Assembly (NCBI GenBank): GCA_964585935.1
Contig: CAZPFO010000001.1
Coordinates: 20,163-84,162, forward strand
From: an uncultured Methanosarcinales archaeon
Lineage (GTDB): Archaea > Nanobdellota > Nanobdellia > Woesearchaeales > GW2011-AR4
Direction of reading: 5' to 3'
Length of the DNA: 64,000 nucleotides
The position numbers and the translations under genes were made by a program. Of this stretch, positions 1 to 64,000 are shown piece after piece. The notes under the pieces were generated by a model, which had not been told where the DNA came from, ran no database searches, and saw only the letters and a list, made by a program, of their open reading frames with translations. Within the stretch, counting starts at the first letter, position 1. The number at the start of each line of letters is the position of its first letter.

Positions 1-8
1 CTACCTGA

Positions 9-647
9 TTAGTTTTTAGATATAGTTTTTTTCCCCATCCTCTCTAATCTGTTTACGTTTTCTGTTAGTGTGGGGAGAACTTTCTGGAAAACTTTTTCCA
101 TTGCCTTTATCTCGACGCCTACATTGCCTATGTTCTTATCATAATCAGAAATCTTTGCAATTATACTTTTATGTAAAGAATCCAAGCCCCCCTTTAGGTC
201 ATTTAAACCCTCTTCTATCCTGTTTATCCTTGATTCAGTTGTTTCTTTCCATTCAATAACTTTGTTGATATCCTTCACCAGCTCATTCCATTTCTCCTCA
301 ATAATAGCCTCTGCCAATTCTTCAATTCTCTCCTTTTCTGTTACGGGCGTGCCATAATCTTCTGGCGGCTGTTGGGTGTATTGTTCTGTGGGTGGGTAAG
401 GCTCGGCTGGGTGGGGTGCTTGTTCAGGAGCTGGCTGGTCTGGCATTTGCTGGCTCATACCTGCCTGGTTCATGGCATCTAAAACCTGAGAAGAATTATA
501 ACCCTGGCCTTGTAAATTCTCAACTATCTGGTTATCTGCATAGCCCTGGTTCTTCATAGTCATAACCTGGTCAACAGGCGTACCAGCTGAAGGCTGTATA
601 GGCGGTGCTTCTTCCTCTTTCTTTTTTCCAAAACCAAACAAAGCCAT
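9..647 (-). CDS. hypothetical protein with an N-terminal UBA-like segment, a P/Q-rich linker and a C-terminal coiled coil
   Basis: 212-aa ORF starting MALFGFGKKK. It has a P/Q-rich low-complexity middle and a heptad-rich C-terminus. No family recognised. Confidence 0.6.
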   Translation of the reverse strand: MALFGFGKKKEEEAPPIQPSAGTPVDQVMTMKNQGYADNQIVENLQGQGYNSSQVLDAMNQAGMSQQMPDQPAPEQAPHPAEPYPPTEQYTQQPPEDYGTPVTEKERIEELAEAIIEEKWNELVKDINKVIEWKETTESRINRIEEGLNDLKGGLDSLHKSIIAKISDYDKNIGNVGVEIKAMEKVFQKVLPTLTENVNRLERMGKKTISKN

Positions 648-699
648 TATTCACCTCTTTTTCTTTTTTAATTACTCTTTAAACTATATTTAAAACTTT

Positions 700-1140
700 C
701 TATTTATTCCTGAGCTTTTCGTCTATTATTCTCTCTACATCGCCTTGAGTTACAAATTTGACCGGGTTCCATAAGTTGATGTATTTTTCCAAAACTTTGA
801 CTTCATTTATTTTAGCAGCAGTTCCCAGTTCCTTTATCAACATCAGGATTTTTTCTTTTATATCTGCCATCTCCTTCTTCATATCATCTATTTCAGAAGT
901 CAGGGTTCTTGCTTCAGTAGAAAATACCTTATGCTTGCTCAGCATGTTCTGCTCTGCAACCTGCAGACTTCTCCTTATGTTTGTAAAGCCCCCCTCTAAA
1001 ACTCTCAACCTTCTTTCCATACTAGAGACTTCTTCTTTAAATTCGTTGAAATCTGGTGCGGGCGTAGATGCTTTATGCTTAAAGACGCTTCTCATAGCCT
1101 TTTTCTGCGGTGGAGGAGGCATTCCTAATTGTTCAGTCAT
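700..1140 (-). CDS. hypothetical coiled-coil protein
   Basis: 146-aa ORF with long heptad-like stretches (EEVSSMERRLRVLEGG...DDMKKEMADIKEKI). No family recognised. Confidence 0.55.
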   Translation of the reverse strand: MTEQLGMPPPPQKKAMRSVFKHKASTPAPDFNEFKEEVSSMERRLRVLEGGFTNIRRSLQVAEQNMLSKHKVFSTEARTLTSEIDDMKKEMADIKEKILMLIKELGTAAKINEVKVLEKYINLWNPVKFVTQGDVERIIDEKLRNK

Positions 1141-1272
1141 TTTTATTTTGTTTTATTGAATAGCGCTATGTGTATCTATTTATCATAAAATGGATATGAA
1201 GTATTAAATACTATGTTAGGATTTTATAGTGGTGTATATCAGATGCCCTTATGCTTTAAATAGAAAGTTAAA

Positions 1273-1287
1273 ATGCCCCTACCGAGA
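1273..1287. repeat. attL-like copy of the tRNA-Arg 3' end
   Basis: atgcccctaccgAga matches 13703-13717 (atgcccctaccgGga) at 14 of 15 positions, with 12 of 12 exact at the start. Confidence 0.65.
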
Positions 1288-1322
1288 ATAGCTATAAACT
1301 TCCACTTTAAGGGAATACTTCA

Positions 1323-1472
1323 TCATGATGATGTTATAAACCTAATAAAAGAAGCATACCCCCACCACCCAATTAAAACTGCTGCAACTAATATAATGAT
1401 AAATATTATTATCCCTCTCCAACTTTCCTTTATGTAATTTACTAAATCCTTCTTCAATTCTTTCCAGTTCAT
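1323..1472 (-). CDS. small single-pass membrane protein (49 aa)
   Basis: Hand-translated as MNWKELKKDLVNYIKESWRGIIIFIIILVAAVLIGWWGYASFIRFITSS. It has an ATG start and one hydrophobic helix, and falls below the ORF-track cutoff. Confidence 0.3.
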   Translation of the reverse strand: MNWKELKKDLVNYIKESWRGIIIFIIILVAAVLIGWWGYASFIRFITSS

Positions 1473-1574
1473 CCAAAACTCCAACCTTCTTTAGGGATAA
1501 AGAGGTTCATTTCTTCTTCTTTGTTTCCTATGAATAAAGATGGATAGCCCCCTTTATATCAATAAAAGAGTTAA

Positions 1575-2339
1575 TTAAACAGAATCCATTAATGTAAATG
1601 TTGAGGAGTGTACTTCTTTATCTCCCTCTTGATTATTTTTACTTTCATAGAAATAATCTTCACAAATCTGATCTTTAAGTAATTGAGCCACAGCTAGAGT
1701 ACAATTTCTCTTTGCAGAACCATATGAGAAGATCATAATAAGTTTCTGTTTATTCCGCATTTTGTGGGTTATGATTTCGACAATAATCTTTTCTGTAATC
1801 TCTTTTTTAACAAAATAAGCGTACTTTTTCCACTCAATTATTATCTCATCAAAGGCATTGAGGATATAATCATTTTCATATTTTTTCTTTTTGAGATCTG
1901 ATAAGTAATCAACAACAGGAGCAATAGCCCCCGTTGTAACTAAATATACTATCTTAATCAAATTAACACCATTCGGTCTTTTGCGTATTGACCCCCTTAT
2001 CTCATCTCCTCTTACCCTATCCACCTCCTTTCCAGATTTATTTAAATGAGCTACAAGATATCCAACCCTGATTAAATCTGAATAATGATGATTTGGTAAA
2101 ATAGAACCAAATTCTAGGTAATATTCTCTTTCAGCAACCTTTTTAAGTATATCATTCTCTTCTTTGTTAGGCACAAATCCAAATTTCTTCTCTGCTGTCT
2201 TATCTTGGATAAGTTTCCTTATAGACTCGTAACCTTTTTTACCTAAATCCAGAATTTTTTTACCAGCAAGTAATTTCAGTGTATCTTTTAAATCCAAACG
2301 AGAAATAGCAGTAATGATAGCTTCAACATCCATTTTCAA
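1575..2339 (-). CDS. hypothetical protein (MGE-borne)
   Basis: 254-aa ORF that overlaps the upstream 83-aa ORF by 17 nt, which suggests an operon. No family recognised. Confidence 0.55.
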   Translation of the reverse strand: MKMDVEAIITAISRLDLKDTLKLLAGKKILDLGKKGYESIRKLIQDKTAEKKFGFVPNKEENDILKKVAEREYYLEFGSILPNHHYSDLIRVGYLVAHLNKSGKEVDRVRGDEIRGSIRKRPNGVNLIKIVYLVTTGAIAPVVDYLSDLKKKKYENDYILNAFDEIIIEWKKYAYFVKKEITEKIIVEIITHKMRNKQKLIMIFSYGSAKRNCTLAVAQLLKDQICEDYFYESKNNQEGDKEVHSSTFTLMDSV

Positions 2340-2574
2340 TCTTTTCCCTTAAATACCTAGAGATGGTAAGGGGATCAGAGTCTATTATTTTCAGTGAACC
2401 AGGCATAAATGCAGCATCTTTTAATGTCAATGGTTGATTTGTCCGATTAGAAATAATATTCTCCTTCAATAAGGTATCATATATTCTCCCTTCTTCGTCA
2501 ACACCATAACCATGAGCGCTTAACAATACTTTCTTCTCATCATCTGTAAGCTCTGCAAACTCAAATTCCTTCAA
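2323..2574 (-). CDS. hypothetical small protein (MGE-borne)
   Basis: 83-aa ORF coupled to 1575-2339 by an overlap. Confidence 0.5.
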   Translation of the reverse strand: MKEFEFAELTDDEKKVLLSAHGYGVDEEGRIYDTLLKENIISNRTNQPLTLKDAAFMPGSLKIIDSDPLTISRYLREKIENGC

Positions 2575-2774
2575 AAACTATCACCTTGTATTTAATTGGT
2601 TATCTTTACCATATATAAACGTTTCTGTTATGTATTATAGCCCATATCTTCCAGGGCATTTTTGTGTTAAAATAGGCTATTTTTCATTATGTTAGCTTAA
2701 TCAATTTTTTTTATCCAAAAGTCTAAAGATGTCATACAAAAAAGGCCTATTCTGTGACATTTTTCAATGTTTGC

Positions 2775-2996
2775 CTATCTGTACACCTTCATCCTGCCCT
2801 GATAAGTTTTTGATTTCCTTCTAAAAAGCACATCCCAATTTGGTGCTACAAGGCTATCTGTGACAACTTTAATATGGTTTAATGTCCAATCTAGGCTAAA
2901 CTTTAGAGCTGTGCTATCATTATCTATGTTTGTTAGAGCCATAAGTTGTTTTAACTTTGCAGCTTCCTCATCATTAAATCTGATTGTTATTCTCAT
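2775..2996 (-). CDS. ribbon-helix-helix (CopG/Arc-like) DNA-binding protein
   Basis: The N-terminus MRITIRFNDEEAAKLKQLMALT has the typical RHH beta-strand plus helix pattern. Confidence 0.5.
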   Translation of the reverse strand: MRITIRFNDEEAAKLKQLMALTNIDNDSTALKFSLDWTLNHIKVVTDSLVAPNWDVLFRRKSKTYQGRMKVYR

Positions 2997-3025
2997 CCTA
3001 AACCTCCATTCTTAGATTGATCCAT

Positions 3026-3301
3026 TTAAATTGAATTGAACATTGAAAATTTACAGATTAAGTAGATCATAACATAAGCATAAACAAATGCAATAAAACC
3101 CCATATAATCCCTAGAATTATACCATAAGCTAATGCAAATGTATATTGATTGTCTGAGACAGCAAACAAAAATTCATGGTTCATCATTATATAAATGAAG
3201 TTTATTAAAAATACACCTAAGCTAAAAAATATCGCAATCTTTAATGACTTCTTTCTATTGCTTCTTTCTAATGGCTCAATAATATAATGTTCTATTTTCA
3301 T
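3026..3301 (-). CDS. small integral membrane protein
   Basis: 91 aa with 2-3 hydrophobic helices (LKIAIFFSLGVFLINFIYIM..., YGIILGIIWGFIAFVYAYVMIYLI). It lies directly downstream of the 789-aa glycoprotein gene. Confidence 0.55.
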   Translation of the reverse strand: MKIEHYIIEPLERSNRKKSLKIAIFFSLGVFLINFIYIMMNHEFLFAVSDNQYTFALAYGIILGIIWGFIAFVYAYVMIYLICKFSMFNSI

Positions 3302-3340
3302 CTTAAATCCCTTATTTTTTATTAAAATAGGCTAATCATT

Positions 3341-5710
3341 TTACCCAAAAGCATTTTTTACTAGCCATATAATACCAAAAATAATTGGAACTACTACAAA
3401 GAATATTATCAATACGATAAAATTCCATAGAATAAAAGGGGATAATTCCATTCCAAATAGATTAACAGGTTCTCCTGAAAATAAAGATGAAAAAATATGA
3501 AGAATAGCACTTGAACCTACCACCAGTTTATAATTTCCCTGGCTGCCACAACCCATGACGGTTATTGCAGCTTCTTGTTGCTCTTCATCTACTTTGCATT
3601 TTATTGTATTCTCAAAAGTTAGATCTGCTTCAATAATAGCACCATCTTCAGCAAAAACACAATTATCCTCTAAATATGAATTGCCATTGATAGAAAACTG
3701 ATAAGTTCCTGAAGTATCACCAGTGTTCTTTATGATGAATGGAACATCTTTGGTAAATTGACCAACAGGCGCAAACATACTGATTAATCTTCCAGCCTTA
3801 GGCAAGAACAATTCCAGGCCACATATAGCAGCATCACCGCCACCTCCGCCGCCACCTCCACTACTGGGAGTTTCAGCTGCAACAACAGTAAAGTTTAACT
3901 CGTTGCCATTGTTAACCTCATTCCCGGAAGTATCTATCGCATAAAACACCAATGAATGTTCTCCCAAGATTGAAGTTGTAAAAGTATCTTTCCATTCTCC
4001 CTTTTGAGGATAACCATTATTTAAAACCATAGTTATATTAGTTTTATCTGTGTTGGGATCTTCAATCTCTACTTTAACGACATTAACACCTATTAAATCG
4101 CTAAAATTAACAAATAAATCAACTGTTTGTCCTAATGTAACCGAAGAAGAGCTTGTTCTATTTCCAAAAATTGAGGGGGCAGTTACATCCACCACTTCTA
4201 TTACTATGCTTGTTTGATTTACGATGTTAAAGCTGTCATTAACCCTAACTGTAAAATTTATGACGGCAGTTATGTTTGAATAGATTGTAAAGTTCTGTGA
4301 GCATTTATCTTTTGTTCCGCTTACAGAAAAATTAAATATTCCTTCTGCATTAGTTTGATTACTCGATATTTGACAAAAACTTAATTCAAAGTTATCTGAT
4401 ACATTTACAGTAACATTAATTGTAGAGTTTGCTTCTATTGAATTTTCTGATATATTGAATGAAAAATTTAAACCAGGATTTGAAGTATCTGTATATGAAA
4501 CATTAAGGAAAGGCCTTAAAGTTGGATCTACTGAATATTCTGTAGAGTGGAATGTATGTTGCTGTGCATTGCTTGCTATTGGAGGTCTTATAGCCATAGA
4601 AACATTATCTAAACCATTAGCATAGGCTTTTTTAACCATATTCCATACAATCCATTCATTCCAACTATCTACTACTGTAAAAATTTCTGATTCTGATGTA
4701 GAATTACATCTATGTGCTAAAGCAGGATCAAATTCTTCTTCATTCCCTGAATCTGCACCACAAGGTTGATTGTTCCAAGTTATTGCTGTTTCCTGCCAAT
4801 CTGCTGTAGGCTCTGATAAATTAACCTCATAAATCTTATCCACCCAAGAACCCTCAACTAATGTGGCATACATATTTACTGTTGCATTTGATATTGTAAG
4901 ATTGTCAGGCACTAATGAAAGATTAAATTTAAGATAGGTTGTTTGTCTAAAAGCCGAGTCTGCATGATTTTCAGTCCATAAATCAACATCAGTTCCATAA
5001 TTGGTATCTGGGTTTGCATGTTCTACATAACTATCTGCTGTTAGATTGCCTGGATGTTGTAGAATAATTGATGGATCGAGGTATAGTTCACCATCAATAA
5101 ATTTATCAGTTAGGTTACCTATGTATATCCTTTTTTCATTCGGCATTATATCAATAGTAAAATTATTTTCTGTTAAATCGTCAAATACCAATGTCGCTAT
5201 ATTTTTTATCTTATATTTTTTATTGTTTTTTGTGAGCTGAGATATATCAAAACCTTCATGCGATTTGTAAGTTAATGTTATGTTGCCTAATTTCTCTTGA
5301 ACAGCAACAGAAACATTACTAACATTTATGGCGTATTTCCAGGAAGTGATTTGTTTTTGTATTGGAAATTTATATATTATTGCTGGTTTTAATGTCTTAA
5401 TCTGAGCCATAGAAAAATAACTGCCGTCATAAATTGCTCCTACTTCAAAGGTTATGCTAAAATTTCCTTTGCTGCCATTATAGTTAAATGTTAGATCATC
5501 TCCACTTTTGGATATGGAAAAAACTTCAGAAGGATCAACCCAATTACTGCTTTTATCCTGGGTGTATCTTGCGCCGGAATAAACCACAGCATTACATATT
5601 CCATTATTGCAGGATTTCTCTGAGCTTTCTGTTCTCTCTACACTCGCAGAAACACAAGTAATTAACAGAATGAACATAAATACAAACATAGCGACAATTC
5701 TATTTTTCAT
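3341..5710 (-). CDS. large secreted, C-terminally membrane-anchored glycoprotein with a DNRLRE/CBM96-like domain (spike- or adhesin-like)
   Basis: It has a signal peptide (MKNRIVAMFVFMFILLITCVSA), more than 30 N-x-S/T sequons and a poly-Gly linker (SSGGGGGGGGD). The C-terminal TM is FILWNFIVLIIFFVVVPIIFGIIWLV. The segment DSYVEHANPDTNYG...TYLKFNLS...ISNATVNMY...WQETAITWNNQP matches the DNRLRE domain pattern. Confidence 0.7.
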   Translation of the reverse strand: MKNRIVAMFVFMFILLITCVSASVERTESSEKSCNNGICNAVVYSGARYTQDKSSNWVDPSEVFSISKSGDDLTFNYNGSKGNFSITFEVGAIYDGSYFSMAQIKTLKPAIIYKFPIQKQITSWKYAINVSNVSVAVQEKLGNITLTYKSHEGFDISQLTKNNKKYKIKNIATLVFDDLTENNFTIDIMPNEKRIYIGNLTDKFIDGELYLDPSIILQHPGNLTADSYVEHANPDTNYGTDVDLWTENHADSAFRQTTYLKFNLSLVPDNLTISNATVNMYATLVEGSWVDKIYEVNLSEPTADWQETAITWNNQPCGADSGNEEEFDPALAHRCNSTSESEIFTVVDSWNEWIVWNMVKKAYANGLDNVSMAIRPPIASNAQQHTFHSTEYSVDPTLRPFLNVSYTDTSNPGLNFSFNISENSIEANSTINVTVNVSDNFELSFCQISSNQTNAEGIFNFSVSGTKDKCSQNFTIYSNITAVINFTVRVNDSFNIVNQTSIVIEVVDVTAPSIFGNRTSSSSVTLGQTVDLFVNFSDLIGVNVVKVEIEDPNTDKTNITMVLNNGYPQKGEWKDTFTTSILGEHSLVFYAIDTSGNEVNNGNELNFTVVAAETPSSGGGGGGGGDAAICGLELFLPKAGRLISMFAPVGQFTKDVPFIIKNTGDTSGTYQFSINGNSYLEDNCVFAEDGAIIEADLTFENTIKCKVDEEQQEAAITVMGCGSQGNYKLVVGSSAILHIFSSLFSGEPVNLFGMELSPFILWNFIVLIIFFVVVPIIFGIIWLVKNAFG

Positions 5711-5730
5711 TTTTATTAACCTATAGAGGG

Positions 5731-5759
5731 GGATGTCTGGAGGAGGTCTCCAGACATCC
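5731..5759 (-). promoter_or_regulatory. perfect 12-bp GC-rich hairpin just upstream of the glycoprotein gene
   Basis: ggatgtctggag-gaggt-ctccagacatcc lies 21 nt from the ATG at 5710. It could be a terminator for the tiny upstream TM ORFs or a 5' UTR element. Confidence 0.4.
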
Positions 5760-6042
5760 TTGAATGACTTCAGATTTTATTAAGTTTTTTTCTTCATGAT
5801 CCAGAGTACAAAAATAATTAATAACATCGAAATAATTAATAACATCAACAGCCCACCTAACACCAAAACTGACAAATTCATAGCGCACCTGACATCTTCA
5901 TCCAAATAAATATTGCCAACAAGACTACAAAAACTGTAAAGGCAAACAGGCCTGTCAAAATTACAGATAGTTTAATTTCCATTGTAAAAGATAATTAAAC
6001 ATAATAACTATTTTAAATATTCAAAATTATACAATTATACAA

Positions 6043-6249
6043 TTATAACATTTTCTTAGTTTTGTCGAGCTGTTTCTTAAACTCCGCAAAATGGGAAGTT
6101 AATATCCTGTCTATAATTTTCTCCTTTGTGTTATCTTCCTCATTAAATAACTTATATGCTTCTATTAAAGTGCTTAATTCTTTGCTTATCCTGATGGTTG
6201 TTTTATTTTCAGGCACAACATCCAAAGCTAATTTTTTCATTTTAATCAA
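6043..6249 (-). CDS. hypothetical small protein (possible RHH or antitoxin-like)
   Basis: 68-aa ORF that overlaps the upstream 93-aa ORF by 8 nt. TTIRISKELSTLIEAYK resembles an RHH strand-helix. Confidence 0.4.
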   Translation of the reverse strand: MIKMKKLALDVVPENKTTIRISKELSTLIEAYKLFNEEDNTKEKIIDRILTSHFAEFKKQLDKTKKML

Positions 6250-6523
6250 TCTTACAATACCTCTTTATAGTTCCTCCTGGCCTTAAATCAAAATTATTAT
6301 AGTCGTGAACTGTTATGTAAAACAATCTTATGAATCTTCCAGTAAATCTGTGGTTGTAAACAGCAAAATAAGTTCCCTTGTCATAAGTTTCATAAATAAA
6401 GTTTGCTAATTGCTTGATTGTGAAGTCTTGTATCTTCTCTATTTCTATCAAATCAATATACTCTGATCTGCCGTTTAATCCTCTCCTGTTGTTCTCTACC
6501 CTTTGATGTAAATAGATATTCAT
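6242..6523 (-). CDS. hypothetical protein
   Basis: 93-aa ORF. No family recognised. Confidence 0.45.
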   Translation of the reverse strand: MNIYLHQRVENNRRGLNGRSEYIDLIEIEKIQDFTIKQLANFIYETYDKGTYFAVYNHRFTGRFIRLFYITVHDYNNFDLRPGGTIKRYCKID

Positions 6524-6618
6524 TTTATTGTTTATTACTAAACTAAATTATAGTTTAGTTAGTTTATAGTCTAACGAGTGGCCTATAACATATACTGTTG
6601 GTACTAAACTAACTATTT

Positions 6619-8091
6619 TTAACATAATTCTATTATCTTAATCCTACCTTGCCTTTTTCTTTTAATTTTGCTATTATTTTCCATATCCTTCAACAACATT
6701 GAGAGATGATCTTTTCTAATCCCTTCTTTTTGTATAATCTCTTTTGCAGTCTTTGAGCCATTTCTAACACTTTCAATTATCCTTTCTTCCCATGTTTTAC
6801 TATGCTCAACTTTTTGTTCTTTTTGTTGTTTTCTTTTTTCCTTTTCTTTCCTTAACTCATTGTATTCCTTGACAGCTTCATCCCACTCTGATCCAATTTC
6901 CTTCTTCTGTTCTTTTATATTTTTCATCTTGCCACCCAACTTTTGCCATGTTTTAATGAAATCAATACCCTCATATCTGTGCATAGTAGGTGGAGGTCTT
7001 ACTATAACTGTACAGGTTTCTTCTGGAGTCAAGCAGATACATTGCCCTGCTTTTAGAAATGGCAGATGTTTCATTATGTTGCTTTCGATCCTTATATCTC
7101 CTTTAAACCTCATAATAATTTCTCCAATCTCTTTTCTGTTGGTTAGCCTAAAAGCAAATAAATTTCCAACTTGGGTTCTTAAAGTATCTGAAACATTTAA
7201 TGGACTTTGTATATCTCCAACAATCTGGAGCTGTATGCTTCTCGCTTTTCTTGCTATCTGGTCAATATAATATTTTGAATAGCTTTTGGATTTGTCAAAA
7301 GGCTGCAATGGTGCTAAATCTCCAATTTCTCGAATCAAAACAACAACTTTTGGTTTTATTTTGTTTTCTGTCTTTAGATCATAAATCCTTCTCAGAAGCC
7401 AAACCACATTGAACATTGTAAGCTCCTCTGTCTTTAAGTAGCCCTGATGGAATACTGTAACTGTTTTTACATCATTAAGTTCTTTTACCAAATCAATACA
7501 ATAAGGATTATTTGCAGAAGTTACACAATTCTCCCTTATCAATGCGTTTAATGGTCGTATAACTCCTGCTAGGCTTCGTGTATCACTGATAGGGATAGGC
7601 ATACCACGTTCATAAATATGCCCTGCTTTAGTGGCCTTCTCTGAAAGTGTAATAAAGTCAGGAACCGTGTCTTTATTATTCATCTTGTTAAGTATTGAAT
7701 TGAAAATGTCCTCCTGGACATTGCTTAAATTCCCTCTGCTCAATATGTTCAACTCTGCTCCCTGTAGCTGATTCAATGGAATGGTATAAAGATGGTAATT
7801 TTCAGGCACTTCATTTGGCAAATTACTGCTCATAGGCAATAATATTTTTGTAGGCAATGCCCTTACTGGCAATTTTCTTTTTTCCAGCCATTTTCTAAAA
7901 CTTCCTTGAGCCTCTAAAGAAAAAAAAGCTCCTTCTATCCTGTTGTCCTGATTATATAGGTCAATTATTTTATAATCATGTTCATAAAAATAATTCCCTA
8001 TACCCTCTAATAAAGTTGATTTGCCAGATCCTGACTGTCCAACTATTAATGTGTGGCTTATTCTATTGGTTTTTAGTTTTATTCCTTCCAT
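6619..8091 (-). CDS. FtsK/HerA-superfamily P-loop ATPase (DUF87-like) with a C-terminal wHTH-like tail
   Basis: Walker A is HTLIVGQSGSGKSTLLEG, followed by KIIDLYN. A candidate Walker B is KPKVVVLIREIGD. The basic, coiled C-terminus ends in a wHTH-like segment (SKTAKEIIQKEGIRKDHLSMLLKDME). Confidence 0.65.
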   Translation of the reverse strand: MEGIKLKTNRISHTLIVGQSGSGKSTLLEGIGNYFYEHDYKIIDLYNQDNRIEGAFFSLEAQGSFRKWLEKRKLPVRALPTKILLPMSSNLPNEVPENYHLYTIPLNQLQGAELNILSRGNLSNVQEDIFNSILNKMNNKDTVPDFITLSEKATKAGHIYERGMPIPISDTRSLAGVIRPLNALIRENCVTSANNPYCIDLVKELNDVKTVTVFHQGYLKTEELTMFNVVWLLRRIYDLKTENKIKPKVVVLIREIGDLAPLQPFDKSKSYSKYYIDQIARKARSIQLQIVGDIQSPLNVSDTLRTQVGNLFAFRLTNRKEIGEIIMRFKGDIRIESNIMKHLPFLKAGQCICLTPEETCTVIVRPPPTMHRYEGIDFIKTWQKLGGKMKNIKEQKKEIGSEWDEAVKEYNELRKEKEKRKQQKEQKVEHSKTWEERIIESVRNGSKTAKEIIQKEGIRKDHLSMLLKDMENNSKIKRKRQGRIKIIELC

Positions 8092-8468
8092 TCTTCTTCC
8101 TCTTGTGTTTGTTGTTGTGGTTGTTGTGAGAGATTAAGTGATTTTAACTGTGTTTTATCTGCAAGAGTATCTGGTTTATAATTCATATCCTCTTCTTCTC
8201 CTAAAATATTTAGTTTCATCAAAATATGAGTAACAAAATTAATTGTCATTCCTATCTCTTCCGCAAGTATGCTACCTGCATCTTCTTGCATTGAACATCT
8301 TTGTAACTCTCTTATTGCAGGCTCGACATTGAAACAAATCCAGGGGTTCATAAACCCGCAAAATCTTTGTTCTTGTTCTATTGCCAATGTCATCTGGCCA
8401 GCAATTACTAAATCACGTATATCCTTAGTTCTCCTATATTGCCTGAATTGATTTTCTAATGGGTGCAT
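8079..8468 (-). CDS. hypothetical protein
   Basis: 129-aa ORF that overlaps the ATPase start by 13 nt. It has an acidic, Q-rich tail. Confidence 0.45.
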   Translation of the reverse strand: MHPLENQFRQYRRTKDIRDLVIAGQMTLAIEQEQRFCGFMNPWICFNVEPAIRELQRCSMQEDAGSILAEEIGMTINFVTHILMKLNILGEEEDMNYKPDTLADKTQLKSLNLSQQPQQQTQEEEEWKE

Positions 8469-8474
8469 TTTTGT

Positions 8475-9083
8475 TCAACCTCCTTGCTTTAATTTCTCTA
8501 CAAATGCATTAATAACTTTATCAGAAGGTACACACTTATATCCTGTCCCTGTCGGTATGGCTTGTTGGTGTTTTAATTGCTTAATCAATGCTTTATATTG
8601 ATCTTCTTCATTAGCTATCTCTTTAAAATTAGTAGCAACTTCTTTAATGAAAGCATACAATACTCCTGTAGGTAGATTGTCCGAACATGACTCTGTCAAT
8701 CTAACCCCTATTCGCCTTAAAACTTCGTTCAATAATTTAATATCATTCTCCCATAACTCTGCTAAAAATAAAGTAAAATCTTCTACTTTAATTCTGCCCA
8801 TGCTTTGCTCTAAAAGAGCTACATCAAAATTTAACCTTATGATACTATCTTGCTTCATTTTGTTTATAGCATAACACAACCTATGACATAAACATTCAAA
8901 GTATCTTTTATCTCCAAAAGTTATTGTATCTAACATATTATCTAAAATTCCCACACATTCGCCGTATGTTCTCGCGTCTTTCCAATATTCTGACACAAAC
9001 TCCATCGTTTTGAGTGGTTTATCTTTTTCTCCTTCCCCTCTTAATTTAGGGTAATAGTTTTTTTCTTCTTCCATTTTTATCAA
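8475..9083 (-). CDS. hypothetical protein
   Basis: 202-aa ORF in the same-strand gene string. No family recognised. Confidence 0.5.
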   Translation of the reverse strand: MIKMEEEKNYYPKLRGEGEKDKPLKTMEFVSEYWKDARTYGECVGILDNMLDTITFGDKRYFECLCHRLCYAINKMKQDSIIRLNFDVALLEQSMGRIKVEDFTLFLAELWENDIKLLNEVLRRIGVRLTESCSDNLPTGVLYAFIKEVATNFKEIANEEDQYKALIKQLKHQQAIPTGTGYKCVPSDKVINAFVEKLKQGG

Positions 9084-9100
9084 TCCTCCTTGTTTTTTTC

Positions 9101-9280
9101 TTAAAATAATGAATTGAAGTCCTCCATTATCTTCGCTTCTGTAACGCTTATCTGTGGATTTTTAGGGTTTTTTTCATTTCTTTGCCGGTGAGCCTTAACT
9201 CGGCATCCTGGGGCAAAATACACAGCTTTTTTGCGTGTTACCCAATTACCGCAGTTGCATGGGCAGAGATGTTTGTTCAT
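9101..9280 (-). CDS. small zinc-finger protein (59 aa)
   Basis: Hand-translated as MNKHLCPCNCGNWVTRKKAVYFAPGCRVKAHRQRNEK... The CxC..C...C.RVKAHRQR pattern is common in phage and plasmid small Zn proteins. Below the ORF-track cutoff. Confidence 0.4.
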   Translation of the reverse strand: MNKHLCPCNCGNWVTRKKAVYFAPGCRVKAHRQRNEKNPKNPQISVTEAKIMEDFNSLF

Positions 9281-9380
9281 TTTTTATTTCAGGTTCTCAA
9301 CAGCCTCCTCCGATTCTATTTCAATCATAGTTTTTCCATGCCCTAATGAATTTAAAAATTCCTTAGCCCTTTTGTCATCT

Positions 9381-11324
9381 TTATTTTTCATTTTGTTTTC
9401 CCTCCTTAGTTTTTTTAATTCGTTTTTGAACCTGCTTAGATTCAAAACAAGTTTTACATAAAGGTCTGCCTTCCTTGCTAAACTGATAGCAAGGGGTAGA
9501 ACCGCAGGAATGACAATTAAAATGGATTACTTCGGAATCTGGAGAATCTTCAATTGTTTCCTCCTGTACCTCCCCAGAAAGTGTCAAGTCAGTCAGTTTG
9601 TCAGAACTTGACTTGACAGTTTGTAAAGTGTCAGAGAAAGTGTCAGTATACCACTTGCCTATTTCCTCGTCTCTATACTGACAATCTGACACTTCTGACA
9701 CTTTTTTAAATAGTTCTTCTTTAGTTAAATACCCATTTCGTACAACTATCTCTGAAATTGTAAAAAAATCAAGCTCAAATCCCCTATTACAACCATCACT
9801 AGACCTAGTTCTAAAATTACCAAATCCTAGAGAAGTCATTAATTTTGTTACTTTATTGGTGCTTATTTTGTATTCTGTTTCTGAAGCTGAGACAAACTCA
9901 GATTTTAATCCCTGAGTTGAAATAAAAAAACTACCTTTATGTTTACAAAATTCTCCTACCAATACTTTTGCGAGAATTGACTCCCAGGTATTCTCATCGG
10001 CAGACTCATCTCTTATTGTAAAAAGTTTTGAGATAAAATTTCCCATTTCATTTTCTAACTTCACATCAATACATCTAGCCATAGCTATTAGTGGTTTGGC
10101 AATCAACCATTGTCTATTAATTAATTTATATTTATTCTCAACTTTAGTAAGGGCTTTTTGATATAACTTATAACTTAACAAGCCATTAACATAAGCAAAG
10201 TCCCTGCATTTTCCAAAATCAGGGTCGTTTTTGTCTGGCTCAATAGAAGCTCTCTTGTCTTTTGGATTAGCTTTAATCATAAACAACGATAAACTTCTTT
10301 TTTCAAGTGCCCCTTTGAGTGGTTTGATAGAACCAATACGAGTAAATCCGAAAGGATCAAACTCTTCGGTTATGTTTATGTTTTTGTCACTTTGCCTTGG
10401 GACATAATTACCTTTTTCATAGCTTCCATTCAAATATTCAACAAGTTCTGAATCTCCTACATTCTTTTTTTTAGAATCATCAAAAAGTTTTTCAGCCTCT
10501 TCGATAGATAGCGCCGATTTATTGTTGTGCCTATATCTAAAATAATTAGCAGGGGTTGGACATAAAAATTTTCTTCCATTAAACGCAAGATTAGAACTAA
10601 TTTTCATACCTTTACTTTTTGCGCTATCAGAAACGCCTTCATGCTTGATTATTACAGACTTATCAATCAGATCATAGAAGTAAGTACATTGATCCCAAAT
10701 AGCATTTAGATCATACCAACCATCTAGCTCAAATACCATCGATTCTGTATATTTTTTTTTAAATTCTTCATGTACTCTTCTGAATGACATAGCAAAATCT
10801 TTATAACCACCTTCAACAAATGTTTTAATTGAAGAAAGAGACCATCTATTTTCTTTAATTTGCATAACTGAATCAAAAACAAAATCACAGCCTCTAGGCC
10901 TTGAATATTTTGATATTATGCGACCATTTTCTAATATGATAGCATTAACTATTTTTTTTTGCCAAACAGAACCTTTTTCTTTTCTCACTTCAACATTCTC
11001 TAAAATATTTGCGCCATAATATCTATATTTTTTTTCATTGATTGTTATTGATCCAACTGCACTATCGATCCTCTCAGGTGTTTCTTCCTCATTTAAAATG
11101 AAACTACCAATCTTCTTTTCTGATTCAATCTCAATCTGTTTATTTTTTCTTATGATACTCTCTGCCAAGACTTCTTCTTGATTCTGTTTGTATTCCTCAA
11201 AATTGCTCCAGCTTTCTCCGGGATCGAGGATATAGCCCTCTCCAACATCTCTAATAATCCCTTTTTCATCTTTAACATAAGGAAGGCCTGAATCTTTGGT
11301 GGTCATTTCTTTTAACTTACCCAT
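9381..11324 (-). CDS. large MGE protein, putative replication/initiator protein with a C-terminal zinc ribbon
   Basis: 647 aa, the largest non-structural ORF of the element. The C-terminus is HFNCHSCGSTPCYQFSKEGRPLCKTCF (a 4-Cys ribbon). No Walker A and no clear primase motifs were found, so the function is inferred from size and position only. Confidence 0.45.
   Translation of the reverse strand: MGKLKEMTTKDSGLPYVKDEKGIIRDVGEGYILDPGESWSNFEEYKQNQEEVLAESIIRKNKQIEIESEKKIGSFILNEEETPERIDSAVGSITINEKKYRYYGANILENVEVRKEKGSVWQKKIVNAIILENGRIISKYSRPRGCDFVFDSVMQIKENRWSLSSIKTFVEGGYKDFAMSFRRVHEEFKKKYTESMVFELDGWYDLNAIWDQCTYFYDLIDKSVIIKHEGVSDSAKSKGMKISSNLAFNGRKFLCPTPANYFRYRHNNKSALSIEEAEKLFDDSKKKNVGDSELVEYLNGSYEKGNYVPRQSDKNINITEEFDPFGFTRIGSIKPLKGALEKRSLSLFMIKANPKDKRASIEPDKNDPDFGKCRDFAYVNGLLSYKLYQKALTKVENKYKLINRQWLIAKPLIAMARCIDVKLENEMGNFISKLFTIRDESADENTWESILAKVLVGEFCKHKGSFFISTQGLKSEFVSASETEYKISTNKVTKLMTSLGFGNFRTRSSDGCNRGFELDFFTISEIVVRNGYLTKEELFKKVSEVSDCQYRDEEIGKWYTDTFSDTLQTVKSSSDKLTDLTLSGEVQEETIEDSPDSEVIHFNCHSCGSTPCYQFSKEGRPLCKTCFESKQVQKRIKKTKEGKQNEK
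9579..9703. repeat. iteron-like cluster of five copies of AAGTGTCA/TGACACTT plus a 10-bp inverted repeat
   Basis: aagtgtca occurs at 9579, 9626 and 9638, and tgacactt at 9687 and 9696. tgtcagtata (9641-9650) pairs with tatactgaca (9675-9684). All lie inside the 3' part of the 647-aa ORF. Confidence 0.6.
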
Positions 11325-11505
11325 TGCTACCAGCCTCCTTCACTTTCAAGACCCTTTGAGCAGGAATAGAAATAATCTTACCACTTTTTAATTTAAATCT
11401 CACAAAAGAATTGACTTCCAAAACCTTAACCCAAACCTCTCGTTTAATATCAGTGTCGTCTAAAAACGCCACAAAATCCTTAAACTCATTTGTCTCAAAA
11501 CTCAT
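11317..11505 (-). CDS. hypothetical small protein
   Basis: 62-aa ORF that overlaps the start of the 647-aa ORF by 8 nt. Confidence 0.45.
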   Translation of the reverse strand: MSFETNEFKDFVAFLDDTDIKREVWVKVLEVNSFVRFKLKSGKIISIPAQRVLKVKEAGSNG

Positions 11506-11742
11506 AGTTAAACACCTCTTCTTAACTTAAAATTTTTTTCAACTTACATTCACAATTTCCTCCCTGTAACTATCAAAAAAATCATGAAAGTCATAGACTT
11601 CAATATTATCAAAATCTTTAATTTTTGTCTGCATTTTGATCCTCAATACCCTCCACAAGAACTTTATGGGCATGATCTAAATTACGAAAACCTTTATCTC
11701 GACAAATCTGTTCGACTTCCTGCAATATTTTATCTGTATTAC

Positions 11743-11886
11743 TCATTTTATCCCCAATTGATTTGAATAAATTTGAATGGATTTTTCTACGAAAGAAGAT
11801 TTGTTTCTTCTGTCAAATTCAGCCCCTTTATTCAATAAATCAAGGCTTTTTTTGTCAAGTGTTATGGAGATAGTTTTTCTTACCAT
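11743..11886 (-). CDS. ribbon-helix-helix (CopG-like) protein (47 aa)
   Basis: Hand-translated as MVRKTISITLDKKSLDLLNKGAEFDRRNKSSFVEKSIQIYSNQLGIK, a classic RHH pattern. Below the ORF-track cutoff. Confidence 0.45.
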   Translation of the reverse strand: MVRKTISITLDKKSLDLLNKGAEFDRRNKSSFVEKSIQIYSNQLGIK

Positions 11887-12012
11887 TTTGAATATCAGGT
11901 TGTATTAGGTTATGTGTAACATTTAAGCATAAGTTATATTTAAATGTTTTGGTAATTTATATACTACAACACATAAATATTTATAAATACTTATATTCTA
12001 ATATATTCTAAT

Positions 12013-12669
12013 ATGAGGTCAAAAATAAGTGAATTAAATACTATTGAAAAAACAGAAATAGAAAATTTGAGGATTACTTCTCAATATCCAATAATAAAGG
12101 AAAATATTATTTTGTTAAAACAAAATTTATTACCATCACAATTATTTTGTTTACAATATACAATTAAATCCCAAAAACCAAATACGACAAGGCAGTATTA
12201 TGTTTCTATTGTCCATGAATTTTTTATTAGGGAGTTTGGACATAACACGAGTGAACTCAATGAAGTAATAGAAAACCTACAGAATAAAATAAAGAAAAAG
12301 TATGGATTTGAAAATATGTCAAGAAAAGATATTATTGCTAATCTTTTAGTTGACAAAAACATTTATCTTCTTTTAAACCAATCTTTGATGGATGTAGAGA
12401 ATAAAATGAAAAAAGAGGTGGGTGTTAAATTAGATTGGTCCATAACAAATAAGACGGCAATAATAGAAATTATATTAAGAAAAATGAAAGTTAAATTTCC
12501 AACATATACAAAGATTAGCAATTCACTTGAAAAATTAAAATCTTTTGGATTTTTATCTAAGATTGTCGAAGACGGAAAAACTTATTGGACACTTAATAAT
12601 AGATTTTTTTTAGAGTTTAAAGATAAATTTAAGGATATTTTAAAATTAGATATTAATTCTTTTTTGTAA
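12013..12669 (+). CDS. hypothetical protein with a C-terminal wHTH-like segment
   Basis: 218 aa, and the only plus-strand gene of the element. KISNSLEKLKSFGFLSKIVEDGKTYWTLN resembles a winged-helix recognition helix plus wing. Confidence 0.5.
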   Translation: MRSKISELNTIEKTEIENLRITSQYPIIKENIILLKQNLLPSQLFCLQYTIKSQKPNTTRQYYVSIVHEFFIREFGHNTSELNEVIENLQNKIKKKYGFENMSRKDIIANLLVDKNIYLLLNQSLMDVENKMKKEVGVKLDWSITNKTAIIEIILRKMKVKFPTYTKISNSLEKLKSFGFLSKIVEDGKTYWTLNNRFFLEFKDKFKDILKLDINSFL

Positions 12670-13642
12670 CCATCGTTGTAAGAACTGCTATTGCTTTTTC
12701 AAGTTTATCCATTCTCTCCTGCTGCTTCTGATTCTCTTCTTTGAGCTTTAATAGTTCCGAGCTGAAAACCTTTTTTGCTCCGATTAAATGAGCAGACTTT
12801 GATCTTCTTACATAAGTTTTTAATTCCTTTGCGCTGTAGCTCCAGCCGTACCTATTTGCCAGGGCAATGAGGTCTCCATGTAGGAGTTGAGCATAGAGCG
12901 TTGCTGAACTATGCCTTAAGCATTGAATATTAAGTTTAATGCTTATTGCTTTACTGCTTGCATTTCCTAACATCTTTAGGTAAGATCCATAATTAACATT
13001 AAACAACTTATTGTCATTATTTAGGCTTTTATAATACACTCCGTTAACAAACGCTTTAATATCCTCTGTAAATAATTGTATTGGAATGGTTCTTGGCTCT
13101 GTCTTTGATTCATTGCATTTAATCCAAAAACACTTATTTCCATCTTCATCAAAAACATCCCAGGTTAAATCCTTTTTTAATGCAGAGAACATTTCAGATT
13201 TTCTAAAGCCAGAATCAAAAAACATCAAAGTTAGTATTCTATACTCGAGCTTGTCAAACTGAGCTGCAACTTTCATTATATCATCTTGAGAAGTTGTTGG
13301 CTTTTCTTTTGGCTTTTCATCCTTGCCTATTGTCGCCTTGATCCATGAAACTTCTTTTGGATAGTTTTCATCTTCTCCCCTTGTATGCTTAAAATACTGC
13401 TTTAGGAATTTCTTTATATCCGCCTTAGTTGATCCTGAGAAGTTACTGCCATCATTCTTTTTTATGATGTTTCTGTTAAGGTTATTCAAGAAGTTTTCAA
13501 TCTGCTCTCTCTTCGCTGTTTCTAGGTTAATGTACTTGCTTGTTAAAGTAAACATTACTTTAAGCTTTTTTATCCTTTGCTGCGTAAGCTGCTGGTTCAA
13601 TAGGTGGTTTTCATATTCCTTCCAGGAAGCAACCTGTTTCAT
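12653..13642 (-). CDS. int: tyrosine recombinase / phage-type integrase
   Basis: 329 aa. The C-terminal catalytic region is ...CLRHSSATLYAQLLHGDLIALANRYGWSYSAKELKTYVRRS (R-H..R/H...Y pattern). The N-terminal SAM-like domain lies next to the tRNA att site. Confidence 0.8.
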   Translation of the reverse strand: MKQVASWKEYENHLLNQQLTQQRIKKLKVMFTLTSKYINLETAKREQIENFLNNLNRNIIKKNDGSNFSGSTKADIKKFLKQYFKHTRGEDENYPKEVSWIKATIGKDEKPKEKPTTSQDDIMKVAAQFDKLEYRILTLMFFDSGFRKSEMFSALKKDLTWDVFDEDGNKCFWIKCNESKTEPRTIPIQLFTEDIKAFVNGVYYKSLNNDNKLFNVNYGSYLKMLGNASSKAISIKLNIQCLRHSSATLYAQLLHGDLIALANRYGWSYSAKELKTYVRRSKSAHLIGAKKVFSSELLKLKEENQKQQERMDKLEKAIAVLTTMVTKKN

Positions 13643-13702
13643 AATACCTAGAAAATACTAACTCCTATATAAATTATTCCCCCAATATGGAAGTTTATAA
13701 GT

Positions 13703-13717
13703 ATGCCCCTACCGGGA
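13703..13717. repeat. attR-like core, which is the 3' exon end of tRNA-Arg
   Basis: atgcccctaccgGga is the direct repeat of 1273-1287. Confidence 0.65.
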
Positions 13718-13847
13718 GTTTCGCGCATAAGTTTCGAGTGTGCCATAAATTTGCTATGCAAATTTAATTTCACCAAAATTTAATGCCAATCGAACCCGGG
13801 TCACAAAGTCCGCAACCTTGTATTCTTATCCATTAAACTATAGGGGC
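13704..13847 (-). tRNA. tRNA-Arg(GCG) with a ~69-nt intron in the T-loop
   Basis: The minus strand reads GCCCCTA-TA-GTTTAATGGATAAGAAT-A-CAAGG-TTGCGGA-CTTTG-TGAC-CCGGG-TTCGA[~69 nt]CT-CCCGG-TAGGGGC-A. The acceptor (GCCCCTA/TAGGGGC), anticodon (CAAGG/CTTTG) and T (CCGGG/CCCGG) stems all pair. The D arm is irregular. Confidence 0.7.
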
Positions 13848-13984
13848 TTGGAACCTTATTAATAAGGGGCTGTTTATAAATCTTATCTAGCCTATTTAAC
13901 CACTAAACAATGGTGAAAAAACCGAAAGGTTTATAAAGGAGGTTTTGTGTTCTTTTACTAGTATAAGTCTGATAGAAATGGCAG

Positions 13985-15058
13985 ATGGTTAAGATGAATG
14001 AACCAAAACGCTCACCAGGAATAGACCATAATATTTTAGTAGTTAGTAGAGATACTAATACAATAGACAGTATAACCTCTATTTTAGGAGACCGGATTCC
14101 GATTGACAAAAGATATAATATTAAACCAACCACTGATTTTGAAGAAGCTGTTGGGGAATTAAAGAAAAGTTTTTATGAAATTGCTATCGTATCTTCTATC
14201 GAAGAAAGCGATAAGAGTGTTGATTTAATAAAGCATATCAATGATTCTACAGATTTAGAAACGTTAGTTATTGCATTAACACCCAGAGTTTTAAATGAAA
14301 ATCTAAATAACAGGGCTCTTGACGCTGGTGCTACCCTTCTTGAACCAGTTCCAATTTGCCCTGCGAATCTACGTAATACTGTGGAAAGGACACTTGAGAT
14401 ATTGGGAGGTTACACTGATCCATTAACCAAACTATATAAGAAAGAGATATTTCATGAAAGGCTTGGAAAGGAACTAAAAGACCTTTATGGTAGGAGGGAA
14501 GAAGATCACGAGATTGGGAAGGAAAAAAGACACGGAATTAAACAAGCTAGTTTTTTAAAAAGAGCTTATCGAAAAATAGTTACCGAAAATGCTGATCAAC
14601 GTATTGGTGATAACTGCTATTCTTTGTTGTTTATGGACCTTGATAGATTTAAGGGGATCAACGACAAATATGGGCATGGTGTTGGTGATAAGGTATTAAA
14701 AGAAGTTGCAAGTGCAATTACAAGTATAACGCGTTCATCCGATATACAATCAAGGTGGGGCGGGGATGAATTTGGGATTGGTATCAGAGGGTGTAGTTAT
14801 GAAAATGCATTAAATGTTGCTCAAAAAATACTAGAAGCAGTAAATAATATTGAGATTTATGCAGATAGTGAAAGAATTCAAATTGCGACTTCGATTGGGG
14901 TCGTCACCGCTACTACTGGGGAAAAATTCATAGTGGAAGAATTTTTTAAAGCCGCAGATGAAACACTTTACCATGCTAAAGGATTCGGGAGATGTAATGT
15001 AAAAGGCTATCCTGATTATCTGGCTGCTAATAAAGCTAAATTAGCTAATACTAAATAA
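13985..15058 (+). CDS. diguanylate cyclase: degenerate receiver-like domain plus GGDEF domain
   Basis: 357 aa. The GGDEF domain reads LLFMDLDRFKGINDKYGHGVGDKVL...RWGGDEFGIGI. An RxxD I-site (RSSD) sits five residues upstream of GGDEF. The N-terminal CheY-like fold (ILVVSRD..., VIALTPR) lacks the phospho-acceptor Asp. Confidence 0.85.
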   Translation: MVKMNEPKRSPGIDHNILVVSRDTNTIDSITSILGDRIPIDKRYNIKPTTDFEEAVGELKKSFYEIAIVSSIEESDKSVDLIKHINDSTDLETLVIALTPRVLNENLNNRALDAGATLLEPVPICPANLRNTVERTLEILGGYTDPLTKLYKKEIFHERLGKELKDLYGRREEDHEIGKEKRHGIKQASFLKRAYRKIVTENADQRIGDNCYSLLFMDLDRFKGINDKYGHGVGDKVLKEVASAITSITRSSDIQSRWGGDEFGIGIRGCSYENALNVAQKILEAVNNIEIYADSERIQIATSIGVVTATTGEKFIVEEFFKAADETLYHAKGFGRCNVKGYPDYLAANKAKLANTK

Positions 15059-15523
15059 AAAACCCTTAACTTCTTCACTTTTATAATCCGGAAACGTATG
15101 CCAGAATTCTACAACTTTATCGTCTTTAAACTCCAGAACCTTATGCGCCCAGACTTTTTCTGAGAGCTGTTCTTTATAATTTGTTCCTTTTTTGAAGGAA
15201 GCCAGAACTACCTCTTTCTTTGTTAGGTAACCTGGATCTAGATTTATTTTTCTTTTGTTGTTTTCTGAATAGTTTTTTTCAAGATTGGTTGTGAATATTT
15301 TTATACCTGTTAGTTCCCCTTTTTTTATCTCTTTTTTAAAAACAATTATTTTTTTTATTAGGTTTTTGCCCATTTCTTTTTCATAATAAGAAGTAAAGCT
15401 GTCAAAATCATATTCATTGCTTTGTTTTTCAATCTCTCCAAATTCTTTTATTAAGTCTTTAAGGGCTTTTTCGTAAATATCCCTATTGGAGAACATTATT
15501 GCGAGTAAGAGTTTGGTTGGCAT
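15041..15523 (-). CDS. DUF4416 family protein
   Basis: 160 aa. DFDSFTSYYEKEMG...INLDPGYLTKKEVVLAS...FWHTFPDYKSEE matches the DUF4416 signature (F..T.YYe.EMG, NlDPGYl, TYPDY). Confidence 0.75.
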   Translation of the reverse strand: MPTKLLLAIMFSNRDIYEKALKDLIKEFGEIEKQSNEYDFDSFTSYYEKEMGKNLIKKIIVFKKEIKKGELTGIKIFTTNLEKNYSENNKRKINLDPGYLTKKEVVLASFKKGTNYKEQLSEKVWAHKVLEFKDDKVVEFWHTFPDYKSEEVKGFLFSIS

Positions 15524-15609
15524 TTTTTGATAGGATTTTGGTTTAATAGGCTGTAAGAGGAATAATATTTAATAATGTTTCCCATGGGAGTTGATATTCA
15601 GAAAACGGT

Positions 15610-16887
15610 TTAATGTGAATACAAAGACGGGCCTGAACTATCAAGTGAGGGATTAGCTAAGTTGATTAGCTTAGTTCTCCCTGTACTGTCAAATACTTTT
15701 TTAAATAATTTAACGGATTTTGGGTCAAACTGGCTACCCGTATCTTGGACTAATACATTCATCGCTTCCTGGGGTGTTTTTCCTTTTCGGTAAGGCCTTT
15801 TACCAATCATTGCCTGAAATGCATCAGTAACTGCAAATAGGTTGACTGTTCTTGGTAGTTCAGATGAATGAATTCCATGAGGATATCCTTCCCCATCATA
15901 TCTTTCATGATGATGCAATACAATTTTCCCTGCATCGCCAGGAAGAGTTGAGCCAATAATTTTATATCCGTTTTCCGGGTGTTGTTTAACCGTTTCATAC
16001 TCTTCATTGTTTAATTTTCCCGGCTTATTCAATATGTCCTCAGGTATTCCAATTTTTCCAATATCATGCATGCTTCCGCCCCACAAGATTGAATCTAACT
16101 CATCCTGACTAAACTTTCTTTTAGAGGCTACATATATCGCCATACCTACAGCTCCTTCTGAATGCACAGCTGTCCAATCGCTTTTTACTGCAAGAGACTT
16201 ATACATCAAGTTAAGCGTAGACTCATGCTGCCCCATATATATAAAATAGGCCGAAGTCTTGAAAGCAATATATTCAAATAACCACCTTTCCTGATCATTG
16301 AGCCTATGTCCGGAATTTCTATTTGCAACAAGCGAGCCTACAATGCGTTTTCCCATGTAAATAGGGGAAGCCATATAATGAGTAGCGGTTATGTCTTTTT
16401 CTGACGGATTTGGAACTAAATCCATACCCCTTTGAGTATACTTATGTTCCGTGATTCCTGTACTCCGCATGACTTCCTTTCCGGCAGCTTTTATCCTTGC
16501 AATAACATCCTTACCGGATCTTTTACTAAAGTCTATGGTTGAACCGCGTATCATCAGGGCATTTTTGCCCAGGGCCCCCTCCTTTTTTTCCATGAGGGTT
16601 ACATCAGCCTTAAATTCATCAGAGATTAAGCCGACTAATTTTTCTGCAGGCGGGGGGATAAGGTGGGTGTTGCTATACTCTGCAAAAAGAGAATAAATTT
16701 TTTTATCAAATTCGTTTGTCCTTCTGTAAATCGTATTTTCTTGTGATAATCTTTTTTTTTCTTCGATTGCAGCGCAATATAATTCTATAATCGGTGTTGT
16801 ATCTTCCTTTCCACTAACAATCTTAGAAAGAGCCTTCTTAAGGTCATCCACATCTCCTGAACTAGCTTCACCCCCTCTATCATTCAT
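15610..16887 (-). CDS. GAF-domain HD-GYP phosphodiesterase (c-di-GMP hydrolase type)
   Basis: 425 aa. The C-terminal HD-GYP domain reads HSEGAVGMA...GGSMHDIGKIGIPEDILNKPGKL...HHHERYDGEGYPHG. A GAF-like sensor region lies N-terminal to it. Confidence 0.85.
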   Translation of the reverse strand: MNDRGGEASSGDVDDLKKALSKIVSGKEDTTPIIELYCAAIEEKKRLSQENTIYRRTNEFDKKIYSLFAEYSNTHLIPPPAEKLVGLISDEFKADVTLMEKKEGALGKNALMIRGSTIDFSKRSGKDVIARIKAAGKEVMRSTGITEHKYTQRGMDLVPNPSEKDITATHYMASPIYMGKRIVGSLVANRNSGHRLNDQERWLFEYIAFKTSAYFIYMGQHESTLNLMYKSLAVKSDWTAVHSEGAVGMAIYVASKRKFSQDELDSILWGGSMHDIGKIGIPEDILNKPGKLNNEEYETVKQHPENGYKIIGSTLPGDAGKIVLHHHERYDGEGYPHGIHSSELPRTVNLFAVTDAFQAMIGKRPYRKGKTPQEAMNVLVQDTGSQFDPKSVKLFKKVFDSTGRTKLINLANPSLDSSGPSLYSH

Positions 16888-17042
16888 TTTCCATATTTGA
16901 ATTGTATCTTCTTTATAAACTTTTCTTTTGTAATCTTTCTAAAGTAGTTACTAATATATAGTATCCAGGATATACTTCAAATATTAGTAAAACCGTAAAG
17001 AAACTTGCAATGCTTTATAAAAATTAAAAATTTTCATTGAAG

Positions 17043-20000
17043 TCAATAACCCTTCAAACTAATCTGGCCTTTTCTTTTGTTCTCTGGAACCTCTTTTACT
17101 TCTTCACCTACTTGTTTCTTGACAGCCAGGGCAGTCTTCTTTCCGAGAATCTGCTCCAGAACTTCTAATTTTACTTTTTTAACGTCTGCTATATCTTTTA
17201 TTTTGTTTCTGTAAAGCGCTCTTGCCCTTACCCTTCCAACCTGCCCCAGCTTTAATAAAGGCAGCAGCTCTTCCTTGACGCCATACTTCAGCCTGAGCCT
17301 TAATTTGACAATCTCCTTAATCAGGGGCTTGAAGTGCAGTAGTTTACTTAACTCTTCACTGCTGTACAATAGCCAGTCTGTAATGTCTAATTTAGCCCTT
17401 AATTCACCAGGCCTTACTGCATATCCTTCCAATAAAAACTCCTCATCTTTTTCATTAGCCCAGTCCTGGAGCATCATTGCTGTTTTGACAGAATTCAAAA
17501 AGTCTTCGTACTCCTGCTCGTACATCGAAGGCTCTTTTTCCAGCAAAAAACTATTCTCTATGACCAGTTTTTCCTGCACCTTCTCGTATTCCTTGACTTT
17601 TACCCTCAATAAAGGCCTCATCTCCAGAGTATGGGATGTCATCTGTAAAAATGAGAAAGAGCTCATCCTTCTGTCAGAGGCTTCCCTTAAGCAGCATATA
17701 AAGAAATATGCAGTCAAAGGGTCAATATAAAGCTCTGCAACCCTCTTGCCTATTATTGTAGCCTTTACCTTAAAATCATCCATCTCATCCGCGCTTTTAA
17801 AATCTTCTCCTTCTTTTGCAATGAATTCCCACTCTGAAAGAAGGTCAAGCATCTTCATAATGATGTTTTCAAGCTTATCCATATCTGCAAACTGGAATGC
17901 CCAGAAAGTCCTGCTGAAAAATTTTATAATCTCTTTTTTGCTTCTTGTGAAATTCGCCGCAATCAGGCTTAAGATATAAGTCCTTAAAACAGGCTCTACA
18001 GCCAGCTTAGAATAGATCTCTTCTGGATTGCCAAGTACATAGTTCTCGTAAATCCTGTTTTTTTCAGGTTCAGTGGAGGCTATTGCAATTGCCTCGCCTA
18101 CATTATCAAATTTTGGGCGGCCAGCGCGGCCAGCCATCTGCAGGTATTCTAAAACAGGGATGTATGTTAAGCCTCTAGGGCCATATCTTCTTAAGTCTTT
18201 TATGATAGATCTAAAAGCTGGAAGGTCAAGGCCATACGAATTATGCACTATAAATCCATTAGCAACAAACATATGATCATTTTTAGGATTTTGAGGCAAT
18301 TCAACATCATAAACCTCTTCTTCACAATCAACCCTTTTTATTTCCCGTATAACATCCCAAAATATATCTCCTTCAAAATCTGAATCTCTCCATCCTTTCT
18401 TGATTACCCAGCCTAATTGGTTGCTACATAGTGGGCATTTGCGTAATTGAAAAAATTCATCAATTTTCTTCCCTTTTTTGATTATATTTTTAAAAATCCA
18501 TTCTCCGAGTGTATTGAGGCTCCAGAACCACTCTGTATTGCTTCTACTTCCAACTCTTCTTTTTTTTATTAATTCATAATGGTGGTTTAAGCTGCTATCA
18601 TTCTTTTTTGGTTCGCAACTCAAAATCTTTTTTAATTTCCTAGATCCTAATTCCTTATTCTCCCCGAGTAGTTTAATAACTTTTAATTTGATTTGCCCCC
18701 ATTTTTTTTGATCTTTCGTTCTTCCAGAAAAAATATCTTTGTAGATTTTATAGCTGCAATTGTTACATAAAACATAATTTAGGTTAGAACATAATTTAGC
18801 AATTAAATCAATAAGGCAATTCTGTTTTCTTTGAATATTAAAACCAATAAATCTGTAGAAATCGATTATGCTTCTTTTTTGATGTACAGTCAACTCAAAC
18901 TGGGGCAAGGTAAGGTATTCTCTTTCATAAATTTTCATAATGCCTTCTTTTCTTTTTCTTATCCTAGAGACTATCCCAAACCTAAGAAGGTTTTTTTGTA
19001 TTTGTTTGACTAATTTTTCTGAAGTGTTGCTAAAACCAACTCCTAATCTCTTGTCTACGTAACCATCTGTATCAAATAAACCTTTCAATAACCATGAAAT
19101 ATTTTCGAAATCCATTCTCATTAAATTTTCAGAAATATGTTTTTTATCTCTTTTTTCTACCCCGCATCTTACTAAAAATTCTCTAAACCACTTATTTTTG
19201 CCAAAAACCAGGCTGGGTGTGCCATGGTAAGTTTTTGTTTTCCTGCAATTTAATTTCAACCTGTTACATATCTCCTCAACATTTAAAAAAACCTCATTGT
19301 CCATTCCGACTATAGTTGGGCTTCCTTTATACTTAATTTTTCCACAATTTGTTTCTGCTCCAGAGTATCCATCTCCCAACATAAGCCCTATGAAATAAGA
19401 TAGTTTATGGTCAAATTTATAATTCGGAATGGGGATGTTATTATCAAAAATAAAATCCATAATAGAAGGAATTTTTATATGTTTAAGATTCAACCTCCCA
19501 ATTGTTGCTATTTTATCTTTTTGGCTGATATTTTCTGCTGGAACCACCATCTTTCTGTCTTTTCTTTTAATGAGTATTTTATGATTTGGCGTAACTTTTA
19601 TTGAATAACCTGAAACTGAAGAAATTTGAATAAGTTTTGAAGAGTTCATAATCCGATTAACTTTTTTAGCTTTCATAGAAATTAACTTATTTTTGGAAAG
19701 CGCAAAAAGTGGATTAGAACTCTTAAACTTTGAAACTTCAGTTTCGGACATATCATGCCAAATCATAGCATCTTTTGATAAACATAAAGTAGGAGTACAG
19801 CATATCACCTTTATCTTTCCTTCCCTGAAATTGTCTTCAATCAACGCTCTCTGTTTCTGGGTGAGGCCTGCATGATGAAAAGAAATCCCTTTCTTGATGC
19901 AATAAGCCAGCCTTGTACACTGTTTTGTCGGCTTCGATAATGCTTTTAAAGCCTCTTCGCTTAAGTTGTTTAAAGCCAAGCTTTCTGTTTTGATCTTTTT

Positions 20001-20141
20001 TGAGATGTCTTCTGCAGTTTTTTCTGCACTTCTCTTAGTGTTGACAAATACTAAAGCCTGCTTGTTGAGCTTAATGGTGTCGAGAACTATATTGAGGACA
20101 TCATTGTCAGTTTCGTGAGGGATTTTTTTAATAGTGGGCAT
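17043..20141 (-). CDS. hel308: Hel308/Ski2-type helicase, C-terminal part only (RecA2-WH-ratchet-HhH), interrupted by an intein
   Basis: Motifs present are IV ALVFVNTKRSAE, IVa FHHAGL, V CTPTL[intein]SYGLDLPA and VI QMAGRAGRP. The C-terminal HhH is LGQVGRVRARALY. There are no Walker A or DEAH motifs and no upstream coding space. The likely start is MPTIKK at 20141, although the ORF track extends to 20210. Confidence 0.8.
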   Translation of the reverse strand: MPTIKKIPHETDNDVLNIVLDTIKLNKQALVFVNTKRSAEKTAEDISKKIKTESLALNNLSEEALKALSKPTKQCTRLAYCIKKGISFHHAGLTQKQRALIEDNFREGKIKVICCTPTLCLSKDAMIWHDMSETEVSKFKSSNPLFALSKNKLISMKAKKVNRIMNSSKLIQISSVSGYSIKVTPNHKILIKRKDRKMVVPAENISQKDKIATIGRLNLKHIKIPSIMDFIFDNNIPIPNYKFDHKLSYFIGLMLGDGYSGAETNCGKIKYKGSPTIVGMDNEVFLNVEEICNRLKLNCRKTKTYHGTPSLVFGKNKWFREFLVRCGVEKRDKKHISENLMRMDFENISWLLKGLFDTDGYVDKRLGVGFSNTSEKLVKQIQKNLLRFGIVSRIRKRKEGIMKIYEREYLTLPQFELTVHQKRSIIDFYRFIGFNIQRKQNCLIDLIAKLCSNLNYVLCNNCSYKIYKDIFSGRTKDQKKWGQIKLKVIKLLGENKELGSRKLKKILSCEPKKNDSSLNHHYELIKKRRVGSRSNTEWFWSLNTLGEWIFKNIIKKGKKIDEFFQLRKCPLCSNQLGWVIKKGWRDSDFEGDIFWDVIREIKRVDCEEEVYDVELPQNPKNDHMFVANGFIVHNSYGLDLPAFRSIIKDLRRYGPRGLTYIPVLEYLQMAGRAGRPKFDNVGEAIAIASTEPEKNRIYENYVLGNPEEIYSKLAVEPVLRTYILSLIAANFTRSKKEIIKFFSRTFWAFQFADMDKLENIIMKMLDLLSEWEFIAKEGEDFKSADEMDDFKVKATIIGKRVAELYIDPLTAYFFICCLREASDRRMSSFSFLQMTSHTLEMRPLLRVKVKEYEKVQEKLVIENSFLLEKEPSMYEQEYEDFLNSVKTAMMLQDWANEKDEEFLLEGYAVRPGELRAKLDITDWLLYSSEELSKLLHFKPLIKEIVKLRLRLKYGVKEELLPLLKLGQVGRVRARALYRNKIKDIADVKKVKLEVLEQILGKKTALAVKKQVGEEVKEVPENKRKGQISLKGY
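18240..19784 (-). mobile_element. 515-aa intein with a LAGLIDADG homing endonuclease, inserted in helicase motif V
   Basis: The N-terminal splice junction is TPTL|CLSKD and the C-terminal junction is FIVHN|SYG. The LAGLIDADG blocks are YFIGLMLGDGY and LLKGLFDTDGYV. There are extra Cys pairs (CNNCSYK, CPLCSNQ). Confidence 0.85.
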
Positions 20142-20245
20142 TTTAAAAGGGAGATTTCCGGGGTTTATTAAATTTTTTAAAGATATGATGAAATAATAAC
20201 AAAAATCCAATAAATATATAAATAACTTTAATAAAAAATATATCC

Positions 20246-20581
20246 ATGTCCCCTGGAGTCCATCATATCCATAAGAGGCACAGAAAACACAAGAAACTGG
20301 AAAAATTCCCTCATCCTAACAGGTGGATTGCTTTTCTTGATGGGTTTTTGTTGGCTATAGCCGTTATTGGACCCTTATCAAATATCCCGCAAATAGCAAA
20401 AATATTTTACTTAAAGAACTCGTTAGGCGTTTCTATAGTTACTTTCTCTCTTCTTGCGCTATTTAACATACCATGGATAGTTTATGGCATTGTTCATAAA
20501 GAAAAGCCAATTGTAATTGCCTATATATTATGGCTTATCACTAATTCTATTGTAGTAATTGGTATTCTGATTTATCCATAA
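20246..20581 (+). CDS. 3-TM PQ-loop / SemiSWEET-like membrane protein
   Basis: 111 aa with three hydrophobic helices. A PQ motif (NIPQIAKIF) sits in the first helix. Confidence 0.5.
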   Translation: MSPGVHHIHKRHRKHKKLEKFPHPNRWIAFLDGFLLAIAVIGPLSNIPQIAKIFYLKNSLGVSIVTFSLLALFNIPWIVYGIVHKEKPIVIAYILWLITNSIVVIGILIYP

Positions 20582-20620
20582 GAAAGATTCTCAATTAAAA
20601 AATTTGAATTCAAAAATAAA

Positions 20621-22528
20621 TCAGACAACCTTAACATCCCACTCATAGCCTATACTCTTCTCGCCATCAGAAACAGTGACCTTGACCTTTTTATCCCCTC
20701 TTGAAGTGAATGTGCGTTCCATTACAGCTGTTGCCTCGTATTTCTCAAGCCTGCTAAAAACCCATTCATAAGTTAACTCATCGCCATCCTTATCCAAGGC
20801 ATTAATCCAGAAAACAATTGGCTTATTAACATCAGCAATTGTATCTTTGCTTACTTCAATTGTTTCAGGAGGCCTGTTTTTGTCAAGAACAGTTATAGTT
20901 GAGGTTTCACTAACATTGTTCTTCCCATCATCTGCCATAAAGTTGAGAAGTATATCCATTTTACTTTCGTATTTGGAGACGAAATCAAAATCAGGCTTCC
21001 ATGTAAAGATATTTTCCTCTAAAAAAGCCCCTTCAGGAGGATCAATAACGGAAAAGGTTATTTCGTCATTATCCGGGTCAGATGCCTTTAAATATATCAT
21101 TAAAGTTTCATCCTCATTAACTTCAAAATTGCCTATTTTGCTAAAGATGGGCTTTCTGTTTGACTTTTTAACAATTATCTTGACAAATTTATGAGAAGAA
21201 TGGTAGCTGTCTGTGGCAGTAACCTTAACATAATGCTCGCCGGCATCGTCATAGGTTGTTTTATGGGTGTCTTTGTTCATCCACCCTGAATAGGAGAAGC
21301 TTAGAAGATCGTTATCAGGATCATCATATTTTGGCTGTATCTTTACTATCTCACCTTCATTAACTACTATATCCTCAAAATCTTCCATGGTAAAGGGCCT
21401 GTTGCTATCCTGTACCACAACCTTGATATCCTTTTTGATTTCTCCGCCTTTAGTTACAGCAATAAATGTTACTGGGAAGCTTTTTACAAGCAAACGAAAC
21501 TTATCAAGAGCATAATCGAAAACGCTTTCTTTTTGCACTGCGTTATAATCAGGTTTCCATTCAAAAACATTGTCTTTGAAAGAAAACCCTTCCGGCAGGC
21601 CAGTAGCGGAAAATGATATTTTATCATTATCGGGGTCATTAGCCTTTAGTTCTATTCTTAAATTTTCATTTTCCCTCACAAAATAAAGGCTCTTGATGTC
21701 AAATTTAGAGGGCCTGTCTTCATTTTCAATAATCACGTCAATTTCTTCTGTGCCTGAAAAACCCCTGCCTTCAACAGTTAAGGTAACTGTGTACTTGCCC
21801 GCGCTATCATAATCTGTCAGCCAATAATTGTCATTCCCTATTGGTTCTGAGATATCATAGCTTAAGCCGTATTTCTTTAAATCTGGCAGGTTCAATTTTA
21901 CAACTCCTGTCTCTTTGGTTGTGACATCCTCTATTGCAGCAAGAATATCTTTTATATCTACATTATTAACCTTAAGCTGCCATTTATTGCTTACATTGTT
22001 TATGCCGTCAGAAATTACAACTTCAACGTCATACTTCCCGCTTTGGTCATAGTCAGATGAAAATTCAAATTTATTGCCTTCAGAAACCTTCTTGCCATTT
22101 AAAAACCATGAATATGTCAGGGGGTCTTTGTTTAAGTCGCTTGCCTGGATATCAAATTTTAATGTTTTTCCCTCGTCAATCTCAATAGCCTTATCTGGCG
22201 GGTTAAAGGTTTCTATTGATGGCTTTTCTTCTTTTTTAATCACCAGGATTATAATCTCTTCTGAAGTGGATAATTCACCGTCGCTTACAGTTATAATAAC
22301 TGTATATTTTCCTGCGTCACCATAAGCTGTCTGCCACTCACCATCTTCATCTAATGGGTCTGTGTAGGCATAAGTCAATTTCTGGTCATCAGGATCATTA
22401 GCCTCTGCCTGCAAGCTTACCAGATCTGTCTCTTCATATTCGAAAATGGTTATAGAATTAACAAAATAGGCTGATAAAAGCAAAACTAAAACAAATGTGA
22501 ATATTACTCTCTTCAATTCAACCCCCAC
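20621..22528 (-). CDS. secreted surface protein made of PKD / cadherin-like Ig repeats
   Basis: 635 aa with a GTG start and a signal-like N-terminus. The ~90-aa repeats contain DPD(D/N)D..L(T/S)(Y/F)S...W.P.Y..AG.Y.V.V.VSDG. Confidence 0.7.
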   Translation of the reverse strand: MGVELKRVIFTFVLVLLLSAYFVNSITIFEYEETDLVSLQAEANDPDDQKLTYAYTDPLDEDGEWQTAYGDAGKYTVIITVSDGELSTSEEIIILVIKKEEKPSIETFNPPDKAIEIDEGKTLKFDIQASDLNKDPLTYSWFLNGKKVSEGNKFEFSSDYDQSGKYDVEVVISDGINNVSNKWQLKVNNVDIKDILAAIEDVTTKETGVVKLNLPDLKKYGLSYDISEPIGNDNYWLTDYDSAGKYTVTLTVEGRGFSGTEEIDVIIENEDRPSKFDIKSLYFVRENENLRIELKANDPDNDKISFSATGLPEGFSFKDNVFEWKPDYNAVQKESVFDYALDKFRLLVKSFPVTFIAVTKGGEIKKDIKVVVQDSNRPFTMEDFEDIVVNEGEIVKIQPKYDDPDNDLLSFSYSGWMNKDTHKTTYDDAGEHYVKVTATDSYHSSHKFVKIIVKKSNRKPIFSKIGNFEVNEDETLMIYLKASDPDNDEITFSVIDPPEGAFLEENIFTWKPDFDFVSKYESKMDILLNFMADDGKNNVSETSTITVLDKNRPPETIEVSKDTIADVNKPIVFWINALDKDGDELTYEWVFSRLEKYEATAVMERTFTSRGDKKVKVTVSDGEKSIGYEWDVKVV

Positions 22529-22590
22529 GAAAAATGCTAACGCATTTTCCTAGTAATAAATTATATCCTATAATTTATATACCATTAAAA
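22528..22590. repeat. dispersed 63-bp intergenic repeat R3, copy a (two hairpins)
   Basis: cgaaaaatgctaacgcattttcctagtaataaattatatcctataatttatataccat... matches 62696-62758 with 2 mismatches. It contains the hairpins aaaatgc-taac-gcatttt and ataaattata-tcc-tataatttat. Confidence 0.75.
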
Positions 22591-22604
22591 AAATAAATAA
22601 AAAA

Positions 22605-23816
22605 TTAACTTTTTTGTACTATTCCCGTTATAATAGGCGCTCTGTTTACATTCTCTACCAGTATCTTTACATCCTGGCTTACAGTATCTGTACCGTCAGA
22701 GGCGGTTACAGTAACAGTATATTCTCCTGCATCGTCATAAGTAGTTTCCCAAACCCCTTCATCACCAACAGGATCTGAAATTGTAAAGCTTATTTCATCT
22801 CCGTCAGGATCAACTACATCAGGAGCTATTATCACTACCTCATTTTCCTTTACCTCTATAAGCGATATTTCCTCCATAACAGGCTTTCTGTTGGTGTTCT
22901 CTACAGTAACTGACCATAACTGGCTTGTTAAATCATTATCATCTGAAACATCCACTTTTATAGTATGGGATCCGGAATCATCATAGGTTGTCTCGTAAGT
23001 ATAGGCTTTACCAGTGCTAACTTCAGCGCCGTCCAGTTTCCAAGAATAATCCAACTCATCTCTGTTTAAGTCGCTTGCTTCAATCTCAAAATCAATATCT
23101 TCTGTTTCTTTTATAATAACTATAAGCTGTTGCGGCTCAAAGCTGTCAATTGTTGGTTTTTCTTCTTTTTTATTGACAATTATCAAAACATTCTGGCTTG
23201 TTGTTAATTGGCTGTCAGAGGCGGTTACAGTAACAGTATATTCTCCTGCGTCACCATAAGCTGTCTGCCACTCACCATCTTCATCTAATGGGCTGCTGAA
23301 TGTAAATATTATCTGATCCTCATCCGGGTCTTGAGCCTCAGTAACCAGGCTTACCAGCTCTGTTTCTTGAACAATTATAGCAATAGCCTCTTCAACCTGA
23401 GCTTCTTCGATTATTTCTTCAATAATAGCGATATCTTCCTCGCTTATGGTAGTATCTTCATCTAATTCTTCTTCAAGAGCTTCCTCGTCTGTTAATTCTT
23501 CACCCTCATCAATTACTTCACCTTTTTCGTCTAATTCTTCTGATAAAATATCGAAAATATCCTCTGCTATGCTCATAACTTCTTCTGATTCCTCTTCAAT
23601 AGGGATTTCTTCAGCAACTTCTTCATCTGTGGATTCTTCATCTACTTCTGCTGGCAAAACCTCCCCTAATGTTTTTTCAATCTCGCTGCTTATGTCTTCC
23701 AAATCATCCAGGGGCAATGACTCATCCCCATATAATTGCTCGTACGTATCACAGCCTGCTAAAAAGAAAACAGATAGTAAACTTAAAAACACCAATATAA
23801 AATTAGATTTGTTCAT
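22605..23816 (-). CDS. lipoprotein with an acidic low-complexity region and PKD/cadherin-like repeats (paralog of 20621-22528)
   Basis: 403 aa. The lipobox-like signal is VFFLAGCDT, followed by an ~130-aa E/D-rich region. Repeats such as DEDGEWQTAYGDAGEYTVTVTASD share 49 identical nt with the neighbouring gene. Confidence 0.7.
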   Translation of the reverse strand: MNKSNFILVFLSLLSVFFLAGCDTYEQLYGDESLPLDDLEDISSEIEKTLGEVLPAEVDEESTDEEVAEEIPIEEESEEVMSIAEDIFDILSEELDEKGEVIDEGEELTDEEALEEELDEDTTISEEDIAIIEEIIEEAQVEEAIAIIVQETELVSLVTEAQDPDEDQIIFTFSSPLDEDGEWQTAYGDAGEYTVTVTASDSQLTTSQNVLIIVNKKEEKPTIDSFEPQQLIVIIKETEDIDFEIEASDLNRDELDYSWKLDGAEVSTGKAYTYETTYDDSGSHTIKVDVSDDNDLTSQLWSVTVENTNRKPVMEEISLIEVKENEVVIIAPDVVDPDGDEISFTISDPVGDEGVWETTYDDAGEYTVTVTASDGTDTVSQDVKILVENVNRAPIITGIVQKS

Positions 23817-23961
23817 TATGATACCCCTCCATTTTTTTGAGCATAATTTTAAAGTGTTGTTATTCTAAAATACTAACTGGTATTTAAACTTTTCGAATAG
23901 TAAAAATAAGTAAAAGTTAAATCAAGGAGAGCACTGAATCTCAAGACAGGATAGTGAAAGA

Positions 23962-24075
23962 TGGCTCCGCTGAGATTTGAACTCAGGACTTCGAGAGGCT
24001 TTAAAAAAACCTTCACTCGATCTCCGACTGAATTGTTATCAGTCGAGCGCTCTAACCAGGCTGAGCCACGGAGCC
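23962..24075 (-). tRNA. tRNA-Ile(GAU) with a canonical 37/38 intron and a probable second intron in the variable region
   Basis: The minus strand reads GGCTCCG-TG-GCTCAGCCTGGTTAGAGC-G-CTCGA-CTGATA[ACAATTCAGTCGGAG]A-TCGAG-...-CTGAG-TTCAAAT-CTCAG-CGGAGCC-A. It is 114 nt against ~76 expected, so a 15-nt intron plus ~23 extra nt (hairpin GGTTTT...AAAGCC) lie before the T stem. Confidence 0.8.
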
Positions 24076-24119
24076 AGTGATATTAAATTGGCAACGCCAA
24101 TTTATGGCGTTTACCAAAA

Positions 24120-24235
24120 CGCCCCTGACCAGACTCGAACTGGTGACCTTATGGTATCAGCGCAATGCTAACAGCCATACGCTCTGTATAGTTCTCTGAC
24201 ATTGCGTCAGAAAATACCTACTAAGCTACAGGGGC
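24120..24235 (-). tRNA. tRNA-Asn(GUU) with introns in the D-loop and at 37/38
   Basis: The minus strand reads GCCCCTG-TA-GCTT-AGTAGGTA[~28 nt with hairpin TCTGAC-GCAAT-GTCAGA]A-GAGC-G-TATGG-CTGTTA[GCATTGCGCTGAT]A-CCATA-AGGTC-ACCAG-TTCGAGT-CTGGT-CAGGGGC-G. Total length is 116 nt. Confidence 0.8.
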
Positions 24236-24393
24236 AAAACACTATTGATAGAACCTTTGATTTATTTATAAAACTTTCTGAGTTTTTCTGCTTGAGAAGA
24301 GAAATGTGTTTGGATAATAAAAAAGATATACAAGAAGTTTTATAAAGACTGCTTTTTTCCCGAATTCTAGATGAAGAACAAGATGTGAATACT

Positions 24394-24534
24394 ATACTCA
24401 CGGATAAGATTAATTGAACAATAGTTGTCTGTTCGTAATATCCCAAAGGGGTACAAAAAAACGCAAAAGTGTTTTTTACGTAAGTAAAGGGCATATACAT
24501 TGCTCAAATATTTGTGCCTTTTGCTATACCAAGA
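24394..24534. repeat. intergenic repeat pair R1a (24394-24438) and R2a (24491-24534)
   Basis: R1 is atactcacggaTaagattaattgaacaatagttgtcTgttcgtaa and R2 is gcatatacattgctcaaatatttgt...ttgctata. Both recur at 62624-62829. R1 contains ATTAATTGAACA, which is also found in cassette junction B. Confidence 0.7.
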
Positions 24535-24588
24535 AATCGATCTTGCAATGTGTTCTGGGTTTTAATAAAAAAAGAGTTGGGATAAAGA

Positions 24589-25413
24589 ATGGAATGTAAA
24601 AAATTGAAATCGGGCAAAATTTTATTGGTTTTAATAGCTTGCATCATTTTTTTTGCCAGTAATTTAGGAGTTGTCTTGGCTGATGATGTTACAAGATCCT
24701 TTTCATCTGCGACTGTAAACACAGGCGATCAATTAACAGTAGTGTTAAATGTGGAGATAACAGGGAATGGAAGCTATTACATAATTGATGAATTAACACC
24801 TTCTGGTTTTTCCATTGTAGATTCAGGAACTGGCAACTCTAATGAGGCAGGCCATCTAAAATGGGCAGTAATTGGAAATGTGAACTCTGCTTCTTATTAT
24901 TATTCAGTTAGCTCTAATACAGCCGGAGGCTATAATTTTAATGGAAACTATTTCATCGAGGGTATGGAAAATGAGCAAAATATTAGTGGAGATTATCATG
25001 TTACTGTTGAAGGGGATTCTGCGCCGTCTGAGGACAATGGAGGAAGTAGTGTAGGAAGCGGTGGTGGAGGAGGCGGAGGAGGTGGAGGAGGCGGTGGTAG
25101 AGGCATAGCTAGAACTGATGATAGTCAGGAAGAGGGAGATACTCCAATCGAGGATATAATAGAATGGGGTAAGGATGTTGGCGAGGGATTAGCGGAATTG
25201 GGCAAGGATGTTGGCGAGGGGTTGGCAGGAGGCCTATCAAAAATAACAGGAGAGGTTATTGGGGACATAGGAGGACCCAAATGGTCTTTTTACACTGCTG
25301 TTTTTGTTATCCTGATTGCTGCTGGTTTAATTGTATTCAACCATAGGAGAAATAAAGATGATGATAATCTAAAAAGCGACAAAGGCAAATTAAAAAAAAG
25401 AAAAAAATTATAA
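24589..25413 (+). CDS. secreted, C-terminally anchored surface protein with a poly-Gly linker
   Basis: 274 aa with a signal/TM (ILLVLIACIIFFASNLGVVLA). It has a 14-residue Gly run, the duplicated motif GKDVGEGLA, and a C-terminal TM followed by a basic tail. Confidence 0.7.
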   Translation: MECKKLKSGKILLVLIACIIFFASNLGVVLADDVTRSFSSATVNTGDQLTVVLNVEITGNGSYYIIDELTPSGFSIVDSGTGNSNEAGHLKWAVIGNVNSASYYYSVSSNTAGGYNFNGNYFIEGMENEQNISGDYHVTVEGDSAPSEDNGGSSVGSGGGGGGGGGGGGGRGIARTDDSQEEGDTPIEDIIEWGKDVGEGLAELGKDVGEGLAGGLSKITGEVIGDIGGPKWSFYTAVFVILIAAGLIVFNHRRNKDDDNLKSDKGKLKKRKKL

Positions 25414-25424
25414 AAATATTTCTG

Positions 25425-26915
25425 TCAAACAATCTCTCCAACAACACTCCTAAGCATGTGCCCTGTAACCCTGACATCACAGAATTTCTTTAAATCCAGC
25501 CTTTTCTTAACGCCTATGATCAATGGGTAAGTTCCAATCTGCCTTCCGAAGGTTGTGTTTCCGTCATGGATTTCCATCCTGATTTCTTTTAATATTGTGC
25601 CTATCGGGACTAATTTTTTAAGCATTGCATTGTCTATTTTCTGCCTTATTTCGTTGCGCCATTTCCAGTAGTACCTTTTGTTTTTTTTGATGAATTTATT
25701 CCCTGCTTCTTTGTAGAGTGGAGTGCCTTCAAATATTGAAACTTGCCTTATATTTATCCTTCTTACCAATAGATTATTAATTAATATTTTATTTAAAAAA
25801 AACATATTTTGTTTATGTGTTTCCTTGCTTTCGTTTTTAAGACCAAAAATAATGTTTATTCCCGGCAGAAATTTAGGCATTCCGTTTTTTCCGGTTTCTT
25901 TTCCGAATTTGTTCAGTATTTCAATGGCTTTGTAGGTGATTTCAGGATTGGAGTTTAAATTATTGGCTTTAACAACCTCTTTGTCAAAGCTTTCAACGCC
26001 TAAAGCTGCGACGTTTCCTTCTGTGCAATATTTTACTATTGCTTTTGTTATGTTGTTGTTTTTGTCATTAACAATCTTCACTGGGTTGACATTATCGATA
26101 TGCAAAACCTTAATGTCCTTGCAGTCTTTTCTTATGTTTTTTAATAGCTCGATAGCCTCAGGATAAGAATAAAAGCAGCTCTGTTTTCCTATCCTAAAAT
26201 ATCTTTTGCCTAGATTATATAATTTTTTAATTTCGCTGAGGGCATCTTTTGAATCCCTAAATTCCAGCTTATGCTTCAAAGGCTCTGTGCAGAAACTGCA
26301 CTTTCCAATATCGCAGCCATGGGCTGTTTCAATTTCAATAATCCTCAAATCAGGAATCTGGCCTATTATCTTTGCTCCTTCAACAGCATAATGATTAATT
26401 TCGCCATATTTAGGATCAAATTCTTCAATTTTATCAAAAACCTTTAAATCAACCTTCTCAAAAAACTTTCCACCTTCTAACTGGGTTCCAAAAACAGCTG
26501 GTCCAGTCAATATTTTCTTGCAGTTTAGATTTTCGATTAATCTATTGACTTCGGACAAAGTGCCTGGCAAGGCAGAAAGATATTTGCCTGGAACATGCAC
26601 TCCAAGAATCACAACCAAGGTATTTGTTTTGTCAAGAATTTCTTTTATGTTTTTGTAGTTTTTAGTTAGGTTGTATGTCTTTATATCCGTCTTTAATGGC
26701 TCTTTTTTTGTTTTTTTATTTTTTAATGATGGGTCTTTTTTATTGGTTTTTAAATTAGAATTGTAAAGCCTCAAGTCATCTATTGTAATATAATCAACTT
26801 TGTGCCCTTCCAATGATAATTTGCCATAAATATACCTGGGGTATGTGCCTAAATAAGGCGGTACTCCAAGGCCTGCTGGCTCGTCTGTGTAGCAGTCCAG
26901 TATTGTGCATCCCAT
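25425..26915 (-). CDS. radical SAM domain protein (archaeal type, with an N-terminal B12-binding-like / Rossmann-like region)
   Basis: 496 aa. The cluster motif reads AHGCDIGKCSFCTEP, which is CX4CX2C rather than the canonical CX3CX2C. Downstream is a radical-SAM-like barrel (GVESFD..., INIIFGL). Confidence 0.55.
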   Translation of the reverse strand: MGCTILDCYTDEPAGLGVPPYLGTYPRYIYGKLSLEGHKVDYITIDDLRLYNSNLKTNKKDPSLKNKKTKKEPLKTDIKTYNLTKNYKNIKEILDKTNTLVVILGVHVPGKYLSALPGTLSEVNRLIENLNCKKILTGPAVFGTQLEGGKFFEKVDLKVFDKIEEFDPKYGEINHYAVEGAKIIGQIPDLRIIEIETAHGCDIGKCSFCTEPLKHKLEFRDSKDALSEIKKLYNLGKRYFRIGKQSCFYSYPEAIELLKNIRKDCKDIKVLHIDNVNPVKIVNDKNNNITKAIVKYCTEGNVAALGVESFDKEVVKANNLNSNPEITYKAIEILNKFGKETGKNGMPKFLPGINIIFGLKNESKETHKQNMFFLNKILINNLLVRRINIRQVSIFEGTPLYKEAGNKFIKKNKRYYWKWRNEIRQKIDNAMLKKLVPIGTILKEIRMEIHDGNTTFGRQIGTYPLIIGVKKRLDLKKFCDVRVTGHMLRSVVGEIV

Positions 26916-26983
26916 ACTATTAAAGAATTAAATAGTGAATAAAAAGGTTTGGGTTTGATTTTTAGATTAGAGTAAAATAAAGT

Positions 26984-27682
26984 TTAATCTTGTTTATCAC
27001 TATCTATTTTTAAATCAAGCCAATCTACGATATCTTGAGCTAATTTTTTCATTAAGTCTTCTCTTTTATGGCCTTCAACTGCGGAGTATTCTAATCCGGT
27101 CTTAAATGATTCTTTCTCTACTTTATGAACCGAAGCAAAATAATCATCATTACATTTCGCCCATTGAAGCAAGGGTGCCTGCCCTATCTTCAATACAATT
27201 TTCTTTTTATGAGGATTATCTACTGGTTCTACACTGTAAGTACTTATCAAAGTTGAACCATCTTCATAGTGATTGTTTTCCATACTTATTTTGCAACTAT
27301 ACTCACTGCTCAATGTTTCTTTTAGATCGGCTAAAGGAGCTTCATACAATTTCTTTTGGGTATTAGCAGTTTGTATATCTGGATGATTTTCAAGTGTTCT
27401 TAAATATTTAAGATGGTCTTCTTGTTCTGGAGATTTTGTTTCTTTTCTTTCTAAAGATTCTATCCCTTGCTTAATACTATGAGGTATTACTATGCACTTT
27501 TCCACTTCCTCATTTATACGAGTAATATCATTCAAAAGAATTGCTAAGTTATTCACACTACGAGGTAAAGACTTGTATTGTATAGCGTACATATCAAGTA
27601 TATTATCCATATCAACCACCATTAAGACTCCAAGAAATAAATCCCAGAGTGTTTTATCATTACCACACTCTTTTTTAACCAA
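26984..27682 (-). CDS. hypothetical protein
   Basis: 232-aa ORF. No family recognised. Confidence 0.5.
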   Translation of the reverse strand: MVKKECGNDKTLWDLFLGVLMVVDMDNILDMYAIQYKSLPRSVNNLAILLNDITRINEEVEKCIVIPHSIKQGIESLERKETKSPEQEDHLKYLRTLENHPDIQTANTQKKLYEAPLADLKETLSSEYSCKISMENNHYEDGSTLISTYSVEPVDNPHKKKIVLKIGQAPLLQWAKCNDDYFASVHKVEKESFKTGLEYSAVEGHKREDLMKKLAQDIVDWLDLKIDSDKQD

Positions 27683-27697
27683 CTAACATTAATCTAT

Positions 27698-28762
27698 TTA
27701 AATCCTTTTCGCTTTAAAATTTAAGATATCATTAATCCTGCCGCCTTTCTTCCAGAACAGATAAACATACCTGAACATAGCAATGTAAATCAGAACAACC
27801 ATTGCAACAAGAAACTGCTGCTTATATGCAAAATTAATCAATACTGCTGCAATAGTAAAGTAAGTGACAGCAACTGCAATCTGGGCTATAGGGGCTAAAA
27901 TAACATCCTTCTCTTTCTTAAAGTAAAACAGTTTTATAAAGCCATTAACTGCTGATGGTATGATCATCAAGACAAGCCAGTACAGCTCTAAAAATCCCAC
28001 AAAATAAAAAGAGACGAAGCTTAGAAGTATCAGGCTCCAGTCAGTAAAAGAGTCAAAAATCCTGCCAAAGGTTGTTGTCTGTTTCGTCATCCTTGCAAAA
28101 AGGCCGTCCAGTTTATCAGTTGCAATTATGATTATGAGTATTATCAATGCCTTGTTGATACTGCTCCTGAACACCATCACCATATAGAGAGGTATTAAGG
28201 CGAATCGTGCAGCAGTTATAATATTGGGCAGATTAATTATTTTCTCTTCAATATTTTTAGAGGCTTTTATCAGATAATCAATGCCTGAAACCAGTGTTAT
28301 TATCACCGCTATAAGCATAAGGTGCCCGTTATAGGGGATATTCAGTATTACTGCAATAATTGCAATTGTCTGGCTTATTGTTTTTATTTTGCCCAATATG
28401 CTTGCGCTTATAACAATGCCGCTAACCAAAGCAATCAATCTTATGACTGTAATTATCACTTCCCTTGTGATTATCGCTATAGCCATCCATGCATCAACAC
28501 CCCTGCCAATAAGAAAAATCAATGCTACACCAATCAGCAGTTTGTCAGCAATAGGATCAAGTATTTTCCCAATTTCAGTAATCTCTTTATTTTTTCTTGC
28601 AATATAACCGTCTAAAGCGTCTGATAATGACAGTATAATAAAGACAAAAGCAGCAATGTAATCTTTATAAGGCAGATTACTTAATAAGAATGCCGCGAAA
28701 ACAGGTATGAGCAGAATCCTGATTATTGTTATAATGTTTGATTTATAGAGCAGCTGTTTCAT
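27698..28762 (-). CDS. tandem fusion of two CDP-alcohol phosphatidyltransferase domains (archaetidyl head-group synthases)
   Basis: 354 aa with two complete CAPT motifs, DALDGYIARKNKEITEIGKILDPIADK and DKLDGLFARMTKQTTTFGRIFDSFTD. Each sits in its own multi-TM module. Confidence 0.8.
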   Translation of the reverse strand: MKQLLYKSNIITIIRILLIPVFAAFLLSNLPYKDYIAAFVFIILSLSDALDGYIARKNKEITEIGKILDPIADKLLIGVALIFLIGRGVDAWMAIAIITREVIITVIRLIALVSGIVISASILGKIKTISQTIAIIAVILNIPYNGHLMLIAVIITLVSGIDYLIKASKNIEEKIINLPNIITAARFALIPLYMVMVFRSSINKALIILIIIIATDKLDGLFARMTKQTTTFGRIFDSFTDWSLILLSFVSFYFVGFLELYWLVLMIIPSAVNGFIKLFYFKKEKDVILAPIAQIAVAVTYFTIAAVLINFAYKQQFLVAMVVLIYIAMFRYVYLFWKKGGRINDILNFKAKRI

Positions 28763-28806
28763 TCCAAAACATAAGATTTATAATACTTATATAATTTTCT
28801 GTTTGT

Positions 28807-29442
28807 ATGAAATATGACCTGCACATACACACTAAATATTCCAAATGCAGCAATTTAAAGCCGGAGATATTGTTAAAGCTGGCAAAAAAACTTAAGTTTG
28901 ACGGCATTGCAGTTACAGACCACAATACAATAAAAGGCAGCTTAGTTGTTTCAAAATTGAACAAAGAAAAAGATCTTGAAGTGATAACCGGAAGCGAGAT
29001 CAACACACCAGATGGGAGCATCCTTGCGTATTATATAAATGAAGATATTAAATCGAAAAATTTGCTGGATGTTCTGGATGAGATAAAAAAACAGGGAGGT
29101 ATGGCAGCAATAGCTCATCCTTTCAGGCTTTCCTTTAATCGTGAACATCATTTTAGATACCCTATAGAGAAAATAAAAAATAAAATTGATGCTATTGAGG
29201 CATTTAATGCGAGGAATCTCCCAGGCAATAACATGAAGGCAATCAAGACAGCAGACAAATTAAAGATTACCAAAATAGCTGGCTCTGATACCCATTTTGC
29301 TTTTGAGTTTGGCAAGGCATATACTTTGTTTGAAGGCAGTTTAAGAGATGCTGTCAAAAAAAACAAAACAAAGATAAAAGGAACAATAATCTTCGGGCCT
29401 GTTGGAGGGCTTATAAGTTACTTTAGATATCGCCTATTATAG
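28807..29442 (+). CDS. PHP-domain metal-dependent phosphoesterase
   Basis: 211 aa with MKYDLHIHTKYSKCS, GIAVTDHN, AIAHPF and GSDTH motifs. Confidence 0.75.
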   Translation: MKYDLHIHTKYSKCSNLKPEILLKLAKKLKFDGIAVTDHNTIKGSLVVSKLNKEKDLEVITGSEINTPDGSILAYYINEDIKSKNLLDVLDEIKKQGGMAAIAHPFRLSFNREHHFRYPIEKIKNKIDAIEAFNARNLPGNNMKAIKTADKLKITKIAGSDTHFAFEFGKAYTLFEGSLRDAVKKNKTKIKGTIIFGPVGGLISYFRYRLL

Positions 29443-29480
29443 CAAAATTTATAAATAAAAATAAAAAATAAAATTTTAAA

Positions 29481-30032
29481 ATGGAATTTTTGGTTTTCAT
29501 CTTAAGCTGCCTTTATTTTATGGTGCCGGCGTACTTCGCAAATATGGCTCCTGTTTTTGCCAGAGGATCTTTTAAAGAGCTTAAAGTGCCCCTTGATCTC
29601 AATACAAGATTGAACAAACACAGAATTTTCGGCAAGAACAAGACTTTCAGGGGACTGTTTTTTGGCATTATTCTTGGCGTAATAACCGCCTTTGGGCAAT
29701 ACCTTCTTTATAATTTTGATTTTTTCAGGCTTATCTCACTTATTGATTATTCTAACTGGCTCCTGATAGGATTTTTATTCGGCAGCGGAGCAATTTTTGG
29801 CGACTTGGTTAAGAGCTTTTTCAAAAGAAGGTTTGATATCAAGCCCGGCAAACCATTTATTCCATGGGACCAGCTGGATTTTGTTATTGGCTCTTTGGTA
29901 TTTATCTATCCAGTATCCAGATTATGGCTGCCATTTGACAAGATACTGGCCATATTAATTCTAAGTTTTGTTCTGCATATTATAGTAAACCATGTAGCTT
30001 ATTACTTAAAGATAAGGAAAGAGAAGTGGTAA
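29481..30032 (+). CDS. carS: CDP-archaeol synthase
   Basis: 183 aa of the multi-TM DUF46/CarS type. Motifs are YFMVPAYFANMAPVF...GKNKTFRGLFFG...GDLVKSFFKRR. Confidence 0.8.
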   Translation: MEFLVFILSCLYFMVPAYFANMAPVFARGSFKELKVPLDLNTRLNKHRIFGKNKTFRGLFFGIILGVITAFGQYLLYNFDFFRLISLIDYSNWLLIGFLFGSGAIFGDLVKSFFKRRFDIKPGKPFIPWDQLDFVIGSLVFIYPVSRLWLPFDKILAILILSFVLHIIVNHVAYYLKIRKEKW

Positions 30033-30496
30033 TTAAGTAAAAACAGCAATTGGGTTAGAGCTAAAAAGATTATACCGCTAGAAATGACCTTCAGATAATT
30101 CTTTTTTCTTCTGTCTAATAGCAAAGAACCTGTTGCCATTCCAAATAGAATGATAAAAAGAGCCCCGATCAGGAATAAATTTGTATCTTTTGAGCTTAAG
30201 AAAAAGGTAAAAGCCAGAACTGCATATATCAGCCCGGATTTTTTAAAATAATCCTTAATTTTCGCTTTTGAAAAATAAAATATTGACAAAATTATTAATA
30301 AAAACACCAAGAAGATATTCACTTTTAAGAAAACTAAAAAGAAGACTAATGATAAGACAAAAAATAGATTTTGCAAAAAAATGAAATATTTTCTTCCGGG
30401 CTTTTGCTCTTCAGGAGCTATTGACACTAAAATCATGCCCAGTATTAATCCAAAAAAGGATATCAAGCTTGCCAAGAAATAATTGATAAACTGCAT
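30002..30496 (-). CDS. integral membrane protein, unknown function
   Basis: 164 aa with 5-6 hydrophobic helices. Confidence 0.5.
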   Translation of the reverse strand: MQFINYFLASLISFFGLILGMILVSIAPEEQKPGRKYFIFLQNLFFVLSLVFFLVFLKVNIFLVFLLIILSIFYFSKAKIKDYFKKSGLIYAVLAFTFFLSSKDTNLFLIGALFIILFGMATGSLLLDRRKKNYLKVISSGIIFLALTQLLFLLNYHFSFLIFK

Positions 30497-30497
30497 T

Positions 30498-30935
30498 TTA
30501 TTCCAGTTTCATTATTTTGTCAACCCTTCTATGGTGCCTTTCTTCCTTGCTGAAAGGTGTTTCGAGCCATATCTTCACTATTTTTTTTGCCAAGCCTTCC
30601 TTGGTTGTTCTTTCGCCCAGGCACAAAACATTGCCGTTATTATGCTCACGAGACATCTTTGCAGTGTACTCGTCAAATGCTACAGCAGCCCTGATTTTAT
30701 TTACTTTATTGGCTGCAATGCAGCTTCCAATGCCTGTGCCGCAGATTACAATGCCCCTGCTGTTTGTTTCAGAAACTTTCTTTGCAACTTTGTAGGCAAA
30801 ATCAGGATAATCGCAGCTTTCTTCGCTGTTTGTGCCAACATCTTCATATTGGTAATTTAGTTTTATCAGGTATTTTTTTATAAGTTCCTTTAACTTGAAC
30901 CCTGCATGATCAGAACCTATTATTATTTTTTTCAT
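30498..30935 (-). CDS. rpiB: ribose-5-phosphate isomerase B (RpiB/LacAB family)
   Basis: MKKIIIGSDHAGFKLKE...GIVICGTGIGSCIAANK...HNNGNVLCLG. The start is taken at the internal ATG at 30935, because the 31-aa upstream extension in the ORF track overlaps the NUDIX gene. Confidence 0.85.
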   Translation of the reverse strand: MKKIIIGSDHAGFKLKELIKKYLIKLNYQYEDVGTNSEESCDYPDFAYKVAKKVSETNSRGIVICGTGIGSCIAANKVNKIRAAVAFDEYTAKMSREHNNGNVLCLGERTTKEGLAKKIVKIWLETPFSKEERHHRRVDKIMKLE

Positions 30936-30946
30936 TTTTATTGATT

Positions 30947-31345
30947 TTATATTAAACTCAATGTTTTTAAATCTTTCTCTAAGGCAGGAACACCATCGTA
31001 GTTTATGTATTCCTCTGGCTTTATCCACTTGAAGTCCATGTTTTCATGGCATAGTTTAACATCTTTAGAGTCTGATTCGCATAAAAATGGGATAACAACC
31101 CATGTCTTTTCTTCTTTATCGTCAACAACCTTGACTATTTCTCCCTTTTTTATGATTCTTGCTTTTAATCCTGTCTCTTCTTCAATCTCCCTCAAAACAC
31201 TCTCCTCTGCAGGCTCAAACTCTTTTACAAACCCGGAGCAAAAGCCCCATTTTCCAGGGTAGTTCTTGTCATCCAAGGCTTTCCTCAGGATAAGGATTTT
31301 TCCTTTGTTTTTTACCACGCCAGCAACAGCAAAATAGGTTTTCAT
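30947..31345 (-). CDS. NUDIX hydrolase
   Basis: The Nudix box is GKWGFCSGFVKEFEPAEESVLREIEEETGL. Confidence 0.8.
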   Translation of the reverse strand: MKTYFAVAGVVKNKGKILILRKALDDKNYPGKWGFCSGFVKEFEPAEESVLREIEEETGLKARIIKKGEIVKVVDDKEEKTWVVIPFLCESDSKDVKLCHENMDFKWIKPEEYINYDGVPALEKDLKTLSLI

Positions 31346-31347
31346 TT

Positions 31348-32238
31348 TTATATAATTATGAAATAGAGTCCTAAGAGCATCAACAAAGCCGAGATTATTT
31401 TTATACTTAATGTTTTTCTGTCAATTGCTTCTTTTATTATCCTCGGGAAGAAGATTGAGAGTATGACAGCTAAAATCAATGTGAAGATGTTCTGGAAACC
31501 CCCCACTAAAGTTACTAGTGAAACTGGTGCTCTCTGGATTGCAAGATAAGCAAAGACCACGCCTGCCATGCCTATTCCCTCTACTGTGTACATAAAAGAA
31601 CCTTTTTTAATTCCAAATTCTTTTATTGTTTCTTTTGTTTTTTTAAGCGCGGTTTTTGAAAAAGCCAGTACAACTAATACTAATATAAGAAAACCAGTTT
31701 CTCTCAATATCATCATTGTTGAAAAGTTTGTAGATGATGCAAGTTTCAACAGAAGGTTATGGACAGCCCAGATAAAAGAAGACAAAATAATTAACAGAAC
31801 GCCTTTGCGTAGTAATCTGCCATTTTTATGGTCTGATGAGATGAGGAAAGTGCCTGAGATTATCAGGATAAAAGCAAGATAATGTTTTGGAGATAGCATC
31901 TCATTGAGGAACATAGTTTCGAGCACCAATACAAACAGGGGAGTGATCCCATATAAGGTTATTATCCTTGAGACTTCTTCTTTGTAGAGCACATATATAA
32001 AAAAATAATATCCCAACCCTGCAAGAACGCCTGACAAAAGAAGTAAAAAAGTATTTGTTAAGCCTGGGTTTCTGAAAGGCTCCATAAAAAGAAGAAGCAG
32101 GCTTAAGAATGCTGTTGGAGCTATAAATAAAAGATAGCCAAGGGGGCTTTTTATATGCTTAACGCGCATGAACTTTACAATTATACTGCCAAATGCCCAC
32201 AGAAAAGGGGCCATTAAAGCAAAAAATATCCATTCCAT
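31348..32238 (-). CDS. EamA/DMT-family transporter
   Basis: 296 aa with 10 predicted TM helices in two EamA-like halves. Confidence 0.7.
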   Translation of the reverse strand: MEWIFFALMAPFLWAFGSIIVKFMRVKHIKSPLGYLLFIAPTAFLSLLLLFMEPFRNPGLTNTFLLLLSGVLAGLGYYFFIYVLYKEEVSRIITLYGITPLFVLVLETMFLNEMLSPKHYLAFILIISGTFLISSDHKNGRLLRKGVLLIILSSFIWAVHNLLLKLASSTNFSTMMILRETGFLILVLVVLAFSKTALKKTKETIKEFGIKKGSFMYTVEGIGMAGVVFAYLAIQRAPVSLVTLVGGFQNIFTLILAVILSIFFPRIIKEAIDRKTLSIKIISALLMLLGLYFIII

Positions 32239-32239
32239 C

Positions 32240-32497
32240 TTAACTCCTTACAAATCTGCTGTGGCCCCACTGTATCAGCAAATCGACTTTTAGATTTTCC
32301 AAGCTTTGCGGGGTGTCGCATGCCCCGAAACAGGAGCCCATCCAAATAAGAACGCCAGCATTTGTTTTAGTTTCTATCTCTTCCTTTATTTCTTTTGCCT
32401 TTGGCTTCAGACCGTCAGGTAACTGGATGCAGACTGTTTTTGCCCTTGATTTTTTTATTTCAGAGATTGCTTTGGAAAGTTCTAAATTATATTGCAT
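32240..32497 (-). pseudogene. dph2: N-terminal 85-aa remnant of diphthamide synthase Dph2
   Basis: AKTVCIQLPDGLKPKAKEI...GSCFGACDTP...DLLIQWGHS aligns with the first ~85 residues of archaeal Dph2 (~340 aa). The ORF stops 1 nt before the EamA gene start, leaving no room for the rest. Confidence 0.65.
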
Positions 32498-32536
32498 GAT
32501 TATAGAGAATAAGAATGAGTTTAAAAGGGTTTTTGT

Positions 32537-33472
32537 TTAGGCTGCTTTGTAAAGTTTATTCATTTGGACTTTATAAGCAACTTTACTTGTATCTTTAAAA
32601 TATTGGAGTTTATTGGACCGATGGTTATTTTTTTGAGGTTTTTTATTTCCATATTTAGATAAAACATTCTTAAGAATTTTATCCAAATTCTCTTTTATTT
32701 CTATAAAGCTGTCACGCTCATGATCAACTAATTCGTCTTTTCTTTTATTTATTTCTTCTTCTAATTGAGCTGAATAGTTTTTAAAAATGTTGTATAATTC
32801 ATTGCCTTTGTTGGGATTATTATTGATATAGTTCTTGATAGCTGATCTTACTTTTATTGAGCTTTGTTTATTGGTGATTGAGATATTGTCAATAAATTTT
32901 CCTTGTAAGTCGCCATATTCTCTTAATCCGTCTAAATAAGCGAAAACACCCTCTTTGATGTTTCCACTATCTACCAATATATCCCCTATTTTTAAATAAG
33001 AATCGTCTATTAATGATTTTTCTGCGTCGTGTTTTTTTATAAGTTTTATTGTTTTTTTGTAAGTGTTTATTGAACCTTCATGATTTTTGTTTGATCTGTC
33101 CTCGATTTGATAAATCACATCGGCTAGGTTAAAGTGATCCTTGATAAATCTGCTATAATCCTCATTATTTTTTGCAATTTCAATCCTTTTTTCTAATTTA
33201 CTTTTTAATTCGCTTCTCTCAGTTGTAGTTTTTGGTGTTTTCCAGTATAATTCATTGATTCTCTCACTAAGATCTTGATAATATGTAGTTTGGTCTGTTG
33301 AAGGAGTAGATTCGACTTGAGTTTGGTTTGGTTGATTATGAAGTTCTTCTTCTGTTTGGTTCTTTCCAGCTCCAAAATATGCTATTGGAATTAAGACTCC
33401 GGCAACTCCTACAGCGAACATAATACTGGCTGTTGTTTGCATCCTACCAAAAACAGTATCCATATCATCCAT
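32537..33472 (-). CDS. hypothetical N-terminally membrane-anchored protein
   Basis: 311 aa with one N-terminal TM (ASIMFAVGVAGVLIPIAYFGA). The remainder is Lys/Asn-rich and helical. Confidence 0.55.
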   Translation of the reverse strand: MDDMDTVFGRMQTTASIMFAVGVAGVLIPIAYFGAGKNQTEEELHNQPNQTQVESTPSTDQTTYYQDLSERINELYWKTPKTTTERSELKSKLEKRIEIAKNNEDYSRFIKDHFNLADVIYQIEDRSNKNHEGSINTYKKTIKLIKKHDAEKSLIDDSYLKIGDILVDSGNIKEGVFAYLDGLREYGDLQGKFIDNISITNKQSSIKVRSAIKNYINNNPNKGNELYNIFKNYSAQLEEEINKRKDELVDHERDSFIEIKENLDKILKNVLSKYGNKKPQKNNHRSNKLQYFKDTSKVAYKVQMNKLYKAA

Positions 33473-33622
33473 TCTTATACCTACATAAACAATTCATCCA
33501 TCTCGAATCTGTTAAGGTCTTTTTTGTTTATCAATCTAGCGAAATCTTTGGATTTCATCTTTTTCCTTTCCTCCCGCATGTTCTCAACTTCGATTGTGTC
33601 TTCGTCAAATACGTCGTCCATT

Positions 33623-33892
33623 TTATATTTCTCCTTTATAATCTCCTAAATCATAGAAGTATTTTTCTCTTGTCTCAGTATTAAGCAGGGCAATTTGTCC
33701 ATCATACTCTAAATAAGTAAGTGCCCATTTTCCTTCCTTAGAGATATTAATAAAAATTCCTGATTCACAAGATTGTGAAATCTTTACTTCAATATCTCCA
33801 TCAGGATGGCTAAACATTATTTGTTCTAAATTACCTTGAGTATCCATCTCTAAATCCATAATTTCTGGTTTATTTTTTTCTTTAACTGTCAT
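33623..33892 (-). CDS. hypothetical small protein
   Basis: 89-aa ORF. No family recognised. Confidence 0.45.
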   Translation of the reverse strand: MTVKEKNKPEIMDLEMDTQGNLEQIMFSHPDGDIEVKISQSCESGIFINISKEGKWALTYLEYDGQIALLNTETREKYFYDLGDYKGEI

Positions 33893-34193
33893 TTTCTTCT
33901 CTAACCTTCTCCTTTGAGTTTAGGATTAGCATATCTTCTTTGTATTTGTTATTCTTAATCTCTTTCTCAACTTTCTTCTTATCAACTTTTTCAGAGTTTA
34001 CTATCTCTGCAAGCTCCATTGAAACCACCCTTATTTCTTCACTACTCATTAGTAGATATGTTATATATAAAGGTTTCGGTTTTGGTTAAATATCTGGGAA
34101 AATAGGGTAGCAACAATAGAGAAGATGAGGTATTATGAAGTGAGAATGTAATGTGGTTCTAGACGAATGTGAGAAAGTTGAAAGAAAGCTAGA

Positions 34194-34427
34194 CTATCCA
34201 ACATACTTAAAACGAGGAACTTCTTTACCATCAACATTAACATATTCAAGAAACATCTTTTTTGGTCTAACCCATAAAGCATTTTTGCCAAACTCTTCTG
34301 AATCATAAAGAGCGCGATATACTACCAATTCTTCCAAAGTTTCGCTGTGTCTTGCGACACTAATAACTTCATAGAATTTGCCTTTGTAATGTTGATACTT
34401 TCCTAGCTTTAAGTCTTCCATAAGCAT
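34194..34427 (-). CDS. DUF1653 family protein (cassette 1)
   Basis: 77 aa. GKYQHYKGKFYEVISVARHSETLEELVVYRALY...LWVRPKKMF is the DUF1653 signature. Confidence 0.75.
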   Translation of the reverse strand: MLMEDLKLGKYQHYKGKFYEVISVARHSETLEELVVYRALYDSEEFGKNALWVRPKKMFLEYVNVDGKEVPRFKYVG

Positions 34428-34473
34428 AGATAAGTTTACATTATTAAAAACTTTTCGGGAGGGCTTTCTTTTT

Positions 34474-34546
34474 ATTGAACATGATTATTGTTAGTCGCAC
34501 CGACCCCTACGAAGTTGGCGAGGCAAAGAGCGTAAGCGACGAAGAG
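34474..34546 (+). repeat. cassette junction A: core ATTGAAC-N9-GTTAGTC plus a GC-rich insert (accgacccctacga subfamily)
   Basis: attgaacatgattattgttagtcgc followed by accgacccctacgaagttggcgaggcaaagagcgtaagcgacgaagag. It shares the 16-nt gcaccgacccctacga with junction D. Confidence 0.7.
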
Positions 34547-34605
34547 TTAATTTTGAGATGCTTCTATCAATAATTTTAAATATAAGTTAGTGATATAATA
34601 AAATA

Positions 34606-34821
34606 ATGGAAATATTGTACATACAAATTGGTGGAATCGCATTATTGATTGGTATATTCTTATATATGGCATTAAAGCCAAGATATTGCCCTAAGTGCAA
34701 TACCAAATTACCAATTTGGAGGAAACCTAAGAATAAAAGGCAAGCATTATGGGGTGGAGATACATGTCCAAATTGTGGGTGTGAAGTTGATAGAAAAGGA
34801 AAAGAAGTTACTAATTCTTAA
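34606..34821 (+). CDS. small membrane protein with a C-terminal zinc ribbon (cassette 2)
   Basis: 71 aa with an N-terminal TM (IGGIALLIGIFLYMAL). The Cys pairs are CPKC...CPNC. Confidence 0.6.
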   Translation: MEILYIQIGGIALLIGIFLYMALKPRYCPKCNTKLPIWRKPKNKRQALWGGDTCPNCGCEVDRKGKEVTNS

Positions 34822-34835
34822 GCATCTCAAAATTA

Positions 34836-34917
34836 ATTGAACATAAAACTTGTTAAATGCCCCGACGACCGAAGGGAGGAGAGCGCAGCGTGGTCGAGGA
34901 GCGAAGCGACGAAGAAG
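34836..34917 (+). repeat. cassette junction B: core ATTGAAC-N9-GTTAAAT plus a 57-nt GC-rich insert (cccga / gagagcgcagcgtgg subfamily)
   Basis: attgaacataaaacttgttaaatgc followed by cccgacgaccgaagggaggagagcgcagcgtggtcgaggagcgaagcgacgaagaag. Confidence 0.7.
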
Positions 34918-35040
34918 TTCAAAAAAGGCCGTAAAATAAAGGACAGAGTCCGATTAAGTAAAAGGAGAAAGAGCCCCAGAAAATTGATACTCAATTTCAA
35001 ATTAAAAAGATTTAAATAGATGTAATTTTTAATTTAAAAC

Positions 35041-35559
35041 ATGAAAAAGATATTTACTTTAATTTTATTGGTAATTCTCTTTGTAACTTCATGTGAAGGG
35101 GAAATTAAAGAAATTAAAATAGACAATCTTAGTGATACATTAACTTTAAAAAAATCTTTGGTTTGTCCAATACAAGGAACAGACCCAACAGGAAAGATAG
35201 TCAAAACTACTATATATATTGAGGATAAAAAGGCAAGAATTGAAACAGATTACACAAATGAAAAAACCTACACAATATATACCAAGAAGTTATTATATGT
35301 TTGGGGGGATGCTTCAAACCAGGGAGAAATATTAAATCTAGAGTTTTTTGAAGAATTGCAAGGAAAAGACTATGATGAAGTGCAATCATTAAAGGAATAT
35401 TTAGATGGAATTGATGAATCTTCTACTATGAGAGAACCAAATTCTGAAGTAATCTGTAAAATTCAGTATATAGATCCATCTCAATTCGTTCCACCAAGCA
35501 ATATAGATTTTAAAGATATGGTAGATGAATTAGGGTCGGCATTGGAACAAGTTGGATAA
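35041..35559 (+). CDS. putative lipoprotein / secreted protein (cassette 3)
   Basis: 172 aa. The signal is MKKIFTLILLVILFVTSCEG, with a lipobox-like Cys. Confidence 0.6.
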   Translation: MKKIFTLILLVILFVTSCEGEIKEIKIDNLSDTLTLKKSLVCPIQGTDPTGKIVKTTIYIEDKKARIETDYTNEKTYTIYTKKLLYVWGDASNQGEILNLEFFEELQGKDYDEVQSLKEYLDGIDESSTMREPNSEVICKIQYIDPSQFVPPSNIDFKDMVDELGSALEQVG

Positions 35560-35610
35560 ATTAAATCTATATTTTCTGGGGCTCTATTAAAAATAAAAGG
35601 CCTTTTTTGA

Positions 35611-35700
35611 ATTGCATTTAACCCTTGTTAAGTGACCCGAGTGGAGCGAAGCGGAACGAGAGCGCAGCGTGGCAAGGCGGAGTGAAACGGAGCCGCAGAG
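35611..35700 (+). repeat. cassette junction C: ATTGCATTTAAC-CCTT-GTTAAGT plus a 65-nt GC-rich insert
   Basis: attgcatttaacccttgttaagtga followed by cccgagtggagcgaagcggaacgagagcgcagcgtggcaaggcggagtgaaacggagccgcagag. Confidence 0.7.
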
Positions 35701-35718
35701 TATCACTCAAAAATTTGC

Positions 35719-36048
35719 TTATTTAACTGTACAAATATTATTTATGCATCTTAGTTCATATGCGCAACTTACTTTGCAGTATGGTCCATCATAATTCTTA
35801 CATTTCTTCTCTTGAGCATCCAAATATTTTTGCCAGTGAATTTTGTTTATCGGCACACCACAATCGCAAGAACATTCTACCATTGCCATAATACAATCTT
35901 CATCCACTTCGCAAACTTGATCTGTAGAATTAACTTCAATCGGTTTATTAATGGGTTTAATGTTTTTGGATGGGAAATAATATACTATAATTATTCCGAT
36001 AACTAAAATCAGCAAAAAAATTATTATAAATTTTTTGATTCCTTTCAT
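35719..36048 (-). CDS. secreted/anchored Cys-rich small protein (cassette 4)
   Basis: 109 aa with an N-terminal TM (FIIIFLLILVIGIIIVYYF). The ectodomain has 11 Cys (CEVDEDCIMAMVECSCDCG...). Confidence 0.6.
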   Translation of the reverse strand: MKGIKKFIIIFLLILVIGIIIVYYFPSKNIKPINKPIEVNSTDQVCEVDEDCIMAMVECSCDCGVPINKIHWQKYLDAQEKKCKNYDGPYCKVSCAYELRCINNICTVK

Positions 36049-36107
36049 AATGTTAGATATATTATAGATTATATTTAAACATTTCTAAAGCAAATTTTTG
36101 AGTGATA

Positions 36108-36228
36108 TTTCACTTAACGCTTGTTCAACGCACCGACCCCTACGAGCGTTACTTCACAAAGTACAGAGCGAGTTTTTCTATAGAAAAAGAAGCTCTGAGC
36201 GGAGTGGGGGGAGGGGAGTTAAGGCGCA
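36108..36228 (+). repeat. cassette junction D: ACTTAAC-GCTT-GTTCAAC plus a 97-nt GC-rich insert with G-tracts
   Basis: tttcacttaacgcttgttcaacgc followed by accgacccctacgagcg...gagcggagtggggggaggggagttaaggcgca. Confidence 0.7.
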
Positions 36229-36270
36229 GGCGGTTCACAAGTTAAGAAACAGAAGAAAGGAAAGAATTTT

Positions 36271-36513
36271 TTATTTTTTAATCTTATTAATAATAAATCT
36301 TACAAGTTTATATAATAGAAATAATATGGTCGCATAAAAAAGAAAACCAATTACATATACATAAAAATCGAAAAAACTTGGGGGTCCTCTACAAAATCCT
36401 CCCTTACACACATATGTGAGTTTATCAATAAAAAAAGCAACAACGCCAAAGATTAAAGAAAGTATGATAATCAATACGAAGGGTTGTTTTTTAAAAAATT
36501 CTTTCCAATTCAT
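36271..36513 (-). CDS. small two-TM membrane protein (cassette 5)
   Basis: The start is taken at the ATG at 36513 (MNWKEFFKKQPFVLIIILSLIFGVVAFF...). The ORF track extends to a TTG at 36555, inside the flanking repeat. Confidence 0.55.
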   Translation of the reverse strand: MNWKEFFKKQPFVLIIILSLIFGVVAFFIDKLTYVCKGGFCRGPPSFFDFYVYVIGFLFYATILFLLYKLVRFIINKIKK

Positions 36514-36690
36514 AATTATTATAGAATATAGCAAGTATAAATAAGTTTCTGTCAAGTGAACCGCCGAGCATTAATTGCGTTGAACCGTACATATACGCAA
36601 AACCTTAATATTTGCCTTTTTAGGCTCTGAAATGGCTGAATTTTTAAGTCCAGAGGCTGATTTTTCGTATCTACTTAAAAATAAAGAAAA

Positions 36691-37512
36691 TCAATACTTC
36701 CCTTTTGGATAGCTCCCTAAGACCTTAACAAACAATGTGGTGGCTTCTATCTCGCTCAGGGCCAGTTTTATATTGTCGTCATTCAAGCCGCCTTCAAACT
36801 CTACAAAGAAGACGTATTCAAAAGGATCTTCTGGAATGGGCCTTGACTCCAGCTTTGTCATGTTGATGTTGTTTTTTGAAAGGCGCTGGAGGCAATTGAC
36901 CAAAGAGCCAGGGTAATGCTTTGCCTTGAATGCTATGCTTGTTTTTTCTTTTTTCAGGTTTTTAGGAACCTTGCCTTTTTTTACAAAAACAAAAAATTTA
37001 GTCAGGTTGTTCTTGTTTTTTTCTATGCCTTTTTTTAATATACTTAAACCATAAATTTCAGCGCATAGTTCAGATGCAATGGCACTTTCCCCATCTTTTC
37101 CGCTTTCTGCAACCATTTTTGCAGAGCTTGCTGTATCATATTTCGGGATAGACCTTATCTTATGCTTTATTAAAAAATCACGGCACTGCTCAAGGGCATG
37201 CTGGTGGGAGTAGGCTTTTTTGATGTTCTCAAGCTTGTTCCCCTTATGAGACAGCAGGTTATGGCTTATTCTAAGAAATACTTCTGCAATTACAAAAACA
37301 TCTTCCTTCAAGAGCAGGTTGTAGTTTATAGCAACGCTTCCTGCAATTGTGTTTTCTACAGGAACTAAACCGAAATCAGCTTTGCCTTTTGTTACAGCTT
37401 CAAAAACTTCCTCAAAGCTGCCGTAACCAGCTGCCCCTGCATTTTTACCAAAATGCCTGAAGATAGCTGCTTCGCTATAAGCTCCTTTTATTCCCTGGTA
37501 TGCTACTTTCAT
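36691..37512 (-). CDS. pheA: prephenate dehydratase (with a C-terminal ACT domain)
   Basis: MKVAYQGIKGAYSEAA...VPVENTIAGSV...TKFFVF...LESRP. Confidence 0.85.
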   Translation of the reverse strand: MKVAYQGIKGAYSEAAIFRHFGKNAGAAGYGSFEEVFEAVTKGKADFGLVPVENTIAGSVAINYNLLLKEDVFVIAEVFLRISHNLLSHKGNKLENIKKAYSHQHALEQCRDFLIKHKIRSIPKYDTASSAKMVAESGKDGESAIASELCAEIYGLSILKKGIEKNKNNLTKFFVFVKKGKVPKNLKKEKTSIAFKAKHYPGSLVNCLQRLSKNNINMTKLESRPIPEDPFEYVFFVEFEGGLNDDNIKLALSEIEATTLFVKVLGSYPKGKY

Positions 37513-37541
37513 TTCAATAACCTCTCAACTTTTGATACTGT

Positions 37542-37775
37542 TAGGATAAGCCGCCGGAGCTACGACAGAAAACTTTATACTCAATAGGCAAAGTTTTCTG
37601 TTCCTTGCTTCTCTTACGAAGCGCTTAGTCTCCGCTCCAATTTAGGCATCTTTGCAACGCTGTTGCGAAGGGTTAACCTCCCCCCTAGTGCACAACTGGG
37701 TAGGTGTCCCACCCCCGCACATGAGATGGTTTGTGCTTCACCTGCGATTGCCTATATTGATGGCGGCTTATCCTA
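37542..37775. other. 234-nt GC-rich element with a 14-bp perfect terminal inverted repeat (structured ncRNA or MITE; identity unresolved)
   Basis: taggataagccgcc...ggcggcttatccta. Internal hairpins include acagaaaacttt...aaagttttctgt, gcaac-agc-gttgc and gggtgggacacctaccc. It is roughly 50% GC in a ~30% GC genome, and it fills the only large gap in a tightly overlapping operon. Confidence 0.55.
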
Positions 37776-37788
37776 ATCTGACTGTAAA

Positions 37789-38625
37789 TTATTTTTTCTC
37801 GCTCATCTTTTTTATCAGGTAATTGCTTTCCTCTTTTGCAGTTTCTTTGAAATTGCCCATATATTCGGCTGCTTTTTTGAAATATTCAACAAAGCCATCA
37901 ACATCTTTTTTTTCTATATGCCTGAATAATTCTTTTGATGATTCCATAAGCTCCTTAACTGATTCTACAGTATGGGGGTTTAATATTTCTATTTCAGCGT
38001 AGAGCATTGGATCTTGCGCCATGACCCTTCCAATCATATCCATCTTTAGCTTATACACAGGACTTGTATAATCAAGGCTCTCTTTAATATCTACCCCTTG
38101 TTTCATCAAAGTATTTGCTATAACAATTGCATTAAAGTGGGTAAGGCCCTGGATTGTTGCCATTATTTTATCATGCTTTTCCGGAGTGGAAATTTTTATC
38201 CTGACTCCTGCTTTCTCAAAAACCTTCTCAAAAACTCCAGTGTATTTTCCAGGTCTTGATTTTAATAAAATCACAGTCTGCCCCTTGATTGAGTCAATAT
38301 CCGGGCTGAACATTGGATGAATTCCAAGAACTTCGCACTCAGATTTCATCATTGCTTCGATAATGGGTGTTTTAATTGACGTCAAGTCCATTAAAATCTG
38401 CCCGGGCCTTGTAAAAGGGATAACCTCCTTGATAACATCTGCTGTTATCCCTATAGGCACTGAAAAAACCACTGCATCGCACTGCTTGACCAACTCTTTA
38501 TTGGTTATCTTTGTGGTTCTTCCTGAAATAATAACTTCAAAATTACCTTGTTTTAATAAAAAATCCCTAAACCAGCTTCCTGTCCTGCCCCTTCCGCCAA
38601 TAATCCCGACTTTAATCTTCTTCAT
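37789..38625 (-). CDS. tyrA: prephenate dehydrogenase
   Basis: KVGIIGGRGRTGSWF...VLGIHPMFSP...ATIQGLTHF. Confidence 0.8.
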   Translation of the reverse strand: MKKIKVGIIGGRGRTGSWFRDFLLKQGNFEVIISGRTTKITNKELVKQCDAVVFSVPIGITADVIKEVIPFTRPGQILMDLTSIKTPIIEAMMKSECEVLGIHPMFSPDIDSIKGQTVILLKSRPGKYTGVFEKVFEKAGVRIKISTPEKHDKIMATIQGLTHFNAIVIANTLMKQGVDIKESLDYTSPVYKLKMDMIGRVMAQDPMLYAEIEILNPHTVESVKELMESSKELFRHIEKKDVDGFVEYFKKAAEYMGNFKETAKEESNYLIKKMSEKK

Positions 38626-38906
38626 TCTCTGTCAATTATTTTTTTCTGGATGTTGCGTGATTCTTCAAGCAGCTCATGGATTATCTTTTCGATTAACTCG
38701 ACATTGATATTGAATTCTTCAGCCAGTTTCTTTTTTGATTTTATTATCTGCTTTTCCCTTTCAGAGTCTTCCACAGGGATATTGTTTTTTTTCTTATAAT
38801 CCGCTACTTCTGAGACTAATGATAGCCTCTCTTTGATTAACTCAATAATCTTGTTGTCTATCTTATCAATCCCTTTCCTTAAATCTTCAATTTCCATCCT
38901 TGCCAC
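38622..38906 (-). CDS. chorismate mutase (AroQ class)
   Basis: 94 aa. [46 protein letters not shown]. Confidence 0.8.
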
Positions 38907-39975
38907 CTAATGCCTTAAACCTCAAATAATGATCACATAATACCAAAGCGGCCATTGCCTCGACTATTGGCACAGCTCTCGGCACAACGCATGGGTCATG
39001 CCTTCCTGCCCCTAATTTGATATCATTTCCTTTCATGTCGATTGCTTTTTGTTTTTGGATTGTGGCTGTTGGCTTGAAAGCTACTCTGAGTATTATGGGC
39101 ATGCCATTTGAAATCCCGCCTTGTACCCCTCCAGAGTTATTTGTTTTTGTTCTTATTTTTCCGGCTTCCATAATGAAGGGATCGTTATGGGCGGTGCCGT
39201 ACATCCCAGCAGCAGAAAAGCCAGAGCCTATTTCAAATCCCTTTACAGCATTTATATCCATCATTGCTTTTGCCAGGTCTGCATCTAACTTGTCAAAAAT
39301 TGGCTCTCCTAAGCCAGGGGGAATATTTCTTGCAACACATTCGATTATCCCTCCAACAGAGTCTCCTTTTTTGGCTGTTTCTTCAACCAAGGCTTCCATT
39401 TCCTCTGATTTTTTATGGTCGGGGCACCTTACTATGCTAGCTTCAACATACTTTTCTTTTACCTTGCCTGTGTCAACAACAGCCTCGATATCTTTTATTC
39501 TTTTAGTGTAAGCAATTATTTCTGTGTTTAATTTCTCTTTCAGTATTTTTTTGGCTATTGCGCCTGCTGCGACATTTCCTGCTGTTAATCTTGCAGAGCT
39601 TCTTCCTCCGCCGTAAGGATTCCTGATGCCATACTTTTTTTCGTAAGTGAAGTCAGCATGGCTAGACCTCAAAGCTTTTGTCAGTTTTTTGTAATCCTCT
39701 TTCCTGAAATCTTTATTGTAGATTATCATAGAGATTGGGGTGCCTGTTGTTTTTCCATTGAAAATTCCAGATAATATCTCTACTTTATCCTTCTCTTTTC
39801 TTTGTGTTGTTATTTTGCTTTGGCCGGGTATCCTCCTGTCAAGCTCTTTCTGGATGTCTTTTTCCGACAGTTCAAGCAACGAGGGGCAGCCGTCTACAAC
39901 TACTCCAATTGCCTTTCCATGGGATTCTCCCCAGTTTGTTACCCTAAATAATTTTCCTAATGAATTCCCTGACAT
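38887..39975 (-). CDS. aroC: chorismate synthase
   Basis: [11 protein letters not shown]...[11 protein letters not shown]...GGISNG. Confidence 0.9.
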
Positions 39976-39981
39976 AGTCTA

Positions 39982-41469
39982 TCACCTTTCAATATTATCC
40001 AAAAGCGCTTTCTCCATAATCTTAAAATCAGGCTCTTTTCCTGTCCAAAGCCTGAACTGGCCTATTGCCTGGTGAACAAGCATCCTGTCCCCTGTTATCA
40101 CATCACAATTATTCTTTTTTGCAAGCCTTATAAGTTTTGTTATTATTGGCGCAGATACAATATCCATAACCAGCTTTTCTGAAAGGTCATCTTCTTTTAT
40201 TACAGCATCGTCTGGCCTGGGATGCATACCTACGCTTGTTGTATTTATGATTATATCATTTCCTGCAATCAATTCTTTCATATTTTTAATTTCTTTAAAG
40301 CCAACTTTAAACTCTTTAGCGAGTTTTTCAGCTTTTCCAGATGTTCTGTTGGCAATAGTAATCTCTGCATCTTCCTTTTTTAACCCGTATACAACAGCCC
40401 TTGCAGCGCCGCCTGCTCCAATTATCAGTACTTTCTTGCCATTTAGCCCTGTTTTTTCTTTCAAAGCCTGGACAGCGCCATAGTAATCTGTATTGTACCC
40501 GATTAATCTTCCACCTTTATTGATAAATGTGTTTACTGCTCCAATTTTATCTGCTGTATCGTCAACCTCATCAAGATAGTTTATTATTCCTGTTTTATGG
40601 GGCACTGTAACTGCCCCCCCTGCAAACTCAAGCTTCCTGAAATTTTCCATAAATTCCTTTAACTCTTCTTTTTTGACCTTAAACGGGAGGTAAACAAAAT
40701 CGAGTTTTTTTTGTTTAAAACCTTTGTTGTGCATATATTTTGATTTTGAATTTTCTGCAAACTCGCCTATGACTCCAAGCACTTTTGTCTCTGGCTTTAT
40801 GAGGGAGGCATTATAAACATCATCCATCTCTTCAATACTAATCTGGCCGGGAGCAGATTCCTTGTCTTTTTTCAAAGAGGCAAATGTGATGCAGGAGCCG
40901 TACTTTGAGGCTAGGATTCTTGACATCTGCCCTCTTAGGCCCATGCAAAATGAAACCAGATCATTTTTGTTTTTTAATAATTTAAATATCTCAAAATTAT
41001 CATTGATAGAATTTGCAAAGGTAACTATTTTTATTAAGTCTGGGTTTAGCTCTTTTATTTTATTATAAATTTCCTCAAGCTCTTTTAACGAAGGCGTTTC
41101 CTTAAAATTATGATACGAGGATATTATTTTTGTTTTATTTTTTATTTTTATTAATTCGTTAATGGCTTCTTTTCCAGCGGAGGATTCTATATCAATATAA
41201 TCAGCATTTAATTCTATTGCTTTTTTCAATAAGCCCATTCTTTCTTTTTCGCTTCCTTTAAATTTTCCGTTTTCTGATTTTATTCGATTTGTGATAATAA
41301 CTTTTCCTTTTTTGTTGATCAATAATTTTTCAAGGTTTTCTTCATTAATACCATTAATATAATCTATTCTTAATTCCACTAAATCCGTAAGTTTTTCAGC
41401 TTCTTTTAATTCTGCCGAAGCTTGGCTTGTTGTTTTTGCAGTTATTGGTATGCATATTTTAGTTTTCAT
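39982..41469 (-). CDS. aroDE: bifunctional 3-dehydroquinate dehydratase (type I) / shikimate 5-dehydrogenase fusion
   Basis: 495 aa. The N-terminal half is ICIPITAK...VELRIDY...DIE (DHQase I). The C-terminal half is GVIG...S.SKYMHN...GGAVTVPHK...GAGGAARA (SDH). Confidence 0.85.
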   Translation of the reverse strand: MKTKICIPITAKTTSQASAELKEAEKLTDLVELRIDYINGINEENLEKLLINKKGKVIITNRIKSENGKFKGSEKERMGLLKKAIELNADYIDIESSAGKEAINELIKIKNKTKIISSYHNFKETPSLKELEEIYNKIKELNPDLIKIVTFANSINDNFEIFKLLKNKNDLVSFCMGLRGQMSRILASKYGSCITFASLKKDKESAPGQISIEEMDDVYNASLIKPETKVLGVIGEFAENSKSKYMHNKGFKQKKLDFVYLPFKVKKEELKEFMENFRKLEFAGGAVTVPHKTGIINYLDEVDDTADKIGAVNTFINKGGRLIGYNTDYYGAVQALKEKTGLNGKKVLIIGAGGAARAVVYGLKKEDAEITIANRTSGKAEKLAKEFKVGFKEIKNMKELIAGNDIIINTTSVGMHPRPDDAVIKEDDLSEKLVMDIVSAPIITKLIRLAKKNNCDVITGDRMLVHQAIGQFRLWTGKEPDFKIMEKALLDNIER

Positions 41470-43250
41470 TTTTTTATTAATTTTAAAACCTCATTTGAAA
41501 TTTCTTTCTCTTCCTTATTGTCTGTGTCAATTTCGTAGTCAGCAGCTTTTTTATAAAGAGGGATTCTTTTGCTTAAGACTTCTTCAACTTCCTCTACAAC
41601 TGGCTTGCCTGTGAGTGAGGGCCTTCCATGATTGTTTTCTATTCTTTTGATGATGACCGGGGTGCTTGCTTTCAACCAGAAAATTATTCCGTTTCTTTTT
41701 AGGTTTTTTATGTTTTCCCCCTTTTCAATAACCCCTCCTCCGCAGTCTATGATAGAGTTACCAGTATTTTCAAGCCCATTTACAACTTCACTTTCCCTCT
41801 TCCTAAATTCATCCCAACCTTCTTTTTCAACATATTCCTTTATTGGCATTCCAACTTTTTTAACAATCTCTTCATCAGTGCTTATTAGCCTGTAGTTTGT
41901 TATTTTTGAAATTTCTCTCCCTACAGGGCTCTTGTATGCCCCCCTGTATCCTATCAAAACTATGTTTTTAGGCATTTTTATTCCTGCTCCAATTTCCTTT
42001 AATTTTTCCCAGAATCCCGGGAAGGACTTGTTCACGCATTCGGGATTTTCTATTTTAATTCCTGTCTTTAAGCCAATAATTGCGAAGCTCATAGCCATCC
42101 TGTGGTCATTATGGGGGTTGATAACAGCTGGATTAATTTTTCCGCCTTCTATTGTCAAATTATCTTCTCCTGCACTGGCTTTCAAGCCTAATTTTTTCAA
42201 CTCTGCCCCAGTATCCTTTATCCTGTTGCTTTCTTTGTATTTTAAATTGCCTATGTTTCTTATCTTTGTAGTGCCTTTTGAAAAAGCAGCTACTGCAGCC
42301 AATGTCTGAACAGCGTCAGGCATTGAGGACATGTCAACTTCAATAGCTGAAAGATTATTTTTTCCAGTAATCTGTATGTAGTTCGCGCCTTTGTTTACTT
42401 TACAACCCATTCCAGCAAGCACGTCTGCAAATTTTGCTTCTCCATGTTTGGAGTTTATGTCTAGGCCGTTTATTTTTACAACTCCGGGGACTATTGCTGC
42501 AGCTGCCAGAAAATAATTTGCAGAGCTCCAGTCACTAGGAACAGTAAATTCTTTTGAGATATATTTCTGCCCTGCCTTTATCCTGAATTTTTCATAACCT
42601 TCCCTTTCAACAGAGACTCCAAATTGCCCCATGAGATCGAGGGTCATGTCAACATAACTTTTTGATGCAAGATTTTCTACAATAATTTCAGTATCATTTT
42701 CAGCGTATGGCGCTGATAAAAGCAAAGAGCTGATGAACTGGCTGCTTACGCTGCCATCTATTCTTGTTGTTCCGCCTTTTAATGTGCCTTCTTCTATTAT
42801 CACAGGAGGGCAGCCATTGTTTAGGGCTCTTGATTTTATGCCCAGGTCTTCCAGGCTGTTTATCAATTCAAGAACAGGCCTTTGCTGAATGCGTTTGCTT
42901 CCTGTAATTGTTGTTTTTCCGTCTGCTAATGCTGCAAAGCCAGTTATAAACCTCAGCAATGTTCCTGATTCACCAACATCGATTTCATTTTCAGCTAATT
43001 TTAATTTTCCTGCTGTTCCGTTTATTTTTACAGTGTTGTTTTCTTTTTTTATTCCTACGCCGAACTCTTTTAATGCGGTTATTGCGTTATTGATGTCATC
43101 GTTGTCTGGAATGTTCTTTATTGTTGAATTGCCTTCTGCAAGAGCTGCAATTATTAAAACCCTGTTTGCTATATATTTGCTTCCAGGGACTGTTATCTCT
43201 GCATTCAGGCTTTTAAGAGGGAATATCTCAATCATTTTTGCATAAATCAA
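41466..43250 (-). CDS. aroAK: bifunctional EPSP synthase / shikimate kinase (AroK-type) fusion
   Basis: 594 aa. The EPSPS part has LPGSKYIANR, GESGTLLRF and NDHRMAMSFA. The C-terminal ~165 aa is IVLIGYRGAYKSPVGREIS...STDEEI, a bacterial-type shikimate kinase. Confidence 0.85.
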   Translation of the reverse strand: MIYAKMIEIFPLKSLNAEITVPGSKYIANRVLIIAALAEGNSTIKNIPDNDDINNAITALKEFGVGIKKENNTVKINGTAGKLKLAENEIDVGESGTLLRFITGFAALADGKTTITGSKRIQQRPVLELINSLEDLGIKSRALNNGCPPVIIEEGTLKGGTTRIDGSVSSQFISSLLLSAPYAENDTEIIVENLASKSYVDMTLDLMGQFGVSVEREGYEKFRIKAGQKYISKEFTVPSDWSSANYFLAAAAIVPGVVKINGLDINSKHGEAKFADVLAGMGCKVNKGANYIQITGKNNLSAIEVDMSSMPDAVQTLAAVAAFSKGTTKIRNIGNLKYKESNRIKDTGAELKKLGLKASAGEDNLTIEGGKINPAVINPHNDHRMAMSFAIIGLKTGIKIENPECVNKSFPGFWEKLKEIGAGIKMPKNIVLIGYRGAYKSPVGREISKITNYRLISTDEEIVKKVGMPIKEYVEKEGWDEFRKRESEVVNGLENTGNSIIDCGGGVIEKGENIKNLKRNGIIFWLKASTPVIIKRIENNHGRPSLTGKPVVEEVEEVLSKRIPLYKKAADYEIDTDNKEEKEISNEVLKLIKK

Positions 43251-44328
43251 TAGAATTGATTATAGTTTTTTTGTCTATTTCAAAGGAGAAATCATTGTGC
43301 TCTTTTTTTATCTGACCTATTCCCCTTATAATAACAAATCTTATTTTTCCTTTTCTTACTTTCTTGTCCGACTTCATAAGTTCTATTAGGCTGTCTGTTT
43401 TGATATCTTGTATCTTAGTAGGAAGACCCAGTAAATTTAAAAGTGCTTTAATCCTTTTTCCCTCATCTGACTTTAAATTTCCAGATAATTCTGCAATCTT
43501 AGACTCCACCCTTATTCCTATACTTACACAATAACCATGGGGTACCTTATAGCTATGATGTGTCTCAAGCGCATGTCCGATTGTATGACCAAAATTTACT
43601 ATTTGTCTTAGCCCTTCCTCCTTCTCGTCTTTTTCCACGACATCCCTCTTTAGCTCAACGCTTCTTTTTATTATGGAAATTAAGGTGTCCTTTTCTTTTG
43701 CCAGAATCTTTTTATGATTCTTTTCTATAAATGAAAAAAGCTTATTGTCAGACGTAATCGCAATTTTCACTATTTCTGATAATCCATTAGATAATTCTGA
43801 TTTAGGTAATTCATTTAGAAAATCCAAGTCAGCAAAAACAGCATCTGGTTGATAGGTAGCTCCTATCAAGTTTTTGCCATGTTTTGTATTTATACCAGTC
43901 TTGCCCCCAACAGAAGAATCGACCATAGCCAACAAAGTAGTTGGCACTTGTATTACAGGAATTCCCCTATTGTAGGTAGAAGCGATATAGCCTGCTAAGT
44001 CTCCTACTACTCCGCCGCCAAAAGCAACAATCACTGTATCTCTGCCATACCTTTTTTCCAGCAGCTCATCCTCAATTTTTTCTTTTACTTTTCTGGATTT
44101 ACTTTCCTCGCCTTCTCTAACAGAAATCATATGGGGATTTAGTGGCTTTAGAATATCCATAATCCTATTGCCATAAAGCTTTTTTACATTGTCTTCTGTT
44201 ATGACTACTGTTTTTTTATCAGGGTGTTTGTTTTGTATGAAGCTTAAAAGCTCAGGAAGTATAGAGCTGCCTACTAAAACCTTATATTCTTTGTCCTTGC
44301 TTTTGATTTCAACCTTTATTTGCTCCAT
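43228..44328 (-). CDS. aroB: 3-dehydroquinate synthase (bacterial AroB type)
   Basis: GGGVVGDLAGYIASTYNRGIPVIQVPTTLLAMVDSSVGGKTGIN...NFGHTIGHALE. Confidence 0.9.
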   Translation of the reverse strand: MEQIKVEIKSKDKEYKVLVGSSILPELLSFIQNKHPDKKTVVITEDNVKKLYGNRIMDILKPLNPHMISVREGEESKSRKVKEKIEDELLEKRYGRDTVIVAFGGGVVGDLAGYIASTYNRGIPVIQVPTTLLAMVDSSVGGKTGINTKHGKNLIGATYQPDAVFADLDFLNELPKSELSNGLSEIVKIAITSDNKLFSFIEKNHKKILAKEKDTLISIIKRSVELKRDVVEKDEKEEGLRQIVNFGHTIGHALETHHSYKVPHGYCVSIGIRVESKIAELSGNLKSDEGKRIKALLNLLGLPTKIQDIKTDSLIELMKSDKKVRKGKIRFVIIRGIGQIKKEHNDFSFEIDKKTIINSIDLCKND

Positions 44329-45346
44329 TTTCCACTATTCTTTTGCCAACAGCCTCGCAAATTGGCTTTAACTCTTTTAAGAGGTCTGCTAGCTGCTCCG
44401 GATACAATGACTGGTCACCGTCGCTTGATGCCTCCTCAGGATTTGGGTGCATCTCTACCAATAATCCGTCTGCTCCGACAGCAGCGCTTGCCTTGCTTAA
44501 TGAATTTACTAAATCCCTTCTTCCAGCAGCATGGCTTGGATCAACAATCACCGGAAGGTGTGTTTCTTTTTTTAGGATGGCAACAGCTGCTAAATCTAAG
44601 GTATTTCTGTAGGCAGTTTCGAATGTTCGTATGCCCCTCTCACACAATATGACATTTTTGTTGCCGTTCATTAAGATGTATTCAGCAGCCATAAGGAATT
44701 CTTTTATTGTTGCTGCCATACCTCTTTTTAATATGACTGGCTTGTTGATCTTGCCTACTTCTTTTAGTAAATCGAAGTTCTGCATGTTTCTTGCTCCCAC
44801 TCTTACTATGTCAACATACTCGGCTGCTATTGGCACGTCCCTTACATCCATGACTTCTGTCTCGACTAACAATCCTGTTTCGTCTCTTACTTTTTTTAAC
44901 AGCTTTAGACCTTCTATCCCCATCCCCTGGAAAGAGTAAGGCGATGTTCTTGGCTTAAACACTGAGGCCCTCATTACCCTGATTCCAATCTCTTTGAGCA
45001 ATTTAGCTGATTCCATTACTTGCTTCTCAGATTCAGCAGAGCATGGACCTGCAATTATAGTGAAATCGCTATTTCCAAAGGATACATCTCCTGCTTTAAC
45101 AACAGTTTGTTGGGCGTGGTGCTCTTTGCTGGCAAGCTTATAAGGCTTCATTATCCTTACTACTTTTTCCACACAGCTTACTGACTTCATGCTATTTGCG
45201 TCATCTTCTTTTACTTCTCCTAAAACATGTATTACTGTTCTTTCTACACCTTCAAATGTTGTTGGCTTAAGGCCCCTTTTCTTTATTTTATCAACTACTT
45301 CATCAATCTCTTCTTTTTTTGTTTTTGGTTTCAGTACAATTATCAT
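44309..45346 (-). CDS. 3-deoxy-7-phosphoheptulonate (DAHP) synthase, class I-beta, with an N-terminal regulatory domain
   Basis: 345 aa with an ~70-aa ferredoxin-like N-terminal domain. The KDO8PS/DAHPS barrel reads IAGPCSAES..., RVGARNMQN, ILKRG, CERGIRTFE and VDPSHA. Confidence 0.85.
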   Translation of the reverse strand: MIIVLKPKTKKEEIDEVVDKIKKRGLKPTTFEGVERTVIHVLGEVKEDDANSMKSVSCVEKVVRIMKPYKLASKEHHAQQTVVKAGDVSFGNSDFTIIAGPCSAESEKQVMESAKLLKEIGIRVMRASVFKPRTSPYSFQGMGIEGLKLLKKVRDETGLLVETEVMDVRDVPIAAEYVDIVRVGARNMQNFDLLKEVGKINKPVILKRGMAATIKEFLMAAEYILMNGNKNVILCERGIRTFETAYRNTLDLAAVAILKKETHLPVIVDPSHAAGRRDLVNSLSKASAAVGADGLLVEMHPNPEEASSDGDQSLYPEQLADLLKELKPICEAVGKRIVENGANKG

Positions 45347-45401
45347 TTTTTCCTCCTGTTTGTTTTTTTAATTGTTTATATTTTTAACTAAAACTTAAAA
45401 T

Positions 45402-45472
45402 GCGCACCCGGAATTTAGAAACCTGGCATTTTGCCAGGACCTTAAGATTTAGTTATCTAAAGCCGGGCCTAG
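45402..45472 (-). promoter_or_regulatory. structured 5' leader of the aro operon
   Basis: The minus strand reads CCCGG-C-UUUAGA-(16 nt)-UCCUGGCA-AAA-UGCCAGG-U-UCUAAA-UU-CCGGG. It lies between a TATA-like box (~45489-45497) and the AGGAGG plus ATG at 45346. Confidence 0.4.
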
Positions 45473-45815
45473 TTAAAATAAAAGAAGTATATAAACCAAT
45501 CTAACTTGGACCTTACAGATCTTACGTTAGTTATATATGACATAGCCTTAAGAAACGGTTTTCTATTTATAAAGGTTTTGGATTTTCCCAGTAGTTCCGA
45601 AAGTAAAAATCTCGGTTTTTAAGTAAGATTTTAGATAAAGTTATGTTTTCCTTGAAATTCTGGTTTCAAACTGCTGTGAACGTAAACTCCAATAATGAAC
45701 TGAAACTAAATTTTTTCAAGAAAAGAAAAAAATAAATCAAAAATCTATTTTTAGGGCTGTTCCATAAAGAATAATCCACTTTTGGGGTGTAGAAGATTCT
45801 ATACAGTAAGCTTTC

Positions 45816-46214
45816 CTAATCATACAAAACCATAGCCAAGATTCCTTTTACCTGACTGTAATTTATTATATCCTGACCTAGACTATTATCCCCTTCAACA
45901 ACAATGAAATTAGGCTGTATTGAAACAATCCTGTGGATTCTTTCCACATCAGTTGTATAATGGATTATATTGCCTTGTTTCAAATTTTGATTGGTATATT
46001 CATTAAGACACACAACATTTCCCTCAAAAAAAGAAGGATTCATGCTTGAGCCCCACATCTTTCTGCAATAAACATTATTGACACTCATTTTGCTATCATC
46101 AAAAGAATAATCAATATCTGTATGGTGGGCTTGTATGTAATTCTGTTTGAAATATGTATGATCTCCGGAACAGCCTATGAGCAAAATACAAAGTAAAAAG
46201 ATTATTTTTTTCAT
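45816..46214 (-). CDS. S26/S24-type signal-peptidase-like serine peptidase, lipoprotein
   Basis: MKKIIFLLCILLIGCSG is the signal. The GSSMNPSF catalytic Ser motif is present. The start is taken at the ATG at 46214. Confidence 0.6.
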   Translation of the reverse strand: MKKIIFLLCILLIGCSGDHTYFKQNYIQAHHTDIDYSFDDSKMSVNNVYCRKMWGSSMNPSFFEGNVVCLNEYTNQNLKQGNIIHYTTDVERIHRIVSIQPNFIVVEGDNSLGQDIINYSQVKGILAMVLYD

Positions 46215-46260
46215 CTGTACAGTACAGGTAACAATAACTAATTTATAAATCTTACTGTAC

Positions 46261-46416
46261 ATGTACGGTATGAGAAAAAATTATGTTAATGTCAGCATAC
46301 CATCGGACCTAGTATATTCGCTGGATGAAATCTGGAAGAAAAGCAAGAAAGCGTATAGAAGCAGGGCAGAGTTTGTGATAGAAGCTGTCAGAGAGAAGAT
46401 GAGTAAAGAAAAATAG
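46261..46416 (+). CDS. ribbon-helix-helix (CopG family) protein (51 aa)
   Basis: Hand-translated as MYGMRKNYVNVSIPSDLVYSLDEIWKKSKKAYRSRAEFVIEAVREKMSKEK. Below the ORF-track cutoff. Confidence 0.55.
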   Translation: MYGMRKNYVNVSIPSDLVYSLDEIWKKSKKAYRSRAEFVIEAVREKMSKEK

Positions 46417-46463
46417 CTTTTATTTACCTTGAATTTCTGAAAACTCAAAAAAATAAATAAAAT

Positions 46464-46784
46464 TTATTTCTCCTTCACATGGGGAAATCTCATAAACTTC
46501 TTGCAATTTTGGCAGAAATAAACAACCTTGCCATCGTGCATTCTTACCCTGCAGTTTACGCCGGGAACCAGATACTTGTAGCAGTGCTTGCAGAACCTTC
46601 TTTTTAGCTCAGGTTTTATTCTTACCTTGTATTTCATGGCTATTTTTCTTGCCAGATGGACGTATCTATTGGATAATTTCGGGTCTTCCTTAAACATACC
46701 TTTAGCTTGCTTAAACAGGGTTTCTATTCTTTCTCGAGCTATTTTCCTATGTTCTGTAGGCTTTTTAGAGTATTTTTTCTTCAT
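46464..46784 (-). CDS. rnp4: RNase P protein component 4 (Rpr2/RPP21)
   Basis: IARERIETLFKQA...LSNRYVHLARKIAMKYKVRI...FCKHCYKYLVPG...VVYFCQNCKKF. The start is taken at the ATG at 46784, because the upstream extension in the ORF track reads through a GC-rich element. Confidence 0.85.
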   Translation of the reverse strand: MKKKYSKKPTEHRKIARERIETLFKQAKGMFKEDPKLSNRYVHLARKIAMKYKVRIKPELKRRFCKHCYKYLVPGVNCRVRMHDGKVVYFCQNCKKFMRFPHVKEK

Positions 46785-46873
46785 ACTATTGAATATACGC
46801 AAAATATATAATAAACTTGCTGTTCTAGATGAAGTCAAGTTAGGTCTTTTATGATTATTTTTGAGATATATTC

Positions 46874-46964
46874 GGCAACAACAACCTTGGCTTCGGACGG
46901 ACTTCGTCCTACTCGGCACCCCGGATGGGGCAACCCCCGCCTAGCCCTCGCCATTGTTGTTGCC
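46874..46964. ncRNA. 91-nt GC-rich stem-closed element (candidate small structured RNA, family unknown)
   Basis: ggcaacaacaa...ttgttgttgcc forms an 11-bp closing stem. The interior has overlapping GGGG/CCCC hairpins (ccccggatggggcaacccccgcc) and ggac-ttc-gtcc. It is followed on the plus strand by tcattttt. Confidence 0.45.
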
Positions 46965-47054
46965 TCATTTTTGATTTATCTGCTTAAGTTGACTGTACTC
47001 TATTTGACCCTAATAGGGGTAAGTCTTAAATAACAAATAAAGATACCAATAAAA

Positions 47055-48314
47055 ATGTTTAAATTTATAAAAAAGTTATTTGCTAAGGAAGAAGAGAAAG
47101 TGCCGGAAAAAGAGGATATAGCATTAGACGCTCTAGGAGATTGGTTTGATTCCAAATCCAAGATGGTTTTTGATGAATTAAATGAAAATATAAAAATCAT
47201 AAAAGAAAAGATAAGTTCTGAGATAGAAAAAACAAAATCAAATCTTGAAGTTTTAAAAAATGCGAAACTGAAAAATCCGAATATACCTCCAAGGGCTAAA
47301 AATATGATGGAAGGCAACAGGGAGTCTTACTTAAAAGCGGTTTCTAATTTTGTTGATCGTATAGTAATAGTGAATGATGCAGGTGAAATATTAAATTTTT
47401 GCAATGGCTTTAATAAGGTTGTTGAAAGCCTTGGAAAAAGCACAACCAGAAGCTACCATCTTCTTAAGGAGTTTTTTGCGCATGAAGTAACAGATATAGC
47501 TATAAATATCAGGAATATTGAAAATTCAGTCAAAGAGCTGAAATCTACCATAGAAAACTCAAATATAGACAAAACTGAGGATATAAAAAAAGATATTTTG
47601 AGCATAAAAAACAAAATAACGCAGAAAAAGGATTTTGAAGGAGAATTAAAAAATAAAGAGGCAGAATTAATTAAATTAAAGAAGGAGAAAGAAACCTTGG
47701 TGGGGGATATTGAATCTGTTAAAAACTCAGAAGGTTATCTGGATTTTAATAAATTAAAAGAGGAAAAGGAGGAATTAAAAAGACAAATTAAGGAAATTGA
47801 AAACAATATTTTCCATTCTTTCTCAATATTGGAGAGGGCATTAAAAAAATATTCAAGGATAGTCCTCGAGAATCAAAAGCTGCTTGAAAGCTATCTGGAA
47901 AATCCTGTAAATTCCCTTTTGAGGGACAAGGATATGATGATAATAAAAATACTTGATGGGCTGGAAAAGAATATTGTGCAAGGCAATATAGAGTTAGACG
48001 AGAAAAAGAAAAACAAGACATTGGCAGAAATAAAAAGAGCGGATAAGCAATTTTTTATTGATATTTTAAAAGAATATTATGGATTGAATGAAAAATTGAA
48101 AACAACCCGGGATAAAATACAGAATAGCGAGGTAAAAAAGAGTCATGATGGATTGAATGAAAAATTGAATCAAGTTGAGGGCAGTTTAGAAAAAATAGAT
48201 AGTAGCAATGAAAATTTAAAAAAAGAGATAGAAAGAATAAATATAGAGCAGATTAAGGATAATTTGCAGGAAGAGATAAACAAAACAATAAAAACGGATA
48301 TTTCTATTTCTTAG
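47055..48314 (+). CDS. long coiled-coil protein, unknown function
   Basis: 419 aa, K/E/N-rich, with heptad repeats throughout. Confidence 0.6.
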   Translation: MFKFIKKLFAKEEEKVPEKEDIALDALGDWFDSKSKMVFDELNENIKIIKEKISSEIEKTKSNLEVLKNAKLKNPNIPPRAKNMMEGNRESYLKAVSNFVDRIVIVNDAGEILNFCNGFNKVVESLGKSTTRSYHLLKEFFAHEVTDIAINIRNIENSVKELKSTIENSNIDKTEDIKKDILSIKNKITQKKDFEGELKNKEAELIKLKKEKETLVGDIESVKNSEGYLDFNKLKEEKEELKRQIKEIENNIFHSFSILERALKKYSRIVLENQKLLESYLENPVNSLLRDKDMMIIKILDGLEKNIVQGNIELDEKKKNKTLAEIKRADKQFFIDILKEYYGLNEKLKTTRDKIQNSEVKKSHDGLNEKLNQVEGSLEKIDSSNENLKKEIERINIEQIKDNLQEEINKTIKTDISIS

Positions 48315-49482
48315 CAGCCTCTTCTAAAGCGACCAATGCTGGCAGTTTGCCTTCCTTTTCTATAAATTGCAAAGAAGCTCCGCCACCTGTGCTTACATGA
48401 GTCATTTTATCAGCCAGGTTGAATTTGTCAACTGCTGCTGCTGAGTCTCCGCCGCCGATAATCGTGGTTGCGTTTAATTCAGAAATGAATTTAGCAATTT
48501 CCTTTGTTCCGTTAGAAAATTTTTTAAATTCAAAAACACCTAAAGGGCCTCCCCATACTACCGTCTTTGCATCTTTTAATATCTCCTTGTAATCTTCTAT
48601 TGTTTTCTTTCCAATGTCCATTATTAACCAACCATCTGGAATTTCCTCAATTTTGACGTTTCTGCTTTTAGCATTTTCACCATATTTATCTGCAGCTACA
48701 GCATCTTCTGGCAAGATTATTTTTTTATCATCAATAAACTCCTTAGCCAATTCTAATGTTTCATCGTCAAATTTAGAACTTTTTATATCAGTTCCTCTTG
48801 CCTTATGGAAAGTATTTGCTAGAACACCGCCAATGATCATATTATCGACTTTTGGCAACAGGCTTCTTATTACTCCAATCTTATCAGCTTTTGCCCCCCC
48901 TATTATTGCTATGAATGGTTTTTTAGGTTTTAACAGTTTGCTTAATTGCTCGATTTCATTTTGAACCAGGAAACCTGCACAGCTCGGCAGGAATTTTGGA
49001 ACGCTGAAAACAGAAGCTTGTTCACGATGGCATGTTCCAAAAGCGTCATTTACAAATATTTCTGCAAAGCTTGCCAGTTTTTTTGCAAACTCCCTATCAT
49101 TCTTTTTTTCTCCTTCATGGAGCCTTAAATTTTCCAGTAAAATTATTTTATCATCGTTTATTCCTTTCTTTGTGTAATCCTTAGCAAAAGAAACATCCTG
49201 ATTAAGCAATTCTTTCAATTTATCTGCAACAGGTTGCATAGTATATTTTTTCTTGACTTCCTCCATTGGAACGCCTTTTTTTAAATCCTTATAGGGCCTT
49301 CCTAAATGGCTCATGATGATAAGTCTACAGTTTTTTTCTAAAAGATATTTTATTGTTTTCAGAGTTCTCTTTATTCTTGTATCATCAGTTACTTTTCCAT
49401 CTTTGATAGGAACATTATAATCAACTCTTACAAGGACCCTTTTATTTTCAAGATTCATATCTTCAAGTTTAAGGAAGTTCAT
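48304..49482 (-). CDS. pgk: phosphoglycerate kinase
   Basis: KRVLVRVDYNVP...IIMSHLGRP...FAIIGGAK...STGGGA. Confidence 0.9.
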   Translation of the reverse strand: MNFLKLEDMNLENKRVLVRVDYNVPIKDGKVTDDTRIKRTLKTIKYLLEKNCRLIIMSHLGRPYKDLKKGVPMEEVKKKYTMQPVADKLKELLNQDVSFAKDYTKKGINDDKIILLENLRLHEGEKKNDREFAKKLASFAEIFVNDAFGTCHREQASVFSVPKFLPSCAGFLVQNEIEQLSKLLKPKKPFIAIIGGAKADKIGVIRSLLPKVDNMIIGGVLANTFHKARGTDIKSSKFDDETLELAKEFIDDKKIILPEDAVAADKYGENAKSRNVKIEEIPDGWLIMDIGKKTIEDYKEILKDAKTVVWGGPLGVFEFKKFSNGTKEIAKFISELNATTIIGGGDSAAAVDKFNLADKMTHVSTGGGASLQFIEKEGKLPALVALEEAAKK

Positions 49483-49595
49483 TCTTTCACCTGATTATAG
49501 GTATTTTTATAATTTGTATATAAATTTTGCTCTGATTTTGATTTTAACCTTGCGAAACAGAAACTTTTTTATTTAATCAAGTAAATCGCATATAA

Positions 49596-50885
49596 ATGCT
49601 TGATATAAAGTTCATAAGGGAAAATCCTGACTTAGTAAAGGAAAATATAAAGAAGAAGTTTCAGGATGAAAAGATAAAGAAGGTAGATGAAATTCTTGAG
49701 AAGGATAAAAGGTATAGGAAGCTGTTGCAGGATTCTGAGAAATTGAGAGCGGAAAGGAATAAAGTAACTGCTGAGATCAATAATCTCAAAAAAGAAGGCA
49801 AGGACATTTCCAAGGCTGTTAAAAAAGCAAAAAAGATTCCTGGAAAGATAAAGGATATTGAGGGGGGTTTGGATAAGCTGAAGGCGGAGATTATTGATAT
49901 TCTGTATATCATCCCTAATATGATCCACAAATCAGTTCCAATTGGGAAAAGTAATAAGGAAAATGTGGTTAGAGAGATTATAGGGAAGCCCAAAAAACCT
50001 TCTTTTAAGGTTAAAAGCCATGTCGAGATTGCAGAGGAACTAGGGGTGGTTGATTTTGACACGTCTGCAAAAACCTCTGGAAACGGATTTTATTATCTTA
50101 AAGGGGAGCTGGCATTGTTAAACGCGGCTTTGGTCAGCTTTGCAAGAGATTATATGGTCAAGCAAGGTTATGAGTATGTGGAAACGCCTTTGATGATAAG
50201 AGAAAATATACTAACAGGCGTTTATTCCCATGAAGAAATAGAACAAATGTCTTACAAAATAGAAGACGAGGATTTATACCTGATAGCAACTTCAGAGCAT
50301 CCTTTGATCGGCATGTTCATCAACAAAACACTAAATGAAGAAGATCTGCCGATAAAATTGACAAGTTACTCATCATGCTTTAGGAAAGAGATTGGAAGCC
50401 ATGGCATTGATGAGAAGGGCTTGTTTAGAACTCATCAATTCAACAAGCAGGAAATGGTGGTAATCTGCAAGTCAGAAGATTCTTACAAATTTTATGATGA
50501 GATGAACAAGCATTCTAAAGCAGTTTTTAAGAAACTAGGGCTGCCAATAAGAGAATTAGAGTGCTGTTCAGGAGATTTAGCAGATTTGAAGGCAAAGTCT
50601 TCGGATTTAGAGGCATGGAGTCCAAGGAAAAAAGAATATTTTGAGATAACTTCATTAACAAATATGGAAGAAGCGCAGGCAAGAAGGCTGAATATCAAAA
50701 TAACAGATGGACAGAAAAAATATGTTGCTCATACGCTTAATAATACAGTAATTGCAACTTCAAGGGCGATGGTTGCTATTCTCGAGAATTACCAGAATAA
50801 AGATGGTTCTGTTACAGTTCCCAAGGTTCTGGTTCCTTACATGGGTGGGGTTAAGAAGATTGCGCCCAAGAGTAAAAAATATTGA
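49596..50885 (+). CDS. serS: seryl-tRNA synthetase
   Basis: MLDIKFIRENPD opens an N-terminal coiled-coil arm. The class II motifs are FRKEIGSHG...RTHQF and LNNTVIATSR. Confidence 0.9.
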   Translation: MLDIKFIRENPDLVKENIKKKFQDEKIKKVDEILEKDKRYRKLLQDSEKLRAERNKVTAEINNLKKEGKDISKAVKKAKKIPGKIKDIEGGLDKLKAEIIDILYIIPNMIHKSVPIGKSNKENVVREIIGKPKKPSFKVKSHVEIAEELGVVDFDTSAKTSGNGFYYLKGELALLNAALVSFARDYMVKQGYEYVETPLMIRENILTGVYSHEEIEQMSYKIEDEDLYLIATSEHPLIGMFINKTLNEEDLPIKLTSYSSCFRKEIGSHGIDEKGLFRTHQFNKQEMVVICKSEDSYKFYDEMNKHSKAVFKKLGLPIRELECCSGDLADLKAKSSDLEAWSPRKKEYFEITSLTNMEEAQARRLNIKITDGQKKYVAHTLNNTVIATSRAMVAILENYQNKDGSVTVPKVLVPYMGGVKKIAPKSKKY

Positions 50886-50999
50886 GTTTTGAAGTTCAGA
50901 GAATAAAAAGATCTGATAGAACATTAAAGATTGATTACACTCTTAAAAGATAGCAAAACAGAAAACTATTTATATTCAAAAATTAAGGTTTGATTTAAT

Positions 51000-51728
51000 A
51001 TGATTACTAACGGGAAAAGAGGGCGTGTATTGAATATTCTAGTTTTGGTTCTGTTTGCTGTTGTGTTAGCAGGCATCTTTTTTTCAGAGACTGGGGTGGT
51101 AGGCAATACTGTTTGGAGCGAGGGTGGTGCTAGAGAAGTCTGTTTTGAAGGAACTGAATATGGAGAGTGTTCTCCTGTTAAGCCAAAATATTGTGATGAT
51201 GGGTCTTTAAAGCCTGATTGCGGGAAGTGCGGCTGCCCTTCTGACCAGGCATGTTTGGATAATGGAAAATGCATACCTAAGTGCGGTGATGGGACATTGT
51301 ATGGGGAATGCTCAGAGGATAAGCCTTTGTATTGCAACAAGGGAAATTTACTTGAGAACTGTTTTAAATGCGGCTGTTATGATGGCGGGAAGTGTGAAGC
51401 AGACGGTACATGCTCTGGTGTAAGAACACCGAGGTGTGATGATGGCACAATATACTACCAATGCTCTAAAGAGAAGCCGAAATATTGTGATGAAGGAAGT
51501 TTGATTGATAAATGCAGCTTATGTAGGTGTCCTGAAGGTAAAGATTGTGAGAATGAAAGGTGCGTGGAAGAGAAGGAGAAGGTAATTGAAAAAAGCCCTA
51601 TTATAAAAGATCTGGGCGATACCGCAGTATGGGATGAGGGTGTTCCTGCTCCAGAAGCCCAAAAAGAGAAGAACAATTTTAAATCGTTTTTGAAGCAGAT
51701 TTGTGAATTTCTGAAATTGGATTGTTAG
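51000..51728 (+). CDS. membrane-anchored Cys-rich repeat protein
   Basis: 242 aa with an N-terminal TM. Three ~45-aa repeats of the form C.(D/E)GT.Y..CS..KP.YC..G.L...C..C.CP... give ~25 Cys in total. Confidence 0.65.
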   Translation: MITNGKRGRVLNILVLVLFAVVLAGIFFSETGVVGNTVWSEGGAREVCFEGTEYGECSPVKPKYCDDGSLKPDCGKCGCPSDQACLDNGKCIPKCGDGTLYGECSEDKPLYCNKGNLLENCFKCGCYDGGKCEADGTCSGVRTPRCDDGTIYYQCSKEKPKYCDEGSLIDKCSLCRCPEGKDCENERCVEEKEKVIEKSPIIKDLGDTAVWDEGVPAPEAQKEKNNFKSFLKQICEFLKLDC

Positions 51729-51768
51729 AATAAAAAAATATATAAATTTACCTAGGTTTTCTTCGAAT

Positions 51769-52839
51769 ATGGGGATGTTTAAGGATGTTTTAAGGGGGGA
51801 TGAAAGCCTTTTTAAGAATGAGGATGCGCTGAATTATGATTTTCTGCCTAAGCTTCTGCCTTATAGGGAAACGCAGCAGAGGTATGTTGTTAACTGCATA
51901 AAGCCCCTGCTTTCCGAGAGGGATGGAAAGAATGTCTTTATTTTCGGAGCTCCGGGTATTGGGAAAACGACTGCTATGAGGCATGTGTTAAGGGAGCTGG
52001 AAGAAGAGACAGATGATGTTATTCCTGTTTATATTAATTGCTGGCAGAAGAACACCACTTATAAGATTATTCTTGAGGTATGTGATGCTGTTGGATATAA
52101 GCTGACACATAATAAAAAGACAGATGAGTTGTTCAGGATTGCAAAAGGGATTCTGAATAAGAAGGCTGTTGTTTTTGTTTTTGATGAGGTTGACAAACTG
52201 GAAGATTTTGATTTTTTGTATATGATTCTCGAGGATATTTACAAAAAAACAGTCATACTTATAACCAACTTCAAGGAATGGGTAGATGACCTGGATGAGA
52301 GGATAAAATCAAGATTGATGTGTGACCTGCTTGAGTTTAAGCCTTACAATCTGACAGAGACAAGAGGGATTTTAAAGCAGAGAGCTGATTATGCTTTTGT
52401 TCCAGGTGTTCTGGATGATGATGCTTCTGAGTTAATTGTGAAGAAGACTGCTGAGCTGGAAGATATCAGAAGTGGGCTGCATTTGCTAAGGGAGGCAGGG
52501 AATAATGCCGAGGCTCGAAGTTCCAGAAAGATTAGTTTAGAGGATGCTTCTGAGGCTGTCAAGAAGCTGGATGAGTTTTCTATAAAGAGTTCTAATGACC
52601 TGGCAGGGGATGAGAGGAATATCCTGAGCATGATAAAAGAGAATTCTGGCAAGAAGATTGGTAATCTATATTTGGTTTACAAGAAAAAAGGAGGAAGTTT
52701 GGTGTATAAATCTTTCCAGAGGAAGATTGAAAAGCTAAGGAAAAGCAATTTTGTTTCTGTTGAAAAGAAGATGGGTGGGGAGGATGGCTCTACAACCATA
52801 GTTAATTATAAAAGTGTTAAGAAGCTGACTGAGTTTTAG
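51769..52839 (+). CDS. cdc6: Orc1/Cdc6 replication initiator
   Basis: The AAA+ Walker A is FIFGAPGIGKTT and Walker B is VFVFDEVD. A C-terminal winged helix is present. Confidence 0.9.
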   Translation: MGMFKDVLRGDESLFKNEDALNYDFLPKLLPYRETQQRYVVNCIKPLLSERDGKNVFIFGAPGIGKTTAMRHVLRELEEETDDVIPVYINCWQKNTTYKIILEVCDAVGYKLTHNKKTDELFRIAKGILNKKAVVFVFDEVDKLEDFDFLYMILEDIYKKTVILITNFKEWVDDLDERIKSRLMCDLLEFKPYNLTETRGILKQRADYAFVPGVLDDDASELIVKKTAELEDIRSGLHLLREAGNNAEARSSRKISLEDASEAVKKLDEFSIKSSNDLAGDERNILSMIKENSGKKIGNLYLVYKKKGGSLVYKSFQRKIEKLRKSNFVSVEKKMGGEDGSTTIVNYKSVKKLTEF

Positions 52840-53129
52840 TATTTGATTCCAAACTCTTTAAAATTGTTTGTAGCTTTCTCTTCTTTTATATCAACTTTAG
52901 AAACATCAGAACTTCCTGGGTTGCTTTTGCAGAATTCAATTAATTCATTTAGTTTATCTCCAGGGCCTTCTGCTATTATTTCAACTGCCCCATCAGGTAA
53001 ATTCTTTACATAACCTTTCAATCCAAGTTCTATTGCTTTGTTGCTGGTGTTTTCACGAAAGCAGACTCCTTGTACCCTTCCATAAGCAATTGCGTGGATT
53101 CTTTTCATTTTTTGAATAGTAGTATTCAA
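52836..53129 (-). CDS. acyP: acylphosphatase
   Basis: AYGRVQGVCFRENT...GLKGYVKNLPDGAVEIIAEG. Confidence 0.85.
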   Translation of the reverse strand: MNTTIQKMKRIHAIAYGRVQGVCFRENTSNKAIELGLKGYVKNLPDGAVEIIAEGPGDKLNELIEFCKSNPGSSDVSKVDIKEEKATNNFKEFGIKY

Positions 53130-53219
53130 TGAATATATTTAATTTTATTTAATCTTTTTTATTACTTTATTTATTTTCAATATTGAACTAAATTGTAAAA
53201 AAATCAGGTATCGAAAATT

Positions 53220-53299
53220 GATGTCCAGTGAAGAGAGGCTCTGTAATGGCAAAATTTGGAGGTTTCAGAAAAATAAATTGCAAAAGAGCACTGGACATC
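53220..53299. promoter_or_regulatory. ORB-like inverted repeat pair (candidate replication-origin element)
   Basis: gatgtccagtg (53220-53230) and cactggacatc (53289-53299) are 11-bp perfect inverted repeats 58 nt apart. The core TCCAGTG resembles the archaeal ORB core as I recall it. The pair lies 380 bp from the cdc6 3' end. Confidence 0.35.
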
Positions 53300-53817
53300 T
53301 GTGCGCGTGAGATATATAAAGGAATTCTCCCATACTATTTCTTAAACACTTCGTGTGTTTAGGGCTGGCAGGAAGAATTCACCCCTACCAAATTTCCTGC
53401 CCCTATTTTTTAAAAATATTAAGAGGTGGCAAGATGGACTTAAGCAATGAAACAATAAAAGATATTTTTTACAAACAGATAAGGAATCTGACATTAAGCA
53501 AAGCTGAAAGTTTTGATTTTCAGTTTAGTGGGAGGTGGCTGTAAAATGGAGGAAGAAAAAGATATTTACACAGCAGAAGGAATTGAAAATTGTGTTGATG
53601 AGGATGATCTTTCAGGTGAGGAACAAGGATTTATGCTAGGCTATTTCGAGGCGTGAAAATGTTTTTCAGAAGAAAATACATCAGCTGGGGCGAGTACATG
53701 GCAAAAATGGGATTTTTAGATGACTTTAATTTCCAGCAAAAAGTAAGAAAAGATAATATCAGGAACTTATAATACTTAAGCATAAAGTTTTTATAGAAAC
53801 TTACGTTTGCTGACTTT

Positions 53818-54384
53818 ATGAGGATACTGACAAAAGAAGAATGCGACATTGAAAATGGTTTTATTTCTGAGAGAATTTTAAAAGGATCGATTTTCATAAA
53901 CCCTACTGATACAATCTATGGTTTAGGGTGCAATGCTTTAAGGGAAAAGAGCGTCAGAAAGATAAGAGAGATTAAAGAAAGGTATGAGAATCCTTTTTCT
54001 GTTATTGCGCCTTCTAAAGAGTGGATTCTGGAGAATTGCTATGTAGATAAGAAAGGGAAAGAATTGATAGACAGGCTGCCTGGTCCTGTTACATTGATTC
54101 TGAAATTGAAAAACAAGGACTGTATTGTTAAAGAGGTTAATAATGGATTAGACACCTTGGGTGTTAGGATTCCTGCTCATTGGTTCAGCGGATTTATGAA
54201 GTGGTTGGGTGTTCCTATAATCACGACTTCAGTGAATAAAGCAGGGAATGATTTTATGACTTCCCTGGAAGATCTGGACGAGAATATCCAAGGAAGTGTT
54301 GATTTTGTGATTTATGAGGGTGAGAAAAAAGGGAGGCCTTCAAAGATTATTGATTTGACGAAAGGAAAGGTTATTGAAAGATAG
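53818..54384 (+). CDS. tsaC: L-threonylcarbamoyladenylate synthase (TsaC/YrdC/Sua5 family)
   Basis: NPTDTIYGLGCNA...PFSVI...PGPVTLIL...LGVRIP...TSVNKAG. Confidence 0.85.
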   Translation: MRILTKEECDIENGFISERILKGSIFINPTDTIYGLGCNALREKSVRKIREIKERYENPFSVIAPSKEWILENCYVDKKGKELIDRLPGPVTLILKLKNKDCIVKEVNNGLDTLGVRIPAHWFSGFMKWLGVPIITTSVNKAGNDFMTSLEDLDENIQGSVDFVIYEGEKKGRPSKIIDLTKGKVIER

Positions 54385-54419
54385 AAATGTTTTTAAACCA
54401 AGATTCCTTCTTTTAGATT

Positions 54420-55055
54420 ATGGCTAAGGAAAAAGATATTAAACATAAAAAACTCAGAATACTGGCAGCTGGAGACATACATGGTGATACTTCTCTTGCA
54501 AAGAAGCTTGCTGAAAAGGCTGAAAAGGAGAAAGTAGATTTAGTTGTACTGTGCGGCGATCTTACAATGGGGGAGATGTCAACTGAAAACATTATAGGGC
54601 CTTTTGTAAAAAGAAAAGAGAAGGTGATTTTAATTCCCGGGAATCATGAGACTATTGCAACTGCTGATTTTCTGTCTGAGCTGTATGGGGCGAGGAATCT
54701 GCATGGATATAGTGTGAAGTATAAGGCAGTAGGTATTTTTGGCGCTGGCGGAGCAAACATTGGGCTGTTTCAGATGGATGAAAAGGAGATTTATGATTTA
54801 CTGAAGAAGGGCTTTGACAAGATAAAATACCTGAAGAAGAAGATAATGGTCACGCACGTCCATCCTGAAGGAAGCAAAATGGAAAAATTCACTAAATTTT
54901 TTCCTGGCAGCGGAGGTGTGAAAAAGGCTATTGAGAAGTTCAAGCCTGATATTCTGCTTTGTAGCCATGTACATGAGGCAGAAGGTATTGAAGAGAAGAT
55001 AGGCAAGACCAAAGTCATTAATGTTGGGAAAAAAGGCAAGATTATTGAGATTTAG
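54420..55055 (+). CDS. calcineurin-like metallophosphoesterase
   Basis: ILAAGDIHGD, CGDL, PGNHE, VTHVHP and CSHVHE motifs. Confidence 0.8.
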   Translation: MAKEKDIKHKKLRILAAGDIHGDTSLAKKLAEKAEKEKVDLVVLCGDLTMGEMSTENIIGPFVKRKEKVILIPGNHETIATADFLSELYGARNLHGYSVKYKAVGIFGAGGANIGLFQMDEKEIYDLLKKGFDKIKYLKKKIMVTHVHPEGSKMEKFTKFFPGSGGVKKAIEKFKPDILLCSHVHEAEGIEEKIGKTKVINVGKKGKIIEI

Positions 55056-55354
55056 AAGTATTCCCTGATGATGTCTGAGGGTTCTTCTGCATCTGTTTTT
55101 TCCTCTATCTGAGGCTCTGTTTCCTGTGTTGATTCTGGCTCTTCTGATGGTTTTTCTGTTGTTGATGGGCTGTCAAATATGTTCCCAAAAACATTTTGTT
55201 GAGGGGTGGGAGTCACCTCTGGAGAATCATTTTCAAATATATTCGGCTGGTTGGCAAGGGGTTTTTCTCCAACTAAATGGGAAAGGATTTTTATTGCGTT
55301 CCTTATCTCTTCAGCAGAGTCCTCTTTTGTATCTATTGTGATCTTCATTATCAC
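55052..55354 (-). CDS. hypothetical acidic protein
   Basis: 100-aa ORF with a structured N-terminus (MIMKITIDTKEDSAEEIRNAIKIL) and a P/E/T-rich tail. Confidence 0.45.
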   Translation of the reverse strand: MIMKITIDTKEDSAEEIRNAIKILSHLVGEKPLANQPNIFENDSPEVTPTPQQNVFGNIFDSPSTTEKPSEEPESTQETEPQIEEKTDAEEPSDIIREYF

Positions 55355-55430
55355 AATCTTTATCTGGAAGGTATAAATATTTTTCGTATTTTCACAAATT
55401 TTAAATATTAATTATGAAATTAGTATTAAA

Positions 55431-56342
55431 ATGGCCCGTAAGCATGAAGGCAAAGATGCGGAAAATGATGTAGGGGATATTTTTAACGACTTTAAGTATG
55501 ATGATGGGGAGCATTCCCATGATGATGTGAAAAAGCGCGCTCAGAAGGAATTTGACAAGGGGGGAATGAAATATGTTGATGATTTTGATTACCGGGGAGA
55601 GATAAGAGACTTGAGGCGGCAGGTAAGGGAGCTTAAGGATGTGGTAGAAGGGCCCCATAAAGGGTCAAAAAGAAAACCTGAGCCAAAACATCATGAGCAT
55701 AGCCATTTTAAGCAGAAGGATAATGTTTTTACCGGGCCTTTGAGTACTTTGGAGAGGGGGGTCCTTATAGGCATTATTGTGCTTTTAGCCGGTTTCATTG
55801 TCATTGATTTGAGTTTTTGCTTCCATTGTGGTTCTAAAGCAACTAGTGAGAATATACCTATAGAGGTTGGTGGAAATGTGAATGGAAGTGATCAGAATGA
55901 GACTGAGGAAGTTGAAGAAGGAGCTGAAGAAGTTATTGAAGAAGAACCTGAACCTGTTGTTGATGAAGAACCAGAGCTTTCGGGAGATATTACATTAAAA
56001 ATAGATAATATTGATAAAAAGTTAAGGGATGATCTTGGTGAAGATAAAGGAGAGATAAGCAGCATTACATTTACTATTGATAATGGGAAAAATGATGTTT
56101 TGACTCCAGTGGTGGAGGTTTTTATTTATGATGATGAAAGTAAAGATGATTATGAAACCAAAAGGAGAGGGCACTACACGTATGCGATTGGTATTGCAGA
56201 GGGCAAGACACACACAGGAACTATAAGCGTAACGCCTAAAATATTTGCAGACCTTGATTTGGTGAAACATATTAGGCTGACTTTGAATGATACAGAGGGA
56301 GGGTATATAACTGCAGTGAATGATGAGATTACTATTTCTTGA
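55431..56342 (+). CDS. hypothetical single-pass membrane protein
   Basis: 303 aa with a charged, His-rich N-terminus. It has a central TM (GVLIGIIVLLAGFIVIDLSF), an acidic linker and a beta-rich C-terminus. Confidence 0.55.
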   Translation: MARKHEGKDAENDVGDIFNDFKYDDGEHSHDDVKKRAQKEFDKGGMKYVDDFDYRGEIRDLRRQVRELKDVVEGPHKGSKRKPEPKHHEHSHFKQKDNVFTGPLSTLERGVLIGIIVLLAGFIVIDLSFCFHCGSKATSENIPIEVGGNVNGSDQNETEEVEEGAEEVIEEEPEPVVDEEPELSGDITLKIDNIDKKLRDDLGEDKGEISSITFTIDNGKNDVLTPVVEVFIYDDESKDDYETKRRGHYTYAIGIAEGKTHTGTISVTPKIFADLDLVKHIRLTLNDTEGGYITAVNDEITIS

Positions 56343-56447
56343 TTAAGGATTTTATTAAATCTGATATCACTTTAGGATAGTTAAGAGGGAAAGGTTTAAA
56401 TATTAAAATTAAAGTCTAAACAAAAACTAAATATTGGGCGGTCTTTA

Positions 56448-56834
56448 ATGAAAGTTTTGTTGTATGATGAGGGTAATGCTAAGAGGACTTCAAATAATCA
56501 AAAATTGATTAGTACTATAGTTCCAGATAATATTGAATTAGTGGTCTGTGATAAATGTAAGGATTTCCCACCTAAAAAAGGGGCAGAATCCATAATTTTG
56601 GATGGAGAACCCTTTGATATGTTTTTTGTTGTTCAAATGTCTATACATTACGAGAAGATTACAGATGCCTTAGAATTGGTAAAAGAAGTTAATGGGACAA
56701 AAGATTTTAGTGATATTGTTGTGATAGGCAGCAATGCTTTTTATGATGAATCAAAATTGATAGCGGCGCCAGATGGTTATTTACAAGAACACCATATTCC
56801 TAAATTAAAAGAAATACTTAATGGAAGATATTAA
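56448..56834 (+). CDS. hypothetical protein
   Basis: 128-aa ORF. No family recognised. Confidence 0.5.
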   Translation: MKVLLYDEGNAKRTSNNQKLISTIVPDNIELVVCDKCKDFPPKKGAESIILDGEPFDMFFVVQMSIHYEKITDALELVKEVNGTKDFSDIVVIGSNAFYDESKLIAAPDGYLQEHHIPKLKEILNGRY

Positions 56835-56836
56835 AA

Positions 56837-57619
56837 TTAAAACACTCTCTGCCAGTTCATCCAAACATTGTTAACAACTTCTTTTAGTTCCATCTTCTTT
56901 ATCTCTGCCAGTTTTTTATAGGCTTCTATTACAAAAGAGGGCTCGTTTCTTTTATCCTTAAAAGGGCTAAGGTAAGGCGAGTCTGTCTCGCAGAACAGCT
57001 GGGTAATCGGGAGGTATTCTGCTATAAACTGGAACTGATGGCTTCTTACAATGTTTGTTGGCAGGGTCATAAACCAACCATTATCATCAATTTTTTTTAC
57101 TAAAGACTTTTTGCCGGAGAAGCAGTGCATTATTATTTTCTTTGATTTTGAGGTTTCCAGAATGTCAACACAATCAGCTTCTGCCTTTCTTGAGTGCACT
57201 ATTATTGGCTTTTTTGTTTTTTCTGCAAGGCTTATTTGTTTAAGAAAAAGATCTTTCTGCTTTTTTGGATCTTCATTTTGGGAATAATCCAGACCGCACT
57301 CGCCAATTGCAGATATCTTATTTTTATTTTTTCGCATGAATTCTATCTCTTCATCAATATCAAAAATATTCGGCTTTAGAGGGTAGCTGCCTGTTTCTAT
57401 CTCTTTCTGCAGCGTCTGCACTGGATAAATCCCCAGGGCTGCCTTTACAATATCATATTTTTCAGCTATTTCCAGGGTTTTCCTGTTAGTTTCTGGATTT
57501 ATACCTGCTGTAAGGACTACTTTAAGCCCTGCTTTTTCCGCGTTTTTTATTGTTTCGTCCAGCTTTCCTTCGAATAAAGGATGGTCCAAATGGCAATGTA
57601 TATCTATCAATAAGCTCAT
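56837..57619 (-). CDS. tatD: TatD-family metal-dependent hydrolase/DNase
   Basis: LIDIHCHLDHPLF...AIGECGLDY...IIVHSR...MHCFSG...ETDSPYL. Confidence 0.85.
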   Translation of the reverse strand: MSLLIDIHCHLDHPLFEGKLDETIKNAEKAGLKVVLTAGINPETNRKTLEIAEKYDIVKAALGIYPVQTLQKEIETGSYPLKPNIFDIDEEIEFMRKNKNKISAIGECGLDYSQNEDPKKQKDLFLKQISLAEKTKKPIIVHSRKAEADCVDILETSKSKKIIMHCFSGKKSLVKKIDDNGWFMTLPTNIVRSHQFQFIAEYLPITQLFCETDSPYLSPFKDKRNEPSFVIEAYKKLAEIKKMELKEVVNNVWMNWQRVF

Positions 57620-57796
57620 AATAGGGGTAAAAAGGAAAATGTTTATAAATATTATCAGGTTTTTTATGGTTATGGACTTTGTAAGGATGAAAGGCTCGTA
57701 ATTTAGCTTTTTCTTAGGTTTGATTATCCATTATTAATTAAAAATAAATTACTATTAAAATATTCAATAAAAACCAATTATAATCAATGATTGAAA

Positions 57797-58714
57797 ATGG
57801 AAGAAATAAAAGGAATGAAATTAAATAAAAATATGAAAATTAGGGAGCTTGTTAAAGATATGAATAATATTGGCTTTCAGGCAACACAGCTGAGCAGGGC
57901 TGTCAAAGTTATAGAAAAAATGAAAAAAGACAAGGCTGTTGTTTTTTTGAGCTTTACGTCGAATATGGTGAGCAGCGGATTGAGGGAGGTTATAGCGCAA
58001 TTGGTCAAAGATAAATTTGTTGATGTTTTAATAACAAGCGTTGGAAGCATTGAGGAAGATCTGATAAAGACAGAGAAGCCTTTTTTAATGGGGAGTTTTG
58101 ATGCTGACGACAAAGAGCTGGACAGGAAAGGGATAAACAGGATCGGAAATATTTTTGTGCCTGACGACAGGTATGAACTCTTAGAAGATAAGCTGATGCC
58201 TTTCTTTAAAAAAATTTATGATAGGCAATTGAAAAATAAAAAATTGATAAGCCCCCAGGAATTAATTTTTGAGCTGGGTAAGGGTGTTAAAGACAAAAAT
58301 TCAATACTCTACTGGGCAACAAAAAACAAAATACCGGTTTTTTGCCCGGGCATCACAGACGGGGCTTTGGGGCTTCAAATTTATTTCTTCAAGCAAAAGT
58401 TCAAGGAGTTTGGGATTGATGTTACAGCTGATATGGAAAAATTAAGCAAAATTGTTCTAGAAGCGGAAAAAACAGGAGCAATCATTTTAGGAGGGGGCAT
58501 AGCAAAGCACCATACAATAGGGGTTAATATTATAAGAGACGGCTTAAACTATGCTGTTTATGTAAGCACTGGAACAGAATATGATGGGAGCTTATCTGGT
58601 GCGAGACCGAAAGAGGCTGTTTCGTGGTCAAAGATAAATGAAGAAGGAAATTATGTTTTTGTTAATGGCGATGCAACGATAATATTTCCGTTAGTTATTG
58701 GCTGTTTTTTATAA
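57797..58714 (+). CDS. dys: deoxyhypusine synthase
   Basis: VFLSFTSNMVSSGLRE...ITSVGSIEEDL...PGITDGALG...GGGIAKHH...DGSLSGA...EAVSWSKI. The ATG at 57797 is preferred over the TTG at 57791. Confidence 0.9.
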   Translation: MEEIKGMKLNKNMKIRELVKDMNNIGFQATQLSRAVKVIEKMKKDKAVVFLSFTSNMVSSGLREVIAQLVKDKFVDVLITSVGSIEEDLIKTEKPFLMGSFDADDKELDRKGINRIGNIFVPDDRYELLEDKLMPFFKKIYDRQLKNKKLISPQELIFELGKGVKDKNSILYWATKNKIPVFCPGITDGALGLQIYFFKQKFKEFGIDVTADMEKLSKIVLEAEKTGAIILGGGIAKHHTIGVNIIRDGLNYAVYVSTGTEYDGSLSGARPKEAVSWSKINEEGNYVFVNGDATIIFPLVIGCFL

Positions 58715-58715
58715 A

Positions 58716-59294
58716 ATGACTGAATTGATTTTATTGCTTGTAATTTCCCTTTTCACAGGGATTTTTGTAAAATTAGTGGATTTGATAGAGGATGATGGTT
58801 TAAGGCTTTTCAAAGGCGATAATTTTATTTTTGCTGTTATTTATGGCTTGTTGATTGGTTATGTGATTAGCAATTACAATATTGTTGCACCTTTGTGGAT
58901 AGGCTCGATATTTGCATTGATATTAGCAAAGAAAATAGACACTAAAGCGCATGTTATGGGGTTATTATCTGTTTTAGGGTTAGTGGTATTTTCTGGTTTT
59001 GGTAAAATTAATATTTCATTTTTGGTTGTTTTTACAGTTGCTGCTTTTTTAGATGAGATAGCAAATGATTTTGCAGATGGAAGACCGTTGTTGAAAAATC
59101 CATTATTGAAAAAAGTTAATAAAATAAAAATCAATAAAAACATAAAAAAGATACTTGAATTAAGGCCATTTCTTGAGATTTCTGCATTATCAGTTTCTTT
59201 TATAATCCAGGATTTTTCCATATTTCTGGCTATATTGTTTTTTGATGTAGGCTATAATATTGCGAATAGAATCGGGCTAAAATTAAAGAGGTAG
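58716..59294 (+). CDS. integral membrane protein, unknown function
   Basis: ~192 aa with 5-6 TM helices. The ATG at 58716 is preferred over the alternative start at 58698. Confidence 0.5.
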   Translation: MTELILLLVISLFTGIFVKLVDLIEDDGLRLFKGDNFIFAVIYGLLIGYVISNYNIVAPLWIGSIFALILAKKIDTKAHVMGLLSVLGLVVFSGFGKINISFLVVFTVAAFLDEIANDFADGRPLLKNPLLKKVNKIKINKNIKKILELRPFLEISALSVSFIIQDFSIFLAILFFDVGYNIANRIGLKLKR

Positions 59295-60593
59295 TTATTT
59301 TCTGTGTTTATGCCTGTAAAGGATAGCAATCAAATATTCTGCATGCGACCATGCCAAAGGCATTGCATACCTGGTTATATTATTGCCACCACGTTTTCTC
59401 ATTCTTTTCTTAATTTTCTCGTAAGTGTTTTTCATGTAAAAGATTTCCTCTACAATCTTATCAAAATCCAGATTAGGCAATAATATTGTGGGGTCAAATT
59501 CTTTTTTAAAGTCTATCCCTGTTTTCCATTCATTTTTTATGAAATCACGAAAGCGCTGTTCTGTGCTTACATGTTCAGGCAGGTACCCTAATTTCGAAGA
59601 ATAAGAATTTATCAGCCTGAGAATTTTATCCCCTTCGCTTTCATTATGCACTGAAAAATAATATTGTGCAAGTATTGCTGAATATTGGAGCCAGGGCCCT
59701 GTTCCTGCGTGCTTATGGATTGATAAGTCATTTGAGTTTTGCAGGGGCAGGTACCTCTGAATCAGGCCAAGCTCTTTATCCCAGAGCTCATTTCTCATGA
59801 ATTTTATTGTTTTTTTGTTGAACTTTTTTGAGCTAAAATTAAAGTAGAAAGGGCTCATCAAGGTTGCGTCTGGGCGGAGATCGGGAATAAGGTTGCCGTT
59901 AAGCCTTGCAATAAACAGGCTGTTATGCACGAGCAATCTTTTGATATTTTTTTCAAGATCTATCCTGAATTTTTTGAATTTCTTAAGCTCTTTCTTGTAT
60001 TTTGTATGCTGTCTGACCTCTTCAGCCATACTTAAGGCACGCCAGTAGGCAAGATTAACCCATAAAGTATACCCTTTTTCTATTGGAGATTCATGGATTG
60101 ATGTTGTTGAATAAAACAGTTTTTTTTCTTTATCAAAAATGCTGTCTATTGCAAAGTCAAGAGCTTTAGTTACAGCGCTTATATGCTTCCTTTCGTTCTT
60201 TATCCTTTTTTTCAGCTTTTTTGCAGTAATCAGATAAGTTAACAGTATTATCGCTCCGTGGGCATTATTGTCTTCCTGTTTGTAGATTGAACGGTCTCTT
60301 CCGCTAAGGGCGTATCTTTGGCCCCAATAACCATTTTTGCTCTGCACGCTTAAAACAAATTTATCTATGCCTTCCAGGAGCTCATAGGCTCTTTCTGTGA
60401 ATTTTGTTTCCTGGCAGATGAGGCTTAAAGCTTTGGTGATAGAAGCGCTATCTCTTAGATAGAAAAAAGGATGTCTGCTTCTCTTAAAGGTTGCCAAAAC
60501 TCCAATACCTCTTCTTACTTTTCTGCAGCATTTTGAGATAATATTAAGATGAAAATCAACCTCTTTATCAAAATCTGATTGTTTAGACTGCAT
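59295..60593 (-). CDS. glycoside hydrolase family 15-like (glucoamylase/trehalase type)
   Basis: 432 aa. FFYLRDSASITKAL (RD motif), WGQRY, GPWLQYS and the C-terminal PLAWSHAEYL match the GH15 (alpha/alpha)6-barrel pattern. Confidence 0.65.
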   Translation of the reverse strand: MQSKQSDFDKEVDFHLNIISKCCRKVRRGIGVLATFKRSRHPFFYLRDSASITKALSLICQETKFTERAYELLEGIDKFVLSVQSKNGYWGQRYALSGRDRSIYKQEDNNAHGAIILLTYLITAKKLKKRIKNERKHISAVTKALDFAIDSIFDKEKKLFYSTTSIHESPIEKGYTLWVNLAYWRALSMAEEVRQHTKYKKELKKFKKFRIDLEKNIKRLLVHNSLFIARLNGNLIPDLRPDATLMSPFYFNFSSKKFNKKTIKFMRNELWDKELGLIQRYLPLQNSNDLSIHKHAGTGPWLQYSAILAQYYFSVHNESEGDKILRLINSYSSKLGYLPEHVSTEQRFRDFIKNEWKTGIDFKKEFDPTILLPNLDFDKIVEEIFYMKNTYEKIKKRMRKRGGNNITRYAMPLAWSHAEYLIAILYRHKHRK

Positions 60594-60598
60594 TTTGG

Positions 60599-61777
60599 TT
60601 AAAAGAAAGATTTATAGAGATTCCATGTCCTAATAAATTCTGCGTGAGGCCATGCCAGGGGAATAGTTATGTAAGCAATGCCTTTCTTGAACAAAGGGTG
60701 TTTTCTTGTGTTATCTATCATTATCAGGCGGTCTTTTCTTAACAGGCCTGCTTCCTCAAAGTCTTTAACATATTCCTCAAATTCCTTTACAGTTGCTATA
60801 TGTTCTGGAAGGATGTCTTTATGCGAGATTTTCATAACCCAGTTAAGGTATTTGTCTGCTTTTTTCCTGTCCTTCAGTCTTATAAAATGCCTGCAGAGCA
60901 TTAAGGTAAAGTGAGGCCATGGGCCCCATCCGCCATTGTTTCTGCCTTCATACTTATGGTAGCGGCACAATCCGCCTAATTCCTTGTTTATCAGCTCTTT
61001 TTCCATTCTTTTTACAGTTGATCTCATTCTTTTGTCATTATCAGGGATAATCCCAAAGTCGCATAATGCCAGCTGGGAAGCGTCAATATCAATATCCACA
61101 GAACTGGATTCTTTAATCCTTATGATCTTCACAAAAGAGTTTACCCTTGAATTCCAGAGATACTTTTCAATTCCTGCCTGTATTTTGTTTGCTAGTTGTA
61201 CCCAGTCGTTGTTGTTTTTCTTATGTTTCTTTGATAATTCACAGAGGTCTTTAAGCGCAGCGCAGCAAACACAATTGGCCCATATCTCCAACCCATCCTC
61301 CATTGGAGGAAATTCGTGGATTGAATTAGGAGTGTAGATTAAATTACTGCCTTCTATAAGGTTTTGCTTAATGTAGTTTACTGCTTTTTGTATAGCAGAC
61401 CAGTGCTCATCAAGAAATTTTTTATCATCAGTTATTTTTACATATTCTGTAAAAGCGTAAATAATCAGTCCTGTGCCGTCTATCTGTATTGGCTTATAGG
61501 AAGCATCATTTCCCTTTGTGTCATATCTTTGAGGGAATGCTCCATTGTCCAGCTGACCTTTAAGCATAAAATCCAATGCTTTTTTTGCCTCCTTATGCAT
61601 GCCTGCTGAAAGAAAAGCCAAAATGCATATTGAATGGTCTCTTGGGTAAACATATGGGTAGCGCTCCCCTTCAGGGGTTGCGATGCAGCCTCCATTTTTT
61701 AGCTGAACTTTTTTTAAAACTTCTGTGCTTTTTCTATAAATTTTTTCTGCTTTTTTCTTGTCTATTATCTTAGCCAC
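60599..61777 (-). CDS. glycoside hydrolase family 15-like, tandem paralog
   Basis: 392 aa. YPYVYPRDHSICILAF, DGTGLIIY, GGWGPWPHFT and PLAWPHAEFI. Confidence 0.65.
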   Translation of the reverse strand: MAKIIDKKKAEKIYRKSTEVLKKVQLKNGGCIATPEGERYPYVYPRDHSICILAFLSAGMHKEAKKALDFMLKGQLDNGAFPQRYDTKGNDASYKPIQIDGTGLIIYAFTEYVKITDDKKFLDEHWSAIQKAVNYIKQNLIEGSNLIYTPNSIHEFPPMEDGLEIWANCVCCAALKDLCELSKKHKKNNNDWVQLANKIQAGIEKYLWNSRVNSFVKIIRIKESSSVDIDIDASQLALCDFGIIPDNDKRMRSTVKRMEKELINKELGGLCRYHKYEGRNNGGWGPWPHFTLMLCRHFIRLKDRKKADKYLNWVMKISHKDILPEHIATVKEFEEYVKDFEEAGLLRKDRLIMIDNTRKHPLFKKGIAYITIPLAWPHAEFIRTWNLYKSFF

Positions 61778-61810
61778 CTCTTTAATTATGATTTTTATTT
61801 TATTGTTTAT

Positions 61811-62599
61811 TTATTTTTTGTTTATTACCTTTAATATTATCCTGTTCCAACCTTCCGGGCCTATTCCCCTTGCATGTTTGAATTTATTATTCTCGTAAGA
61901 TTTATCAATTTTCTGAACCCAATACGCATCATCGACTTCTTTTAGCATTGGAACATCGTTTAAGTTGTCTCCTAACGCAATTGTTTTTATGTTTTTATAT
62001 CTCTTTTTGTACAGCCTTATCAATTCTTTTACAGCCTTCCCTTTATCATTTTTTCCCATAACATAATGGTAGTTTGCTCCCTTGCTATAATTCAGTTTTT
62101 TGTTTTTGATTAGTTTTTTTAATAAGTTAAGATTGCCTTCAAATTTAAATGGTTCAATATAATCCCTTTTTTTGGCTAATTTTGCTTCCCTTAAACTTAA
62201 ACCGCAATCTTGAGATATCTCTTTTATTGTCATGTCTCCAAATCCTTTTATCTTCAGTTTTTTGTTTTTTTTAATAGACCTTAAGAAGTTTCTTAATTTT
62301 TTGTACTGCGTTCCATATTCAATGATATAATATTTTTTATCTTTTTTGGCATACTTGAATTTAAAATTGAAATAGTCTTTGGGTATGAATATTGCTGCTC
62401 CGTTCTCTGAAACAAATGGACGGTTGTTTTTTAGTTTCTTTATATAGTGTTCAATCTCTGCTTTGGTTTTGGAGGTGCAGATTACCAGGGGTATTTTTTT
62501 CTTTTTTATCTGCTTCAATGCCGGCATCGCTTTTTTGAAAGAATACGTATCATGATTGAGAAGAGTGCCGTCCAAATCTGTAAATATAATGTTTTGCAT
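61811..62599 (-). CDS. HAD-IIB phosphatase, mannosyl-/glucosyl-3-phosphoglycerate phosphatase-like
   Basis: IFTDLDGTLL, ICTSKT and GDNLNDVPML are the HAD motifs I-IV. The cap resembles the YedP/MpgP type. Confidence 0.65.
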   Translation of the reverse strand: MQNIIFTDLDGTLLNHDTYSFKKAMPALKQIKKKKIPLVICTSKTKAEIEHYIKKLKNNRPFVSENGAAIFIPKDYFNFKFKYAKKDKKYYIIEYGTQYKKLRNFLRSIKKNKKLKIKGFGDMTIKEISQDCGLSLREAKLAKKRDYIEPFKFEGNLNLLKKLIKNKKLNYSKGANYHYVMGKNDKGKAVKELIRLYKKRYKNIKTIALGDNLNDVPMLKEVDDAYWVQKIDKSYENNKFKHARGIGPEGWNRIILKVINKK

Positions 62600-62623
62600 G
62601 TTTTTTCCCCTGTAAATCGAGGC

Positions 62624-62829
62624 ATACTCACGGACAAGATTAATTGAACAATAGTTGTCCGTTCGTAAGTTTGGAAATCATAGATTTCCAATCCGCGAAA
62701 AATGCTAACGCATTTTCCCAGTAATAAATTATATCCTATAATTTATATACCATCAAAAATCGAAGATTTTTGACATAAGCAAAGAGCATATACATTGCTC
62801 AGATATTTGTAATCTTTGCTATATCAAGA
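62624..62829. repeat. intergenic repeat pair R1b (62624-62668) and R2b (62786-62829), with R3b inserted between them
   Basis: R1b differs from R1a at two positions (T to C). This turns two G-T pairs of the 8-bp stem ACGGAYAA/TTGTCYGT into G-C pairs. Confidence 0.7.
62696..62758. repeat. dispersed 63-bp intergenic repeat R3, copy b
   Basis: See 22528-22590. Confidence 0.75.
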
Positions 62830-64000
62830 TTCTATAATCTCCACTATTTTATTTTTTATTTTATCTTTATTCAATAATTCACTGAGTTTTTTCCACTTAG
62901 CTTGATATTTTAAAAAATCGTTAAATGGATTACCCTGTATTGTAAGACTTTTTGCTACCCTTATATTTTTCTTAATCTTTTTAATAACATCCGGGTTTTT
63001 CTTTTTTGATATTTTCTCAAGTAAAAATTCCTGGCTCTTTAAAAATCTCTTCCTTAAATCCCCCACTAAAAAGGAGGCTGGATAAGGCTCTAAATCGGAT
63101 ATCTTTACTTTTTTTAATCCATTGATATTTTTTTGGTTCATTATTTTCTTTTGTTCATATAAGAATCTATAAAAATCTACCCTCATGGTTTTCCATTTTG
63201 AGCGGCCGGTATGGACTGGATTATGGATTATAGAAAGCTGATTATCAAAAAAGATATTGTAACCAAACATCTTTGCATTTATAAGATAGTCTATATCTTC
63301 CCCCCTGGGTATTCCCGGATCAAATGGTATGTTAGTGAATAAGTTCCTACTTAGAACCATGTTACCTCCAAGAATAAGGGGCGTATCTTTCAGTCTTGGT
63401 TTCTTCTTTATTAGATTATCAAATGCCTTATTCATAACTTTTGCCTTTTCCCAGTAATTTCCAGAATCCTTAGTTTCGCGCATATAATAACTAGCGTTCT
63501 CATATAAATAATAGCCACCTATACCATGGACTTCTTTTCCCTTAATTTTTTTTCCAATGTTTTCTCTAGCTTTCCTGATGAAGTCAGGGTCATTAAAATA
63601 TTCATCATCATCTATTGAAATAAGGATATCTGCATCTAAAGCCTGGCCAATAATCAAAGAGGTGTTTCTTATTTTAGAGTACCCGTAGAACCCGAATAGG
63701 CTATTGAAAGTTTTTTTTCTTAATATTTTTTTTATTTTATTTAATTTGTCCTCTGTAACTAGAAAACAATCTATGCCATATTGCTTTTTTATTTTCCTAG
63801 TTAAGGTATTGATCTTTTCCACTGTCTCCTTATCAATTGAATGGCTCAAAGTATTTGCCAATATGGCTATAGAGAAATCCTTATCCTTTAATATCTTGAT
63901 TGTGTTGAGCAGTTTATCCAGGGGCGGCTTTTTAAGAACATCTACAGAATAATCATAGGGGATATCTTCTATTGGAAATTGGTGAGGCTTCCAATAAGTC
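62824..64000 (-). CDS. GT-A fold glycosyltransferase (5' end beyond the window)
   Basis: DxD is SIDDDEYF, with further motifs GGNMVLSRNLF and PRGEDIDY. Hand translation shows the frame stays open upstream of the track start (63861) to position 64000 (...TYWKPHQFPIEDIPYDYSVDVLKKPPLDKLLNTIKILKDKDFSIAILANT...). Confidence 0.65.
   Translation of the reverse strand, partial: TYWKPHQFPIEDIPYDYSVDVLKKPPLDKLLNTIKILKDKDFSIAILANTLSHSIDKETVEKINTLTRKIKKQYGIDCFLVTEDKLNKIKKILRKKTFNSLFGFYGYSKIRNTSLIIGQALDADILISIDDDEYFNDPDFIRKARENIGKKIKGKEVHGIGGYYLYENASYYMRETKDSGNYWEKAKVMNKAFDNLIKKKPRLKDTPLILGGNMVLSRNLFTNIPFDPGIPRGEDIDYLINAKMFGYNIFFDNQLSIIHNPVHTGRSKWKTMRVDFYRFLYEQKKIMNQKNINGLKKVKISDLEPYPASFLVGDLRKRFLKSQEFLLEKISKKKNPDVIKKIKKNIRVAKSLTIQGNPFNDFLKYQAKWKKLSELLNKDKIKNKIVEIIES

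What the first reader, a model, noticed from the sequence alone, without database searches (positions are those of the whole stretch)
17043..20245. Hel308 gene encodes only the RecA2-to-HhH part; the RecA1 (Walker A/DEAH) half is not adjacent
The ORF begins just before motif IV (ALVFVNTKRSAE). Only 35 nt of non-coding sequence (or ~100 nt, if the preferred ATG at 20141 is the start) separate it from a divergent membrane-protein gene. No Walker A or DEAH-containing ORF exists anywhere in the window. Either the helicase is a split gene with its N-terminal half encoded elsewhere, as is known for several genes in Nanoarchaeum equitans, or it is a truncated relic that still maintains an intact intein and intact motifs IV-VI.
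Basis: partly seen in the sequence, partly recalled or inferred. Interest (0 to 1): 0.6.

Follow-up and report, generated by a model that had tools for sequence, protein, structure and literature searches.

The report
C-terminal subunit of split Hel308 helicase
This gene is the conserved back half of the DNA-repair helicase Hel308, which a large group of tiny (Woesearchaeota-type DPANN) archaea encode as two separate, unlinked genes; it is a working part of a two-piece enzyme, not a broken remnant, although the front half could not be located in this particular genome.

Summary
Observation confirmed. The ORF at 17043-20141(-), 1032 aa with start ATG 20141, encodes Hel308 from just before motif IV to the HhH domain. 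A 515-aa LAGLIDADG intein interrupts motif V. No RecA1 homologue lies in the window (tblastn best E 2.2).

It is not a relic or an assembly artefact.
- Conservation: 97 of 120 intein-bearing relatives and all 120 best intein-less relatives (514-548 aa, up to 83% identical) start at the same place.
- Selection: extein dN/dS against an 82%-identical relative is about 0.04-0.08.
- Promoter: a TATA-like box sits about 30 nt before the ATG, here and in 31 of 35 relatives.
- Assembly: independent contigs span the 20.2-kb junction.

The partner exists. Hundreds of stand-alone ~220-aa RecA1 proteins from the same clade all stop right after WRPVxLxKGVYxxGxIEF. They have their own TATA box and dN/dS of 0.06-0.14.

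The two halves abut without loss (P. furiosus Hjm residue 215, then about 212-229). They occur on different contigs of seven assemblies and are never adjacent.

The source metagenome holds at least three such genes at matching depth.

Verdict: a new member of the known kind "split informational genes of DPANN". No publication describing it was found. Interest is moderate.

The parts
17043..20141 (-). Gene for the C-terminal subunit of split Hel308. The precursor is 1032 aa and the stop codon is at 17043-17045.
   Evidence: the ORF, its domain matches, and a start conserved in 97 split-type relatives
20164..20181 (-). A/T-rich TATA-like box (TTTAAAAAATTTAATAAA) at -40 to -23 before ATG 20141. 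This is the likely own promoter of a leaderless or short-leader mRNA.
   Evidence: a TATA-like hexamer starts at -32 to -27 in 31 of 35 C-half loci and 38 of 45 N-half loci
19785..20141 (-). N-extein, aa 1-119. It holds the first helix and strand of the retained RecA2 part, motif IV (ALVFVNTKRSAE, 20022-20057), and the first half of motif V (CCTPTL).
   Evidence: it aligns to P. furiosus Hjm (2ZJ2) from residue 229
18240..19784 (-). 515-aa intein with a LAGLIDADG homing-endonuclease domain, inserted in helicase motif V (Cys1 ... His-Asn, +1 Ser).
   Evidence: After excision the product is 517 aa, the same length as the closest intein-less relatives.
17046..18239 (-). C-extein, aa 635-1032. It holds the rest of motif V (SYGLDLPA), motif VI (QMAGRAGRP, 18114-18140), the winged helix, ratchet domain 4 (17280-17654) and the HhH domain (17115-17261).

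Best explanation
The gene encodes the larger, C-terminal subunit of a two-gene Hel308 (Hjm) helicase.

In the Woesearchaeota-type lineage an ancestral single hel308 gene was cut about 15 residues after the WRPVPL linker. This produced two genes:
- A ~220-aa gene for RecA1 (motifs Q, I, Ia, II DEIH, III) plus a short beta-hairpin.
- A ~517-aa gene for the rest of RecA2 (motifs IV-VI), the winged helix, the ratchet domain and the HhH domain.

Each gene has its own promoter, and the two lie far apart.

In this genome the C-half also carries a mobile LAGLIDADG intein in motif V. The intein must splice itself out in cis and thereby restore ...CCTPTL-SYGLDLPAF....

Inferred, not shown: the spliced 517-aa protein then binds the separately made RecA1 subunit non-covalently. 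The ATP site is rebuilt at the RecA1/RecA2 interface, with Walker A and DEIH from one chain and motif VI arginines from the other. The pair acts as an ordinary 3'-5' DNA-repair and fork-restart helicase.
For: Conservation of the cut:
- 97 of the 120 best intein-bearing hits lack RecA1 and begin 14-29 aa before KQALVF.
- All 120 best hits to the spliced extein are 514-548 aa split forms, 64-83% identical.

Selection:
- dN/dS of the extein is 0.044 (whole gene 0.076) against L004. dS is saturated.
- N-halves give 0.06-0.14, including unsaturated pairs.

The partner:
- 109 of the 120 best hits to an N-terminal query are 205-232-aa proteins that all end after ...G.IEF.
- 44 of 44 such loci have a stop codon there.
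- The neighbouring genes are unrelated.

Complementarity:
- The N-half ends at Hjm residue 215.
- C-half residue 18 aligns to Hjm 229, so nothing is missing between them.

Co-occurrence:
- Seven assemblies carry both halves on different contigs.
- None of 80 loci has the other half within 10 kb.
- N and C pairwise identities correlate, r 0.82, exact Mantel p 0.015.

Own promoters:
- There is a sharp TATA peak at -32 to -27 for both gene sets and for the window.

Not an artefact:
- Logan contigs at 100% identity span 19794-20495 and 20056-21325 with no joints.
- An NCBI metagenome contig also spans the junction.
- The same PQ-loop and PKD neighbours occur in three JGI samples.

Source sample:
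- At least three N-half-type genes are present at 4.8-6.4x, against 5.5-7.8x for the window.
- One of them reads ...EFG-TGA at the canonical end.
Against: - Read depth cannot assign any of the three or more N-half genes in the source metagenome to this genome.
- Physical association, splicing and activity are all inferred. No RNA run holds the stretch.
- dS is saturated in the C-half comparison.
- Monophyly of the split forms has weak branch support, 0.17. The full-length outgroups available were only intein-bearing ones.
Confidence: 0.82

Rival explanations
1. The C-half works on its own, or with some other ATPase partner. It would be a neofunctionalised 'helicase-related' DNA-binding protein rather than part of a reconstituted Hel308.
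For: The partner in this genome was not found. The AF2 model of an isolated C-half still folds the WH, ratchet and HhH domains confidently. NCBI names such proteins only 'helicase-related protein'.
Against: Motifs IV, V and VI, including the arginine finger GRAGRP, are invariant across the family. They only make sense next to a RecA1 ATP site. The matching RecA1 genes keep motifs I-III invariant. They co-occur in 7 of 7 assemblies in which both types were retrieved, and they co-vary. In the isolated model the motif V-VI segment has pLDDT below 50.
Confidence: 0.08
2. The two halves are joined after transcription or translation, by RNA trans-splicing or split-intein protein trans-splicing as in N. 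equitans PolB, to give one polypeptide.
For: N. equitans joins split tRNA halves and splices its split PolB with a split intein (general knowledge). This gene family also tolerates inteins.
Against: The N-half is only ~220 aa and is helicase sequence to its last residue. The C-half starts with helicase sequence. There is therefore no room for intein halves at the cut. The only intein is a contiguous cis-splicing one 119 aa downstream, and it is absent from most relatives.
Confidence: 0.03
3. It is a truncated, decaying relic of hel308 whose function is lost or supplied by a full-length copy elsewhere.
For: The RecA1 half is missing from the window. The NCBIfam score is below the cutoff.
Against: The reading frame is intact over 1032 codons. 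dN/dS is about 0.04-0.08. The identical architecture occurs in more than 200 clusters down to 45% identity. The promoter box is conserved.
Confidence: 0.03
4. It is an assembly artefact: the contig is chimeric at about 20.2 kb and the RecA1 part was lost there.
For: The source is a metagenome-assembled genome sequenced at low depth (about 6x).
Against: Three assemblers agree across the junction with no loose ends or joints. Relatives from other samples show the same start and the same neighbours.
Confidence: 0.01

Closest known systems
Full-length archaeal Hel308/Hjm (P. furiosus 2ZJ2, A. fulgidus 2P6R, S. solfataricus 2VA8)
   Same: The C-half aligns to Hjm 229-713 (E 2e-92) and the partner family aligns to Hjm 16-215 (E 2.5e-65). 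Together they cover all five domains and motifs Q to VI.
   Different: The protein is made from two unlinked genes cut just after the RecA1-RecA2 linker. Here motif V is also interrupted by an intein.
Split protein genes of Nanoarchaeota (N. equitans and Nst1: reverse gyrase, 'large helicase-related protein' NEQ003/NEQ409, RNA polymerase B, and others; PMC3655853 Table 1)
   Same: An informational enzyme of a genome-reduced DPANN archaeon is encoded as two separated ORFs that together equal the single polypeptide of other archaea. One precedent is itself an SF2 helicase.
   Different: It is a different helicase family (Hel308 rather than Lhr) in a different lineage (Woesearchaeota-type rather than Nanoarchaeum). 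The cut site is conserved across a very large radiation rather than a few species. No paper describing it was found.
Intein-containing SF2 helicases (for example aLhr2 of P. horikoshii with an intein in RecA2, PMC8301817; intein-bearing Hel308 of Asgard archaea)
   Same: A LAGLIDADG intein is inserted in a conserved RecA2 motif. Asgard Hel308 carries an intein at the same site, 54-55% identical.
   Different: In those proteins the host helicase is one chain. Here the host is already a half-protein, and the intein is sporadic among close relatives.

Membership tests
Hel308/Hjm helicase (NCBIfam NF040935, PRK02362) | RecA1 domain with motifs Q, I (GKT), II (DExH) and III in the same polypeptide | tested here: not met
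   The profile match starts at position 342 of 739 and the score of 421 is below the cutoff of 887. There is no N-half homologue in the window.
Hel308/Hjm helicase (NCBIfam NF040935, PRK02362) | RecA2 with motifs IV, V and VI | tested here: met
   ALVFVNTKRSAE; TPTL|intein|SYGLDLPA; QMAGRAGRP. These align to Hjm 229-400.
Hel308/Hjm helicase (NCBIfam NF040935, PRK02362) | Winged helix, ratchet domain 4 and C-terminal HhH domain | tested here: met
   PF21280 at E 1.9e-30. PF20470 and PF14520 match weakly. The alignment to 2ZJ2 runs to residue 713.
Split (two-gene) protein of DPANN archaea | Two ORFs that correspond to adjoining, non-overlapping parts of the one-chain orthologue | tested here: met
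   The N-half family ends at Hjm 215. C-half residue 18 aligns to Hjm 229, so residue 1 falls near 212.
Split (two-gene) protein of DPANN archaea | Both ORFs present in the same genome | tested here: inconclusive
   Met in seven related assemblies. The source metagenome holds N-half genes at matching depth, but they cannot be assigned.
Split (two-gene) protein of DPANN archaea | Both ORFs kept under purifying selection and separately expressed | tested here: met
   omega is 0.04-0.08 for the C-half and 0.06-0.14 for the N-half. Both have a TATA-like box at about -30. Expression itself was not tested; no RNA run was found.
Split (two-gene) protein of DPANN archaea | The two chains associate and restore activity | not testable with these tools
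   This needs biochemistry or a multimer structure prediction. Only single chains could be folded.
Split-intein trans-spliced protein (N. equitans PolB type) | Intein N-fragment at the end of the first ORF and intein C-fragment at the start of the second | tested here: not met
   The N-half is helicase to its last residue. The C-half starts with helicase sequence. The only intein is contiguous and internal.

The most novel reading that the evidence does not exclude
The cut does not lie between the two RecA domains but just inside RecA2. The small subunit ends in a beta-hairpin (residues 210-219 of the model). That hairpin may have to insert into the incomplete RecA2 of the large subunit. In the isolated C-half model the motif V-VI segment is not predicted with confidence.

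The helicase would then assemble by strand complementation into an obligate heterodimer. The supply of the small ATPase subunit could serve as a regulatory switch, or the subunit could be shared with other partners.
Probability: 0.15. Interest if true: 0.6.

Novelty: new member of a known kind. Interest (0 to 1): 0.42.

Why it matters
- Annotation: automatic annotation names the two pieces 'helicase-related protein', 'LAGLIDADG family homing endonuclease' or 'DEAD/DEAH box helicase'. Gene-content surveys of DPANN archaea can therefore miscount Hel308 as absent or broken.
- Biochemistry: a clade-wide, naturally split SF2 helicase whose ATP site forms between two chains is a ready-made system. 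It could be used to study how RecA1 and RecA2 communicate and how such enzymes tolerate fission.
- Evolution: it adds a well-sampled case, with hundreds of genomes and one conserved cut site, to the short list of split informational genes used to discuss genome reduction in DPANN.

Tried and rejected
- The look-up of encoding contigs with the C-half (both starts) found no record. The window's own MAG appears to be withheld. Only a metagenome contig (VAPC01) and a Logan contig of SRR6439359 carry the neighbouring PQ-loop gene.
- Matching contig lengths to pair halves (P0026 with P0149, then P0155) led to other samples.
- The Guaymas MAG locus L075 is not in the source runs.
- Laying the source runs on N-half genes of relatives at 80% likeness gave only fragments of at least three different N-half genes. 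Their depths (4.8-6.4x) are too close to each other and to the window (5.5-7.8x) to bin.
- No RNA run was found.
- The sigma-70 promoter scan is irrelevant for archaea.
- Five literature searches found no description of a split Hel308.
- Earlier notes of this scan on the same genome contain no N-half.
Full report
WHAT IS THERE

The minus-strand ORF 17043..20210 is best read from ATG 20141. All relatives begin there (MPTIKKIPHETDNDVLNIVLDT... against MSATKNIPHDSDNDVLNIALDT... in the 82%-identical P0002). The public gene call (P0001, 1055 aa, TTG 20210) is probably 23 codons too long.

Pfam and NCBIfam match only the back part of Hel308:
- PRK02362 profile positions 342-714 of 739, score 421 against a cutoff of 887.
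- Helicase_C.
- Archaeal helicase domain 4, E 1.9e-30.
- HhH.
- An intein with a LAGLIDADG domain.

The intein is aa 120-634 (window 18240-19784). It lies inside motif V as CCTPTL|CLSKD...FIVHN|SYGLDLPAF.

No RecA1 homologue is in the window. Three ORFs carry Walker A motifs but are unrelated, and tblastn with a stand-alone N-half gives nothing better than E 2.2. Earlier notes of this scan place the genome among Woesearchaeota-type DPANN archaea.

NOT A RELIC

A search with the precursor found 306 relatives. Of the 120 listed, 97 lack RecA1 and are about 1030 aa, with identity from 82% down to about 45%. Each begins 14-29 residues before the KQALVF strand. The 23 full-length intein-bearing proteins are from Asgard archaea, plus one from Nanoarchaeia.

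A search with the spliced extein (517 aa) returned 120 of 120 split forms of 514-548 aa, 64-83% identical. The closest are exactly 517 aa. This also confirms the intein boundaries.

Against the P0002 gene (L004), Nei-Gojobori dN/dS values are as follows (dS is saturated, so these are upper-level estimates only):

| Region | dN/dS |
|---|---|
| Whole gene | 0.076 |
| Extein | 0.044 |
| Intein | 0.11 |

NOT AN ARTEFACT

Three JGI contigs carrying P0002 show the same divergent 111-aa PQ-loop gene and the same PKD-repeat surface protein upstream.

The sequencing runs that hold the window (X1-X3, hydrothermal vent metagenome) give Logan contigs at 100% identity. These contigs cross the gene start (19794-20495 and 20056-21325) with no joints or loose ends. 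An NCBI metagenome contig (VAPC010639144.1) crosses it too.

THE PARTNER FAMILY

The first 226 residues of the full-length relative P0092 were used as a query, so that the length filter admitted only short proteins. This gave 3843 hits.
- Of the 120 listed, 109 are 205-232 aa, with median pairwise identity 68%.
- All end within a few residues of ...WRPVxLxKGVYxxGxIEF.
- They sit inside long contigs next to unrelated genes such as DoxX and a convergent SRP54.
- In 44 of 44 such loci from reference genomes the frame closes with a stop at that point.
- Their dN/dS is 0.06-0.14, including unsaturated pairs with dS of 0.11 and 0.5.
- Motifs I, II (DEIH) and III are invariant.

THE TWO HALVES FIT

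The N-half aligns to P. furiosus Hjm (2ZJ2) residues 16-215. The C-half aligns from its residue 18 to Hjm 229 and on to residue 713. The cut is clean and nothing is lost.

An AF2 model of the N-half has pLDDT 90.7. It shows a RecA fold followed by the WRPV linker and a terminal beta-hairpin at residues 210-219.

A model of an isolated intein-less C-half (P0241, 83% identical to the window's spliced product) has pLDDT 75. It is confident except in the motif V-VI segment, residues 122-167, where pLDDT is below 50. This hints, but no more, that RecA2 is incomplete without the hairpin.

CO-OCCURRENCE

The tool drew one pattern from each half, DE[IV]HLLND and [EQ]LY[IL]DP[LY]TA. It kept 80 loci, 45 with an N-half and 35 with a C-half.

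Seven assemblies carry both halves, always on different contigs: JACPMP01, CAZJBR01, CAZFEZ01, CAYIKX01, DASRUK01, PCYE01 and CAIMOB01. No locus has the other half within its flanks of up to 10 kb.

Across these seven genomes the pairwise identities of the N-halves and C-halves correlate, r 0.82, exact Mantel p 0.015. This is as expected for co-inherited subunits.

Most reference C-halves lack the intein.

OWN PROMOTERS

A TATA-like hexamer starts at -32 to -27 before the ATG in 31 of 35 C-half loci and 38 of 45 N-half loci, as a sharp peak. The window has TTTAATAAA at -31 to -23. This is the geometry of archaeal leaderless or short-leader genes, which rests on established knowledge. The two genes therefore look independently transcribed.

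HISTORY OF THE INTEIN

In a FastTree of the C-extein, all 207 split forms fall in one clade with no full-length protein inside. Support is weak (0.17) and the outgroups are limited.

The intein state changes at least nine times. Within the window's well-supported 13-member clade, only the window and P0002 carry the intein.

The window's intein is 54-55% identical to inteins at the same site in Asgard Hel308, while the exteins are only 31-41% identical. The fission is therefore old and fixed, and the intein is a later, mobile passenger.

THIS GENOME'S OWN N-HALF

The window's MAG is not exposed by the look-up tools.

The source runs were laid on N-half genes of relatives at 80% likeness. This shows at least three different N-half-type genes at 4.8-6.4x, against 5.5-7.8x for the window.

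One of them lies on 1.1-1.4-kb contigs at 6.3-6.4x in all three runs. It reads ...EF-GGA-TGA at the canonical end, which is a stop exactly where the family stops.

Depth alone cannot say which of these belongs to this genome.

COMPARISON WITH WHAT IS KNOWN

Split protein genes are a known trait of Nanoarchaeota. Examples are reverse gyrase, the 'large helicase-related protein' NEQ003/409 and RNA polymerase B (PMC3655853, Table 1). Reviews mention split Dph2 in Woesearchaeota (PMC6349945).

A survey of archaeal Ski2-like helicases (PMC10946056) and one of archaeal fusion/fission families (PMC11237513) do not mention a split Hel308 in the passages searched. Five full-text searches found no paper that does.

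Within this scan, an earlier follow-up (e1-982222) reached the same conclusion from the N-half side. I treated it as a lead and re-derived the evidence independently.

VERDICT

The gene is the C-terminal subunit of a two-gene Hel308, here carrying a cis-splicing intein. Association and activity of the two chains are inferred, not shown. It is a new member of a known kind and of moderate interest.

Noticed in passing
window 18240-19784: The motif-V intein is sporadic. Only 2 of the 13 closest relatives carry it, and its state changes at least 9 times in the tree. It is 54-55% identical to inteins at the same site in Asgard Hel308, although the exteins are only 31-41% identical. This suggests homing across phyla. 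Intein dN/dS is 0.11.
   Followed up: partly
window 20142-20210: The public gene call for this ORF (P0001, 1055 aa) starts at TTG 20210. The conserved start is ATG 20141, with a TATA-like box at -31, so the deposited protein is probably 23 residues too long.
   Followed up: yes
L008, L013, L014, L018, L019, L026, L030, L031 and others: Many 'binchicken' MAGs titled 'uncultured Methanosarcinales archaeon' carry Woesearchaeota-type split Hel308 halves, 60-70% identical to the window's. Their taxon label looks wrong.
   Followed up: no
protein P0083: One split C-half (1504 aa) carries a second intein inside motif VI (QM|CLPYN...VHN|CGRAGRP) in addition to the motif-V intein.
   Followed up: no
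L002, L089, L090 around 10001-11112: In one subgroup the N-half gene is always followed by a DoxX-family membrane gene and a convergent SRP54/prefoldin/ScpA block. In L089 and L090 it is preceded by a second 219-aa ORF of unknown kind.
   Followed up: no
model md93a86cdecb4, residues 122-167: In the AF2 model of an isolated intein-less C-half, the segment from motif V to motif VI has pLDDT below 50 and is drawn as helices. The rest of the protein is confident. The cause may be the shallow alignment or the missing N-half hairpin.
   Followed up: no
runs X1-X3: The source hydrothermal-vent metagenome contains at least three distinct N-half-type genes at similar low depth (about 5-6x). Several Woesearchaeota-type organisms with split Hel308 therefore coexist there.
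   Followed up: partly
window 15610-16887 and 20621-22528: The neighbours are a 425-aa protein with an HD-GYP-like C-terminal pattern (HDIGK...HHERYDGEGYP) and a 635-aa secreted protein of repeated PKD/cadherin-like modules. The latter is syntenic in the 82%-identical relative.
   Followed up: no

Follow-up and report, generated by a model that had tools for sequence, protein, structure and literature searches.

Probable integron-type gene cassettes joined by short two-box cores in a Woesearchaeota-type archaeon

Described cassette systems and the array beside pheA

Archaeal integrons and CALINs have been described, and Nanoarchaeota (DPANN) are among the phyla with reported attCs (Ghaly et al., 2022, PMC9668308). 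Archaeal CALINs are tandem single-gene cassettes on the chromosome with no adjacent intI, with GTTRRRY/RYYYAAC cores, an R'' complementary to the first bases of the cassette, and function-unassigned genes with bacterial relatives. Standard tools that detect attC hairpins were used to define these arrays, whose ORFs mostly point the same way. In class 1 and 2 integrons, ΔattI-type cassettes carry a 14-18-nt hairpin-less 3' site ending in ...AAC-AAA-G|TTRRRY, for which a crossover between L box and R'' has been proposed as origin (Partridge, 2009; Gonzales Machuca et al., 2026, PMC12901181). These are rare single cassettes among canonical ones, demonstrably derived from the resident attI, and their recombination by IntI1 has been shown experimentally. 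Truncated attCs occur sporadically in mobile integrons, where partial loss leaves little besides R'' and two ORFs are often fused into one transcription unit; the sites are usually no longer integrase substrates, and the genes become fixed (Fonseca and Vicente, 2015, PMC4670013).

We analyzed a 64-kb window (the whole stretch of DNA under study) from an archaeon of Woesearchaeota/Nanoarchaeota type, in agreement with the archaeal host proposed in a preliminary description. Just downstream of pheA on this DPANN chromosome lies an array of five small genes (77, 71, 172, 109 and about 80 aa), three on the minus and two on the plus strand. The preliminary description had listed these genes correctly, and its other features were found where it placed them or within 1 nt (Table 1). 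It was also right to see in them single-gene, cassette-sized units with the GTTRRRY/RYYYAAC logic of integrons, which now has homology support from two other arrays, L010 and L004. Its statement that they match no described system no longer holds, given the published archaeal integrons and CALINs (PMC9668308) and short hairpin-less sites (PMC4670013, PMC12901181). We consider it likely that the array is one of integron-type gene cassettes without a nearby integrase (CALIN-like), not an undescribed system.

The array has all the features of archaeal CALINs named first above, but no junction has an L''-VTS-L' hairpin, and the genes run both ways with TATA boxes of their own. Its sites AACAAGGGTTAAAT and AACAATAATCATGTTCAAT resemble the ΔattI-type sites AAACAAAGTTRRRY and AATAAAATGTTRRRY, a resemblance of form only, and a crossover between L box and R'' would likewise yield R''-short spacer-R'. 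In contrast to ΔattI-type cassettes, every junction here is short, and neither attI nor IntI turned up in the 64 kb. What truncated attCs have in common with the array is partial attC loss that leaves little besides R''; here, however, all junctions show the same pattern, and the genes have promoters of their own. The unusual feature is the absence of L''-VTS-L' at every junction; the cassette anatomy itself was already known.

Table 1. Positions of the array, its cassettes, junction cores, inverted repeats and E modules in the window.
Feature	Position	Strand	Details
Whole array	36585 -> 34177	minus	read on the minus strand; five cassettes (4, 3, 2, 1, 0)
Cassette 4, first	36118..36585	minus	start G|TTCAACGC 36585-36577; IR-L 36565-36556
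Cassette 4 gene	36513/36555-36271	minus	80/94-aa membrane protein; then IR-R 36238-36229
Cassette 4 end			E4 36228-36132; R'' GCGTTGAAC 36131-36123; spacer AAGC 36122-36119; G 36118
Cassette 3	35622..36117	minus	start TTAAGTGA; IR-L 36107-36088
Cassette 3 gene	36048-35719	minus	109-aa Cys-rich membrane-anchored protein; then IR-R 35720-35701
Cassette 3 end			E3 35700-35636; R'' TCACTTAAC 35635-35627; spacer AAGG 35626-35623; G 35622
Cassette 2	34842..35621	minus	start TTAAATGC; IR-L 35611-35599 + 35584-35571
Cassette 2 gene	35041-35559	plus (reverse within cassette)	172-aa lipoprotein-like
Cassette 2 end			IR-R 34984-34971 + 34930-34918; E2 34917-34861; R'' GCATTTAAC 34860-34852; spacer 34851-34843; G 34842
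Cassette 1	34480..34841	minus	start TTCAAT; IR-L 34836-34820
Cassette 1 gene	34606-34821	plus	71-aa TM/zinc-ribbon (weak zinc ribbon match); then IR-R 34563-34547
Cassette 1 end			E1 34546-34497; R'' GACTAAC 34496-34490; spacer 34489-34481; G 34480
Cassette 0, terminal	34177..34479	minus	start TTCAAT; 9-nt IR 34471-34463 / 34189-34181
Cassette 0 gene	34427-34194	minus	77 aa, Pfam DUF1653, E 2e-28
Cassette 0 end	34183-34177	minus	R''-like TTTCAAC; no E module, no GTT box after it
Junction core A	34474-34496		ATTGAAC-N9-GTTAGTC (GTTAGTC 34490-34496); family D1
Junction core B	34836-34858		ATTGAAC-N9-GTTAAAT; family D1, pattern search
Junction core C	35616-35633		ATTTAAC-CCTT-GTTAAGT; family D1, pattern search, L004 comparison
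Junction core D	36112-36129		ACTTAAC-GCTT-GTTCAAC; family D1, pattern search
Inverted repeat, cassette 1	34547-34563 / 34820-34836		17 nt, 100%; slightly longer than first described
Inverted repeat, cassette 2	34970-34997 / 35558-35585		28 nt, 82%; perfect core 15 nt
Inverted repeat, cassette 3	35701-35720 / 36088-36107		20 nt, 100%
Inverted repeat, cassette 4	36229-36238 / 36556-36565		10 nt, perfect
E2 module	34861..34917	plus	purine-rich on plus strand; GNA-type mini-hairpin motifs CCGAAGG, GCGCAGC, GCGAAGC
E3 module	35636..35700	plus	motifs GCGAAGC, GCGCAGC, GTGAAAC; homologous to L010 modules upstream of R''
E4 module	36132..36228	plus	long imperfect hairpin; the only E folding by itself

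Junction cores, inverted repeats and E modules

A repeat search of the window returned four 31-nt direct repeats (family D1, at 34473, 34835, 35610 and 36106), and a core of the form [RYYYAAC]-N4/9-[GTTRRRY] recurs in direct orientation at the four junctions. The conserved junction pattern has 3 matches where 0.38 are expected. On the minus strand, the junctions read R''-AAGG, AAGC, AAGTTTTAT or AATAATCAT-G|TT, with spacers of two classes only, AAGS and a 9-nt AA..AT. That all four junctions are short is hard to account for by independent accidents, a point against the integron-type reading. The array is best read on the minus strand, which puts the crossover at plus-strand AA|C, across the spacer from the side first proposed.

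In three cassettes the opening 7-mer had been described as the reverse complement of the closing one; this complementarity extends to 9/9 (GTTAAATGC/GCATTTAAC, GTTAAGTGA/TCACTTAAC and GTTCAACGC/GCGTTGAAC, the last pair being that of cassette 4). The terminal cassette 0 reaches 5/7, and cassette 1, with 3/7, is the only one whose RYYYAAC inverse core does not complement its start at the G|TTRRRY boundary, as the preliminary description had noted. Three consecutive end-to-start linked pairs, each joining a GTT 8-mer to its reverse complement at the close of the next junction, are unique to the array in 934 kb of sequence examined. Reconstituted circular junctions (106-150 nt) fold at -20.6 to -41.9 kcal/mol, the lowest value belonging to cassette 4.

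When the 74 non-overlapping ORFs of the window are ranked by their longest perfect flanking repeats, the three central cassette genes take ranks 1-3 (20, 17 and 15 nt, against a background maximum of 13 and a median of 8). Chance does not account for this pattern. The 9-bp pair that it assigned to the terminal cassette is present, but at background level, as 9-nt flanking repeats are common. The repeats are unit-specific, with no two units sharing them.

Perfect 17-20-nt inverted repeats around segments of 256-560 nt, together with mixed gene orientation, could suggest invertons, in which a DNA invertase flips the gene between its flanking repeats. We regard this as highly improbable. The cassette-specific repeats have no shared invertase consensus, no invertase gene is nearby, and E is constantly on one side. 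Promoter and gene would flip together, so that nothing would be switched. Moreover, only one orientation was seen, in all contigs from other samples as well as in L010 and L004, and the repeats of L010 accompany classical attCs as stem extensions. The last point also speaks against MITE-like or transposon-like units, that is, genes on small transposons inserted in tandem, as the terminal inverted repeats bracketing every gene might indicate. There is very little to recommend this explanation, since the repeats differ from unit to unit and form no family, the conserved core and E lie outside them in direct orientation, and there are neither target-site duplications nor a transposase. No repeat-bounded copies with duplications were found, and none of any kind elsewhere in the window.

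A GC-rich, conserved E module is present in 4/5 cassettes, always on the same side, 5' of R''. E1 and E4 have a 17-mer in common, GCACCGACCCCTACGA(+1). The folding of E4 has z = -3.4 (plus strand) and -1.9 (minus strand), whereas E1-E3 show no folding of their own. GC-rich islands in an AT-rich genome are often structured RNAs, and the folding of E4 would suit intergenic repeats of an ordinary kind (REP-like, terminator or small-RNA elements) that chance to lie among small genes and take no part in recombination. This, too, seems most unlikely, because neither the E modules nor the core have further copies elsewhere in the 64-kb window, there was no match in Rfam, and E1-E3 are unfolded. Complementarity also switches partner exactly at each core, where external breakpoints lie as well, which is unexpected for regulatory repeats.

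Searches for attC and integrase, and homologous cassettes

CALINs are recognized by at least two attC sites spaced by under 4 kb, where every site folds as R''-L''-VTS-L'-R' with paired R and L boxes. No junction of the array was recognized as such a site. The covariance model of classical attCs (R1) recovered held-out attCs at 44.5, 43.8 and 26.7 bits; it found no match over the 64-kb window, and with filters off the best score on 33900-36800 was 7.7 bits (E 0.9). In a heuristic scan, L-box pairing at the junctions was 3-4/7, compared to 7/7 in most sites of L010 and 5/7 in two. For three of the four junction segments, shuffled sequences fold just as well.

The lack of classical attCs, the defining element of integron cassettes, counts against the integron-type reading. 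So does the failure of IntI and attI to turn up in the 64 kb, and the locus does not qualify as a complete integron, which would have beside the array an attI and an intI gene, a tyrosine recombinase with the IntI-specific extra domain. A tblastn search of the window with IntI1 (an approximate query sequence) returned nothing. The preliminary description had reported no adjacent integrase and the nearest tyrosine recombinase at about 12.6 kb, which is borne out by an ORF at 12653-13642 (329 aa) with tyrosine-recombinase motifs but no IntI similarity. It is the only recombinase-like ORF in the window, scores 26.6 bits to the XerA/IntI NCBIfam against a cut-off of 220, and has no match in Pfam or PDB. 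A further point against the integron-type reading is the mixed orientation of genes with promoters of their own (three start codons have an exact TTTAAATA TATA box, at -31/-30/-31), since canonical cassettes are promoterless and run forward. Support for mobility comes from just two cassette contexts elsewhere; further homologues of the 109-aa and 71-aa proteins lie outside cassettes, in ordinary contexts.

The integron-type reading draws on comparison with other arrays. L010, an all-forward array of classical attCs (20/31 covarying pairs across attCs), carries a 93-aa homologue of the 109-aa protein of cassette 3. This homologous cassette starts with G|TTGTGA-CGAAA-TATCACTCAAAAA, the same G|TT...GAAAT start as in cassette 3, and ends with TTTTTGAGTGATA-CATC-R''(GCACAAC), followed by a full attC. 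The two cassettes thus have the same flanking repeat, TATCACTCAAAAA / TTTTTGAGTGATA, with an identical repeat core. Other cassettes of L010 also have gene-flanking repeats, of 17 to about 60 bp, and two further E modules lie there immediately 5' of R''. E2 together with R'' is identical at 65/79 positions (82%) to a module upstream of a classical attC in a third array, L089; there a full attC, AAGGGATATACGG...CGTATATCCCTG-AC-GTTATAA, comes next. Cassette 2 recurs in L004 (window 35108-35622 versus L004 3130-3648, 91% identical). The homology, of 91-95% identity, stops exactly at the core, ATTTAAC included, with nothing beyond, and model R1 identifies the neighboring junction in L004 as a minus-strand classical attC (26.7 bits, E 4e-4). 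Gene and repeat orientation is kept in both homologues.

The cassettes begin and end at the canonical G|TT point, and two discrete cassettes, those for the 172-aa and 109-aa proteins, recur in other arrays with breakpoints there. In related arrays, classical cassettes with attCs likewise contain long flanking repeats and the E module. The attC family of L010, L089 and L004 has E 5' of R'', long cassette-specific repeats that extend the R''/R' stem, and one cassette gene family in common with the window. It differs by a 90-200-nt L''-VTS-L' hairpin with strong covariation; in the window, R'' and R' are just 4 or 9 nt apart. A crossover at the palindrome center had first been taken for a new geometry; the homologous classical cassettes show instead that the repeats are a basal extension of the R''/R' stem. 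It is only the lack of the inner L''-VTS-L' hairpin that makes them look central. The putative recombination sites are a short two-box core without the usual hairpin, and standard integron detectors would probably miss the array.

Proposed origin and present state

In the integron-type reading, each cassette consists of G|TTRRRY (the R' remnant), 0-13 nt, a repeat arm, a small gene in either orientation with its own archaeal TATA box, the second arm, E (in 4/5 cassettes), R'', a spacer of 4 or 9 nt, and the G that precedes the next cassette. The cassettes were probably brought in at G|TT through recombination of the IntI type. Either the inner hairpin would have been lost to leave the short R''-spacer-R' sites, or these would stem from an aberrant crossover between L box and R'', the route that makes ΔattI-type cassettes in bacteria. 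The array would now supply accessory membrane or secreted proteins, each from a promoter of its own. It is probably sedentary, or at best weakly mobilizable in trans, because we see no correctly oriented L box and no integrase in 64 kb. A capture platform for surface proteins, as the preliminary description had suggested, is not supported: neither integrase nor attI was found in the 64 kb, and the locus shows no sign of turnover. Contigs from other samples are all 100% identical to the window, and thus no polymorphism is seen; the nearest genomes, with pheA 65-73% identical, are too distant for reading cassette gain or loss at the locus.

The perfect 17-20-nt repeats and the 9/9 boxes argue against an old decaying fossil, and suggest recent activity or selection. 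This would fit an active, distinct cassette system whose native sites are the double-stranded two-box cores, like attI simple or ΔattI sites, with repeats and E as accessory structure and with an integrase in trans or a different tyrosine recombinase, for example the divergent protein encoded at 12653-13642. One short architecture at 4/4 junctions with only two spacer classes is consistent with such a system, as is the strong conservation of E between hosts, and 14-18-nt ΔattI-type sites are recombined by IntI1 (PMC12901181). Between window and L004, moreover, the repeat arms have 0/36 differences and the other non-coding positions 5/27 (Fisher p = 0.011). We nevertheless consider such a system unlikely. 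The nearest relatives of the cassettes (L004, L010 and L089) all have classical hairpin attCs, spacers of 4 and 9 nt do not suit the ordinary double-strand sites of tyrosine recombinases, no recombinase is adjacent, and IntI-like features are absent from the 329-aa ORF. No second array of this kind was found in the 934 kb of related or fetched sequence or in pattern scans of IMG/VR.

There is a small chance that DPANN archaea maintain functional arrays with short double-stranded two-box cores in place of folded attC hairpins, whose cassettes would be exchanged at these cores by an integrase acting in trans or by a non-IntI tyrosine recombinase. It is similarly doubtful, though conceivable, that long basal stems and an E module rich in GNA mini-hairpins support such sites. 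If true, this would amount to a second, hairpin-independent mode of integron-like gene capture, hidden from attC-based surveys.

Array content and junctions

The five small genes at 34177-36585 lie on mixed strands (see the table). Beyond DUF1653 and a weak zinc ribbon, Pfam recognised no families among them, and exact-sequence protein look-ups of the 94-, 80- and 77-aa products returned no record. The four intergenic junctions have a 31-nt repeat in common, in direct orientation, whose conserved part reads xxxxAAC-(N4 or N9)-GTTxxxx-G-CCGA. Four of the genes lie between inverted repeats: perfect ones of 17 and 20 nt, one with a perfect core of 15 nt, and a 10-nt pair. In three consecutive units, the first 9 nt after the spacer, once reverse-complemented, exactly match the last 9 nt before the next spacer.

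This pattern exceeds chance. When 74 non-overlapping ORFs of the window were ranked by their longest perfect flanking inverted repeat, the central cassette genes took ranks 1, 2 and 3, with repeats of 20, 17 and 15 nt against a background maximum of 13 and a median of 8, and the chain of three end-to-start linked GTT/AAC 8-mers is unique in the 934 kb of sequence scanned. The preliminary description had assigned an inverted repeat to every cassette; the 9-bp pair flanking the DUF1653 gene, which it called weak, is present but of background-level length. The box TTTAAATA occurs 19 times in 64 kb, and three of these occurrences lie shortly upstream of cassette genes, which suggests that each cassette contains its own archaeal promoter, of the leaderless or short-leader type.

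Features of the array and its surroundings (positions in the window; the arrow marks the crossover)
Feature	Position	Strand	Size	Remarks
DUF1653 protein		minus	77 aa	Pfam
TM/zinc-ribbon protein		plus	71 aa	Pfam zinc ribbon weak
Lipoprotein-like protein		plus	172 aa	
Cys-rich membrane-anchored protein		minus	109 aa	
Membrane protein		minus	80/94 aa	
Inferred crossovers, AA↓C	36585/84, 36118/17, 35622/21, 34842/41, 34480/79			plus-strand coordinates
Putative promoter boxes, TTTAAATA	34575-34582, 35011-35018, 36072-36079			30-31 nt upstream of ATG of the 71-, 172- and 109-aa genes
Low-GC segment	12013-16887			GC 0.28
Divergent tyrosine recombinase ORF	12653-13642		329 aa	R..HxxR..Y-like motifs: FRKSE, LRHSSAT, YVRRS
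Hel308-type helicase ORF	17043-20210	minus	1055 aa	
tRNA (Rfam)	23962-24075	minus	114 nt	50.2 bits
EamA transporter gene	31348-32238			
Diphthamide_syn-like ORF	32240-32497	minus	85 aa	
Cumulative GC skew minimum	~46000-47500			predominant gene strand changes from minus to plus

Related cassettes, the E module and the reading direction

Two of the cassettes recur elsewhere. Homologues of the 109-aa protein are 60-82% identical to it, and one of them lies on L010 (GCA_017973895.1), an external contig with a textbook cassette array in which all genes are forward. The attCs of L010 are 90-200 nt long and consist of R'' (GCCTAAC-type), L'', VTS, L', a spacer ATAC and R' (GTTAGGC-type); a consensus hairpin from five of these sites and one on L089, a contig described below, shows compensatory changes at 20 of 31 pairs. 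The L010 homologue cassette begins G↓TTGTGA-CGAAA-TATCACTCAAAAA, ends TTTTTGAGTGATA-CATC-R'' and has the same flanking repeat as the 109-aa cassette of the window, at equal distance from G↓TT. Other gene-flanking repeats on L010 measure 17 bp (173-aa gene) and ~60 bp (methyltransferase/MutH-like pair). Since classical cassettes have them too, the cassette-specific repeats of this attC family prolong the ordinary R''/R' stem at its base.

On L010, the restriction-modification pair at 2205-3990 (N6_N4 methyltransferase and MutH-like endonuclease) forms a single cassette, with an imperfect ~60-bp flanking inverted repeat and an E module upstream of R''. The sites at 293-432 and 6291-6452 are compound attCs, in which the outer R''/R' enclose an E-like stretch and a complete inner hairpin that begins GCATAAC; our covariance model matches them only in part (18.7 bits).

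The 172-aa protein has one relative, found on the external contigs L004 and L005. The DNA of the window and L004 is 91-95% identical from within the 172-aa gene through ATTTAAC, and unrelated directly beyond. At its other junction, L004 has a minus-strand attC of the classical type (covariance model R1: 26.7 bits, E 4e-4). Read on the minus strand, the distal cassette of L004 (1440-1520) starts GTTAAAT and ends ATTTAAC-AA without a next GTT box or hairpin, a bare terminal R'' of the same kind as window 34177-34183. A metagenome scan for the 109-aa family yielded ten loci including the window's own, and none of the nine others had a cassette context. The 71-aa homologue sits in a high-GC, non-cassette context, and the surroundings of other cassette-protein homologues are likewise ordinary bacterial or high-GC sequence.

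After each GTT box lies a GC- and purine-rich segment of 50-97 nt (E1-E4, in cassettes 1-4), on the plus strand throughout and to the left of the accompanying gene. E1 and E4 share GCACCGACCCCTACGA, while E2 and E3 share GAGAGCGCAGCGTGG and GGAGCGAAGCG; these sub-motifs are confined to the E segments and absent from the rest of the 64 kb. Four IMG/VR pattern scans gave one true match, to an E motif on L089 (GC 0.26), the rest being random matches in GC-rich phage contigs. L089 reads TTTTTTGAAC...CCACGCTGCGCTCTCC...GTCGTCGGGGC-GTATAAC, identical to E2 plus R'' of the window at 65 of 79 positions, and continues after E and R'' into a complete attC (AAGGGATATACGG, VTS, CGTATATCCCTG-AC-GTTATAA). 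Two further E modules lie immediately 5' of R'' on L010. Given this shared position, E is a conserved element that extends the attCs of this family on their 5' side, and by the same homology the AAC box after E in the window is R''. As its position relative to R'' is fixed regardless of gene direction, the E module is part of the recombination site and not of gene expression. The possibility that the E modules are themselves hairpins or attCs was rejected, as E1-E3 do not fold.

GNA-type mini-hairpin motifs (GCGAAGC, GCGCAGC, CCGAAGG) on the plus strand, the bottom strand when the array is read on the minus strand, cluster in the window only at E2 and E3, and similar motifs are present in the VTS of the L010 attCs; d(GCGAAGC) is an unusually stable DNA mini-hairpin. 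L089 itself (IMGVR_UViG_3300001335_000566, 71 kb) is catalogued as viral. Its site, at 1214-1385 downstream of an 845-aa gene, is apparently a lone E module with a classical attC of the L010 family. A virus may have received it as a cassette, or the contig may belong to an episymbiont and be misclassified.

Judged by sequence organisation, the minus strand is the one on which the array must be read. The junctions are nearly symmetrical, but the symmetry is broken by the position of E 5' of R'', by the orientations of the L010 cassette and the L004 attC, and by the L004 breakpoint, which falls before the spacer and not after it. A plus-strand reading, with the crossover placed, as in the preliminary description, within the plus-strand GTT box at G↓TT, is disfavoured: the L004 homology ends before the spacer, and E, the L010 cassette and the L004 attC are all oriented in agreement with the minus strand. 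On the minus strand, the units have integron cassette boundaries, in the order G↓TTRRRY, repeat arm, gene, repeat arm, E, R'', spacer, G. Complementarity changes partner exactly at each core, which excludes crossovers at the outer repeat arms. Two alternative attC architectures, one with an outer repeat-arm crossover and core plus E as loop, the other with A1-E-A2-spacer-R' as an attC of 79-113 nt, were rejected because of this partner switch (9/9 across cassettes versus 3-6/7 within a junction), the absence of L pairing, and the identity of the box after E as R''.

Short sites without the inner hairpin

Only 4 nt (AAGC, AAGG) or 9 nt (AAGTTTTAT, AATAATCAT) separate R'' from the next G↓TT, where the L''-VTS-L' of related cassettes takes up 90-200 nt. 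Five classical sites were used to build the covariance model, which recovered three held-out classical sites and had no match in the whole window, the array maximum being 7.7 bits (E 0.9) with filters off. In a rule-based scan, L-box pairing reached 3-4/7 at the window junctions, against 7/7 at most L010 sites and 5/7 at two of them. The first three junction segments, by position, fold no better than shuffles, only E4 has a hairpin of its own, and Rfam returned nothing relevant for the window, or for the region at a permissive threshold.

Cassettes circularised in silico at the inferred crossover are predicted to form a structure of 106-150 nt (-20.6 to -41.9 kcal/mol), in which the repeats make up the basal stem, E branches off to the side, and R'' pairs with R' in an apical stem whose loop is the 4-9-nt spacer. 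Of the R box, it is the AAC/GTT end that points towards this loop, so that, to judge from known attC architecture (PMC12901181), the basal stem would be unable to replace the L box in the usual orientation.

IntI-type recombination at G↓TT would have brought in the cassettes. Deletion of the inner hairpin may then have given rise to the short sites; AAGG, the spacer of the 109-aa cassette, is also the tetranucleotide that follows R'' in L089. Alternatively, an aberrant crossover between L box and R'', as proposed for ΔattI-type cassettes (PMC12901181), would yield R''-short spacer-G↓TT.

As the 64 kb hold no IntI, we expect the array to be sedentary, or weakly mobilisable in trans. That it is an active short-site system seems improbable, since truncated attCs are usually inert (PMC4670013), but IntI1 does recombine ΔattI sites of 14-18 nt (PMC12901181). 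An old fossil is disfavoured, and the active reading left with a small probability, by the perfection of the repeats, the uniformity of all four junctions, and the conservation of the repeat arms, which show 0/36 differences between the window and L004, compared with 5/27 in non-arm non-coding sequence (p = 0.011).

Neighbourhood, classification and significance

The lack of an adjacent integrase, already remarked on before this analysis, was borne out over the 64 kb, where tblastn with IntI1 found no similarity. The divergent tyrosine recombinase ORF has no Pfam or PDB match. GGDEF, DUF4416 and HD-GYP genes follow it in its low-GC segment. This cyclic-di-GMP set is of bacterial type and unusual for an archaeon, and the segment is likely a horizontally acquired island.

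Other archaeal genes of the host are present as well, together with the Hel308-type helicase, which appears to carry an intein (NCBIfam matches to an intein C-terminal splicing region and an intein-containing protein, residues ~155-658). Relatives of the window pheA (65-73% identical) come from MAGs only, mostly labelled Woesearchaeota, Nanoarchaeia or Nanoarchaeota, three being labelled uncultured Methanosarcinales. Nine Woesearchaeota/Nanoarchaeota MAGs at this distance keep aroC-CM-tyrA-pheA, with nothing downstream of pheA that matches the window; other samples (GCA_006243145.1, GCA_006243215.1, SRR6439360) supplied short contigs that match it at 100% identity. The 85-aa ORF directly adjoining the EamA transporter gene covers no more than positions 1-58 of the Diphthamide_syn profile, which has 302; it is a truncated dph2 and marks a rearrangement scar ~1.7 kb left of the array. 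The tRNA, presumably intron-containing, was found by Rfam, while ARAGORN reported no tRNA anywhere in the window. Gene-strand bias alone could account for the GC skew minimum, or it could mark a replication origin, in which case leading-strand synthesis would use the plus strand (the bottom strand of the array) as its template.

Core and inverse-core sites and discrete units are present, while the defining attC fold is missing and no integrase is found in the 64 kb. By its sequence, the array appears to work like integron gene cassettes and to descend from them, and is best described as a variant archaeal CALIN (cassette array without a nearby integrase) that lacks the hairpins, with truncated-attC and ΔattI-type cassettes as its closest described analogues. 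Because integron censuses, the archaeal one included, define cassettes by attC hairpin models, an array made up entirely of R''-spacer-R' sites would probably escape them, and the cassette content of DPANN and other poorly sampled lineages may be undercounted. Two features that this array shares with classical ones, the gene-flanking basal stem extensions of 17 to ~60 bp and the conserved E module 5' of R'', are unmentioned in the integron literature cited here and offer integron specialists concrete, testable features. The DUF1653, 71-aa and 109-aa families have bacterial relatives, which, with the ordinary bacterial or high-GC contexts of the homologues, fits, without proving, an exchange of cassettes between the domains. 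Mobile cassettes may have become fixed chromosomal genes in the way that the locus suggests, with the hairpin lost and an archaeal promoter for each gene; should its sites be active, the locus would instead parallel, in an archaeon, the short ΔattI-type sites whose function in bacteria was recently demonstrated.

What the first reader, a model, noticed from the sequence alone, without database searches (positions are those of the whole stretch)
34861..35700. GC-rich 57-97-nt inserts occupy only one arm of each cassette palindrome, in two cases precisely replacing the dinucleotide aa
I compared each cassette's two arms. For cassette 3, gttaaatgc[57 nt]ttcaaaaaaggcc (34852-34930) matches the reverse complement of 35599-35622, gttaaatgc-aa-ttcaaaaaaggcc. 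For cassette 4, gttaagtga[65 nt]tatcactcaaaaatttgc (35627-35718) matches the reverse complement of 36090-36118, gttaagtga-aa-tatcactcaaaaatttgc. For cassette 5, gttcaacgc[97 nt]ggcggttcac matches gttcaacgc-aattaatgctc-ggcggttcac. The inserts are always on the array-left arm, are purine-rich on the plus strand, and are ~60% GC in a ~30% GC genome. They fall into two subfamilies: one starts cccga and contains gagagcgcagcgtgg, and the other starts accgacccctacga. They begin ~25 nt downstream of A/T-rich TATA-like stretches. They could be small transcribed RNAs, asymmetric markers that set recombination polarity (like the extrahelical bases of attC), or tiny mobile insertions. The ORF-track ORFs over them (34837-35019 and 36098-36337) do not look like real genes.
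Basis: seen in the sequence. Interest (0 to 1): 0.6.

Follow-up and report, generated by a model that had tools for sequence, protein, structure and literature searches.

The report
Mini-hairpin DNA module beside cassette recombination sites
The GC-rich "inserts" are copies of a conserved accessory DNA module that sits in one fixed slot of the recombination sites of an integron-like gene-cassette system found in many ultra-small archaea and bacteria, and it probably folds into tiny hairpins on only one DNA strand.

Summary
Every cassette in the array (34.1-36.6 kb) has the same layout: 9-nt GTT box, GC- and purine-rich insert, private inverted repeat, cargo, inverted repeat, TT, 9-nt ..AAC box. 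The insert always faces the dinucleotide TT.

The inserts are not local insertion events. The core of insert 3 (GGAGGAGAGCGCAGCGTGG) occurs in more than 100 species-representative genomes, always butt-joined to a GTT box of an attC-like cassette site. These include CPR bacteria, Woesearchaeota and other DPANN archaea, ANME/Methanosarcinales and others. In 11 of 12 loci a XerA/IntI-like tyrosine recombinase gene lies downstream on the same strand.

The module is a string of d(NN-GNA-NN) mini-hairpins:
- 2.6 per module on the purine-rich strand, 0.02 on the other strand, 0.36 in shuffles.
- Compensatory changes support the pairing (0 of 500 shuffles reach the observed value).

The slot is optional. 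In 16 of 74 cassettes found independently of module sequence it holds only TG.

Best reading: a strand-specific folded-DNA accessory element of the recombination site, acting as an asymmetry or strand marker. Its identity as a site component is well supported (about 0.85). The mechanism is inferred (about 0.4). No Rfam family matches and I found no published description.

The parts
34095..34177 (+). Possible degenerate, AT-rich but 69% purine module in the slot of cassette 1. It lies between GTTAAATATC (34085-34094) and IR-L1.
   Evidence: Weak: assigned by position only.
34178..34474 (.). Cassette 1 body: IR-L1 34178-34189, DUF1653 gene 34194-34427 (-), IR-R1 34463-34474.
34477..34498 (+). 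Junction J0: box1 GAACATGAT, spacer TATT, box2 GTTAGTCGC.
   Evidence: (D1)
34499..34546 (+). Insert 2 (48 nt). It is a chimera: type-B head ACCGACCCCTACGA plus a type-A-like tail ..GCGTAAGCGACGAAGAG. It has one GNA mini-hairpin motif (ACGAAGT).
34547..34836 (.). Cassette 2 body: IR-L2 34547-34563, zinc-ribbon ORF 34606-34821 (+), IR-R2 34820-34836 (17/17 complementary).
   Evidence: (I11)
34839..34860 (+). Junction J1: box1 GAACATAAA, spacer ACTT, box2 GTTAAATGC.
34861..34917 (+). Insert 3 (57 nt): a full type-A module, CCCGACGA-[CCGAAGG]-GAGGAGA-[GCGCAGC]-GTGG-TCGAGGA-[GCGAAGC]-GACGAAGAAG.
   Evidence: nhmmer E=1.7e-13 to the family profile. Three mini-hairpin motifs. Contig depth 90-140 against about 7 baseline.
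34918..35611 (.). Cassette 3 body: IR-L3 34918-34930, ORF 35041-35559 (+, 172 aa, no Pfam hit), IR-R3 35599-35611.
35614..35635 (+). Junction J2: box1 GCATTTAAC (9/9 complement of the box2 at 34852-34860), spacer CCTT, box2 GTTAAGTGA.
35636..35700 (+). Insert 4 (65 nt): a variant type-A module. The first 40 nt are 37/40 identical to a module in locus L054. It has four mini-hairpin motifs: GCGAAGC, CGGAACG, GCGCAGC, GTGAAAC.
35701..36107 (.). Cassette 4 body: IR-L4 35701-35720, ORF 35719-36048 (-, 109 aa), IR-R4 36088-36107 (20/20).
   Evidence: (I3)
36110..36131 (+). Junction J3: box1 TCACTTAAC (9/9 complement of 35627-35635), spacer GCTT, box2 GTTCAACGC.
36132..36218 (+). Insert 5 (87 nt): a type-B module. 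CCCCTAC..GTGGGGGG forms a closing stem around a nested hairpin CAGAGC..TTTTTCTATAGAAAAA..GCTCTG.
   Evidence: A 91%-identical second copy exists in the same metagenome.
36219..36574 (.). Cassette 5 body: IR-L5 36219-36238, small ORF on the - strand, IR-R5 36556-36574.
36577..36606 (+). Array end: box1 GCGTTGAAC (9/9 complement of 36123-36131), spacer CGTA, and an attI-like remnant CATATACGCAAAACCTT. The remnant resembles the sites that precede the recombinase gene in relatives.

Best explanation
What the inserts are. They are this genome's copies of an accessory module that belongs to the recombination sites of an integron-like cassette system.

Cassette layout. Each cassette reads: GTT box (R''-type arm), module, private inverted repeat, cargo, inverted repeat, TT, ..AAC box (R'-type arm, complementary to the cassette's own GTT box). 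When the two ends of a cassette meet, in an excised circle or a folded single strand, they form a long hairpin. In that hairpin the module is a one-sided bulge opposite TT, just outside the R'' arm.

The common (type A) module is CCCGA-CGA-[C(T/C)-GAA-(A/G)G]-GAGGAGA-[GC-GCA-GC]-GKGG, followed by a variable tail with further GNA mini-hairpins or a hairpin, ending (A/G)AG|TT.

Proposed mechanism (inferred). On single-stranded DNA only the purine-rich strand folds into these extraordinarily stable DNA mini-hairpins. This strand runs in the same direction as the recombinase gene, so by analogy it is the integron 'bottom' strand. That makes the otherwise symmetric hairpin asymmetric. It would mark or stabilise the strand and orientation that the XerA/IntI-like recombinase uses. 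This recombinase lacks the IntI-specific domain. The role would resemble that of the extrahelical bases, unpaired spacer and variable loop of attC.

Shown: the module's position, family-wide recurrence, strand bias, covariation, and orientation relative to the recombinase gene.
Inferred: that the module works as single-stranded DNA, and its effect on strand or polarity choice.

My odds: about 0.85 that it is a component of the recombination site, and about 0.4 for this mechanism. The confidence given (0.45) is for the whole statement, mechanism included.
For: - Recurrence. 105 of them have the module context.
- Fixed position. 88/95 modules start exactly 9 nt after GTT, 86/95 begin CCCGACGA, and they follow 25 different GTT boxes.
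- Same grammar elsewhere. It is found in L134 (6/6 cassettes), L151 and L026, and in 54 cassettes found without reference to module sequence.
- Strand bias. GNA mini-hairpin motifs number 2.62 per module on the purine-rich strand, 0.02 on the complement and 0.36 in shuffles. The same bias appears in the variable loops of the long sites: 1.27 against 0.015.
- Covariation. T:A changes to C:G in 67 and 25 of 95 instances. GC/GC changes to GT/AC and AT/AT. 97.7% of cells are paired, with 28 double-change cells against 8.0 +/- 2.1 in shuffles, 0/500 reaching that.
- Recombinase. Its gene lies downstream on the same strand in 11/12 loci, with an attI-like site in between. It scores 234 bits on NF040815 (cut-off 220) and 202 on the IntI model TIGR02249 (cut-off 265).
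- Known chemistry. d(GCGNAGC) melts at 70-76 C and only GNA loops form such hairpins (PMC13037366).
- Local abundance. Depth over the core in the source metagenome is 90-140 against about 7.
Against: - The slot is empty (TG) in 16 of 74 cassettes, so the module is not required by every cassette.
- Types B and D share the slot but not the sequence. Type B (insert 5) has no GNA motif.
- Standard DNA nearest-neighbour folding gives both strands similar energies: -21.8 against -21.5 and -28.5 against -27.0 kcal/mol. The parameters carry no mini-hairpin bonus.
- High sequence identity across phyla could partly reflect recent horizontal spread of cassettes. The non-coding ends of one restriction-modification cassette are equally conserved.
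- Strong sequence conservation, not only structural conservation, of GAGGAGA and CCCGA hints at a sequence-specific partner.
- There is no recombinase gene in the window.
- No experiment or read-level evidence shows that this strand is the one recombined.
Confidence: 0.45

Rival explanations
1. Accessory protein-binding sequence. The conserved core (CCCGACGA..GAGGAGAGCGCAGCGKGG) would be bound sequence-specifically by the recombinase's N-terminal part or by a partner protein. It would then control directionality, as the cer/psi accessory sequences do for XerCD (comparison from my own knowledge).
For: - Near-invariant sequence outside the paired positions.
- A fixed position next to one arm of the core site.
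Against: - No conserved partner gene was seen. Besides the recombinase, only cargo-like families recur.
- The module does not contain the TATACGAAGTT-like motif shared by the attI-like and L arms.
- Other module types with unrelated sequence occupy the same slot.
Confidence: 0.15
2. Single-strand initiation signal. The mini-hairpin string would act as a priming site, or an SSB-free landing site, for complementary-strand synthesis on an excised single-stranded cassette circle. The comparison is with the phage G4 origin and RSF1010 ssiA.
For: - Mini-hairpins of exactly these kinds (GCGNAGC, CCGAAGG) occur at ssDNA priming sites, and that region escapes SSB (PMC13037366).
- The motifs are strictly strand-specific.
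Against: - Excised cassettes of integrons are not known to replicate.
- There is no evidence for circles here.
- The module is optional.
- Primase specificity differs between Bacteria and Archaea, yet the same module occurs in both.
Confidence: 0.12
3. Selfish or near-neutral micro-element. The segment between two GTT crossover-like points (TT..box2 - module - G|TT) would behave as a cargo-less micro-cassette that hitch-hikes and reassorts, with no function for the host cassette.
For: - The same module haplotype precedes different cargos, and the same cargo follows different tails.
- Empty slots exist.
- Insert 2 is a chimera and insert 5 carries a nested insertion.
Against: - Compensatory changes show selection on pairing.
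- The module is never found away from a GTT box.
- It has no terminal repeats and no target duplication.
- Its orientation is fixed relative to the recombinase gene.
Confidence: 0.13
4. RNA-level element. The module would be a small RNA or a 5' leader. It contains a Shine-Dalgarno-like AAAGGAGG followed 10 nt later by GTG and a 2-8-codon mini-ORF, and could affect expression of the cassette or of the downstream recombinase.
For: - AAGGAGG plus GTG is present in roughly 60% of copies, and several tails end in TGA just before the GTT.
- The modules are on the sense strand of the recombinase gene.
Against: - About 40% of copies have GGG instead of GTG.
- Cargo genes lie in either orientation and more than 100 nt away.
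- No Rfam family matches.
- No conserved promoter is present.
- Two-base-pair GNA hairpins are a DNA feature, not an RNA feature (my own knowledge).
- No RNA data are available.
Confidence: 0.07

Closest known systems
Integron attC sites: R''/R' boxes, extrahelical bases, unpaired central spacer and variable terminal structure, which set bottom-strand choice
   Same: - ..AAC and GTT.. boxes.
- The cassette start is complementary to its own R'' box.
- In relatives, long sites with an inner L pair and a branched loop.
- Cassette arrays next to a tyrosine recombinase gene and an attI-like site.
- Strand-asymmetric structural features.
   Different: - The associated recombinase is XerA-like and falls below the IntI model cut-off.
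- In this window the sites are reduced to box - 4 nt - box.
- The R stem is prolonged by a private outer inverted repeat.
- The asymmetry element is a 31-94-nt conserved module outside the R'' arm, not one or two flipped-out bases inside the site.
DNA mini-hairpins d(GCGNAGC)/d(GCGNNAGC) (Hirao and colleagues; PMC13037366), for example at the phage G4 origin and RSF1010 ssiA
   Same: The same heptamers (GCGAAGC, GCGCAGC, GCGTAGC, CCGAAGG) with GNA loops closed by two Watson-Crick pairs, on one strand only.
   Different: Here 2-4 of them are strung together inside a recombination site. Nothing links them to priming.
Accessory sequences of Xer sites (cer, psi), and folded single-stranded attP of CTX phage used by XerCD (from my own knowledge)
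   Same: A Xer-type enzyme, a core site with two inverted arms, and extra DNA on one side or a folded single strand that imposes directionality.
   Different: - No accessory proteins are known here.
- The module is much shorter (about 55 nt against about 180 bp).
- The cassettes are arrayed as in an integron.
Vibrio cholerae repeats (VCR) and other homogeneous attC families of sedentary chromosomal integrons
   Same: A highly similar repeat at every cassette boundary. It breaks short-read assemblies and raises local depth.
   Different: VCR similarity is species-specific. This module is shared at 90% identity or more by bacteria and archaea of many phyla.

Membership tests
Integron gene cassette / attC site | Inverse core RYYYAAC (R'') and core GTTRRRY (R') bounding the site | tested here: met
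   box1 = GCATTTAAC, TCACTTAAC, GCGTTGAAC. box2 = GTTAAATGC, GTTAAGTGA, GTTCAACGC. 88/95 relatives have GTT at the fixed position.
Integron gene cassette / attC site | The first bases of a cassette are complementary to the R'' box of its own site | tested here: met
   9/9 for cassettes 3, 4 and 5. 6/6 in L134. Not met for cassettes 1 and 2.
Integron gene cassette / attC site | Inner L''/L' pair with extrahelical bases and a variable terminal structure, total length 57-141 nt | tested here: not met
   In the window only 4 nt separate the two boxes. Relatives do have long sites with a 10-bp L pair and a branched loop of about 60 nt. Extrahelical bases were not examined.
Integron gene cassette / attC site | Adjacent IntI integrase carrying the IntI-specific additional domain | tested here: not met
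   No tyrosine recombinase in the 64-kb window. The recombinase next to relatives' arrays scores 202 on TIGR02249 (cut-off 265) and 234 on the XerA model NF040815 (cut-off 220).
Integron gene cassette / attC site | Recombination of the folded bottom strand only | not testable with these tools
   Only indirect evidence: strand-specific motifs and orientation relative to the recombinase gene.
Xer/dif-type core site and Xer-mobilised modules | Two inverted arms of about 11 bp around a 6-8-bp central region, bound by a Xer recombinase | tested here: inconclusive
   box1 - 4 nt - box2 can be read as 8-6-8 (..TAA C-NNTT-G TTA..). Arms covary within a cassette, which argues for pairing rather than simple protein recognition. 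Binding was not testable.
MITE or small insertion element (applied to the insert itself) | Terminal inverted repeats, a target-site duplication, and copies at unrelated sites | tested here: not met
   No terminal repeats or duplication at the insert ends. All copies sit in the same slot after a GTT box.
Described structured RNA families (Rfam 15), including group II intron domains | A match to a covariance model | tested here: not met
   Nothing at the gathering score in the window except one tRNA. Nothing credible at E<=10 on the array or on L026.
DNA mini-hairpin d(NN-GNA-N'N') | A GNA triloop closed by two Watson-Crick pairs | tested here: met
   Motif counts and strand bias and covariation. 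Physical formation is not testable here.

The most novel reading that the evidence does not exclude
The module is a dedicated single-stranded-DNA 'strand selector'. A string of DNA mini-hairpins would let a plain Xer-type recombinase, which lacks the IntI domain that reads the extrahelical bases of attC, tell the two strands or orientations of a cassette hairpin apart. This would operate in a gene-capture system shared by CPR bacteria and DPANN archaea. It would be a second, independent solution to the strand-choice problem of integrons, and the first natural recombination role for GNA mini-hairpins.
Probability: 0.3. Interest if true: 0.8.

Novelty: new variant of a known kind. Interest (0 to 1): 0.6.

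Why it matters
Integrons depend on recognising one folded DNA strand. How that choice is made, and how the system arose from Xer-type enzymes, are open questions.

This module is short, conserved across both prokaryotic domains, strand-specific and optional. It sits at a defined place beside the site of a Xer-like, integron-like system. Because natural cassettes exist with and without it, its effect on folding, strand choice and recombination frequency can be tested directly with oligonucleotides and a suicide-conjugation assay.

It also has a practical consequence. This 40-nt core fragments metagenome assemblies of CPR and DPANN genomes, and it could serve as a probe for cassette arrays that attC models may miss.

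Tried and rejected
The window's own genome could therefore not be searched for further copies or for the recombinase gene.

Models of the site that I rejected
- Canonical attC with the GC-rich insert as the variable loop between L boxes. The insert has no complementary partner, and the 9-nt boxes pair across the cargo, not across the insert.
- Outer inverted repeats as R boxes and the 9-nt boxes as L boxes. Neighbouring boxes are not complementary in cis, but they are 9/9 complementary in trans.
- Fragment of a group II intron (domain V-like CCGTAT..ATACGG). No Rfam intron model matches.
- G-quadruplex in type B. There are only two G-runs.
- Leader peptide. About 40% of copies lack the GTG.

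Searches that led nowhere
- The 15-mer GAGAGCGCAGCGTGG in IMG/VR: 39 chance hits and one real hit, L026.
- Exact-protein look-ups of cassette proteins returned only the same population or nothing.
- No RNA runs hold the stretch.

Not significant
- The trend 'sites with a 4-nt spacer always carry a module' is 0/16 empty slots at minimal sites against about 10/54 occupied slots. It is not significant.
Full report
**1. What is in the window**

The stretch 34.1-36.6 kb holds five small cassettes. Exact positions show the same geometry at every junction:
- a private inverted repeat (IR-R);
- TT;
- a 9-nt box ending in AAC (box1);
- 4 nt;
- a 9-nt box starting GTT (box2);
- a GC-rich insert;
- the partner repeat (IR-L);
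- the cargo.

The inserts are at 34499-34546 (48 nt), 34861-34917 (57 nt), 35636-35700 (65 nt) and 36132-36218 (87 nt). They are 52-68% GC and 62-74% purine on the + strand. The window as a whole is about 30-36% GC.

For cassettes 3, 4 and 5, box2 at the left end is 9/9 complementary to box1 at the right end. The private repeats are 13/13, 20/20 and about 17/20 complementary.

One correction: once its repeat is extended, the cassette-5 insert is 87 nt long and also faces exactly TT. Cassette 2 has the insert as well, but its boxes do not match each other. Cassette 1 has an AT-rich, purine-rich 83 nt in the same slot.

The window comes from a Woesearchaeal (DPANN) genome assembled from hydrothermal-vent metagenomes. 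The window contains no tyrosine recombinase gene.

**2. The inserts are copies of a very widespread module**

Contigs from the source samples laid on the array give a word depth of 90-140 over 34851-34893, against about 7 for the flanks. Many different sequences lie on either side of that core.

A test scan of IMG/VR with a 15-mer gave one true hit, L026. L026 is a 26%-GC contig. In it a restriction-modification cassette is framed in the same way as here:
- left end: GTTATACGC, module, GTTCAAAAAATATTTTTC...;
- right end: ...GAAAAATATTTTTTGAA, TT, GCGTATAAC.

105 of them have the module context.

Among the 80 records listed with titles, 75 are true hits:
- 25 are DPANN (19 Woesearchaeota);
- 21 are CPR/Patescibacteria;
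- 10 are Methanosarcinales, ANME or Methanofastidiosia;
- 6 are Gammaproteobacteria;
- 7 are other bacteria;
- 6 are unclassified.

Binning errors may inflate this breadth.

In 88 of 95 instances the module starts exactly 9 nt after a GTT. 86 of 95 begin CCCGACGA. They follow 25 different 9-mers. The module averages 61% GC and 68% purine, against 28% GC downstream.

How the window's inserts relate to this family:
- Insert 3 matches the family profile at E = 1.7e-13. Its tail is identical to tails in L124 and L148.
- Insert 4 is a variant. Its first 40 nt are 37/40 identical to a module in L054.
- The second subfamily (ACCGACCCCTACGA; inserts 2 and 5) is rare. I found it only here, in a second context in the same metagenome, and in one other Woesearchaeal genome, L075. 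Scans of IMG/VR and of the metagenome collection gave only chance hits.

**3. What the surrounding system is**

In relatives, the gap between box1 of one cassette and box2 of the next holds one of two things. It is either the same 3-5-nt spacer as here, or a long site of about 85 nt. The long site reads ..TAAC-GTYA-L''(10 bp)-branched loop-L'-TT-GTTA... That layout is the order of an integron attC site.

With box1 and box2 read as R-type boxes, the arrays obey the integron rule that a cassette's first bases are complementary to the R'' box of its own site. This holds for 3 of 5 cassettes in the window and 6 of 6 in L134.

All-against-all clustering of ORFs from the 105 loci gave one dominant neighbour, a tyrosine recombinase of 275-300 aa found in 12 loci. 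It scores 234 bits on the XerA/integron-integrase model NF040815 (cut-off 220). It scores only 202 on the integron-integrase model TIGR02249 (cut-off 265).

In 11 of 12 loci this gene lies downstream of the modules on the same strand. Where the gene lies close to the last cassette (six loci inspected), it is separated from that cassette's box1 by an attI-like site (for example TTATATACGAA.., TATATGCGAAAA..). The right end of the window's array, GCGTTGAAC-CGTA-CATATACGCAAAACC, has the same look but no recombinase follows.

Turned so that the recombinase gene points away from the array, as in integrons, the purine-rich strand of the module is the 'bottom' strand. The module then lies just outside the R'' box.

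Earlier notes of this scan describe the same kind of system in other CPR and DPANN genomes and report finding no publication. I treated them as leads. My own tests agree on the architecture.

The archaeal attC sites published by Ghaly et al. (PMC9668308) are canonical attCs and do not contain this module. No paper found in six literature searches describes it.

**4. Anatomy of the module**

The type A module reads CCCGA-CGA-[C(T/C)GAA(A/G)G]-GAGGAGA-[GCGCAGC]-GKGG, followed by a variable tail, and ends (A/G)AG|TT. The bracketed heptamers are d(NN-GNA-N'N') mini-hairpins. The tails carry more of them (GCGAAGC, GCGTAGC, GTGAAAC, ACGAAGT, CCGAAGG) or an ordinary hairpin.

Counts of mini-hairpin motifs:
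- 2.62 per module on the purine-rich strand;
- 0.02 on the complementary strand;
- 0.36 in shuffled modules.

Covariation:
- In hairpin 1 the closing pair is T:A in 67, C:G in 25 and unpaired in 3 of 95 instances.
- In hairpin 2, distinct sequences show GC/GC (52), GT/AC (7) and AT/AT (1), with only 3 of 64 not fully paired.
- On a 54-row alignment, 97.7% of cells pair. There are 28 cells with changes on both sides, against 8.0 +/- 2.1 in shuffles (0/500), and every slid register is far worse.
- Relatedness of the copies inflates such numbers. Even so, double changes occur in all four pairs.

The loops of the long attC-like sites show the same strand bias: 1.27 against 0.015 per site, and 0.38 in shuffles.

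According to the review PMC13037366:
- d(GCGNAGC) melts at 70-76 C;
- only GNA triloops form such hairpins;
- they occur at single-strand priming sites (the G4 origin; RSF1010 ssiA has CCGAAGG), where SSB does not bind.

Two-base-pair triloop hairpins are a DNA property (my own knowledge). Together with the location in a recombination site, this argues for a role as single-stranded DNA rather than RNA.

**5. The slot is optional and modular**

I wrote a cassette finder that uses only three features: box2, its exact complement preceded by TT, and a matching private repeat. It recovered:
- 54 cassettes with a 25-94-nt GC- and purine-rich module;
- 16 with an empty slot holding just TG;
- 4 with other content.

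Besides A and B there is a type D (GGGTGAGCG..GCGCAGCGTCCCC..TTGAG) and longer forms, as in L134.

The same module haplotype precedes different cargos, and one widely spread restriction-modification cassette follows at least six different tails. In the window, insert 2 is a B-head/A-tail chimera and insert 5 carries a nested hairpin.

So sequence is exchanged at both ends of the module: at the box1|box2 junction and at the G|TT that follows the module. All 16 empty slots follow long sites, and none follows a 4-nt spacer. With about 10 minimal sites among 54 occupied slots, this trend is not significant.

**6. Interpretation**

Well supported (about 0.85): the inserts are a standard, optional accessory component of the cassette recombination sites of this system. 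They are not local insertions, not genes, and not a described RNA.

Best mechanistic guess (about 0.4): when the ends of a cassette pair, the module is a one-sided bulge opposite TT, next to the R'' arm. Only the purine-rich strand folds into compact mini-hairpins. This would break the symmetry of the hairpin and so mark or stabilise the strand or orientation that the recombinase uses. That job is done in attC by the extrahelical bases, the unpaired spacer and the loop, which IntI reads partly with a domain that this recombinase appears to lack.

Rivals:
- a sequence-specific accessory binding site (0.15);
- a selfish micro-cassette (0.13);
- a priming or SSB-exclusion signal (0.12);
- an RNA leader with AAGGAGG-N10-GTG (0.07).

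**7. Weaknesses**

- There is no experimental or read-level evidence for single-stranded folding or for strand choice.
- Nearest-neighbour energies do not distinguish the two strands.
- The module is dispensable in some cassettes.
- Identity across phyla may partly reflect recent transfer.
- The window's own genome could not be searched.

Noticed in passing
window 36217-36585: Cassette 5 has about twice the contig depth of its neighbours. One contig of run X1 follows the window to 36584 (GCGTTGAA) and then continues differently (TTCCTCAGC..). A second contig carries a 91%-identical copy of insert 5 behind a different junction (..TCGCATAAT-TCGT-GTTAGT..). So this cassette seems to sit in a second context in the community, with a break at the AA|C of box1.
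   Followed up: partly
window 34970-34997 and 35558-35585: A second, inner inverted repeat (28 nt, 82%) hugs the ORF of cassette 3. In L134 the equivalent inner repeats read ACCGAAAGATTTATAAA / TTTATAAATCTTTCGGT. That looks like an archaeal BRE/TATA promoter at the gene start, with its mirror image at the gene end.
   Followed up: no
L026 1493-4030, and many loci: One cassette encodes an 845-aa restriction-modification-like protein. Its non-coding ends (GTTCAAAAAATATTTTTCGTTC..) are nearly identical in genomes labelled CPR, Omnitrophota, Chlorobium, Methanosarcinales and others, and in an IMG/VR contig. This suggests very recent cross-phylum, possibly cross-domain, spread of a defence cassette.
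   Followed up: partly
loci L048, L055, L059, L063, L065, L068, L125, L130, L131, L144, L157: Cassettes whose module slot holds only TG (box2-TG-IR-L ... IR-R-TT-box1). They are natural 'empty-arm' controls for the module.
   Followed up: partly
window 37542-37790: A GC-rich, hairpin-rich non-coding block of about 230 nt lies between the pheA and tyrA-like genes. It matches no Rfam family at the gathering score.
   Followed up: no
window 1-64000 (composition): GC skew is negative from 1 to about 46 kb and positive from 47 to 59 kb, with the cumulative minimum near 46 kb. Most genes left of that point are on the - strand. If this marks an origin, the purine-rich strand of the array is the leading-strand template. 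That is the orientation reported for the attC bottom strands of most sedentary chromosomal integrons (25/30; PMC5371416).
   Followed up: partly
PMC9668308, data S9: The Aenigmatarchaeota attC used in the published recombination assays has GGAGCGCAGCGG (a GCGCAGC mini-hairpin motif) in its loop, on the bottom strand. Strand-specific GNA mini-hairpins may therefore also occur in canonical attC loops.
   Followed up: no
L151 1172-1265: The attI-like region and the L arms of the long sites share TATACGAAGTT-like words. This is probably the recombinase's arm-recognition motif, and it resembles the arm of loxP (from my own knowledge).
   Followed up: no
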